A DNA stretch of 64,000 nt from Balanoglossus misakiensis (Eukaryota > Animalia > Hemichordata), in NCBI GenBank assembly GCA_040954595.2, contig CM082590.2:5518001-5582000 (forward strand). The letters are read 5' to 3'. Below are positions 1-64,000 of this stretch, piece by piece. The position numbers were made by a program, and so were the translations under genes. The notes under the pieces were generated by a model that was not told the DNA's origin, did no database searches, and saw nothing but the letters and a program-made list of their open reading frames with translations. Within the stretch, counting starts at the first letter, position 1, and every line of letters begins with the position of its first letter.

Positions 1-27
1 TTTTCCCAGCTGTTAGCATGAGGTTTA

Positions 28-224
28 TTATAAAACACCTATAGCCTGGCCTATATTCGGGCCATAGCGGCCGTTTTTACCCCCTCGTGACTGTGAGTTA
101 CCAGAATCATATGCTATTTCCCGAGGCCGCAGGCCGAGGGAAATAGCATATGATTCTGGTAACTCACAGCCCCTCGGGTGTAATAAACGGCCGCTATGGC
201 CCTCATGGCCAGGCAATAGGTGTT
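28..224. mobile_element. Palindromic repeat element with CGAG-GCC-GCA-GGC-CGAG core
   Basis: Near-perfect inverted repeat with arms of about 90 bp, centred on 122-138. Confidence 0.7.
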
Positions 225-1424
225 CAATATGCTTTTAATTATATCTATTAAATGCTATTTCATGATAATATATCAAGCTCAACACTTATTTATGACAAAA
301 TGGTCAAAAATTAAAGAAAAACGAAAATTCCTGAAATTTTAAAAAAAGTGCAATATTGCAATGAAAAATGAAAATCTGATGTCTCAGTGGTGTACATTTA
401 CTTCCATGAGCTCAAGTGGATGAGATCATGTTTTGTTTATGAAGTTTCACAACCGTAAATGCAACAGTTTCATTGTTTCTTGCATTTTCCCACGGTGGCG
501 GCCATAACCGCTTGCGGCAAAGCTTTATTATTTATCAGGTTAAAACTGGCATATGCACTCATACTTAGGGTTTATAATGCTTGTGTATTGTTCACTGCCT
601 TTATCTGCATGGACTAGTTGTAGTGCAGTTTGAAACAAAAATTATGAAAATTATCCCAAAAGTTACAGCTTACGTGCCTTTAATGTATATGTGGATATAT
701 AGTGAATCAACGTTTAACCACACACACCTTCCATCCCGCTTGTAGACATGAGAGTGAAAAACTCGCCAAAATGAATAATCAGTTTCTACCATTTATTCAT
801 TTTGGGTGAGCTTTCACTCTCATATCATACAAGTGGTATGGAATTTGTGTGTTGTTGAACGTACATTCACTACATATACAAATGTTCATTAACATAAACA
901 GTGTGTTGTATCAAACCTAATTAATGGGAAAAGGGCAGGGAGAGAGACACTTTGTCCGTTTAACTTCCTAGGCTGAGAATGCTGAAATACTTGAATAGAC
1001 GCAGACATGGTCAATTGTCAATAGTCTCCTCAGTAAAAGCCCAGAAAATGTTACCACAGGCAGTTCAACATTAAGATGATACAGTTGGTGTTTGAATCAA
1101 GGGTGCTATTCTTTTGAACTTTATGCAAATGTGCAACTCAGATCATTGACTCAGAACAGCAGCTCACATTGTAAAATATTGGAAAATGCTTCACAAATCA
1201 TCATTGATAATCATGATCACACCGAAAAAAGATTAGATAGCACAATTGTATTCCTACACTTTACATGGGGTGTAGTTGCAGTGCAGTGTACAGACTAAAA
1301 CTGCAATGGAATTCTCTGCAATTCTTACTCTCAATCTTGCCTTACTTTATGAATATTTTGTATACTAGTATGATTGTCATAATGGCAACAGAAAAAATGT
1401 CCCTCTCATTATCAAAAGGCCCTT

Positions 1425-2190
1425 AAAGTGGAGACCACCGGCAAAAATGACCTCAAATCTCTGATCCTAGATTCACCACTGCACAAACAATATCACCAGA
1501 ATTTTACAGTGTCTTACTTCAATCACCATAAGGAATATGCCTACAAAAATTCAAAGCAATCTGACAAACGGTTTCATAGAAAACAATTTTTTTGCGCAAA
1601 ATCCCCCAAAATTGCCCCAAGAACACAAATATGGAAATTTCACCAACAAGGTATGTACGACAGCTTACTTTGGTTATCCCTAGGAACATGCCTACCAAAA
1701 TCCTAATGATTCTGGACAAGAGGTTTCAGAGAAATGATTTTTTACCAAAAATGATTTTTTACCAAAAATCATAAAAATTACCCAAAAATGACAAATATGC
1801 AAATTATGCAACAAACTGGAAAAAATGACTTAGATTACCTATTGGAAGCTTCATAATAAATTTTAAAGCAATCAACCCATGATTGTTTACAGTCTATAAT
1901 ATAAAAAAAAGACTAAAATCTTCCTAAAAATAGAAAATTCATGATATTAAATAAAAACTTTGAGGACTGTGTGAGGTTCAGTGGTTGACATAAGGTACAT
2001 GCATACCAATTTTCAAAGCAATTTGCCCAATAGTTGTTGAGTTTCAGAGTTTTGACCAATTTCACATTTTCAAGCTAATTTGCATATTTTTGGGAATGAC
2101 AACTTCCTTAATATCCACCAAATATCTAGGTGATATGCCAAGTGGTTTCCAAGTTTTTTATTTGGAATGACATACATACCATGGGACCTA
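1425..2190. mobile_element. Dispersed repeat (Helentron/HINE-like), related copy at about 21050-22006
   Basis: Shared blocks TGTGAGGTT..., TTTTGACCAATTTCAC..GCTAATTTGCATATTTT..AATGACAACTTC and GGTGGTTT-CAAGTTTTT..CATACATAC in both places. Confidence 0.5.
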
Positions 2191-5161
2191 AACACAACGT
2201 TTCAGTCAACTTTATGAGCGTTGCTACTCTAGTGAAATTCAAGTTGTAATTGCTCGGATAGAAATTTGTCTAGTCATGCTTTATATGGATAGTTTTGGTT
2301 AGCTATGGAACTACTGACTATTTGGCTTGTTGTATGAAAACGACTATGAGTAAACATTCATACAAACTCGTTATTATGATATAAAAAGCCTAAAAATGCA
2401 TCTGAAACCAAATTTTTCGCATAATATGAATATGTGTTATAAAATTGAATCCTTCGTCAATGCTGGCCGGGGTCACAAATTATGTCACGGCATGTTTTTT
2501 TCGTAAACACGATATTAAATTTAATTAAATAGGACCTAATGTACTCACTGAAACGTTCAAGTCGACCAACGATATTCCATGCACACTGTGTAACATCTTC
2601 AGAGGGACTCCAGCAGGATTCAAACGCGCACACAAATCATAATATTCTCGTCAGAGAGATAAAGTCCGCCATGACACCTTGTGACGCAATCGTGTATAAT
2701 TCCATTACGTTGGACAACTTCCACTGCCTGCGCTCGAAATACACAATAAACTTGAACTGTTCATGATAAAACTTGCACCTGGACCCCTGGCGAATACTTG
2801 GAACCAGTATTTCAGGAATAATATTCCATTTTGAGGGCTTCGCGCTCCATTCAATCCGAGCGATGGAAGTCAGAAATTCAAATCGCCCCGCCATGACACC
2901 ACGACTATACAGCGCCGCCAACGCCACCTTTTGTTTTTGTCTCTTCACAGCTCCAAGTCAGCTGGCTCCAAGTACGAGTGTTCATTGCAAGCCGTGTAAT
3001 ATATAAGGCCAGATGGCCCAGACTGCTATGAAAGTTTCCCCGGGCAGTGGATCTAATACAGCGGATGTTATATAGCGATTCCCTTTCGCTACAGTCACGG
3101 TGACGAGCAAAGCCATCCTTTCATTTTAGCGTATAGCGCAGTCAGCGTGGGGACAGACCAGTACTGGAAAGTAAAACTGTAAAAGTAAAACGTCTTTTCA
3201 TATTTTAATAGACGAACTCTGCAAAAGTTTTATTCCCAAACATGAATTTTGAGATTTTTAACACTTGTATTTGATAGCAATTTAGGCCTACACTGGCCTA
3301 CTGAATCAACATTTTTTCACATCGAGTAGGCTCGGATGCGTAACATTATGTACCGATCATGCCGATTTTGGAGAGAACATTGTCCCCAAATGGCAAAAAT
3401 TTCCCTCAGCCCATAATTGGTGGGATAAATTCGTAGAGTCTTGTCGGAATGTCGGTTGATGAAGAGACGGGAACACGAGTAGAGTAGATTTAAACGCCAA
3501 TGATAGGCCTATGACTTTATTTCAAAAAGGATCAACCGTGGATATACTGGACAAGGCCTGTAGTCCAGGCTGGACCCCACTCTGGAACGAACTCCTTTAG
3601 TGTAGAACAGGGTGTAGAATGAACTGAAATGTGTTGGAACCCCCTGACTTTAGGAGCTGAAATCCACTCCTTTGTATATGCTGTAAAAGACAATAAATTT
3701 TCGCTAAATACGCGAGAGCCAAAATAGCGTGAAAATAAAAAGTCGCGTAATTTTTTTTGAAGATGACGATGCAGTGAATGAAATAAGAGAACGCGAATAT
3801 TAAAACTCGGGAATTAGTGGGGCAGTTAACCAAAAAATCGTGCATTTCGGGTTAAAAGCATGAAATTTTCACATGCTCCCCGTACACAACTGAAATATTT
3901 TCAAATCCCCCCCTTCCGAACTGCCCAAATTTTGAAATCCCCCCCCCCCCCATTTTCTGTGACAGAGCAAAACACATCACCTATCTATCTTGTAAAAAGA
4001 AAAACAGCGCTCCCATGAAAAGAATTCGAAACTGATGTTTCCCCTCATCAGTGGGTATTAAAACTGAACATTGTTTTTATTTTTTAAGTATTTGTATTCT
4101 GTGTTGGGAAACATTGTAAACCGAGAAGTGAAGGGGGTGGGTTTGGGAGGGGGTGTCCCCCTCCCACGTAAGAAAATTTTATAAAATACAGAGCTCAAAG
4201 CCGCATTTTAACGAACCCGGCAAAAGCAAATTAAATCAACTACTGGTATGTTGGGGAGGACAAATTTAACAGTCGCCGCTTAAAGTTATCATGGGGTGGA
4301 GGCAAGTCCCCTGCCCTGGAACACTAGTTAAACCAGTCAATGATTGAAAGGTGTTGATGAATTGAGGGGGTGGGTGTGGGAGGGGGTGTCCCCCTTCCAC
4401 ATTAGAAAATTTTGTAAAATAAAGGGCGCGAAACTGCATTTTTGTGGACTCAAAATAAATATTTAGTCATCAAAGTTTTCAAGTCCCCCCTTTCAGTCCC
4501 TAAATTATTTCAAATCCCCCCCTTACATACCCTCAATATTTTCAAATCCCCCCCCCCCTCAATTCTCCGGCCCCCCCCCCCTCCAGAGGTGTTTGTGAAT
4601 GCAGCCTTATGCATTGACCCACGGCGGCCATTTTATGATATGGATCCAAAATGACAGCGCCCTCTTGTGGCCAGAAACTGACATTCACACTTTACCCCTA
4701 TTAATGGCACTTTTTGGTCATTTGTAACACTCAGAAACAGGAATGTGGGTTGTAAAACATGCTTGCTACCATACATTCATGTGTATATTATCCTAATCCT
4801 GATATTATTAAAGTGTAAACGTCTTCTGCATCTAAACGACCCGTTTTCAGAAATTCGAGTATGATGCGATTATAACCAAATTTCTTCCAGGAATTCTGAG
4901 TTTAAATTCCAACACACTGTTTAGTAACATCCCTTGGGAAATGAATCAGCATTTAGGATAAACTATTTGCAAGCCACTGAAAAGACTGGAAAGACAGATG
5001 CGCCCTCATAGTTGTATTGAATGATTGATTTTCCTTTATCTTGTTTTCTTGTTTGTGTAATTTTTTTTGAGTGTTCGTAATTTTCTGTTTGATGTTTATT
5101 TTTCCCTTTGGTGTTTTGTTTTTAACTGTCACAGAGGTTATTAATAAAACGTCACAGATGT

Positions 5162-5575
5162 TAGTCTGGTCCCCTGCCCCATCCCCGCCGCTGGCTGCGC
5201 TGCTCAAGGGAAGGGTCAGATATGGGCCGCCATTTTGGTCAGGATCCTGACCAAAATGGCGGACTGTCGCATCACTTCAACTGTTCAGTGACGTCACATG
5301 ATACACCAAAATGGCTGCGACCGTGAAAACAACGCCAGTAAAGATCAACGCAAGTACATGTGTTGCTTGTGGGGAAGGTGAGCAGCGGTTAAAGAAAATT
5401 TACGGCAACAATTGACTACAAATGTAGTCATTGTTTGTCGTCTGAAAACTTTATTGACCAATCAGCACTCTCGATATTAATGTCCAATCACAGCCATGCA
5501 TTAAATGGCCTTTACCTGACCCCTTTCGTGAGTGTAGCGCTAGCAGCGGGAGAAAGGGGGCAGGGTACCAGACTA
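5162..5575. mobile_element. Academ-like non-autonomous element (TAG...CTA termini, 9-bp TSD)
   Basis: TIR TAGTCTGGTcCCCTGCCCC / GGGGCAGGGTACCAGACTA. TSD CACAGATGT on both sides. Confidence 0.8.
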
Positions 5576-6224
5576 CACAGATGTTTCCTTATTGCCTCGC
5601 TTTGAGTTTAAATTCATAATGGCTGTGTGAGGGCGCTAGACTTACGAAAAAGGGTGTACATTGTACACCACTTTGCAGGTCCTAAGTTGGACTTGTCTGG
5701 TCGCCTGCCCCATTTCTATAGCATGGCTGCATTGTGTTACATGAAAAGGGTCAGGTAAGGGAAAAACCATTCGATTTCAGGGGGGTTAAGGATGTGGGTA
5801 TGTGACCCAGTTATTTTCACCAACTGTATATATGTCTACATAATTTTTTTCTATTGCCAGACATACTTTTTTTTCTCAATGCATTGGAGAAAGTATACTC
5901 ATCCCAGAAATCATAAAAAATTCAATTCAATATTTTTTTCATTTGCCCTTCTGGGCAGTCTGCCTTGAAATACAAAATCTCAAATATGATTTATTATTTT
6001 TGATGCCAAAAATGTATTTTGAAATTTTCCATGAATCTATCCAATGAACTACTGGCGAAGGAATGTTTACAACAGATGAATATTTCAGCATTAAAGTTTT
6101 AATAATATCTTCATCAATCATACCTTTTATTTGATAAAAGTAAAAAAAATACAAGATATTGGTATGACTTGTTTAATTAGCACCTTTTATGTTGTATATG
6201 TGTATGTACTGGTATGTGTATTTT

Positions 6225-6345
6225 ATGTATGTATGTATGTATGTATGTATGTATGTATGTATGCACGTATGTATGTATGATCGTATGTATGTATGTATGT
6301 ATGTATGTATGTATGTATGTATGTATGTATGTATGTATGTATGTA
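6225..6345. repeat. (TATG)n microsatellite
   Basis: Direct reading. Confidence 0.95.
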
Positions 6346-7042
6346 CCAATCTATGTATAGAATAAAAACATTACACCTTCACGCTACAATTAGTCAATAA
6401 TCTTTACCCTTCCCATGGCTAAGATACGAAAATGGCGTCTATGCACCCATCTCTCTACTTTGCATACATAAGTAAGTATGAATTTGTGGTGAACATTTGG
6501 TGGACTTCCAGTCACCCATTTTTAAATGAAAGTAGAAAACATAAAATGCATACTCTCCCTGTCAAAAAAGGTTTCCAAAGACAGGTAACAATTTTAGCAT
6601 TTTTACCCATTGTTGATGAGTTGCCATCTGTGAAGAGAACGAACTTTGTGAAAAGAAGCGATTTTGAATAATGTACTTGTGCAAACATTATATTGTATGT
6701 GTACTGCTTAACAAAATGCCATGTAAAGCAATACCATTCTACGGACATTATTCTACACTCATTTCAGTATTTTCTTTAGAAAACTGTCTTCCACTTGCAA
6801 TTTTCTGGTTAACATAAAAAAGTAATTAATTCCAAGAAATCTTTCATCGCTCATGAAAATCTCCCCAAATTAATGACCTAACCAATCAACTGAAAAAAAA
6901 AACTGAATATAGAATGTTAGCTATTGTGTTTATGCAATTTCTGAGTAGATATTTTGCAATAAAGGAAGCTTCCTTATGGACTTGCTAAGTATATTTTTTT
7001 TGGTTTGTTTGACAAGATATTGTCTATAGGAATGAGCTGTGA

Positions 7043-8190
7043 CCATTCTTGCATTCATGTCCATGTACATGATGTGTCTATAGACATATTGTGACAGACA
7101 AATTATTACAACTCTGGTATTCTGTATACAATGTACTTCAAGTAAAGTTGTTCACATTGACTTCATAAATGATCTGTGTCCATTCTTGCATTCATGTCCA
7201 TGTACGTGATGTGTCTATAGACATATTGTGATCAGACAAATTATTACAACTCTGGTATTCTGTTTACAATGTACTTCAAGTAAAGTTGTTCACATTGACT
7301 TCATAAATGATCTGTGTCCATTCTTGCATTCATGTCCATGTACGTGATGTGTACGTGATGTGTCTATAGACATATTGTGATCAGACAAATTATTACAACT
7401 CTGGTATTCTGTTTACAATGTACTTCAAGTAAAGTTGTTCACATTGACTTCATAAATGATCTGTGTCCATTCTTGCATTCATGTCCATGTACGTGATGTG
7501 TCTATAGACATATTGTGATCAGACAAATTATTACTACTCTGGTATTCTGTTTACAATGTACTTCAAGTAAAGTTGTTCACATTGACTTCATAAATGATCT
7601 GTGTCCATTCTTGCATTCATGTCCATGTACGTGATGTGTCTATAGACATATTGTGATCAGACAAATTATTACAACTCTGGTATTCTGTTTACAATGTACT
7701 TCAAGTAAAGTTGTTCACATTGACTTCATAAATGATCTGTGTCCATTCTTGCATTCATGTCCATGTACATGATGTGTCTATAGACATATTGTGATCAGAC
7801 AAATTATTACAACTCTGGTATTCTGTTTACAATGTACTTCAAGTAAAGTTGTTCACATTGACTTCATAAATGATCTGTGTCCATTCTTGCATTCATGTCC
7901 ATGTACGTGATGTGTCTATAGACATATTGTGATCAGACAAATTATTACAACTCTGGTATTCTGTTTACAATGTACTTCAAGTAAAGTTGTTCACATTGAC
8001 TTCATAAATGATCTGTGTCCATTCTTGCATTCATGTCCATGTACATGATGTGTCTATAGACATATTGTGATCAGACAAATTATTACAACTCTGGTATTCT
8101 GTTTACAATGTACTTCAAGTAAAGTTATTCACATTGACTTCATAAATGATCTGTGTCCATTCTTGCATTCATGTCCATGTGATGTGTCCA
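7043..8190. repeat. 138-bp tandem repeat, about 8.3 copies, just downstream of the ROCO stop codon (probable 3' UTR)
   Basis: CCATTCTTGCATTCATGTCC recurs at 7043, 7180, 7318, 7467, 7605, 7743, 7881, 8019 and 8157. Confidence 0.95.
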
Positions 8191-8296
8191 TAGGCATATC
8201 GAGACGAGGACAGATTAAACTCCAGTGTTTGCCCCAGAAATTATAATGGTGGCAAATTTGCATAGAAATAATTGTTATGCCCATGATGTTATCTGT

Positions 8297-11200
8297 TCAT
8301 TTCGTTTGTGTTTTCGCAATTTCTTCGAACATCTCTTCAATCAACGCTACCATGTCGTCTCTTCCCATGGTCTTGAAAATTGCCAACAGATTCTCAAAGT
8401 TGCTTTCGAAGAGGGCTCCCTCTACACGTGGATACTTCTGTCTTGCTTCTCCACTTGACATTCTTGCCATACTGCCTTCGGTGGCATCGATGTCATGTGA
8501 CATGGCTCTGGCACCTGCAGCTGTAGTTCTGTCTCTTCCACTTTGATGTTGTTTCCTCTCAGCACATATACGACACCACTCTTTGAAGAGGTACTCTGTA
8601 ACTGGTCTGCCTGCCCGACCCGCAATCTCTTCAAATCCCATGGTATCCTGGCACTTAATGCCCATCAAATCTGCCATGCGGCCATAGCTCAGAGAAGGAT
8701 CACGTTGAATGTCCATTCTCCTTGTCAGTTTTCTTCTGGTTTCTTCAAGCATCCATTTGATATCACAGCGTTTCCACTTCCTTCGTAAGATCGTTGTGTC
8801 ATGACCTTGACAAAGCAGGTCACAAACATCTTCTGCTTTACCAACTTTTTTGTTGTACACTTTCTTTCCCATGTCTTCTGCACGTAGCACCTCATCGAGA
8901 GTGTAAAACTCTACTTTTTCCATGTTGCTGTGGTTTGCAAGAGAATCTGCACTCAGGATAAGCTGATTCATCCTGTTGCCTGGACATGCGATCGAGAAGA
9001 CATCCTGTATGTCTTTGGAAACCATCTCAAGAAGCTTGTAGCCCTCACCAATCAACTTCTTGTCTTCAACTCGTACACAGACATTGACTGCCCTTCTGCC
9101 ATTGGTCATAAAGACAAGACCTTCAACATCATGGCACACTTTGATACCATTTCTCCATAAGCCACTGGGCGGCTGGCCAAGCTCTGTGAAATGCTTATAT
9201 AGACGGGTCTGTAATCTTGGGAAAAAGCCTGCCGTAAAGGAATCTGTTTCATCGTGGCATTCAAAACGTCTTCCAAGGTAGATGGTCTTCATTCGGCTCA
9301 CCTCCCATTGACCTTCAGGCATATCGTCGTCTTGAAGCCCTGGTATGACGAAAAGTTTCTCTCCCGTCTCTGTGATATCATGTGCTTGACAGAGAAGCTC
9401 AAAATCCTCTAGAAGGTCGACGATCAGTTGGCTGTTAACACCTTCACCAAGTACATCTTCTATCTTGTCCATTGACTGAAAACAATCTCTCTTGAATCTG
9501 GAACTGAATTGTGCAAATAAAGGGGTAGCCAACATTGGTCCAAACATCCTGGAACACAACCAGTTTGGATCCAATACCACGACATCTTTTCTTTCTAGAG
9601 ATGACTTCTTCACAAACAAAAGCTGTAAACAAGAAAAAATATCGTGAAAAATTGTTATGGAAGGAACAATCTGTAACTCTTTTACACATCAACAGCATTA
9701 AACGCTGATAATTTCATTTTGTCAAGTTTGATGTATTGCATACACTCATCCCAGAATTTGTACTAACAGAGAATGGATGAGCAACATGTTGTTTCTTGTT
9801 ACTGACCTCTCCTATGTCATGCAGATAGTTGGTGGCTTTTCGTAAGAAACTTTCGTCAATCGTGGGGTAAATTTCTTTTATTCTTGCAACATATTCTATC
9901 CAATAAAGAGCTGGGAATTTTCTTTTGTACAATTCCCTCTTCTTTTCCATTATCTTGGCACACACGCTTGGAAGCATTTTCACTTTCTAAGAATAAAAAT
10001 AAATGGATAACATGAAATAATTGGAAGTAGCCAAACATTATGTTCAGTCAATTTAGGGACTCTGTCACAAAAAAGAAATATTAAATAAAACCATGACTGG
10101 CCATGCAAGTCTAATAAGTGACACATAAAACAAAGCATAGAATTTTATTTATCCAATGAAAATTTATGTTGAAAATATCTGTAGTATACATGGGGGCAGG
10201 GGACCAAAGAAGTATCTTTGTAAATCAAGTATCATTTTGACAAGATTTTCTTTTGCTTTAAATTCAAATTCTGATTTTCAGTGGAACTGACCTTATCTTG
10301 TTTCAACATTTTCATCATTTGTAATTTGGTAAAAAGCATCTCACAACCATGCATTCCAGCTAACATTATTTTTTGTTTGTAATTACTGAAAATGTTACTT
10401 TTGCCAGAAATTCTAATATCAACTAATACTTGTACAACATGATGAGGATGTAATATTTTACACTTTCAGATATATATTCTTCATGAATATTGTAGTTGTA
10501 CACCAATACTGCAGTGCTATAGTGTATCTGTGCTGATAAAACTTAACAATTCAGAGGCAAATGACTACAGCGAAATATTGTTACCTTTTTCTGATTTAAA
10601 CAATCACGAACTTTCTTCATTTCACTGTCTGTAGAATCACGGCAATTCAACGGAAAGATGTCACTCACTATGTCTAAATAATCTTGAAACATAGTCTGGG
10701 CTTCTGTCAGAACCTCCTTCAGCAAATGACGAGCTGTAAATTATAAAGAGATGATAATATTAATACATACATACATACATACATACATACATACATACAT
10801 ACATACATACATACATACATGCACACACATACATACATACACACACTGTACATACACACACTTGGACAAATGAGAGATATTGTTTGATATATGAAAAAGC
10901 TGACAACACCAACCTAGAGCCATATCAATTCTCTTCAACTTATCAGCTCGACTTGCAACCAATATCACCACTGGTTTCTCGTATCCTTCTCCTGACTTAT
11001 CAAATGAATACCTGTCCATGTGGGTTGTTCCTTTCAGAAACCGCAACCAAAACAAAATCTACAAATGAGAATATTTGTGAAAAGTATTATTTTTGAGTCC
11101 AAGGGATCATGAATTGAATCCAATATGAGATTTCTCATGATTCAGGTAATATCCAGAGCTATGGGATAAACAATGTAAAATAATTATTGAACAACAATGG

Positions 11201-14200
11201 CATGTTGGTTCTGCAGGAGACTAATTATAGAAATATCTGCAACTCTTTCAAAAAGCCAGGAATGGTGACCGAGATAGTGTTGCACATGGAATAAAGTTTC
11301 TCAAACAGCTATATTTTCCATTCCTACAGATAAAACTTGGAAAGTGATAAACAAAACAGTCTAACTTTCCTGTGAAGATTCTTACCTGTGGGAACACACG
11401 TTCAAAGGTGTTGAGTTTACCATTCTCGTCTGTAGCTTTGAACACCAATATGGAGACAGCATTGGGTGCTCCCAGAAACATGTTATGAGTGACGTAATAC
11501 TCAGCCTGGCCGGCAAAATCCCAAACACTGACATTTCCGACGTCAGGAATATGAACACTTTGGACATCAATACCAGGTGTGGGAATGTGTTCACTTTCTT
11601 CAGATTCCAGGGTTGTTTCTTCACTCTTTGATAAGGGGGAGTGAAAGAAAAAATTACATATAATTCCACTATATATTTCTTTGTTTGACGTCATCCTATA
11701 TGAGTGGTTTTCGGGGAGTTGTGCAACTTCGAGCCGTAGATGAGAAGTTGACGTCTCCGTGAAAACCACGAGTATATAATGACGTTAAACAAAGAAAAAT
11801 ATCATGGGATTATATATTTATCACATGACAGGCATCTCTTGCTTCACAAATCACAGAAAATGACATTTTGACGACAGAGTGAGTAATGGTTTATTAAGAA
11901 TTCATTCTGGCCCATCAAGTTTCACACAAGCAACCCTTAATTAATTGTAATATGGCTTACTAGAACTTTAACGCAAATGAAACAAAAATATCAACATACC
12001 CTCTGAAGTGACTCCAATAATGTAGTCTTACCAACTCCACCATCTCCAGCGAAGAACAACTTAAAAGTGTCACATTTCACACCTGGTTCCATCATCAGGA
12101 CCTTGAACTCCTTTCGTCTCTGGTTGAATAAAGAAATCATAAAAATACAATTTTATTTGTGGGTTTGGAGAGTACAGTTAAGAGTGACACCACATTAAGT
12201 AATTTATATCACACTGAAATCAATGGACACTTTGAATTCAAGATGAATAAGAATAAGCACATTTCAGGTTGTATATTATTAAAATTCATGATAATATAAA
12301 AAGTACACTCACCTGAATGTAATCCAACAGCACCTCCTTCTGAGACTCTTTAGCGACATCAAGTGGTGTCTTTCCAGTCTAATTATTTAAGATAAAAAGA
12401 ATTGAAACATTATGATGTAAATATTTATAAAAGTAGTAATAATGTAAGAGATACCATAATTCAAAATTCATTAAATTCTAATGTAATTTTAAAGTTTTGT
12501 TTTACATTTTTCATGAAAAAAATAACCACATCAAGTGACATGTTTAATAGTGAATAAAACCTGAATTTCACAAAATCAACAATCATTTAAAGAAAATGAA
12601 CACTGATTCCTCTTTTCCATCACACTGTATCAAAAGTACAGAATTATTTAAAACACAAATAAGAAAAATCTCCTTATTAGGAATTGTCAGATAATTAGGT
12701 GACAGACAGCAGTTTGCAGATGCTGGAGGCCGACAGACAATCGCCCTATCTGATACTCTCCACATCACTGAAAGTGGAGATAGAAAGTCTCAAAGATAGG
12801 ATTGGCATCGACCGTCATGAGTCAACACCTGCCTGTACAACACCTGACCCGATAGAGGGAGTAGTTTTGATTCAAAGGACAATGGCAAATAGATACATTG
12901 TATCCTAAACAAAATTTACCACAAAAACTACAATGGAAAGAAGACCATTGTGCAAACTCATACTGTTTTAGGAGTGTTTGGTTAAAATAGTGTCCACACA
13001 TTTTCAAGACTTTTATAAAATTCTGCATTTCAAATTCAAAGTTTATGAAGATTAACTACTTGAGAAAATGGGAGTTGATCAGAACACATGGTGTAGGTCT
13101 AGAGTGTCATGGAATAAAATATAAAAGTGGAAGATTGTACCTTATTTTTGCAGTCAATATCAGCTCCATATTGCAACAATAGTTTCACAACTTGTCCATA
13201 ATCCTTCCAAGACTCTTTGCCCATTGCTGCCACATGGAGTGCTGTGTTGCCATCCTATCCAAGAAACAAAAACAGACAATATCATGTAAGAGGTACAACA
13301 AGAAAAGTTATGCATAAACAGCGCAACCAAACAGACTACCAACGTTAACACTGAAATGATAATTAACCTCTAGTTTTTCAACAGTACTTAGGATGCTTAT
13401 ATCATTTTTTGAGTTGGATGTCTCCACGTCAATGTAGCTTTAAATGATATAGTTGAATTAAATGAATGCATTGTGTGTATTTCGTCCACCATGTCAGAAT
13501 GTTGAATTTCAGACAACATAACTTTCCTCTTAATGATGAACAATTTAAAGAAAATATGGGTAGTAGATTGTGCCTTTATTCATCTTGACCGTTTTGAGGG
13601 AAAAACTGATTGGGATCAATTTGTAAAGATCTGCGTAAGACCAGAAAATTTACATGGATGGGAAATCTTTATTTAGACAAAAGACTAGAGATGACTTTGA
13701 TGACCATTAATGTTCAGAAAGTGTTTGTTTGAGTGAAATACTGTGTTTTGACTCGCATAGAGCACCTAAGTTACTGGTATCATTATCAGAGGTACAGAAC
13801 TTGTCTGTGGTCATCCATTATTATGAAGCAGTTCCTTTGTGAGTAACTTATTTTCTTTTCAACACCGTTCAAGTGAGTATTTCTGTATGTAATGGAGGAG
13901 GAGCATGAGAACAATGTCATAACATTTGAAACGTTCTGTGAGGTTTCCTAAACGAACAAATAAACAAACAAATAAATGTTTCTAAACTAATAGAATTAAC
14001 CTGCAATAGCCAGGTTGGTATTTACCTTGTTTTGTATGGTCACATCAGCTTTGTGTTCCAATAACAATCTGAGACCGCCTTCATTGGGACACCCTGCTGC
14101 AGAGTGCAAAGGGGTGTTTCCATCCTGTAAGTAATGAAGGAGGAACATGATGAGGATGTCAGAAAACTGAAATGTCACATGAGTTAATTTCTAAAAATGA

Positions 14201-17200
14201 TCAAATGAATAAAAAAACAAACAACAAATAGTCTTCATAAACTCAAACATCTCAAACAATGAAAAAAACTCCTAATAATGAATTGTTAGATTATTAGGTG
14301 ACAGACAGGAGTTGGCAGATGCTGGAGGCCGACAGACAATCGCCCTATCTGATACTCTCCACATCACTGAAAGTGGAGATAGAAAGTCTCAAAGATAGGA
14401 TTGGCATCGACCGTCATGAGTCAACACCTGCCTGTACAACACCTGACCCGATAGAGGGAGTAGTTTTGATTCAAAGGACAATGGCAAATAGATACATTGT
14501 ATCCTAAACAAAATTTACCACAAAAACTACAATGGAAAGAAGACCATTGTGCAAACTCATACTGTTTTAGGAGTGTTTGGTTAAAATAGTGTTCAGGCAT
14601 TTTCAAGACTTTTATAAAATTGTGCATTTCAAATTCAAAGATTATGAAGATTAAACTACTTGAGAAAATGGGACTTCATCAGAACACATGGTGTAGGTCT
14701 AGAGTGTCACGGAATAAAATATAAAAGTGGAAGATTGTACCTTATTTCTGCAGTCAATATCAGCTCCATATTGCAACAATAGTTTCACAACTTTTCCATA
14801 ATCCCCATACCACTCATCGCCCATTGCTGCCATGTGAAGTGCTGTGTTGCCATCCTATCCAAGAAACAAATACAGACAACATCATATAAGAGGTACAACA
14901 AGAAAAGTTCTGCATAAACAGCTCAACCAAACATACAACCAACGTTAACACTGAATTGATAATTAACCTCTAGTTTTTCAATAGTACTTAGGATGCTTAT
15001 ATCATTTTTGAGTTGGATGTCTCCACGTCAATGTAGCTTTAAATGATAGAGTTGAATTCAATGAATGCATTGTGTGTATTTCGTCCACCATGTCAGAATG
15101 TTGAATTTCAGACAACAGATAAATTTCCTCATAACGATGAACAATTTAAAGAAAATATGGGTAGTAGATTGTGCCTTTATTCATCTTGACAGTTTTGAGG
15201 GAAAAACTGATTTGGATCAATTTGTAAAGATCTGCATAACACCAGAAAATTTACATGGATGGGAAATCTTTTTTTAGACAAAAGACTAGTAAGAGATAAC
15301 TTTGATGACCATTAATGTTCAGAAATTCTTTGTTTGAGTGAAATACTGTGTTTTGACTCGCATAGAGCACCTAATTTACTGAACTTGTCTGTGGTCATCC
15401 ATTATTATGAAGCAGTTTCCTTGTGAGGAACTTAATTTCTTGTCAACACCGTTCTGGTGAGTATTTCTGTATGTAATGGAGGAGGAGCATGAGAACAATG
15501 TCATAACATTTGAAATGCTCTGTGAGGTTTCCTAAACAAACAAACAAACAAACAAACAAACAAATATTCCTATACTGATAGAATTAACCTGCAGAAGCCA
15601 GGTTGGTATTTACCTTGTTTTGTATGGTCACATCAGCTTTGTGTTCCAATAACAATCTGAGACCGCCTTCATTGTTATACTCTGCTGCATCATGCAAAGG
15701 GGTGTTTCCATTCTGTAAGTAATGAAGGAGGAGCATGAGAACAACGTCATAACATTTGAAACATACTGTTAGGTTTCCTAAACAAACAAACAAACAAACA
15801 AACAAACAAACAAACAAAAAACAAACAAACAAATAAATGTTTCTATACTGATAGAATTAACCTGCAGAAGCCAGGTTGGTATTTACCTTGTTTTGTATGG
15901 TCACATCAGCTTTGTGTTCCAATAACAATCTGACACCGCCTTCATTGTCAGACCCTGCTGCAGAGTGCAAAGGGCTGTCTCCTCTCTGTAAGTAATGAAG
16001 GAGGAGCATGAGAACAATGTCATGACATTTGAAACATACTGTTAGGTTTCCTAAACAAACAAACAAACAAACAAACAAACAAAAAACAAACAAACAAATA
16101 AATGTTTCTATACTGATAGAATTAACCTGCAGAAGCCAGGTTGGTATTTACCTTGTTTTGTATGGTCACATCAGCTTTGTGTTCCAATAACAATCTGACA
16201 CCGCCTTCATTGTCAGACCCTGCTGCAGAGTGCAAAGGGCTGTCTCCTCTCTGTAAGTAATGAAGGAGGAGCATGAGAACAATGTCATGACATTTGAAAC
16301 ATACTGTTAGGTTTCCTAAACAAACAAACAAACAAACAAACAAACAAACAAACAAACAAAAAACAAACAAACAAATAAATGTTTCTATACTGATAGAATT
16401 AACCTGCAGAAGCCAGGTTGGTATTTACCTTGTTTTGTATGGTCACATCAGCTTTGTGTTCCAATAACAATCTGACACAGCCTTCATTGTGAGACCCTGC
16501 TGCATCATGCAAAGGGATGTTTCCATTCTGTAAGTAATGAAGGAGGAGCATGAGAACAATGTCACAAAATTTGAAATGTAATGCGAGGTTTCTTAATAAA
16601 ACAAACAAACAAATATTAAAATGTAATGTGAAGTGTAAACAAACAAACTAACAATAAATAAACCAACAAATAAATAAAAATTTCAAAGTATCAGCCATAT
16701 TGCAAAAAACAACCAAGAATGGCATACTGACTGATTTGAAAGGATAATCCACAGTCCTTCCACACACAAAATGAAAATTGCCGACTGTTAAAGTGAATAC
16801 AGATTCAAGTATGACAGTGAAGAATCTCAATTGATTCTAACAGCGAGGAAAACACTTTGATTGGTGATATAGATTTGATAATGGATGTTTTAGTCTCCAT
16901 AGCTAAGTTAGGGGTGGACCATTTGATATTCAGGGTGGGAGGGATCTGGAAGATTAAAAAAAAGATTGCCAGCAAAATTACAGCGATGCCTTGAAAACAC
17001 AAAACACAAAAAAATCCATAAAAATTTAATTTCTGGAACATATTTATTCATTCAGGCACAAACTGTGTCAACTTCTTTGGCCAAATTGTAAAGATCGTTA
17101 AATTTAGAGTACAATGTGTCCTACTGTCCTTCCTATGGCTGGATCCCAAGGCTATCATGGTCATTAAAACTAAATCAGTACGGGTAATAATTTTTGGATT

Positions 17201-20200
17201 TTCCCTCTTCTTGTTCAGGGGTTAGCTTGTTTCTTCCCATTGAATTTGGATCATGCAAAGTAATTTTGGATGAAAATAATATTGTGTTGTAATTAGGTCT
17301 TTTTAAAAGGATTTTTTTTAAATTATTCATTTATGTAGCCATGTTATCCATAATGAAGTAACAAGTCAGTTCACGTACCACATCCTTCGCACTGACATCT
17401 GCACCATGGCTAATCAACACCCTGACAGCATCCAATTGACCTTTCCTGGACGCTTCATGCAATGCTGTGAAACCATTCTGGAATGAAGACATTTAAAGTT
17501 GGAATAAAAATGACATCACCAATCTGATACTTGGAATGTGTCAACCGCTCAATCTAATATTCATTTCTTGTTAACAACAAGAAATGAATATTCACACACT
17601 CCTAGCAGCAAGAGAAAGATCAAATTTAACTCTACAAATAAATGTTTCATGATTTCCATCTGACAGTCAATAAAATAATCATCAAAAGTTTCCACTGTGG
17701 TCATGAAGTTGTAAGTACGCATGTAGCCACGTTATCCATAATGAAATATTTCTTGCTGAAAAAAGAAATAGAATCTAATGATCTGTCAGTGAAAAGCTGT
17801 AAGGGGTTGTCAACATATGGGGCTGCTGTCATGGTTGCCAATAGAAGTGGTGTTGCAAGCAAATTGAAGTCTGACAATAATTTGATCATTAGTGTGCATT
17901 GTGTTTGCCAAAGGTTGGCATTGGCTTGTACTGACAGTAATACAAACATAAAGTATGTGAAGGATGTGTCCACAATAATTCGGCAGCTTTGGCAGTTTTT
18001 TGAAAATTCCCCAAAGAGGTTAGCAGCATATCTGAAAATCAAGAAAAGCTTGCAAAAATAAAGTTAACCTCTGACAAGAGTCAGAAAATTGTCATGCACA
18101 GACTTAAAAAAGCTTGCAACATCAGGTGGTTGAGTTTCAATCTAGCTGTAGAGGCAACTCTGAGGGATTTGGAGGCATTGCTCCTTACTCTGAATGACTT
18201 TGAAGATGATGCACTTGCATGTGGCCTGCTAAAGAAAATAAAGTCGGTGAAATTTGTTGGCACATTGTATATATTGCAGTCTGTATTGCCCATTTTGTCA
18301 GAGCTGTCTCTTGTGTTTCAAAGAGATCAAGTTAACTTCTCCCTCATTGCAAGCATGGTTTCAGCAACTAAAGATAAACTGAAACAGATTCTCAGTGATA
18401 ATGTGCCAATAAAGAAGTTTGTGTCTGATAGTGACTCATTCACAAATATATCTTCTGAACTATCTTTCCAGGGCAGCGGCAAGCTTGATCTTGAAAGTCT
18501 GATGAGAAAGTACATTGGTGCTCTCATAGAGAATATAGATAGTAGGTTTGCTGAGTCATCTCCAGTGCTCACTGCACTGTCTGTCTTTGACCCATTGAGT
18601 ATGCCAAGTAAAGAAAATGCAACTTTTAGTTCATATGGGGAAGCACATATCAAAGTACTTGCTGATCACTTTTACCACAATGAGGAAGTTCAGAGGTCGC
18701 GGTAAATTTTTTTTGAGTGCGTTTTTTTGACGCATTCGTCAAAAAAATTGCGTCAAACTCCTTTCAGCCTGCGTCCTAGACATGTCTAGTCCAATATTCA
18801 TTAAACAAAATTAGCTACATTTTGAGTACAAAAGGTTGGGCGCACTAGTGGTTGCTACATTTTGAGTACAAAGTTTGCGCGCACAAGTGATTATTTTGAT
18901 CCCAGGGGGATAGTCAGCGGTATGCGGTATCACACGTATGGTTTCCGTTGACCATTGTGCATATAGAGCGGCCGTTCCTATGCGTCAATATTGACGCACT
19001 GATTTAGATTTCTGCGTCCAAGTGAGGATTTTTGCGTCAAATACGCATACTTTCTGCGTAAACGCGACCTCTGGAAGTTGCTGTAAAAGAAAACAAAACA
19101 CAGAAATTAGTGAATGAGTTTACACAACTTAAATACTACTATGTAGATTACATGAAGGCAAATATGCCTACTGATGTTGAGGAATGTAAAGGCACTGTTA
19201 CACCAACTCAGTGGCTCTTGACTGAGTTCGTGAGATGTGACAGCTTAACCCCATTTTTCCCAGAGATAACTAAAATAGCTGAAGCTGCACTCTGTGTTCC
19301 TGTGAGTAATGCTTAGCCTGAAAGGGGTGCAAGCACTTTGAAGAATGTCAAAACTAGATTGAGAAGTAGACTGTCAAGTGAAATGTTAGAATCTATAATG
19401 CATATCCCCCAGTTGCCAGTGCTGAGGCAGAACAGATAATATCTCGAGCTGTAGAACAGTGGGAACAAGCCAAAAGTAGAAGATACCGCACAAAAGTACA
19501 GGTGCATGTACCATCATCATGTGTAGACAGTGACTCTGATGGGGCTCCAGATGGGGCCATTTATGCTGATGCTTCAGTGCAGGTTGATATTGAGGTTGAG
19601 ACTGAGGAGGAAAGTGTTTCCATACAACATGAAGTTACAGAAGTGTCAAGTGCTTTAGGGTTATCAGAGAACTCAGACCCAGATAGTGATTTTGAATTTG
19701 ATTGAAGACTGTATTGTAACATGATACATAACTAGAGCTGTAATAAAAGGTTAAAACACTCAAATGAGTTTGTGTGTATGTGTTTGTGTGTAGAATGAAT
19801 TGGGGGGGGGGGGGGGGGGGGGTCAAAGGTCAACATGTCCCTAGCCCCCGCATGATTGGCCCCCTACTTTCAACTATGACCCTCTACTTCATATTTAAGT
19901 GAAACCCCTGTGAATTAATGAGTCAGTTCACGTACCCTATCCTTCGCATTGACATCTGCACCATGGCTAATCAACTCTCTCATAGCATCCAATTGACCTT
20001 TCCCGGACACTTCATGCAATGCTGTGGAACCCATCTGGAATGAAGATGTTTAAAGTTGGAATAAAAATGACATCACCAATCAGATACTTGAAATGTGTCA
20101 ACCGCTCAATCTAATATTCATTTCTTGTTAACAACAAGAAATGAATATTCACACACTCCTAGCAGCAAGAGAAAGATCAAATTTAACTGTACAAATAAAT

Positions 20201-23200
20201 GTTTCATGATTTCCATCTGACTGTCAATAAAAGAATCAACCAAAGTTTCCACTGTGGTCATGAAGTTGTAAGTACGCATGTAGCCATGTTATCCATAATG
20301 AAGTAACAAGTCAGTTCACGTACCACATCCTTCGCATGGACATCTGCACCATGGCTAATCAACTCTCTCATAGCATCCAATTGACCTGTCCTGGACGCTG
20401 AATGCAATGCTGTGGAACAATCCTGGAATGAAGACGTTTAAAATTGGAATAAAAATGACATCATTAATCTGATACTTGAAATGTGAGTCAAACTACTTGA
20501 TAACGAATTTCATCACAATGAGCTTCAGTCACTCTATAAAAAATCGCGTCAAGGACATGGTGGTCCCATTTAGGGATTACACAGAAGAAGTCTACACCGG
20601 AGTACATATACAGACAGACGCAAATACACACATAGAGAGATCAACAGGCAAACACTGACTGACCCATAAGCTGCCAATGGTGTCCTGTACATACACCAAA
20701 TAGAACAGCTGGTCTCTTTAATAGTTGGCCAGTTATGTAAACATGCAGGAATTTGCTGTGTATACAAATGACAGTAGGGGTGTCTCTCTTATTTATACAA
20801 AGAACTACTGTAAAACACTTTTTTTCGCGAGTCAAAATTTTCGCGATATGGAGAGAGGCCACTGTTACGCGAGTATAAATTTTCGCGTTTTCACACATTG
20901 TTCTTTCACAAACTATATGTACTCGTGTCTTTATTTTCACGTTTTTTTTTGGCTCTCGCGTATTTAGCGTAAATTTAATGCTCGCAAAAATAAAGTGTTT
21001 TACAGTATGTAGTGGTAATTGCTCTTCATGAGATAAAATATTTTGCGTTATAAGACAATATATCCTACAAAATATAGAAGTTCCAAATTATCTAGGATTT
21101 GACTCCATAATAATTCTAAAGAAGCCAATCCCATTAACTTACAACTCAAATTTTAAAATAATCAACCATACAGTGTACACTTTCTGAGAAATATAATTTT
21201 TTATCAAAATTCGAAAATATGCCCCAAAAATACAAGATATTGTCCCCACAAAAAAATTCACACTTTAATCAAAGGTTTTGTAAATCATCATGAGAACTCA
21301 CCCCGGAAAGTAATGGGGGTAGAGGGTCTGAGAAAGAGTTTTGACCAAAAATGGCAAAAATCACCCCAAAAATATACTATTGAATTCTTCACGTTGATTT
21401 GAAAAACATACATGCAAATCTTACCAAATTCCAATGCAATCTGACAAGCAGTTTTAGACTTGGAGGAAAAAAAATTATCAAAAAAGCCAAAAATTGCTCC
21501 AAAATTATAAAGATGCAAATTTTGCAACAATTTAAACAAAACTATAGTAACTCAGATCACATATATGAAGCTTCATACTAAAATGTCAAAGAAGTCGGCT
21601 GATCAATTCCAGAAAAGTAGATTTTTTACCAAAAATGTGAAAAAAGACAAAAAAATGCATAAAAAATAGAAAATTCACTCTTTTAGCTCAAAACATACAG
21701 AACCGTGTGAGGTTAACAAAAGACTAATTTTCAAATCAATATGACCATTGGTTGTTGAGTTTCTTCAGTTTTGACCAATTTCACGTTTTCCCAGCTAATT
21801 TGCATATTTTGGGCAATGACAACTTCATTTGAACAAACTCCCATCTACAGCTCATAATGCATCAACACACCAAATATGGAGGTTACACGCGGTGGTTTTC
21901 AAGTTTTTGATGTGGACGGACATACAGACATCCATACATACATCCATACAGACGCAACTGATTCCATAAGGTCCCATGGTATATTACATCACCAAATGGG
22001 ATCTAAAAATGGTTTTGATTTAAGATGGTGTGCTATTTCAGTAATAGACAAAGATTGATATGAAACCGAATGATCATAATAATTGTTATTTTTTCTGAGG
22101 TTGAGTGACAATTCTCTATGACCAAAATACATGTGTGTAGCTGAACCACATTAAACACAACAAATATTTTAACACACCATGCAGCGAACCCTCGGTTGTG
22201 ATTCGTCAATACGCCGTCACATGACCTTTGTCATTTCGAACTGTTCCCTAGGGCATCAGTTCGATCGGTTTCTGCCCAGTACTGTTGCCTGGATGTGGTG
22301 TGTGTCGTGTTTGGTGTGTTATAAAACACATGATGACTGACACATTTGGGCAACAGTGTATTTTTGATGACCTCGGGACTGCCAGTCACACCAAAACAGT
22401 CTGTTTTCCCTCGGGCTATGCCCTCGGGAAAACAAGACTGTTTTAGTTGTTACTGGCAGTGCCCTCGGTCATCAAAATACACTATTGCCCTCATTGTCAG
22501 TCATCATGTGTAAAACTGGAATTGCTGATGGGGCCGATCGAGTGCCAGTGGGTCTAATGTGTGTGCGTTTTTAATTCTGTGGTTACAAATGACAAACAGT
22601 GTCTCTGAAATATTTCTAGTCTCATCAAGTGTGAACATGGTATCAGTTTATAGTAGTTTTGTTCAATGTGGTTCAGCTTAGTGCTACAACAGTAACAGCA
22701 TCAGGGGTGCTATAGAAAGCGGTGTTGCGAACTGCAACAACATATTTGCAAACAGGAAAGTGCGTTGGACCTTGAAAAACGCCCTAGTTGAGAATTGATT
22801 CCCACCAAGGAGAAATTGAGTTGACCCCTAAAAATACCTAGAAAACATTGGTTGAGGGCGCATTCAACATGGTGCAAACTGTTTGCAGTGGACATCCCAG
22901 TGTCAGTAAGTGTATTTTTCATGGAAAAATTAACATAAGGAATATTTTGTTTGCATCAAGAATCCATTTTATTTCAACAAAAATCATTATTTTAAGAGGA
23001 TATTTTCATTAAAATTTGTTGCATACCAGAAAGCCAGGCTGTCTATTGTTATTTTGTTGTATGTAATTGAAATACAATTTCAGGCAAATTTATTTAGCTC
23101 TTTGCGTGCACTGCACATGAAAAATAAAATATCAAACGCTAGTCTTGAGCGATGACTCTGAATTAAACATCGGTCAATACAAAACACTTACCACATACTG

Positions 23201-26200
23201 GTAGTAACCCTTTGCATTGACATCATATCCATCAGCTATCAGCGACTGAATCTTTGCAACATCACCCGTCCATGCGGCATCGAAGAGATCCTGTAACATT
23301 CAACAAGAAACACTTCTTTTATCAAAATATTCTCAAAATGCAATCATAAGCAACAGAAATATAAAACAAAGGAAAAAACATTGAAATCATCATTAATGAA
23401 GAATTATGAAAACAAAACATGATCATGTCACTGTCAATAAAATAATGACATCATATTGTGAGTAAACAAAGACAAGACAAAACAGCAAGATCTCCAAAGG
23501 GCAACAGGAAAACAGAAATACAAAACCGGTGGTGGCACTCCCAGGGAAAATGGACATTGCTTCTCCATAAAATTTCAAGACTTGATCCTTTTTCCATGAC
23601 TTTTCAACAATACAGATAGACAAATTGCGAAATATAGAAGATTATTATACACCTACTGCTGTAACCTATGGAGTTCCGTAATACAATAATTCGTGGTATC
23701 ACCATACAATAATTATTAAAATGAGGACGCGGAGTCCAATAACACCAGGGTTATTGGACGCATTTTGATTCACGGGTGTTTAATGTGAACAATGATGATA
23801 TTACACCCTACTCTCACAAAAATTATATATAAAAAGTACACAGTCGTTATTAAACAAAATTATTGGTGACCCAAGATGCGAAATAAGTCAAAATCCTCGA
23901 TGAAATTTCAGTCGAAGGAATCTGTGAACGAACAGGCGAGCGCGTTCATTTCAAGTATCAGAACGAGCTCAGCGCAAGCAGCGTAGAATGTCGCGCGCGA
24001 GACAGGCAGTTCGACACTAGCATCACCTGATGCGCAAGGTGAAGGCGCGTTCGATATGCAAATTACATCATGGCGGTGTCTGAAAACTAGAAAGTCCGAT
24101 AGCGGCCAATTTATTCTTTATCGTTCATGAAGAACGTTCAGAAAAGGTGTATAATAATAAGGTTATTCACAAAATACCGGGACTTATGTGATTGTCCTCG
24201 TACATCGTACGCTTCGGTATTGTCCTCGACGCTGCGCGTCTCGGACAATACCTGCGCTGCATGATGTACTCGGACATAAATCCCGGTATTTTGTGAATAA
24301 CCTTATAAAATCAGACAATAAAAGCCCCCTTGGCGCTTAATTTACAGAAACTGGGACAGATAATGCCATAATACAAATACATTTTAGCAATAACATTGTT
24401 TCTAATACAAAGAACTTGGCTTTAGACACCCATCTGTATTTCAAATCTCGCTTGAACATTGTTGGAAGAAGTATCATTTTTTTTATCATTTTCAAAGACA
24501 GTGATGATAACTGGAAAGCATCCCCTTCTCTGTGATAGTTTTGGGAACATGCATGGATAGCCATTATCCCTGAGTGTATCACCACCACTGGGGTAAAAGT
24601 TCACAATCTTTTGACAATCACATTCATATATTTTCTTTATTTTCTCATTCTGCATACAGAAATATACAGAGCTTCCCTCTGTAGTTTTTCTCTGTAGTAC
24701 CGTAGGTACCATGAGTATGTGAGAAATAACACAATGACTTTGTTGCAGACAAAATTGATGTTCAAGAATGTGGTCATTAAACAATGCAATTTAACAAGAA
24801 TGATATGAATACTTTTCTATCACTGCTACAAAAACCAAGTGATCAAAGGTTAGCATGACATTAAACTGAGTGCGGCTGAAACACCCTTCGCTTACAATCG
24901 ACGTTTGTGTCACCTTGAATGAACTCGCCTACAGGTCAGAAAGGTCATTGTCTTTTGATATGGTAATTGGTATCTATGTGGAGTGAGCCACTGTAGAGAT
25001 GCTAATCAGACTCTGGAATGATTGACTATACAGTAATACAGACATAGATTGAAAACGATTTGGGCTGTATATTGGATACTTAGTAAGCTATTTAGTGTTT
25101 TTTATTCAAAATTATCTCTATGACATTTGGAACAATTAAAAAAAAATTCTGTTTACATTTGCACTTTATATTCTGCATAAATCAAATATGGCCGCCAAAT
25201 GAATGTTTGACAGCTTAATATCATACTCCACCATATACAATAAGGTTCTGGCATAGAAAATATGTTTTAGCACTAGAAAAATACACAAAAGAGAATGAAA
25301 AATGGTTCCAGATTCAAGCATACACTGAAAAAGAAGGTCTAAGTTATAGCTAATGGAGTAAAAAAATAGTAAGGTAACATCTCAGTTTATTTAACAGGTG
25401 TTCGTGTAACCAAGTCGCCACAATACGTTTCAGCTGATTTTTAAGACTTAGATATATGATCTAAATATTATTTTCGGAGATAAAGTACGACCTTCAAGTT
25501 AAATAATAATCTACAAGCGTCATTTAATTGACATTTTAATACTTTAGGAAGTATATCGTTAAACCGATGTCAGGTTTAATGAAGTCATGTGATTATAATT
25601 ATTTGTTGCATTGCTATTACATTTTCATTTTACATATTAATGTAGGGGAGTTTTATATTTGCTTCGTTACGCATTTCTAGTGCTACAACATATATTCTAT
25701 GGTAGAACCTTATTATATATGCTGGAGTATGATAAACTGTCAAACATTCATTTGGCGGCCATATTGGATTTATGCAAAATATAACATGCAAATGTAAACA
25801 AAATATTTTCAAAATTGTTCCAAATGTCAGAGAGATAGTTTTGAATTAAAAACACTAAAATAGCTTACGTAGTACCCGATATGCTGCCCAAATATGGTTT
25901 TGTAGGAATACTGTTCAGCATATTGAATTTATGCAAATTATGAAACATGCCTATGTCAAATATTATTCCAAAATGGTTCTTCATGCAAATGAAATATTTT
26001 TAAACTTTAAAATAATGGAAAATGTCCTGTTTTTTTCTTGATATTTAGCTCCAAAATTTTCAATATTAAATTTATGCAAATTAGACATATTTCCACAAAA
26101 TGGATTCGGGTGCATTTTTGATATGTTGTTCTAGACACCTCTCCAAAATATATTCTGAAGAAAAAAATTATGTTGCAATTTGTATTGGGTTAGGTGCCCA

Positions 26201-27077
26201 AATGTTGAAATCTCGTAGATTGACTAGACTATAAGTGCGACTGAAACACCGTTCGCTTACAATCAACATTTGTGTCACCTTGAATGAACTCGCCTACAGG
26301 TCAGAAAGGTCATTGTCTTTTGATATGGTAATTGGTATCTATGTGGAGTGAGCCACTGTAGAGATGCTTATCAGACTCTGGAATGATTGACTATACAGTA
26401 ATAAAGACATAGATTGAAAACGATTGATTGTGATAACAAAATATGACGAGCAGTTTATTACAAGTGAAATCTTTGTATGTCCAGCACAAACAACGAACAG
26501 TCTCCATGATGTTAATTGTTACAAGTTGTGTGCCCCACCCACAGTCTCTCCATGATGTTAATTGTTACAAGTTGTGTGCCCCACCCACAGTCTCTCGATC
26601 CACACAGACACCTCACTCAGAACTCACGGATTGACTGACTGAATTCCACAGATGTTTGGACAGTCATTGTCATGCAGAACAAATCAGAGCTTCGCGTGTA
26701 GACAGACATTTTAGGGGTACAATACACGCATAGCACAGAGCTGGTTGGAGCTGACTTGCAATTGGAGCCCACATATATTGCCGTGTCTACAAGTTGTTGT
26801 GTGCCATGTTGTATTTCATCGACAATTTGTCAAGTTTTCACAACTGTCATTTTGCTGCGACATGTTCTGTCCGAGCGGTAATTTGTAAATTTTGTCCATC
26901 AAAAGTTTCATTCCACCCGAAACATGAATAATGTCAGCAGACGGATATTTATTCTGAAACACCTGATGATTAGATTATGGGCGTCCATGACCAGAGACGG
27001 AATTCTACAAACTCAGAAACTGTTGCCCGTTCAGTTCAAGGGTCACTTACCAGTGACCTCCATTCCTGGGAAGCCAT
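8297..27077 (-). CDS. Ankyrin repeat-Roc-COR-Death domain ROCO protein (DAPK1-like, kinase-less), 19 exons, about 1123 aa
   Basis: GT-AG exons in transcript order: 27051-27077 (MASQEWRSL, acaATGG), 23192-23290, 20324-20422, 19936-20034, 17379-17477, 16429-16527, 16152-16250, 15887-15985, 15614-15712, 14741-14854, 14026-14124, 13141-13254, 12313-12378, 12000-12119 (P-loop GDGGVGKT), 11386-11625 (PTPGI, WDFAG), 10914-11058 (ILVASRAD), 10585-10733 (LNCR), 9807-9986, 8297-9622 (COR: VVLDPNWLC, GFFPRLQ, LWRNG; C-terminal death fold). Phases are compatible and the total of 3372 nt is open. Confidence 0.88.
10763..10860. repeat. (ATAC)n microsatellite in a ROCO intron
   Basis: Direct reading. Confidence 0.95.
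12660..15860. repeat. About 1.6-kb tandem segmental duplication, each copy carrying one C-type and one B-type ankyrin exon
   Basis: Near-identical sequence at an offset of about 1600 bp (12699 vs 14298; exons at 13141 vs 14741). Confidence 0.92.
17746..19910 (+). pseudogene. 5'-truncated hAT transposon with decayed ZNF862-like transposase, in a ROCO intron
   Basis: ORF pieces (D/Y)GAAVM...VHCVCQRLALA, RWLS, and hAT dimerisation motif CVPVSNA*PERGASTLKNVKTRLRSRL with an in-frame stop and frameshifts. Right end is GTGAAACCCCTG at 19910. The left TIR is absent. Confidence 0.88.
18691..19073. mobile_element. Non-autonomous hAT-like MITE nested in the transposase, 6-bp TSD GAAGTT
   Basis: TIR CAGAGGTCGCG / CGCGACCTCTG with flanking GAAGTT repeats. 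Removing it restores the frame HNEEV-AVKENKTQKLVNEFTQLKY. Confidence 0.88.
20808..21005. mobile_element. About 200-bp Tc1/mariner-like MITE (TA TSD, CTGTAAAAC TIR); other copies 35703-35908, 36970-37178, 54215-54421, 60209-60421 and several partials
   Basis: TA-CTGTAAAACAC...GTGTTTTACAG-TA with internal TTTCGCGA repeats. Confidence 0.85.
22326..22511. mobile_element. Palindromic repeat element with CTCG-GGC-TAT-GCC-CTCG core
   Basis: ACACATGATGACTGAC...GTCAGTCATCATGTGT inverted arms. Confidence 0.7.
23643..24306. mobile_element. Repeat element ending in a palindrome (24157-24306) with CTCG-ACGC-TGC-GCGT-CTCG core
   Basis: ATAAGGTTATTCACAAAATACCGGGA / TCCCGGTATTTTGTGAATAACCTTAT, plus an inner TATTATACACCT / AGGTGTATAATA inverted repeat. 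Confidence 0.6.
24869..26425. repeat. 192-bp direct repeat (24869-25060, 26234-26425) flanking a foldback element fragment
   Basis: Near-identical 192-bp copies. Between them, 25052-25280 is inverted relative to 25675-25900. Confidence 0.85.
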
Positions 27078-27155
27078 TGTTATGTCATTAACATTGCCTT
27101 GGCATTCATTCACTAATTACATCATTTAGCACCCGTCTTTTGTTCGAACGTCCAG

Positions 27156-27222
27156 TTATATAACTCCAGGTTGGACAAGTGAAAGTCCTTTGGTTCCAAG
27201 ATGGCGTCGTCTTGTCACGTGA
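27156..27222 (-). promoter_or_regulatory. Putative ROCO core promoter: TATA-like box, IRF-type site, YY1 motif, E-box
   Basis: TTATATAA 27156-27163 lies about 80 bp upstream of the ATG. Also AAGTGAAAGT 27177-27186, CAAGATGGCG 27197-27206 and GTCACGTGA 27214-27222. Confidence 0.45.
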
Positions 27223-30200
27223 TTTAGGAGGTAATGGGCGACTTCAAATAAATGGGGGACAGGGGGGAACAGACTACTAATTTTGAACCCAGGTGGGGCA
27301 CTCACTTTATGGCTCGTCTAGACTTTTGACACACCGATTTTGGATAGAATGAAGTCTTTTGACCAGTATTAAACTGAAGGACGACTTTTGAAGCCGGATT
27401 TTGACCGACAATTGAGTTTGTGTTTTGGAGTTTTTACAGCAGAGTCTCCCCCGGGGTCGTTACGCTGCAAAGAAAAAACAGAATGTTCCGGTTTATAGAG
27501 AATCTTGTCGTTAAATGAAAAATCAGAATTTGCCAACAAAACTTATTTAGTTTCTATCATATTAGTATCCAGCTACTCTCCCTTAATGAATCCATGAGCT
27601 TTAACTTTTTTGGGTCACGAAATTCATTTTCAAACTGTGTGAATATTTAATTCAGGTCAAACAGATTGTATGAAATGAAGTATATACACATATTATAAAC
27701 TCTATTAAGTATGGGTGCATATGCAAGTTTTAACCAGATAAACAACGGAACATGGCGGCCACTACGGGAAAATGCAAAATTCAATGAAAACAGTGCATTC
27801 CCCTCTTTGAAACTTTATCACCAAAGCATATTTCACTTCGAAAATTTGCCGAACACTTTGAAATAGTCCGTAGACTTACTGTTGCAATTATGGTGAGAGA
27901 ATTGTCTGTTGAATTGAAAGTCTCTGAAAGTCTGAACAGAGAGACGAGCAAGAAGACAAATCAGAAGAGCCCAGAAAAGGATCGAGTATGAACTACATTG
28001 CAAACCAAACATTGTCACATTCATTGTACATTATAATGTTTAAACAGTGTATAGTTTGAATAGTACTGGCCGGGGTTCGCTGGTATGTAGGTCGACATGC
28101 CTATGCATGCGGAGGAAGGTGTTGTCATAGCAACACACAGCCTTGTCACGCCAAACGGGAATGCTGTATGTTGAAGGGCCTAATCGGGGGTCTGCAGCAC
28201 GTCCCTTCATAAATTTAAGGGTGGACTAATTTATATCCTGGCTAGAAGTGGCGGCCTGCTAGATTGCGTGGCAACGACAGATTTGCTTTTGCCCATGGCG
28301 TGAAGTCTTCAGTAATATTATGAAGGGTATAGGCCGAAAGAAATAGGGGGGGGGGGGTCATACTTTTGAAACCTGTCTATTAGGGAGGATCACATTCTAC
28401 AAAACTGACTCTAGGGGGGGGGGGGCAGAGGTCCGATTTTAGAAAGGGATGTTGGGGGCAGGGTCACCGTTACATGATGGACCGTCCCCAATTTCCCCCA
28501 ACCCACAGCTGTAATTACTGAAGCCTCCCTTAAGGTCAAAATCCACGAAAGCATCAATATGGGATTTTGAGAGCCATAGAGATTTGGAAAGTGTTCATTT
28601 ATACGCAATTTGGGTATATTCCTGGGGAGTTCAAAAGTATATTTTTCTTCTTTAATTCATGAAAACGTTGCTAATATCAGTTCTGTGCCACAAAAATCAA
28701 GCTAATATTGTTTATATAACATTTACAGGTTATTTACGACAAATTTATTGTCTATTTTTTTATTTATTTATTTTATTTAATTCATTCATATCAAACACAG
28801 GAAGTTTGTCTACTTAGGTTAGGATGACTGAAACAGGTGTGAATCACCTATACAGAGCCAGTTGAGAATAAAAATGCCTTGCTCAAGGGCACAACATCTT
28901 GGCCATAAAGTCACATGACCATTCTCAAATAGAAAATCCATGGCCATGTCCATGTCTGACCACTAGGCCTAGATGTCTTCTTGAATGTATTTCATCTATG
29001 GATGTTTTACTATTTCAAATTGAAGTTGCGTCATTTCCACTCAGAAGTCAAATAATGAAGCGACTTGTTAGAATTTGTCCTCTCTCGTATACTGGTTATC
29101 TTCATCTTGATTGTGTGCTGAAATATTATGAGGGATTTTATTCTGAAAATTGTCACAAGAAGCCAAAACTTCCCTTTATTTTCTTCTTGGCGACTATGGT
29201 CGATTTATTTCCATAGTGTGTCACATTCCAATGGAATGAATTGTCTTTCTCCCCATGAAAAAACATCTAGCCCCCTTAGGATACCAAATGATGACTCCCT
29301 GAGTACTTAACTCAGTGCCAAGTCTTCAAACATCCAAAGGATAATTTGCCTGATAGTAGTTTTCTCTATAATCAATATCACTTGCAACTACAACACAACC
29401 ATGAACTGTTACACAGAAAAGAACTTGCTTCTCTTTTTCTTTCTTTAAAGGTTGCGAGGTGAACCAGTCACAAATCAACATCGTAACCAGGGTAACTTCC
29501 CATTTCATGTCAAAGGTCATACTTCTATCCTCTGCTCGCATTAATAGTGATGTTTTGTCTGTTTGGGGGGGGGGGCGATTTCTGAGGGAGACTACACTTT
29601 CTACACGCTCAATCTTGAAGGTAGCTGTGTTGTGATTGGTTATCTACACATTTGTCTCAGGAGGCAACCAATCAAAGCACGGTTTACTTTCCAGGAGTTG
29701 AGTGAACAGAAGTGGGTTTGCTTTCAATACGTTGGTTGTTTCCACAAAAATCAGTCCTCAAAACTCTTCCATGCTTTTTGAATAAACGTGTAAGCAAAGT
29801 CTATTTGAAAAAACAAAGAAGATTTTCATCACCTTGGTTTCATAAAAAAATCAATAATGTTCACCATGGATTTAACACAGATTAGCAGCCATCTTGAATT
29901 TCAAATTTGAGACAATTTTGTCATTTAAATTTTTTACGATGAATAATGATCTGTTTTCTCAATTTGTAGAGAGAATTATCTAAAGTTGTATTGAGGAAAA
30001 TATGAACTCAATTTTCAGACTGAATTTGAAGGTGCATGTTAAAACCAAACATGAGAAGCAAGTGGGAATAGTTCATGTCTTGTATTGCAATAATTTGGCG
30101 GCCCATGTTCCACTCGGGAGAAAAAATGCCAACGAAGGAGACACACATATACACAAAAGATTGCAAAAGTAAATGATTTATTTTAAAAACATCAAGGATT

Positions 30201-30628
30201 AAAAGACACAAAAATCCTTCTGGCAGTGAAGAAGCAGTAAAAGATTCAATTCTCAAGTCTTCATTAAAAGATATCTAAAATCTGCAGTTGATGAAACTGC
30301 ATTGCAAAGGATTGGTAAAATTTGTAATATTCATATCCAAGATGAGGTCATACATCGAAAAAACATTTAACCCTTTCACCCCAATTTTACTCTTCAAAGG
30401 TTCAACCCCACATAGAAACCAACAGGTTTGGACTGAACCATTGTGGTGATAGGGTACAAAGCACCCCAGTTTCCACAAAACATAAGTTGTGATCTGTGAA
30501 AATCAACAAGATTTCATTGGCAGGCTCCTGTAAGCTTTGCAGACTGTTACTTTAAAATTCTCATTTATAAAAATGGACTTGCAGGGCAATCACACGCTGA
30601 CCATCAAATTCAGTGTAACTTTCATTAA

Positions 30629-30994
30629 GGATGTACAACTGTTAAAAGTGAAAGTTATTGTCATTTTTATGGAAGATTTTAAGTTGCCCAGGCTTTTCTA
30701 AGTGTACCAAAAATCTGTAACAAAATATAGGGGTCACTGTGCTTGTTTTTGAAATACAAAGCTGTGAATTTAGCCAAACTTAAAAACAGCTGAGTAATTT
30801 TTTTTACCAATGGGTGTCTATGGGCCGAAAAAAGTTATTTCAAAATTGAGTGTGTGCATGGTGACCACAATATATTGTTTGAGTTCTGATTTAAAATCCC
30901 TGAAATGACGATAGTAGAAGTGCGTTTTCTGGGAATTCTCAATGTAATCCTCTGGGAGAGACATATTCCATGTGCTCCAAGTGTGCGTATGTCC
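30629..30994. mobile_element. Kolobok-like MITE (TTAA TSD, GGATGTAC termini)
   Basis: TTAA-GGATGTAC...GTATGTCC-TTAA, homologous to 34698-35112. Confidence 0.75.
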
Positions 30995-31785
30995 TTAACT
31001 GACCATCAGCACCAATGCTGCAATAGAACAGAAATTTATGGTTAGAAATTGAAGCATTTCACACCCAAATTGAATTCTGCCTCACGAAAATTAGTTTTTT
31101 TTTTGGAATCATGACATACCTCCGACAATGGGTCAACAATTCCAAAGGTTACATGTCCATCATTACTTCACAAGTTCCATCCAGGGACCAATTACTGTGG
31201 ATAAGAAATGAATTAGAAATTTGGCATCTGTTTCGACTTTCCACTCAGAGACATCTAGATCTCAACGCTTGTATTGAACTTGCTAATCTCAATCACAGAA
31301 AAGAAACATACTGCTACAAATACTACTACCATACCTTGAGTATATACCATAAAAGCTTGACTATACTCATCTATTTCCACGTGTGTAGTCTTCATGGGCT
31401 CTCTATTCCCCCTATATAACCTTGTGTATACGATAATAACAGGTCTATACTCAGATATCTATCTTACCACTGACATCTTCTGGTGTATTCTAACACTGTT
31501 GGTCATGTGACACGTCTAGACTATATACACCATATAGCTGTTCTACTCCACTGGTCGTCTCTCGTCTATAGCTGTCTATAACCATCGCCTTGTTCTCTAC
31601 AGCTGTCCTTCTCTATATAGCTGTCTAGTCACCGCCTCTCATCGCCTTGTTCGCTAGAACTGTCTTGTCACACAGCCCAATATAATTTCTCACTACAGCT
31701 GTTTTGCCATATCTTCTCTACAGTTGTCTACAGCCGCGGCCTCGTGCTTGCTATCGCTGTCTAGTTGTAGTCTCATTCTACAGTA

Positions 31786-32372
31786 CTACGGTTATCATCT
31801 TAGCGTCCCGAAACATAGTCTCGGTTACCCAGACGCCTTTGCTTCTTCCGATGCTCTCCAGAAAAGGGTCTGGGGAAATGCTATTGAAAGCTTTGTAAAA
31901 CAAAATGGCCGATGTCAGGATTTTGATCATCGCCTGATTGGCTGAGCTGTCAGTATGACCCGGGAAGAGCAAAGGCGTCTGGGTAACCGAGACTACCCGA
32001 AACACTGATAAGAACTCCAATATAATTAGCCAGAGTAAACTGAGATTGCTACGCTGAAGTCGGCATCTGGTTACGTTCGTTTTGATCATTAGAACTGATT
32101 AGAGCAGTTCTGTATCAACACACTCTAGGGGGTGTCCTGCTTCGAACATGTCTAAAACACACCTGTACACATTTGTAAAGAGATTTTACACAGTGTCAGT
32201 TTTGAAGCAGGATGCCCCTGTGGTACATGTTGATACAGAGCTATGTAATCAGTTATAATGATCATTGCAAATGTAACCATATGCGGACTTCAGCATAAAA
32301 ATCTCAGTTTACTCTGGCTAATTATATTGGAGTTCTTATCAGTGTTTCGGGACGCTAAGATGATAACCTTAG
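31786..32372. mobile_element. Long palindromic MITE with TA flanks (Tc1/mariner-like)
   Basis: Arms CTACGGTTATCATCTTAGCGTCCCGAAACACTGATAAGAACTCC... and its reverse complement ending GATAACCTTAG, flanked by TA. Confidence 0.75.
31816..31995. mobile_element. Academ-like MITE (TAG...CTA, 9-bp TSD) nested in another palindromic MITE
   Basis: TIR TAGTCTCGGTTACCCAGACGCCTTTGCT. TSD CCCGAAACA at 31807-31815 and 31996-32004. Confidence 0.85.
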
Positions 32373-34189
32373 TAATTGCTGTCTCTACGGTCACTGCAAT
32401 TCCTGTGTATAGCCTCTCGATTGTAATTCCCTGTAAACTTGGAGTTTGTAGCACGGCAGATCTTGTCTACAGGCCGGTTTTATCATACCCACTGAGAACT
32501 ATTTCTTGATATCCAAATGAACATTTTTTAAGGCAGAATGCAACTCGAAAATAAGAGAATCTCAATTTGCCTTGATTATGAGCAAAATGTGAGAAAAAGA
32601 AAGACGCTTTGAAACCAAAAATTTGCGGTGGCCAGGCATAATTTTGAATGAGAAAGCGAAACTGTTCGAAATTTGAAATTCAAGATGGCTGCCATTCAAT
32701 GTGTTAACCCTATGTACAAAAAAATTAATGATTTTTGAGATTTTTTTTTTTTTTGGAGGGGGGGGGGGGTTCAAAAAGACTCCTCATACACTTTAAAATA
32801 CCCAAGAATTAAAAATGACTGAGGTGCATAACTACCTTATATGGACGAAGTCTCTCTCGCTGCCCGTTGTCCATCAATTCTGTTTGATACAAGACACTGT
32901 TTATATTATTCTGCATGTAGATATTTAGTGAATCAACGTTCGACCACATGCAAGTTTTTCAATCTCGTGTAAGTTGTGTGGTCGAATGGTGATTCACTAT
33001 ATATCCACATGTAGAATAACATAAACAGTGTCTTGTATCAAACATAATTGATGGAAAAAGGGCAGCGAGAGAGAGACTTTGTCCCTTTAAGGTGCACGTT
33101 TAACAGTTCATCTGAAATTTTGCAGCAGAAAATGCTTTGAACAAGTTCGACATTTAAACTAAACGAGACTGAAATGTTTGACTAAAGGAAGTCATAAAAT
33201 ACAGTCAACATATTTTTTGGAACTCTTACAGTGAGGTGCCGCCCTCATTCCCACAATGCAATTCTCCCGACCTTAAATAGGTTTAACCCTTTCTGGCCGG
33301 ATATCCTATATATAGGAGAAATTCGGATACGTTCCCAGAAAGCCAGGCTTGAAAGGGTTAAGCTACCTAAGTGAGTGATGACAATCTCATATGGTCGACA
33401 CAATTTCAAGATGGCCGATATTTGCCATGTTTAAGAGATACTGGGTCATTCTGAAACTTTGTAACAGAAAAAATAACAAAATGTGTTTAAATATGCTAAC
33501 TGCAAAGACAGACCTGTTTGACCAAAGGAAGTCATGAAATACAGTAAACATATTTCTTCTATCTCTTACTACAGTGGGTTGTTGACTTTTTACCCAGAGT
33601 GCAACTATTATATGATTTGACCCCCTAGCACAAAGTGAAAACCTATTTAAGGCAGCCAGAATTGTAATGCATGTTGACCCTCTAGCATAAGGTAGAAACC
33701 GAATAATTTCGTTCTATCGACTATTGTTCATTTCAGGTGTGTTGTGGGCATTATTCAACAAAGTGACTTTGTGGCTCAAAAGCTAGATAACCACTCCCTC
33801 CCTTTCAAAGTCAACACTTCAGTAAATAAGAGTTTATATGAAATGGGGGCGGGGTGTTAGGGGGGGGGGGTCACACAAGGCATGCGACTTTGTATTGGCA
33901 TTTACATCACCCGATCAGATGTGATCATATACATAAGTAACCATGGAAACGAGACATGATGAATCAGCCAGGAGCAGAGGGACTGAGGTGGGGATATTCA
34001 CCCTCTCGCCCCCAGTTCCCTCTTTTGAGATCCAACTTTAGCACAGAAAACAATGGATTTGGACAAAACCACGGAGGGGGAAAAGGGTGAAACTTGGTAT
34101 CAGACACACATCTGGGACAGAAAACGATTTGGCATCTATTTGACAATCGCCCAAAACGCAGCAATGAAACAAATGTTCAAGGGATCCAG

Positions 34190-34625
34190 CATCTTCAACA
34201 TAAAAATACTTTTATTAAAAATTTGTGAAGTTACATGCATCCTTTTGTTTTCTTCGTTGAGAATCTTGGAATCACATGTGGCCATGGTAACGCCAGTTTC
34301 ACAGACAATGGACGTATATTGTTACAATGAAGGAAGCAAACAGGTAAACAATCTATAATTTGTATGATATTAACAGACATTATATATTTTCTAATCTTGG
34401 TTTAGATATGAAAATAGAAAAAATCAAGGCCCCCCATTGGACAGAAGTAATTTAAATAGGTACAAGCATATTCATGCAAAACCCAACTTTCCTTGATTGT
34501 TTTAACTTAGTTTTGTTTGAAAAGATTTAAAAGGCTATAAATAGAGTTCTGGCTAAAAAGACAATTGTGAGCCCCTGACTAGCTTCACTGTAGACTTTAT
34601 TGAGAATCCTGCACTAGCTATACAC
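34190..34625 (-). other. Probable non-coding terminal exon (3' UTR) of the hnRNP A gene
   Basis: Acceptor-like TTTATTGTTAG at about 34625, AATAAA (minus strand) at 34211-34216, U-rich UTR-like sequence. The donor at 36113 requires a downstream exon. Confidence 0.45.
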
Positions 34626-34697
34626 TAACAATAAACACACAATAAAAGCAGAAAAAAAAAGTAACTTCTCTAACATGATTTCAAGTCGTTCATTTAA

Positions 34698-35112
34698 GGA
34701 TGTACCTTCGTCAAAATTGAAAGTATTGTCATTTTTTATAATTGTGGATTTTTGCATTCTCCTGTGTGTGTATAATGAAATTCTGTAATCAAATATAGGG
34801 GTCACCGTGCTTGTTTTTGAAATACAGAGCCATGAATTTCGTCGATAATAGAAGAAAACTGCTGACTCAGCATTTTTCACCAATGGTTCGTCCCTATAGG
34901 CAAAATTTTTAACGCAATTTATCTCAAAATAGAGTGCAGTGACCCCTATATTTTATTTGACCAGTGAATTTATATTTGCTGGACTGAGCTATGGGTAACA
35001 TTTCGTGAAAATGACAATAGTAGAAGTTTGTTTTCTAGCGATTATCAATGTAATCCTATGGGAAAAAGACGAGTGCGTGAAGTTTTTCGGTTTATGTTCT
35101 GCGCGTACATCC
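34698..35112. mobile_element. Kolobok-like MITE (TTAA TSD, GGATGTAC termini)
   Basis: TTAA-GGATGTAC...GTACATCC-TTAA. Confidence 0.8.
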
Positions 35113-35702
35113 TTAAAATAACACAAAGGGATTCTCTCTCTTCCAGGTATATTGTCTGGCGATGTCAAGAAATGTACACAGAAGGACAAAAAAGTGGCGT
35201 GGTCTATCTGCAGTGCCTTACGGACAGGCAAACTGTCTTCCCGGTAAACGGCAAATGTCTAGTCTCTATTCTATTGCAGTCAGCAGTGAATCTGGCTGTC
35301 AGCTGTGCTTTCCTAACAACCAACTGCACTTCCTGGCTGTAGATAATCAGTCACATATACTTCCTGTCTGACTATCATATGCATATCATCTGCATATCAT
35401 CTCTCCAACTGTGGTCTGACTATGTTTAACTCCTGGCTGTGAAAATCCACTGTCTCATTCTATATCTGCCTCTATACCTCAGTCTATAATTTCACTTGTC
35501 CTAGACATAATAAAAAAACATACCATGTTATTCAGATATAAACTTACTATATCTTAACCTCAGCCTAAACTGAGGGCTCTCTCTCCATGTAAGTAGCTCA
35601 AGTATACATACAGATAGGAATGTGTGATATCTGCTTACAACATGCACGACTGACAGTCTGGAAAATGTTAGTCTACATATAGCAGCTGATTTGTAGTAGG
35701 CA

Positions 35703-35908
35703 CTGTAAAACACCTTATTTTCGCGAGTTAAAATTTTCGTGATATCGAGAGAGGCCACTATTTCGCGAGTATTAATTTTCGCGGTCTCTTATTTTATTCA
35801 CTGCATCGTTATCTTTAAAAAAATTACGCGACGTTTTATTTTCACACTGTTTTGGCTCTCGCGTATTTCGCAAAAAATTTATTGCTCCGGAAATAAAGTG
35901 TTTTACAG
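35703..35908. mobile_element. Tc1/mariner-like MITE (CTGTAAAAC family)
   Basis: Same TIRs and internal sequence as 20808-21005. Confidence 0.8.
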
Positions 35909-36135
35909 TAGAGCAGTTGATTTGTGGTAGGTAGTTTATAACACCTATTAGAGTACTCAATTTCTCAGCAAATTACTCTGCTGTTAGAAACAGCCAAATC
36001 CGACACGGGTGATGAGAATTAATCCGCAGAACTCAGATTATGGCTGCAAACAACGTGTGTGTGTGTGGGGGGGGGGGGGGGGGGCTGTTGGAAACCCTGG
36101 CACACTTGCTTACCGTAAGTACTGGCGTGTGTCGT

Positions 36136-47673
<11,538 letters not shown>

Positions 47674-47699
47674 TTTTACTGTTGATTTTCGCTGCACCG

Positions 47700-47830
47700 C
47701 CGATGAAACGCCACGCTGCTGTACACAAAATGGTGTCCCTTCCGCTGTCGCGTCTACCCTGGTCACGTGACGCGGATTAGCCGAACGCTTTACGAAAGCG
47801 TCCGAGAGACGCCGAGGACAAGTGGTTGAA
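47700..47830 (-). promoter_or_regulatory. CpG-rich hnRNP A promoter/5' UTR with GTCACGTGAC E-box
   Basis: GGTCACGTGAC at 47761-47771 in CpG-rich sequence directly upstream of the first coding exon. Confidence 0.5.
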
Positions 47831-48644
47831 ACCATTAATTTATCGGGGGTGGTTCCAACAATGAATCGAGTGTCGGTTTGGGGAACTGTTTCATTCTTTT
47901 GATAATGAACCAACGCGGAAAATCTGCACATAAATAGCTCCTCGTGAAATGTTAGTTTCGCTGGTTCTTCACGCTGTGCAGTCTGCAGACAGGGCTTCGT
48001 CTGACACTCAATGTCAGAACCATTTTATTTCTGGAGGGGGTAGGGGAGTTGAATTTGTCAGCGATTTCTTTTTCAGCCACCGTTTTTAATACATCACTTT
48101 TTTTTCTATTGCCAGCCCCACTTTGTTGTCATTCAAGGCAATGCATTTTTCCTTTCCACGCCAGCTATTTCCCCCCTCAAAAAATCTTCCACCCCCATGA
48201 AATCAAACACCCCCCCCCCCCCCCCTCCAAATGGCATTGGGCTATTTTTGTCAGAGGCTATTGACACCAGTGCCCTGATTGGCCAACTTATGTTTTGGCT
48301 CAACAGGTTTTGAATTCAGAGTTGTTTATACATGATAATACATGGCACGTAATTTCTGAAGTTATCTGTACCGCGCACTGAAATAACATTTTCTCACACT
48401 CCTGGCACACTGGGAGTGTGAGGACAGAGTGTGAGAACAAATCGATCCCTCATTCTCACTGTATCGATAGCTGTAGATGACACGAGCGCTGATTGGTTGA
48501 CAAAGAGTTCTTTTGCAAACGCGCACTAAATGTTATCCTATGGCGCGATGTGTATTATAGGGACAGAGACTACAACTTGCCCAGACGACAGTTCCAGAGT
48601 CATATATTCAACGAATTTGGCTAATTTGTGGTCGTGTGAGAAAA

Positions 48645-48797
48645 AGAATCTCACACACCAAGGACCTGGGATCAATGCACATTTCTCAGACTCGTCGGGG
48701 ATTTTTTGTCCCACACTCGCCTGCGGCTCGTGTGGGACAGAAAATCCTCAACTCGTGTGAGAAATACGATCCCAGGTCCTTGGGAGTGTGAGATTCT
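48645..48797. mobile_element. Palindromic repeat element with CTCG-CC-TGC-GG-CTCG core
   Basis: AGAATCTCACAC-CCAAGGACCTGGGATC / GATCCCAGGTCCTTGG-GTGTGAGATTCT. Confidence 0.7.
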
Positions 48798-48799
48798 AT

Positions 48800-49556
48800 T
48801 AGTGGCTAGTTATACTTTGCGAAACGACGAAACCATTATTAAAATAGGGGCCAGTCATCAAGACGGTGGCGTATGATTTTTTTTAAAGTTTCCAAATTAA
48901 AACGTAAGCGAGCCAAGAAAACTACAGGTCAGATAAATTGTTTTCTCGGAAATTCAACATTAGAATTTGGCGTTGGAAACAAACGGCGGGTCGCCAGTTC
49001 CTGGTCTGCGGCCTGGTACTATGTAGTGGTAGAGTCGACGTCGTGTGCGCGCAAACGATTCATGCCAAACTGCTACATATACACAGTGAATATACGCGCG
49101 CGCACAACGAAACCACAAAAGATCGAAACCTCAAAATGCGGCAGCAACTGACACTATTTCCTTAAATACCACAAGGCGGGGAGGCATGAATTGCAATTAA
49201 GATAATAAAGAAATTTCGACAATGATACTGTGTTGTGTGAGTTACATGTGTTTCTATATATAACTACTACTCTTACCCCCCATCAGTGTTTGACCCTCGA
49301 AAGCTTACGGACACTACTGCTTTGTTTCAACTAATCCTTAGCCCTGTGAATATACTCGTACATTGACCTTTTGGGGCGGGATTCTTTTTTGGCGCGCAAC
49401 CACTAGTACCAGGCCGCAGACCAGGAACTTATTTGGAAACTTTTAAAATAATAATACGCCACCGTCTTGATGACTGGCCCCTATTTTAATAATGGTTTCG
49501 TCGTTTCGCTGTTTCGGTTCGCTGTTTCGTTGTTTCGCAAAGTATAACTAGCCCTA
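48800..49556. mobile_element. Non-autonomous TIR element with long inverted arms
   Basis: GGCTAGTTATACTTTGCGAAAC...GGGGCCAGTCATCAAGACGGTGGCGTA is mirrored at 49430-49556. A flanking CTATTAG direct repeat is present, but TSD length is ambiguous. Confidence 0.7.
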
Positions 49557-49946
49557 TTAGTCTACTTGACCACGAAAGTCTAAGGACTCAGTAGATTCTG
49601 GGGATTTTTGTACAAATTTGTGTGTTGAGAGGGCTTCCCCATTGTTGACCTTCGTACACAGATATTAGCTCAATCCCAATGATTGAAAATAGAGGTCTCC
49701 AGACATGCCGTGTTTTTTAGAGATAGTGTGTGAGTATATTAAGTCTATCTCTAAAAAAACACCATGAAAACAGTGCTACAATTACATGTATTGTCATTTT
49801 TAATACTAGTATTGAAATTTTCCCATAAGGTGTCAAACAGGGGGTGTTATTAAAACATAAAAAAAAAACAATATGTCACCGTGCTTGATTTCTTGATAGA
49901 CCTGGTATGACTCTGACATATTTTCAACTACATGTATATAGAATTA

Positions 49947-50376
49947 GGGAGCCTTCAGTAATTACAGGGGGTGGGCTTGGGGGATTCAGCGTACACCTGG
50001 ACTCTAAAAATGTGACCCTCTCCCATATCCTCCCTTCTAAAATGTGACCCTCCCCCTTGACCGACATTCTGAAACCTGGCCCTCCCCTACACACACAGGC
50101 CCATGCAATATTAAATATTAATAAATTGAAAATGTATAAATATAGACATTGCATATCATTTGCAACATTATCATTTTAATATTATTTTTCCAATTCATTT
50201 TGTTCTTTATATAAATTAATTTCCTGCTCTATATTCAGGAAATATCACAAACACAATCCAAGATCTGACTGCTTCTGGAAAAAGTAACCCTCCCCTAAAG
50301 ACAGGTTTGTAAAAAGTGACCCTTTCCCTTAATCCCCCTGGCCCACCCACCCCCTCCTACACTGAAGGCCTCCTTA
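49947..50376. mobile_element. PIF/Harbinger-like MITE; related fragments about 28300-28530, 3820-4608, 44172-44388
   Basis: AGGGAGCCTTCAGTAATTAC...ACTGAAGGCCTCC termini with TTA/TAA flanks and G/C runs. Confidence 0.5.
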
Positions 50377-52377
50377 GGAATATTATAGCATTAGGAATGC
50401 GAGAAAAGTGCTGACTCAGCATTTTCCATGATAATTCAAACCCCCCTAACTGTGAAAGTATGGCGGGAGCACCCTTATTTCTCCCTAATTTTGTATTAAA
50501 CAATAATTGATAACAATATTATATAATCAGTAAAAAAAAGATATATATTAAATTATGAGTAACTGCTATTTTGGCTTTAGGCCAGGAAGAAGAAATAAAT
50601 TGTTCATCGGAATCGCCGCTTCTACTTTGGCTGATTTGGAAGTTGTTGTTTTTTTTGGATCTTGGCAAATTCTACTTCCGCGTTACAAAATTCTTAGTAC
50701 TGCAGCTGGTGGCAAGAATATGTTGTGCAAACACCAACTGTAAATGTGATGGCCTGTGTTATTGTTGGGAAATATAGTATTGAATTCAGTTACAAGTACA
50801 TGTATCAGTGTTTTTGTCTGAGATATTTCTGGTAAAAAGGGAAACAATTATCTCGCCTTGTCTGCATCTGTGCAAATATGCATTTACCTTCAGCCTAAAA
50901 AAAATAAAAATAAAAATTTTTGCTTGCCGCTCCTGGAACTTGGTCTAAAAATCCGATGAACAAGATTTTTATTCTCTCTGGCCTTATTTGCAGATTTTCT
51001 TTTTTGGGGGGGAGGGGGTGGGGGGGGGGGGTGTGTTTCTCTCTCGCTGCCCCTTTTCCATCAATTATGTTTGATACAAGAGACACCAAGTGGATATATA
51101 GTGAATCAACGTTCGACTACGAATAACTTCCTTTCCCGTTTGTAGGATATTAGTCTAAAGAGTAAAAATCTTGCCAACATGAATAAATGGTAAACACTGA
51201 TTATTCATTTTGGCTAGTTTTTTCACTCTCGTGTCTACAAGTGGGATGGAAGTTGTATGAGGTCGAACATAGATTCACTATATATCCACATGAAGAATAA
51301 CATTACATAAACGGTGTCTTGTGTCAAACATAATTAATGGAAATGGGGCAGCGAGAGAGAGAGAGACTGTTTGTTAAAAGTAAAAAGTTTTAGAAATGTA
51401 CAATTATAGTTAATGACCACACAAGTAAAAATCTTAGACAAAATCTAATAAGAAAGTATTTAAAAGAAAAATCATTCAGACACAAAGCATTGGAATTGAT
51501 GAATTTTATTCAAAGTATTTGAAATGGACACTTTCATAAATTGTATATGAAATAAAGAATTTGAATTTTCATTCAGACATACAATGTTTGAAATGAATAA
51601 TTTCATTCAAATATTTGAAATGGACTATTTTATTAGTATTTTGAAATGACGATTCATTAAGAGAAGAATTTGAAATTCAGGCACAAAATATTTGAAATGA
51701 AGATTTTCATCGATTGATTTCATTGTAAAATATATGTGACATCAAATCATTACCAAAATAAATTGGATAATATGTCATTAAATTCAGCATTTAACCTATC
51801 AAAAACTGAAAAGCTTTGAACTAATTTCAAAACTCAAATTAAGTATACATGATAGGGAGCGTATATACACATATACGTATGGTAATTAATGTTCTATAAA
51901 AAGGGTGGCGATCATCTTATGTGCACGTGCCAAAACCAGAGACACTGGTTACAAAAACTGTATACAGTCAATACCAAAACGCAGTGTGTTGTCCTAACAA
52001 CAGACAAGATGGCGGCGACCATAGTCTGTGTCGGAGATCGGGAGAAGACAGCAAATTGGGTGAAAAGAAGGGCAAAGCTATAAAGTCTTCTTTTACGGTG
52101 TGCGTGAAATACGGAAGAAAGCAACGGCAGTCCACTTTTTGAATGCGTCGAACATTTGGATTGGACGTAATATTTGTAGACTCAAAATGACGCACATGCA
52201 CATAAGACGATCGTCCGCCTTTAAAACAAAAGAGAACACGGCAGTCGATAAAGTTAGCACAACAGTGGCAGTTACTACATTGGATCAAACAAGATCTGAT
52301 GGCAGTGATGTTTGTTTTCATTAAGCAAAAACAAACATAAACACTTTGGCAGTAGTATGGCAAAAGATATTTGTTTA

Positions 52378-52906
52378 CAGTGACACCTGTCATTACGGAC
52401 ACCTCTCTAATCAGGACAGCTCTCTATTAAAGGGACAAAGTCTCTCTCTCACTGCCTTTTTCCCCGTTAATTGTGTTTGATACAAGACACCTTGTATTAT
52501 TCTACATATTGATATAAGGTGAATCAACGTTCGACCACACACAACTTTCATCCCACTTATAGACACAAGAGTGAAAAACTCACCAAAATGAATAATTGGT
52601 GTTTTCTGTTTATTCATTTTGGCAAGATTTTTACTCTCATATGATATCCCTCAAACGGAATGGAAGTTGTTTGTCGTTGAACGTTGATTCACTATATATC
52701 CACATGTAGAAAAATATAAATGGTGTCTTGTATCAAACCTAATTAATGGTAAAAAAGGCAGCAAGAGAGAGAGAGACTTTGTCCCTTTAAGGACAGATTT
52801 TTCAAGACAAAAAAATCACAGTCTGAATAGAATATTCTATTAAGGACATCTGCTGAAGGACAGATTTTCCAGTCCCAGAGGTGTCCTTAATAGACAGGTT
52901 TCACTG
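52378..52906. mobile_element. Tigger/pogo-like MITE (TA TSD) with nested Kolobok-like MITE at 52431-52786
   Basis: TA-CAGTGACACCTGTC...GACAGGTTTCACTG-TA. Related pogo-like copies at 42753-42901 and 57709-57962. Confidence 0.8.
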
Positions 52907-54214
52907 TATTATGCTAAAATTTTGGCAGTACATGTATTTTGGTCGCACCCCGGCCATTTCTACACATAACTACATCTCGTACCCAGCCCAGTGTTCTCCC
53001 GATGTGGCAATGACTTGCCTTAAAGCCTCTAGAGCTGCCACTATTTACATTCTTTTCACAAATTTATTTACCAACTTCAATTGGTCCATCTAAATAAGCT
53101 TACTGATAGGTAACATGAAGACCTTATCGATGCCCGATTGTGACTGCATGTTGCAATTTGAACACGCTATGTATTAAAACGGTGCTGCACCGATTTAATC
53201 AGCCTCCATACAAACAGTACGCAGCTATCGTGGTGTGTGTCGCCAAGAGATGACAAACTGATGCAAATAATATGGCTTAATGGTGAGGATTTTAGAGGAT
53301 AGGGAATAGATTTTAAGTATATAATTGTGGAAAAAACATGAAATTTGGCAGCTCTAGAGGCTTTAATAAGGGAGGGGTGGAAACAAGAGAAACTCATTAC
53401 CATAATAGTTAATATTATTGTTATGCAAAATAGCTAACTTTTCATCACAATTGCTATAAATGCAAACTATTAAGTGACAGAAGTACAAAACTGTCTGGCC
53501 ACACAGTTAAAAATAACTGAATAATGTAATGATATGTATAAATTGTCAATTGTATTCTAAATATACCATCTATTAAACTAAATTATAAATGGTGATTCAA
53601 AGTCTTATAAAAATAGATGTATGTATCATTCTGTTCGATTTAAATTGAAATACAAATGTAGTTGAAATTTTACGCCTACATGTAATTAACCTTTGCCAAT
53701 GAAAATATATTTTACAAAAATATAGATTCTTGTAATGTGAAATTGTAATTTTGGTTAGGCAGTGTCCTATATTTTTTAAAATGGTATAAAAATTACTTGG
53801 CATCTTGTAAAAAGTCTCATAAAAATGAAGTACAGTGCTGTGAAAAAGGCAGACGACATCTGCTTCAAATGCTGACATCAAACATTGTAAAAGCAGTGTT
53901 CTCCCCAGGATTCTGGGAAAGCAGGGTGACTTATTTGCATAACAATATAATCATTTGTTATGTTAATTAAGTTCTATTGTCTTTTCAAACTTACATTGTA
54001 AAGTGTGATGGCCACCATGCTTTAATTGATCTGAAAACATTAAATTTCTTTGTGTTTTGAATTTCATTGTATTCGTACACGAAATTGATATTCTTCTGAC
54101 TTTGGTTATGTGAGCGGCAGCAATGTCAAAGGTCAATGTCAAAGGTCAAATTTACAAGAGGTAACAGGTTAATCCCTACGGATCCTGGTCAGTGACTTTG
54201 TGTCATATGTCATA

Positions 54215-54421
54215 CTGTGAAACATGTTATTTTTCGCAAGCGATAAATTTACGCGAAATACGCAGGAGCCAAAAAAAACACAAAAATAAAGACTCTCGTA
54301 TAGTCGTGAAAGAACAATGTGCATGATGCAGTACGAGAACGCGAAAATTAATACTCGCGGAACAGTGGCCTCTCTCGATATCGCGAAAATTTCAACTAGC
54401 AAAAAATAAAGCGTTCTACAG
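54215..54421. mobile_element. Tc1/mariner-like MITE (CTGTAAAAC family)
   Basis: TA-CTGTGAAAC...GTTCTACAG-TA with the same internal motif. Confidence 0.75.
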
Positions 54422-55004
54422 TATATATCCTCTATATATGGGGTTGTGTACACAGTATGGTACCGAGCCCCATTGCTGAAGTACGACACTTTCCGGCCAA
54501 CAGTAAATATAGAGAGTTCACTAGATCAGCATTCAAGCTTCAGGCTTCTATAAAATGGAATATTTTCGCGTCAGCAAATTTTTCGCGATACCAAACGAGG
54601 CAACTGTTACGCGAGGATTAATTTGCATGTTCTCGTACATGTATTGAAGTAACTCTGAAAACGTTCTATTTTGAGCTTATTTGTCGCATTTGTAGCAAGA
54701 TTTTGGCCACAAACCAGGATGTTCAAACAAATTGTACAATGTGTAGCAAAACCATGAAACCACAACCATTTTAATAAGTTACCTGCACTTTCAAACTGAA
54801 AAAAATTTTTTGTGAGCGTGTTTTTACTCGACTTTATATTTTAAGGGTTTTTTGGCTCTCGTGTATTTCACAAAATTTATTGCTTGCGAAAATAACCCGT
54901 TTTACATTTTTTGGGGCGTATTTGCATTAAGTTGGCCATACAGATTCCCAACCAACAGTTGATCACATGGAATTTTTACATCAACCACGGCTTACAAGAT
55001 TTAA

Positions 55005-55351
55005 AGGGACAAAGTCTCTCTCTTGCTGCCCTTTTCCCATTAATTATGTTTGATACAAGACACCGTTTATGTTATTCTACATGTGGATATATAGTGAATG
55101 AACGTTCAACCACACACAACTTCCATCCCGTTTGTGGGATATGAGAGTAAATATCTCGCCAAAATGAATAAATGGTAAACACCGATTATTCATTTTGGCG
55201 AGTTTTTCACTCTCATGTCTACAAGCTGGATGGAAGTTGTGTGTGTTTGAGCGTTGATTCACTATATATCCACATGTAGAATAACATAAACGGTGTCTTG
55301 TATCAAACATAATTAATGAAATAAGGGCAGCAAGAGAGAGACTTTGTCCCT
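55005..55351. mobile_element. Palindromic Kolobok/T2-like MITE, full length, downstream of the CDK4/6 stop codon
   Basis: TTAA-AGGGACAAAG...CTTTGTCCCT-TTAA. Confidence 0.9.
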
Positions 55352-55509
55352 TTAAGTAGGAACCAGTAAAAGTTTAGTGGCACACACTCTCCAAACAGCA
55401 ATTTTCATATTTCTCATCAAACTTCCAAATCAGATTACATTAAAAACACACTCATTGTGATTAGGCCTCCTTCACTTGTAGAGGTCCGTGAAAAAACTGC
55501 GACTGGCAG

Positions 55510-61913
<6,404 letters not shown>

Positions 61914-62334
61914 CTAAACAGACAATTAGATAAAATAGAAGTTTTTTCAAGGGACAAAGTCTCTCTCTTGCTGCCCTTTTTCCATTAATTATATTTGATA
62001 CAAGACACTGTTTATGGTAATGTACATGTGTATATGTAGGGAATGAAAGTTCAACCACGCACAACTTCCATCCCACTTATATTATATATGAGAGTAAAAA
62101 CTCGCCCAAATTGAATTAATGGTAGAGACTGATTATTCATTTTGGTGATTTTTTTTCACTCTATTATCTGCAAGTGGGATGGAAGTTGTGTGTGGTTGAA
62201 CCTTGATTCACAATACATGTATATCTACATGTACATTAAGGTTATTGTGAAGGCAGGGCTAATTTGTGACCCATCCTTAATTACACATATGTATATCCTT
62301 TGTCCAATCATTGGAAATAAACAAAGTCTCTGAT

Positions 62335-64000
62335 TGACTTCAGAGGGACACTAGTTACATCACAATTCCCAGCAAGGGGTATGGGGTTTTATTGGACCAG
62401 TGGCATGGTTATAGCTAGACGTAGTTTTGGAAGCAAAGCGGACAAAATACGGCTAGATACTAGACTAGCCTATCATCCACACCCAATCACCATTGTTCAG
62501 TTTATGTGAGTGACTTCAAGGGGACGCTAGTAACATCACAATTCCCAGCGAGGGGTATGGGGTTTTATTGGGCCAGTGGCTTTGAGTGAGGCTAGACGTT
62601 AGTTTTGGAAGCAAAGCGGACAAAATACGGCTAGATACTAGACTAGCCTATCATCCACACCCAATCACCATTGCACAGTTTATGTGAGTGACTTCAAGGG
62701 GACGCTAGTTACATCACAACTCCCAGCAAGGGGTATGGGGTTTTATTGGGCCAGTGGCATGGTTGAAGCTAGACGTTAGTTTTGGAAGCAAAGCGGACAA
62801 AATACGGCTAGATACTAGACTAGCCTATCATCCACACCCATTTACCATTGTTCAGTTTATGTGAGTGACTTCAAGGGGACGCTAGTAACATCACAATTCC
62901 CAGCAAGGGGTATGGGGTTTTATTGGGCCAGTGGCATGGTTGAAGCTAGACGTAGTTTTGGAAGCAAAGCGGACAAAATATGGCTAGATACTAGACTAGC
63001 CTATCATCCACACCCAATCACCATTGTTCAGTTTATGTGAGTGACTTCAAGGGGACGCTAGTAACATCACAATTCCCAGCAAAGGGTATGGGGTTTTATT
63101 GGGCCAGTGGCATGGTTGAAGCTAGACGTTAGTTTTGGAAGCAAAGCGGACAAAATACGGCTAGATACTAGACTAGCCTATCATCCACACCCAATCACCA
63201 TTGCACAGTTTATGTGAGTGACTTCAAGGGGACGCTAGTTACATCACAATTCCCAGCAAAGGGTATGGGGTTTTATTGGGCCAGTGGCATGGTTGAAGCT
63301 AGACGTTAGTTTTGGAAGCAAAGCGGACAAAATACGGCTGGATACTAGACTAGCCTATCATCCACACCCAATCACCATTGCACAGTTTATGTGAGTGACT
63401 TCAAGGGGACGCTAGTTACATCACAATTCCCAGCAAAGGGTATGGGGTTTTATTGGGCCAGTGGCATGGTTGAAGCTAGACGTTAGTTTTGGAAGCAAAG
63501 CGGACAAAATACGGCTAGATACTAGACTAGCCTATCATCCACACCCAATCACCATTGTTCAGTTTATGTGAGTGACTTCAAGGGGACGCTAGTTACATCA
63601 CAATTCCCAGCAAGGAGTATGGGGTTTTATTGGGCCAGTGGCATGGTTGAAGCTAGACGTTAGTTTTGGAAGCAAAGCGGACAAAATACGGCTAGATACT
63701 AGACTAGCCTATCATCCACACCCAATCACCATTGTTCAGTTTATGTGAGTGACTTCAAGGGGACGCTAGTAACATCACAATTCCCAGCAAGGGGTATGGG
63801 GTTTTATTGGGCCAGTGGCATGGTTGAAGCTAGACGTAGTTTTGGAAGCAAAGCGGACAAAATATGGCTAGATACTAGACTAGCCTATCATCCACACCCA
63901 ATCACCATTGTTCAGTTTATGTGAGTGACTTCAAGGGGACGCTAGTAACATCACAATTCCCAGCAAAGGGTATGGGGTTTTATTGGGCCAGTGGCATGGT
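62335..64000. repeat. 180-181-bp satellite, more than 9 copies, running off the window end (CDK4/6 intron)
   Basis: Unit GACTTCAAGGGGACGCTAG...GTTTATGTGAGT is repeated almost identically. Confidence 0.95.

Follow-up and report, generated by a model that had tools for sequence, protein, structure and literature searches.

The window, a 64,000-nt stretch of the Balanoglossus misakiensis genome, carries a minus-strand gene at 27077–8297 (model read by coordinates from the window), in which 18 introns, all GT–AG, separate 19 exons. The exons join without a frameshift into a single open frame of 3372 nt, encoding 1123 amino acids plus a stop. The domain order is 11 ankyrin exons, Roc, COR, and a predicted death fold; the model has no transmembrane part, and the architecture is cytosolic. 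The model is predicted from DNA, with exon 1 (27 nt) and the acceptor of exon 15 (AAG) as its weakest boundaries. It aligns end to end with homologue P0001 (38% over 1096 amino acids) and with P0155 at 49% over 729 amino acids, and homologue P0003 also carries ~10 residues ahead of its first repeat, as exon 1 would give. The features of the locus are as follows.

27177..27186, plus strand: AAGTGAAAGT, which we take to be an IRF/PRDI-like element, ~100 bp upstream of the ATG; a weak hint.
27051..27077, minus strand: exon 1, predicted start, 9 codons, with ATG and GT donor in the sequence.
23192..23290, minus strand: A1, N-cap-like ankyrin exon, single copy, resembling the P0003 N-terminus.
17379..20422, minus strand: family B ankyrin exons A2 (20324–20422), A3 (19936–20034), and A4 (17379–17477); 388-bp unit; Pfam Ank.
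17749..19910, plus strand: 2.16-kb insert in the A3–A4 intron, likely a broken DNA transposon, tentatively of hAT type, with matching flanks on either side and ORF fragments.
15614..16527, minus strand: family C ankyrin exons A5 (16429–16527), A6 (16152–16250), A7 (15887–15985), and A8 (15614–15712).
12664..15814, minus strand: 1.6-kb duplication, A8 with A9 (14741–14854, 114 nt) and A10 (14026–14124) with A11 (13141–13254, 114 nt).
12313..12378, minus strand: C-cap-like half-repeat exon, 66 nt, phase 0, aligned to homologues.
10585..12119, minus strand: Roc GTPase exons 12000–12119, 11386–11625, 10914–11058, and 10585–10733; Pfam Roc.
8297..9986, minus strand: COR exon 9807–9986 and last exon 8297–9622 (end of COR-A, COR-B, predicted death fold, stop); Pfam COR-B and AlphaFold.

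Each of the 11 ankyrin repeats occupies its own symmetric exon, nine of 99 nt and two of 114 nt, in phase 0 at both ends, as a sequence-only reading of this DNA had described. Pfam Ank matched eight of the nine exons submitted from the 11; A1 on its own gave no Pfam match. The symmetry is not peculiar to the ankyrin exons, five of the six non-ankyrin introns being likewise in phase 0. Sequence comparison agrees that 10 of the 11 exons, A1 being the exception, derive from three recent exon-plus-intron duplications, with units of 388 bp, 265 to 277 bp, and 1.6 kb. Pairwise nucleotide identity is 88% among A2, A3, and A4. The copies A5 to A8, spaced by 277, 265, and 273 bp in units that contain (AAAC)n, are 89 to 100% identical, and A6 equals A7 over all 99 nt, with an identical run of 273 bp. 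The A8–A9 and A10–A11 units match at 91% over 1578 bp; the 114-nt exons, A9 and A11, bear a 5-amino-acid loop insert within which 8 of 15 nt differ. Thus far the proposed exon-shuffling build holds as tandem duplication of exons with their introns, but the duplicated order, B-B-B-C-C-C-C-D-C-D, is explicable by tandem copying alone and needs nothing more. One four-gamete conflict among the C copies hints at exchange among them. The ORF fragments of the 2.16-kb insert had no Pfam match.

The gene had been called kinase-less, and the upstream region agrees. None of 83 minus-strand ORFs of at least 48 amino acids in 23291–41000 matched a kinase or ankyrin family (shorter exons could escape), and the catalytic-loop motifs HRD and DFG occur in the window only at 60.5 kb, past an RRM gene. 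The AAGTGAAAGT motif, chosen after the sequence was viewed, has three matches in the window versus 0.27 expected.

Pfam recognized Roc (E 9.6e-7) and COR-B (E 1.3e-8) in the gene, along with weak P-loop cross-matches (E 0.01–0.08). The G motifs GDGGVGKT (P-loop), TPGID, DFAGQ, and SRAD are intact and common to homologues. COR directly follows Roc, G1 to G3 are intact, and G4/G5 are variant, which makes the protein a ROCO. The family profile matched LRRK2 Roc-COR at E 3e-34, and the COR fold matched 3dpu/3dpt with a Z of 15.4. Neither Pfam nor Foldseek returned a death domain in the tail, and folding the tail from its sequence alone gave a poor model (pLDDT 48.5), which was set aside. In the AlphaFold model of the COR/death region (pLDDT 88), the predicted death fold has six helices and is interrupted by a long insert, a disordered loop of ~40 amino acids. 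Its comparison with 3mop_K gives an rmsd of 1.9 over 93 residues and a Z of 12.0, below the tool's caution line of ~13 for helical bundles; rows 8 to 27 of the structure comparison are nearly all death-fold chains. HHalign gives 97% for the gene tail versus Pfam-Death stretches of relatives. Model and profile comparisons thus support a predicted six-helix death fold and, with it, the ANK-Roc-COR-Death architecture first proposed.

Sequence similarity places the gene in an expanded kinase-less ANK-Roc-COR family of hemichordates, echinoderms, and amphioxus, whose members RefSeq auto-names "DAPK1-like." Clusters occur (at least 6 Ptychodera, at least 7 Saccoglossus, and at least 2 Glandiceps), and ankyrin number ranges from ~2–3 to 18 among hemichordate relatives. 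A multi-copy family of varying ankyrin number had been anticipated, and none of the testable findings named against that proposal, such as an ankyrin number fixed among relatives or an upstream kinase exon, was encountered. Of 30 relatives scanned, 23 had Ank, 15 Death or CARD, three caspase, one a GT4-conflict, and none an N-terminal kinase. Death, CARD, caspase, and GT4 replace one another as tails in the family, and amphioxus members on short Roc-COR branches (0.06–0.10) bear different effectors. The Roc-COR tree, built with FastTree after leaving out 80 matches covering <400 amino acids and 11 isoform duplicates, contains no kinase-bearing DAPK1. The family appears distant from DAPK1, because no kinase-bearing DAPK1 is found among the best 150 of 209 matches; the five matches returned by a further search include no DAPK1.

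Recent duplication is not a trait of the whole family: of 33 relatives whose repeats were found by motif, just 6 have clusters of near-identical repeats. Among 12 relative pairs, differences of whole ankyrin repeats occur in two, each made up of amphioxus RefSeq models. Contigs of one sample contain exon pieces 12 to 14% diverged, with different introns. Contig depth was rejected as a measure of copy number: for one sample, two runs gave ratios anywhere from ~0.8 to 6, and a repeat in an intron raises the counts. Our literature search found no paper on this animal kinase-less ANK-Roc-COR family; the text and one supplement of a hemichordate immune challenge study (PMC10210618) contain no DAPK, ankyrin, or Roc term, and neither Roc nor ankyrin is mentioned in the main text of PMC7653742.

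Among the ankyrin copies, 27 of 31 variable codons alter the amino acid, codons 21 to 32 hold only three nucleotide changes, and framework codons are conserved. At six DARPin-type binding positions, codons 1, 3, 8, and 11 to 13, 15 of 72 bases differ versus 82 of 1682 in the co-duplicated introns (p = 4e-6), and only 1 of 43 four-fold sites differs; the excess at the ankyrin face therefore looks like diversifying selection, as judged from base-difference counts among ten short sequences with non-independent pairs. The variable binding surface proposed earlier gains a sequence-level signal in this way. The excess persists without the pair that reuses A8 (12/54, p = 1.6e-5), and against the highest intron rate (8/88), the harshest yardstick, p is 0.043. 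The definition of the face set is external, but it was applied with the codon table already in view; among all sets of six codons, 1.1% reach a score as high. Whole exon and intron differ significantly in only two of eight blocks, and conversion homogenizing introns could lower the intron yardstick. The literature search found no paper giving DARPin position numbers or a general ankyrin intron rule. Near-identical repeats of six relatives show 110 residue differences in total, and 48 of these lie at the same face positions. These positions vary in any ankyrin protein, so this protein-level signal may equal relaxed constraint. What is new here is the excess amino-acid change at DARPin-type positions of the copied ankyrin exons.

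In our reading, the locus is an intact ANK-Roc-COR-death gene without a kinase, a member of an expanded family, and probably encodes an intracellular sensor of non-self, because the predicted binding surface is where its recent repeat copies diverge most rapidly. Under ordinary repeat turnover, it would be a DAPK-like paralogue serving as a non-immune scaffold, its phase-0 ankyrin exons duplicating by drift and its surface unconstrained. Such turnover would fit the phase of the other introns, the 27 relatives without near-identical repeats, the (AAAC)n and transposon-like insert within duplicated introns, and the frequency of tandem repeat duplication (in the available text of PMC1553488). However, relaxation predicts the neutral rate at face codons (~5% in introns, 2% at four-fold sites), whereas 21% was observed, and caspase, CARD, and GT4-conflict effectors occur in relatives, which leaves drift unlikely. 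Diversifying selection could also be real and the partner non-microbial, as in allorecognition, gamete or symbiont recognition, or a selfish element. The ligand cannot be named from sequence, and the same signature marks fungal HIC-NLRs described in allorecognition (available text of PMC13449251); yet the cytosolic architecture and the caspase and GT4 effectors of amphioxus relatives, counter-invader according to section 15 of PMC8195603, make such a partner distinctly unlikely.

That a regulator of a conserved host protein is not expected to diversify its binding face, and that the family lies far from DAPK1, speaks against a kinase-less decoy or regulator of DAPK1 or death-domain signaling that dimerizes with endogenous partners. 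We find this very improbable, even though the domain order is that of DAPK1 minus the kinase, DAPK1 dimerizes via Roc (available text of PMC6337361), and the predicted death domain holds a long insert. Recent, silent pseudogenization, or assembly error that swelled part of the array, would accommodate the identical A6/A7 run; among contigs listed from sequencing runs, none spans the array, and ankyrin order in other copies is unreadable there. Against this stand the 19 exons without stop or frameshift, the 18 canonical introns, the conserved framework codons, units that differ in microsatellite length, and, weakly, low-depth contigs of a second study, in which no base differs across the 568 nt of three wholly coding pieces, against 24 in the 577 nt of a mostly intronic one. 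Either reading is hardly credible.

The sensor logic of the gene has precedents in the literature on brown-algal LRR-ROCOs, bacterial AP-GTPases, and fungal HIC-NLRs. In the available text of PMC11378527 (citing Zambounis 2012), brown-algal LRR-ROCOs also place a repeat sensor ahead of Roc-COR with one repeat per symmetric exon, and form a gene family of proposed immune receptors with positive selection on the concave face. They differ in having LRRs, 72-nt phase-2 exons, demonstrated alternative splicing, and no death domain reported there; the repeats here are ankyrins by Pfam. DAPK1 (ROCO group 3, as given in the available PMC6337361 text) shares the ANK-Roc-COR-Death order but has a CaM-regulated kinase, whereas the gene here is kinase-less, multi-copy, and fast-evolving, with variable ankyrin number. 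Fungal HIC-NLRs (HNWD, NACHT-ANK; PMC13449251, as available) also have near-identical repeats that are hypervariable at a few binding positions and are gained, lost, and exchanged, together with a cell-death effector, but combine a STAND ATPase with an N-terminal effector and C-terminal repeats; the present gene has a Roc GTPase, the reversed order, and introns between repeats. Bacterial AP-GTPase counter-invader systems (PMC8195603, section 15) share fast-evolving N-terminal repeats with Roc-COR, a swappable C-terminal effector (caspase, GT4, TIR), and several paralogues per genome, but are LRR-based and of predicted function; that section names DAP kinase as the sole metazoan counterpart. 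Trichoplax and Aplysia expansions (PMC11378527 and PMC9334734, as available) are animal ROCOs with CARD, death, or TIR, but in LRR/TPR or TIR contexts, and those texts give no ankyrin exon cassettes or selection analysis. The likeness to NLR/STAND receptors drawn earlier survives for the sensor–NTPase–effector logic but not for the NTPase, which is Roc rather than NACHT or NB-ARC; by analogy, the gene would work like an NLR, yet it is not one.

As an intracellular sensor, the protein would bind a variable ligand through its ankyrins, use the Roc-COR GTPase as a threshold switch, and recruit death-fold adaptors through its predicted death domain. If the protein behaves like CtRoco, LRRK2, and DAPK1 (PMC6337361), ligand binding may shift the Roc-COR monomer/dimer state and GTP cycle. 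The predicted death domain may seed an assembly resembling that of the Myddosome or FADD, with NF-kB signaling or cell death as the outcome. New specificities would arise by germline unequal crossover or conversion between near-identical exon-plus-intron units, followed by selection; combinatorial exon skipping is conceivable.

We tentatively extend this reading, with more doubt than confidence, to invertebrate deuterostomes at large (acorn worms, echinoderms, and amphioxus, and probably molluscs, sponges, and some fish). They may hold overlooked "DAPK1-like" intracellular immune receptors, natural DARPin sensors on a Roc-COR switch with swappable Death, CARD, caspase, or GT4 effectors. Cassette duplication and positive selection, perhaps with combinatorial splicing, would have diversified them, and they would stand beside NLRs as a GTPase-based equivalent. 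Counts of invertebrate immune receptors normally cover TLRs, NLRs, RLRs, and lectins. Should kinase-less ANK-ROCO genes be sensors, a receptor family would be missing from those counts in several deuterostome genomes, one whose evolution paralleled that of brown-algal LRR-ROCOs and fungal HIC-NLRs. The family would then offer a kinase-free system for how the Roc-COR switch, the module mutated in LRRK2, links ligand binding to death-domain output, and a natural case of evolution varying the positions randomized by DARPin engineers.

The gene, its exons extracted from the window by script, comprises 19 predicted exons running from 27077 to 8297 on the minus strand, with GT-AG boundaries at all 18 introns and an uninterrupted reading frame of 1123 aa. 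In gene order it reads:

Exon 1, minus strand, 27 nt (predicted)
Eleven ankyrin exons (A1 to A11), after exon 1, minus strand, nine of 99 nt and two of 114 nt
Cap exon, after the ankyrin exons, minus strand, 66 nt
Four Roc exons, then one COR exon, minus strand
Last exon, minus strand, 1326 nt

The junctions are predicted from sequence, the boundary of exon 1 and the acceptor of exon 15 being the least certain. Phase 0 is found at all 12 introns bordering ankyrin exons and at five of the remaining six; animal ankyrin repeats elsewhere are often encoded one per 99-nt exon. Pfam found Ank in eight of the nine ankyrin exons searched (A1 had no match; A6 and A7 were left out) and recognized both Roc and COR-B in the predicted protein. 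Two homologous proteins from the database search, P0001 (38% over 1096 aa) and P0155 from Ptychodera flava (49% over 729 aa), align to it without large gaps.

An AlphaFold model of the last exon (34 sequences, pLDDT 88.3) has six helices at its C-terminus, with a low-confidence loop (373–401) between helices 4 and 5. Compared with 48,161 chains, its N-terminal part matched COR (Z 15.4) and residues 285–441 matched death domains, among them 3mop_K (Z 12.0, rmsd 1.9, 93 aligned), MyD88 (6i3n, Z 12.0) and Pelle/Tube (1d2z, Z 11.7), in a range below Z 13 where helical bundles may be generic by the tool's own caution. Independently of the structure match, a tail profile of 18 sequences matched nine Pfam-Death stretches of relatives (HHalign 97%). 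Fold and profile support the Death domain proposed by the sequence-only reading, though Pfam gave no Death match in the predicted protein. A disordered insert (residues about 370–408, window 8400–8520) breaks the death fold between helices 4 and 5, and its length differs among hemichordate members.

The gene was also said to lack a kinase. No kinase or ankyrin family match was found among 83 minus-strand ORFs of at least 48 aa at 23291–41000, tblastn with 12 relatives put all 97 matches within exons of the model, and the window's HRD and DFG kinase motifs map to 60.5 kb, past an RRM gene; together, these data bear out the absence of a kinase. The neighboring genes are:

40500–45800, minus strand, two RRM exons (Pfam RRM_1) and glycine-rich exons, presumably of an hnRNP A1/A2-like gene
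58800–62000, minus strand, separate gene with kinase motifs and an exon that we take to resemble CDK4/6

Tandem repeats of 119/120 bp lie next to and within the RRM gene, a 177-bp array closes the window (62331–64000), and a 138-bp satellite (7031–8180; 8.3 copies, 96%) lies a short way past the stop codon of the ROCO gene. Just upstream of its ATG (27090–27210) are what we assume to be TATA-like, IRF/PRDI-like, YY1-like and E-box-like words; the IRF-like 10-mer recurs at 30646 and 37870.

Self-comparison of the window grouped the duplicated ankyrin exons into family B (A2–A4; 88% identical, 388-bp unit, one copy displaced by a 2.16-kb insert), family C (A5–A8 and A10; 89–100% identical) and family D (A9 and A11; 89% identical), with a 1.6-kb duplication taking in a C+D exon pair. 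The earlier exon and duplication counts were correct by this comparison and the script-read exons, and a kinase-less ankyrin-Roc-COR gene with duplicated ankyrin exons is real. The insert (17749–19910) is broken and transposon-like, arrived after the family B duplication and holds a nested repeat near 18700–19080. Shuffling of ankyrin exons is less well supported than the sequence-only reading had it: a single four-gamete conflict (codons 7–8 versus 18) gives a hint that C copies have exchanged sequence.

The ten duplicated exons differ at 31 codons, 27 of which change the residue and four of which vary only silently; the differences are concentrated in codons 1–13 and in family D's 5-aa insert (8 of 15 nt), with three in codons 21–32. 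We defined the binding face as the six DARPin-randomised positions, which we take to be exon codons 1, 3, 11, 12, 31 and 33, a set adopted after a first look at exon differences; the position numbering of the library randomisation is reportedly that of Binz 2003. Aligned DARPin repeats vary visibly at codons 3, 11, 12, 31 and 33, and at 8 in 6mol. Four exon pairs were picked for a long homologous intron (A4/A3, A8/A7, A11/A9 and A10/A8). Their face codons differ at 15 of 72 bases versus 82 of 1682 in introns (p = 4e-6), a signal limited by the small sample and by possible homogenisation of introns through gene conversion; non-face codons differ at 29 of 339. Leaving out the pair in which A8 is used again gives a face count of 12 of 54 (p = 1.6e-5), and against the highest intron rate seen (8 of 88) p is 0.043. 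At four-fold sites the difference is 1 of 43, CpG-type changes make up only 3 of the 44 in exons, and the score of the face set is reached or exceeded by 1.1% of all six-codon sets. Counting against selection, whole exons versus introns were significant in only two of eight blocks. The face-to-intron comparison leaves a variable binding surface better supported than before. Clusters of repeats at least 75% identical occurred in 6 of 33 relatives, with 48 of 110 differences on the six face positions, a pattern that fits selection or relaxation alike at the protein level, where sequence cannot separate them.

A first homolog search gave four matches, all hemichordate, and an exhaustive one 209, of which the best 150 underlie the family surveys; none of 175 family proteins collected carries a kinase catalytic motif. 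A domain scan of 30 long, strong matches found Ank in 23, Death or CARD in 15, caspase in three, and GT4-conflict and a C-terminal kinase fragment in one each. By the names of 30 proteins and the matches of the first search and a further one, there are at least six clusters in P. flava, seven in Saccoglossus kowalevskii and two in Glandiceps talaboti, with others in Asterias, Amphiura, Anneissia, Branchiostoma, Oscarella and Polypterus; most are automatically named "DAPK1-like." Hemichordate members have 2 to 18 ankyrin repeats by a motif count whose regex misses some. In a FastTree tree of 70 Roc-COR rows, the gene adjoins P0155 (support 100) inside a 17-row clade (support 98; all 14 named rows hemichordate) that joins echinoderm and amphioxus clades (41 rows, support 99). 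The hemichordate neighbors make an acorn worm the likeliest source of the window. The 90% cluster of P0155 has five members on four contigs, some perhaps haplotigs. Contigs of one sample differ from the coding exons at 27 of 229, 23 of 159 and 21 of 157 positions, and they join exon ends across different introns, pointing to paralogs, whose number contig depth cannot give. Clusters, tree and diverged exons put the multi-copy family on firmer ground.

In the amphioxus clade, P0021, P0022, P0024 and P0028 have almost identical Roc-COR modules and different tails (CARD, CARD+Death, GT4-conflict or CARD+caspase), pointing to recent effector swapping. In two of 12 pairs of relatives, both amphioxus RefSeq isoforms, one member has whole ankyrin repeats (99 and 34 aa) that the other lacks; two other pairs lose Roc exons, so the ankyrin-skipping models may be annotation noise. 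The case for combinatorial splicing is thereby less strong than in the sequence-only reading. The fish protein P0037 (Polypterus senegalus), within a 7-row clade (support 100), has ankyrins and a related COR-containing tail, with the kinase motif absent; the family may persist in some vertebrates. Atlas look-alikes of the relative P0003 include Roc/COR/Death/CARD clusters in molluscs, sponges and chordates, as leads only.

The product is a ROCO, neither DAPK1, since the kinase is absent, nor an NLR, since the STAND ATPase is absent, and it is probably a cytosolic sensor, the likeliest of the readings considered. Beyond gene anatomy and the selection signal, we infer the following steps. Near-identical exon+intron units would misalign in the germline, giving duplication or conversion that is always in frame, and selection would then diversify the ankyrin concave face. 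Ligand binding would shift a GTP-dependent monomer/dimer cycle of Roc-COR, by analogy with the cycle described for characterised ROCOs (PMC6337361); exposure or clustering of the death domain would follow, and this domain would recruit death-fold adaptors.

Neutral repeat turnover, which the face excess would not suit, is unlikely. Recognition of a non-microbial partner by the changing face is rather improbable. A role as a decoy or regulator is quite improbable. The near-identical copies might suggest a pseudogene or assembly error; given the open frame, this is very improbable. As a cytosolic sensor, the protein would resemble in its way of working brown-algal LRR-ROCOs (PMC11378527), fungal HIC-NLRs (PMC13449251) and bacterial AP-GTPase systems (PMC8195603). 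The wider literature drawn on includes PMC9334734, PMC8683736, PMC10542815, PMC10210618, PMC1553488 and PMC11463336; the main text of PMC7653742 contains neither Roc nor ankyrin terms. A literature search with subscription journals mostly outside its scope found no description of a kinase-less ANK-Roc-COR family that has expanded in deuterostomes and no report of selection on such ankyrin exons. We tentatively raise the possibility that invertebrate deuterostomes carry an uncounted class of GTPase-type immune receptors.

Follow-up and report, generated by a model that had tools for sequence, protein, structure and literature searches.

Described counterparts of the locus examined here come from brown algae and fungi. 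In Ectocarpus and Saccharina, LRR-ROC-COR genes have been proposed to encode immune receptors, and the published accounts resemble our locus in having a Roco core behind the repeats, one repeat per exon of the same phase, exons that are duplicated or shuffled, and a ligand face under diversifying selection, which is likely at our locus (PMC3341825, PMC11378527). The fungal NLRs Pa_3_8560 and Pa_2_8180 of Podospora carry highly conserved ANK repeats, which are likewise described as near-identical, as being positively selected where the inner helix and the hairpin line the concave face, and as recombining with one another; their number is also polymorphic among individuals (PMC4986451). The same account counts repeats as belonging to this type when they are more than 85% alike over at least 100 residues, as determined by T-REKS. 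At our locus, the four clustered copies B1-B4 span 132 residues; any two of them show 0-8 differences per 33 residues, an identity of 76-100% by pair counts.

Organization of the ankyrin-Roco gene

We analysed a 64,000-nt stretch (the window) of the genome of the acorn worm Balanoglossus misakiensis. Although the sequence-only reading had recognized B-family ankyrin exons here, it left them unplaced; they belong to an intact Roco gene with the order ankyrin array, ROC, COR and predicted death domain. Eighteen exons with canonical splice sites join to give 1115 codons with 0 internal stops. The features are as follows, all on the minus strand.

27051..27077, candidate first coding exon, predicted from the bare sequence (ATG, 9 codons, phase-0 GTAAGT donor)
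23192..23290, E1, N-cap-like exon of 99 nt, matched by tblastn and similar to the first repeat in the relatives P0003 and P0010
20324-20422, A1, ankyrin exon, 99 nt, phase 0
19936-20034, A2, ankyrin exon, 99 nt, phase 0
17379-17477, A3, ankyrin exon, 99 nt, phase 0 (Pfam Ank, 40.8 bits)
15614..16527, tandem array B1-B4, units of ~265 nt with an AAAC microsatellite in every intron
16429-16527, B1, 99 nt, AG acceptor, GT donor, phase 0 (Pfam Ank, 35 bits)
16152-16250, B2, 99 nt, AG acceptor, GT donor, phase 0
15887-15985, B3, 99 nt, AG acceptor, GT donor, phase 0
15614-15712, B4, 99 nt, AG acceptor, GT donor, phase 0
14741..14854, C1, ankyrin exon of 114 nt in which five inserted residues follow helix 1 (Ank, 40.7 bits)
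14026-14124, B5, ankyrin exon of type B flanked by C1 and C2, 99 nt, AG/GT, phase 0
13141..13254, C2, second 114-nt exon
12313..12378, D, C-cap-like partial repeat, 66 nt
12000-12119 (P-loop), 11386-11625, 10914-11058 and 10585-10733, ROC GTPase exons
9807-9986 and 8297-9622, exons for COR and the predicted C-terminal death domain, the last ending at the stop codon

The length of the candidate first exon agrees with the short N-termini of P0003 and P0010, and E1 has no Pfam match. Each of the 10 internal repeats occupies one phase-0 exon, so in-frame gain, loss or skipping of repeats would be possible. Part of the array is a duplicated block (12651-14150 and 14245-15738, with 76 mismatches per 1475 aligned bases). 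The intron between A2 and A3 carries an insertion composed of pieces without Pfam identification, and the window yielded neither orphan repeat exons nor any on the opposite strand.

In the spliced frame, the ROC exons encode a P-loop (GxxxxGKT), a switch-I Thr and DFAG, and the exon at 11386-11625 matches Pfam Roc with 29.5 bits (cutoff 27). COR follows directly (Pfam COR-B, 35.2 bits), and its modelled structure matches Chlorobium COR (Foldseek E 3.6e-9; Z 14.3, rmsd 3.2, 232 aligned). The model of COR and the death domain was folded from 32 sequences (pLDDT 87.7); when the C-terminal 177 residues were folded from one sequence, pLDDT reached only 46.9, and an Atlas look-up for this region returned no usable match. 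The last exon has no Pfam Death match, but its model residues 285-432 align with 3mop_K, a MyD88/IRAK-complex death domain (rmsd 1.8, 93 aligned). The Z of 11.5 lies in a range flagged as usual for helical bundles, yet the match list is rich in death folds, among them those of Pelle/Tube, MyD88 and FADD. We regard the death-domain fold at the C-terminus as predicted.

No kinase motifs were detected in the gene, whose 5′ end is a candidate, and a six-frame scan of the window finds such motifs only near 60500. Kinase families are also absent from all five ankyrin-bearing relatives scanned (P0001, P0003, P0004, P0010 and P0156). An RRM gene lies between the motifs at ~60500 and the ankyrin-Roco gene. 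In a quick tree of 42 rows drawn from P0001-P0045, from which matches of <200 or >520 residues were excluded, the closest named relatives are DAPK1-like proteins of acorn worms, with several paralogues per species.

Variation and selection among the ankyrin exons

The five B exons are present with the peptides first reported for them, all phase 0 and flanked by AG and GT sites. Codons 19-33 are the same in 5/5 copies, as had been noticed, and the 14 segregating bases fall in 10 codons, of which only codon 7 varies synonymously. The replacements listed earlier at codons 1, 3, 4, 8 and 11-13 are real, but that list omitted codons 17 (G/C) and 18 (V/L). B2 is identical in sequence to B3, which leaves four distinct B copies.

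Variable sites were placed by register on the published library scaffold and on solved ankyrins; for the original DARPin library we used its randomized positions. The statement that variation falls almost only at such positions proved too strong, although enrichment there is found: four of the nine variable residues lie on either library's randomized set (hypergeometric P 0.034) and five of nine on the union of both (P 0.009). Codons 4, 13, 17 and 18 are framework, yet vary in B, whereas the binding-face codons 31 and 33, two fixed library positions, are invariant. The hot zone reaches the end of helix 1 and the following turn (codons 11-14), of which 13-14 are framework in the designed library. 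Surface-tolerant control codons are variable in 0/6 cases in B and 1/6 in A; among 35 divergent ankyrins, control and binding positions are similarly variable (0.85 vs 0.89). The A exons provide an independent repeat of the B enrichment, with 6/7 binding-face codons variable (P 0.0025), and in the C exons the loop codons 13-17 differ at 8/15 nt, compared with 35/857 in introns.

Diversifying selection at the binding face is supported, with the codon model and the A exons in its favour and, against it, the small number of sequences and a synonymous-only test that is non-significant (p 0.11). We used our own codon model, in one-ratio and pre-set two-class forms, with seven pre-set binding-face codons. 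At these codons omega in B is 3.4-13 across all 8 fits (p 0.002-0.02; these and the following p-values are asymptotic, from a single tree despite recombination, without parametric-simulation calibration). The first fits gave 8.2-13.2 (p ~0.002), near introns as the neutral reference 3.5 (p 0.006-0.02), and wider, more diverged introns 3.35 (p 0.003-0.007). Under the strictest setting, with wide introns and multi-hit codons, A and B pooled gave 3.2 (p 0.003), and A alone lost significance (p 0.18). Outside the binding set, omega in B is 0.6-3.2, which is not clearly purifying. With introns as the neutral control, omega exceeds 1 at the pre-set codons, but only one of six B pairs exceeds its own introns by event counts (two of six by nucleotides).

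These pairwise counts bear on an unlikely alternative, in which relaxed constraint lets young copies drift at a tolerant surface and conversion tracts beginning in mid-exon homogenize the 3′ half and the downstream intron, so that older 5′ exon halves would merely look selected. New repeats are reported to undergo strongly relaxed selection in general (PMC5120217). The near-identity claimed for the introns of all four clustered copies holds for B2, B3 and B4 (0 and 4 differences per 110 nt) and fails for B1, whose upstream flank differs at 8/62 nt; the B5 flanks show 16-20 differences per ~109 nt. Upstream divergence of B1 and B5 suits this alternative, as does the finding that 0/5 pairs involving them beat introns by events. 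A mosaic pattern is seen between B copies: no single tree accommodates both sites 21-23 and site 52 (a four-gamete conflict), and the sole synonymous change travels with the codon-8 change. Against this explanation, B2 and B4 differ at 11/54 nt in the 5′ exon while both their flanks are near-identical (4/110). Old 5′ halves also predict synonymous changes, and only one occurs in at least 15 events; in simulations of relaxed constraint the joint P was <=0.0025 in 12/12 settings, a pattern beyond chance. Finally, the A exons and the C loop share the same focus of change.

A second sample, consisting of short contigs of which none spans the whole array, placed 228 and 199 contigs on one B exon, depths that we do not read as copy numbers; runs X3 and X4 had zero coverage over B2-B4. 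Across the entire gene, comparison with four runs yields about 1300 difference rows, of which the listing covers 40. Among the differences listed, in a variant table skewed to the low-depth hypervariable zone, 28/28 are exonic and 15/28 lie at codons 11-14, and many more variants than in the assembly appear, mostly at those codons. Because changes at codons 28-29 are common, fixation of the 3′ half does not extend to the whole family.

It is very improbable that the array is decaying or mis-assembled, with some differences being assembly errors or pseudogene drift. The identity of B2 and B3, an omega near 1 outside the binding set in some fits, and the failure of the B1-B3 codon-4 variants to appear in the second sample among the differences listed would fit this explanation. 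However, the reading frame stays open and every splice site is preserved across 18 exons, the second sample varies independently at codons 1, 3, 8, 11-14, 17 and 18, and codon 4 lies outside the tested binding set.

A candidate intracellular sensor

Relative to neutral DNA, the target-facing codons change ~3 to 13 times faster, so a fast-evolving sensor that acts inside the cell is the likely product of the gene. In our preferred reading, to which we assign a probability of about 0.66, the B exons are interchangeable modules of an intact Roco gene in which selection diversifies the target face, and the protein senses a changing ligand inside the cell. Duplication and, probably, gene conversion would hold the framework uniform while diversifying selection likely drives the target-facing codons apart. 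The ligand would probably be foreign. Roco proteins characteristically bind and hydrolyse GTP in a dimer-monomer cycle. Binding of the ligand to the concave face might shift the nucleotide and dimer switch of ROC-COR, and the switched ROC-COR could expose or cluster the death domain, which in turn may recruit death-fold adaptors to immune or cell-death signalling. In favour of this reading, conserved repeat arrays in relatives from Glandiceps, Ptychodera and Amphiura vary more at binding positions than elsewhere in 4/4 sets (p 0.0003-0.03); measured against exposed-control positions, only one of the four sets is significant.

More tentatively, and with doubt outweighing confidence, the gene could represent an undescribed polymorphic immune-receptor family of acorn worms and perhaps echinoderms, in which recombined and skipped ankyrin cassettes give each animal a varied repertoire. 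In such genes, ankyrin arrays serving as natural binder libraries would be coupled to a Roco switch and a death domain.

Selection might also be real and non-immune, which we consider improbable: the repeats would track a fast-changing self partner or a selfish element, as in allorecognition, gamete conflict or transposon-protein conflict, or each repeat would have been tuned once and then fixed. Roco functions are described as varied and mostly unknown (PMC6337361), and a regime of divergence followed by fixation is reported for repeats (PMC5120217). The variants of the second sample, the acorn-worm paralogues and the death fold nevertheless appear to fit an ongoing sensor-effector arms race better.

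Comparison with known systems

In the main texts of mostly openly accessible papers, we found no account of ankyrin-Roco genes in animals whose exon cassettes are diversified. Among database entries, the 'DAPK1-like' models of Ptychodera, Glandiceps and Saccoglossus share the ROC-COR-death-domain layout. DAPK1 itself has ankyrins ahead of ROC, as does the acorn-worm gene. The DAPK1 group of Roco proteins is described as having ROC-COR followed by a death domain, without LRR (PMC6337361). Unlike the DAPK1 group, which is marked by an N-terminal Ser/Thr kinase domain, the acorn-worm gene has no kinase domain that we could find, its ankyrin array is recently expanded and hypervariable, and its family has many paralogues per species. 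If correct, our preferred reading suggests a function, open to testing, for the numerous genes annotated as 'DAPK1-like' in acorn worms that lack a kinase.

Designed libraries offer a second comparison. Like the B exons, the ANK-N5C library keeps its framework constant and varies repeat positions 3, 5, 10, 13 and 14 (PMC4308713). In contrast to designed libraries, natural variation also occurs at positions 6, 15, 16, 19 and 20, the C exons carry a variable 5-residue insert after helix 1, and B shows no variation at positions 2 and 33. The locus may thereby reveal which ankyrin positions natural selection varies relative to engineered libraries, the end of helix 1, the next turn and the loop insert included.

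The bacterial LRR AP-GTPase-COR conflict proteins, as described in PMC8195603, belong to a different family from the acorn-worm gene. Whereas the brown-algal genes use LRRs, ours has none and instead encodes 33-residue ankyrins on phase-0 exons; it is an animal gene with a predicted terminal death domain, and its window differs from the algal loci in its apparent lack of orphan or inverted repeat exons. Alternative splicing or somatic shuffling of repeat exons further characterizes the algal type. The fungal NLRs have a NACHT ATPase core, C-terminal repeats and an N-terminal effector (PMC4986451), in contrast to the ROC-COR core, N-terminal repeats carried one per exon and predicted C-terminal death domain seen here. 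A sensor design known to date from brown algae and fungi likely recurs in this gene as a fast-evolving intracellular sensor. If so, deuterostome invertebrates would possess a class of such sensors built on Roco GTPases rather than on NLR ATPases, and they would have arrived independently both at one repeat per exon, as in brown algae, and at a hypervariable ankyrin face, as in fungal NLRs.

Architecture of the Roco gene

The five B exons belong, as five of its ten internal one-repeat ankyrin exons, to a single gene whose exons run in the order cap, A1-A3, B1-B4, C1, B5, C2, cap, followed by the ROC and COR exons. The sequence-only reading had placed them correctly: all are 99 nt long, lie on the minus strand, are bounded by AG and GT, and are in phase 0. 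The features concerned, including two from neighbouring genes, are as follows.

16429-16527, minus strand: exon B1
16152-16250, minus strand: exon B2
15887-15985, minus strand: exon B3
15614-15712, minus strand: exon B4
14026-14124, minus strand: exon B5
27051-27077, minus strand: candidate first exon of the Roco gene, 9 codons
36100-45806, minus strand: RRM exon (64 bits to Pfam RRM_1); Gly-rich frames around 40500-42000
60460-60610, minus strand: protein-kinase exon (motif scan)

Eighteen exons join through canonical splice sites into 1115 codons without internal stops, and a profile search places Ank, Roc and COR-B above the Pfam cutoff. A structure model of the last exon, built from a 32-sequence alignment (pLDDT 87.7), matches a bacterial COR (Z 14.3, rmsd 3.2, 232 aligned), and its residues 285-432 match death domains (best Z 11.5, rmsd 1.8, 93 aligned). 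No kinase belonging to this gene was found by motif scan; the kinase exon, whose activation segment resembles CDK4/6, is separated from it by the RRM gene, which is likely of the hnRNP A-type. The gene encodes a Roco protein with a DAPK1-type tail and without a kinase. Tandem arrays of 119 and 120 bp (38367-40551 and 42029-42500) break up the RRM gene, and two homogeneous arrays are also present, one with 138-bp units (7031-8180, 8.3 copies, just beyond the stop codon of the Roco gene) and one with 177-bp units (62331-64000, 9.4 copies).

Replacement at predicted binding positions

Among the five B copies, 10 of 33 codons (14 bases) vary. Codon 7 is the single synonymous variable codon and codons 19-33 are the same in all five, both as first read; the earlier list of variable codons left out 17 and 18. 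The original DARPin libraries randomised repeat positions 2, 3, 5, 13, 14 and 33. The ANK-N5C scaffold randomised 2, 3, 5, 10, 13 and 33 (PMC4308713). Placing the exon codons in register with both sets gives library codons 33, 1, 3, 8, 11, 12 and 31, of which five of seven vary in B (P 0.009) and six of seven in the A exons, which the sequence-only reading had not used (P 0.0025). That reading held that B varies almost only at DARPin-type positions; the enrichment stands, but four of the nine variable residues (codons 4, 13, 17 and 18) are framework, so 'almost only' is too strong. Codon 4 lies outside the tested binding set. Six control codons, variable but non-binding according to PMC4308713 (a seventh, position 14, was shifted to the binding set), vary in 0/6 cases in B and 1/6 in A, whereas in 35 divergent ankyrins controls and binding positions are about equally variable (0.85 versus 0.89). 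Enrichment persists within 24 tolerant positions (B, P 0.009; A, P 0.004).

In a codon model of our own with two pre-set site classes, where p-values are asymptotic and come from 2-4 sequences, B omega at the seven binding codons is 8.2-13.2 (p ~0.002), and 13.2 with multi-hit codons. With near introns as neutral sites it is 3.5 (p 0.006, or 0.02 with multi-hit), and with wider introns 3.35 (p 0.003, 0.007). A omega is 3.3-13.9 and significant in six of seven fits, the exception being wide introns with multi-hit (p 0.18). Pooled under the strictest settings, omega is 3.0 for A+B+C and 3.2 for A+B (p 0.003 each).

Against selection, event counts show one of six B pairs, and both tested A pairs (of three), exceeding their own introns; B omega at codons beyond the binding set ranges from 0.6 to 3.2, and p is 0.11 in the synonymous-only binomial. 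No single tree accommodates sites 21-23 together with site 52, so recombination or repeated change has occurred. The tree conflict and the event counts would suit relaxed constraint with a conversion mosaic, an account that we hold to be rather unlikely: under simulated relaxed constraint, at most one synonymous and at least seven binding-face changes of 15 have P <=0.0025 in all 12 settings.

Array history and an independent sample

The array is built of tandemly duplicated exon-intron units. Its exons are phase-0 modules, its copies show a mosaic signal, and replacements are in excess at binding-face codons. Exons B2 and B3 do not differ, and their flanking introns differ at 0/110 nt; B2-B4 differ at 4/110, B1 pairs at 8-10/110 and B5 pairs at 16-20/~109, so the near-identity of introns noted earlier is limited to the array. 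In the C-type exons (C1, 14741-14854; C2, 13141-13254), helix 1 is followed by a 5-residue insertion, and it is here that the pair diverges most: their long introns differ at 35/857 nt and the inserted loop at 8/15 nt, a window picked after the data were seen. Two relic B-type acceptor sites (13877-13900 and 15461-15484), each followed by six bases matching the B donor just past its GT, may tentatively mark a deleted B exon in a duplicated block. The A2-A3 intron measures 2458 nt against 289 nt for A1-A2, with an insertion of ~2.2 kb near its 5' end (17480-19920); its broken reading frames resemble a hAT-type transposase, but neither Pfam support nor a terminal inverted repeat was found for it.

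Two sequencing runs of one other sample (X1 and X2, ~0.4 of words shared) yield 228 and 199 contigs, without haplotypes, on 175 nt in and around B4. The 28 differences listed all fall within the exon, with none in 76 intron bases. This contrast is not a clean intron test, because filtering at a 3% share is biased towards the hypervariable zone, where depth is low. Codons 1-18 hold 25 of the 28 and codons 11-14 hold 15; 24 alter the residue, each read singly against B4. Three differences, at codons 28-29, are common, so across the wider family the 3' half is not invariant. This sample lacks the codon-4 variants of B1-B3, which may be errors or private alleles. As an explanation of the differences, decay or artefact is very improbable beside the intact frame.

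Relatives, proposed function and known systems

Among named proteins, the closest come from acorn worms (4/4 matches in one protein search); in a further set of ten, eight were from acorn worms and two from echinoderms. A quick tree built from 42 rows joins the gene to a Ptychodera protein (support 98) and next to one from Glandiceps (96). The order B-type, insert-bearing C-type, cap recurs in a member of that Ptychodera cluster, and the closest Ptychodera relative has a similar insert. In four of four repeat sets from other species (two from Glandiceps and one each from Amphiura and Ptychodera), binding positions are more variable than the rest, but significantly so against exposed controls in only one. 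Separately expanded, internally conserved arrays occur in Roco relatives from Amphiura filiformis (P0037, ~26 repeats) and Glandiceps talaboti (P0001, ~16).

The feature is real; its statistical support is moderate from this locus alone, and its function is predicted. We favour, at a probability of about two in three, a diversified ankyrin-Roco sensor with selection on contact residues, conversion on the framework and death-domain signalling. Unequal crossing-over and conversion would keep frameworks alike while selection would favour new contact residues. Ligand binding could then alter the nucleotide and dimer state of ROC-COR (Roco background from PMC6337361), freeing the predicted death domain to recruit adaptors. 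Selection for a non-immune role is unlikely.

Searches of the open-access literature found no account of such sensors in an ankyrin form from animals. The predicted sensor would work like brown-algal LRR-ROCO genes (PMC3341825, PMC11378527), from which it differs in repeat type, and like fungal ankyrin NLRs (PMC4986451), from which it differs in core enzyme, and it is a member of neither group.
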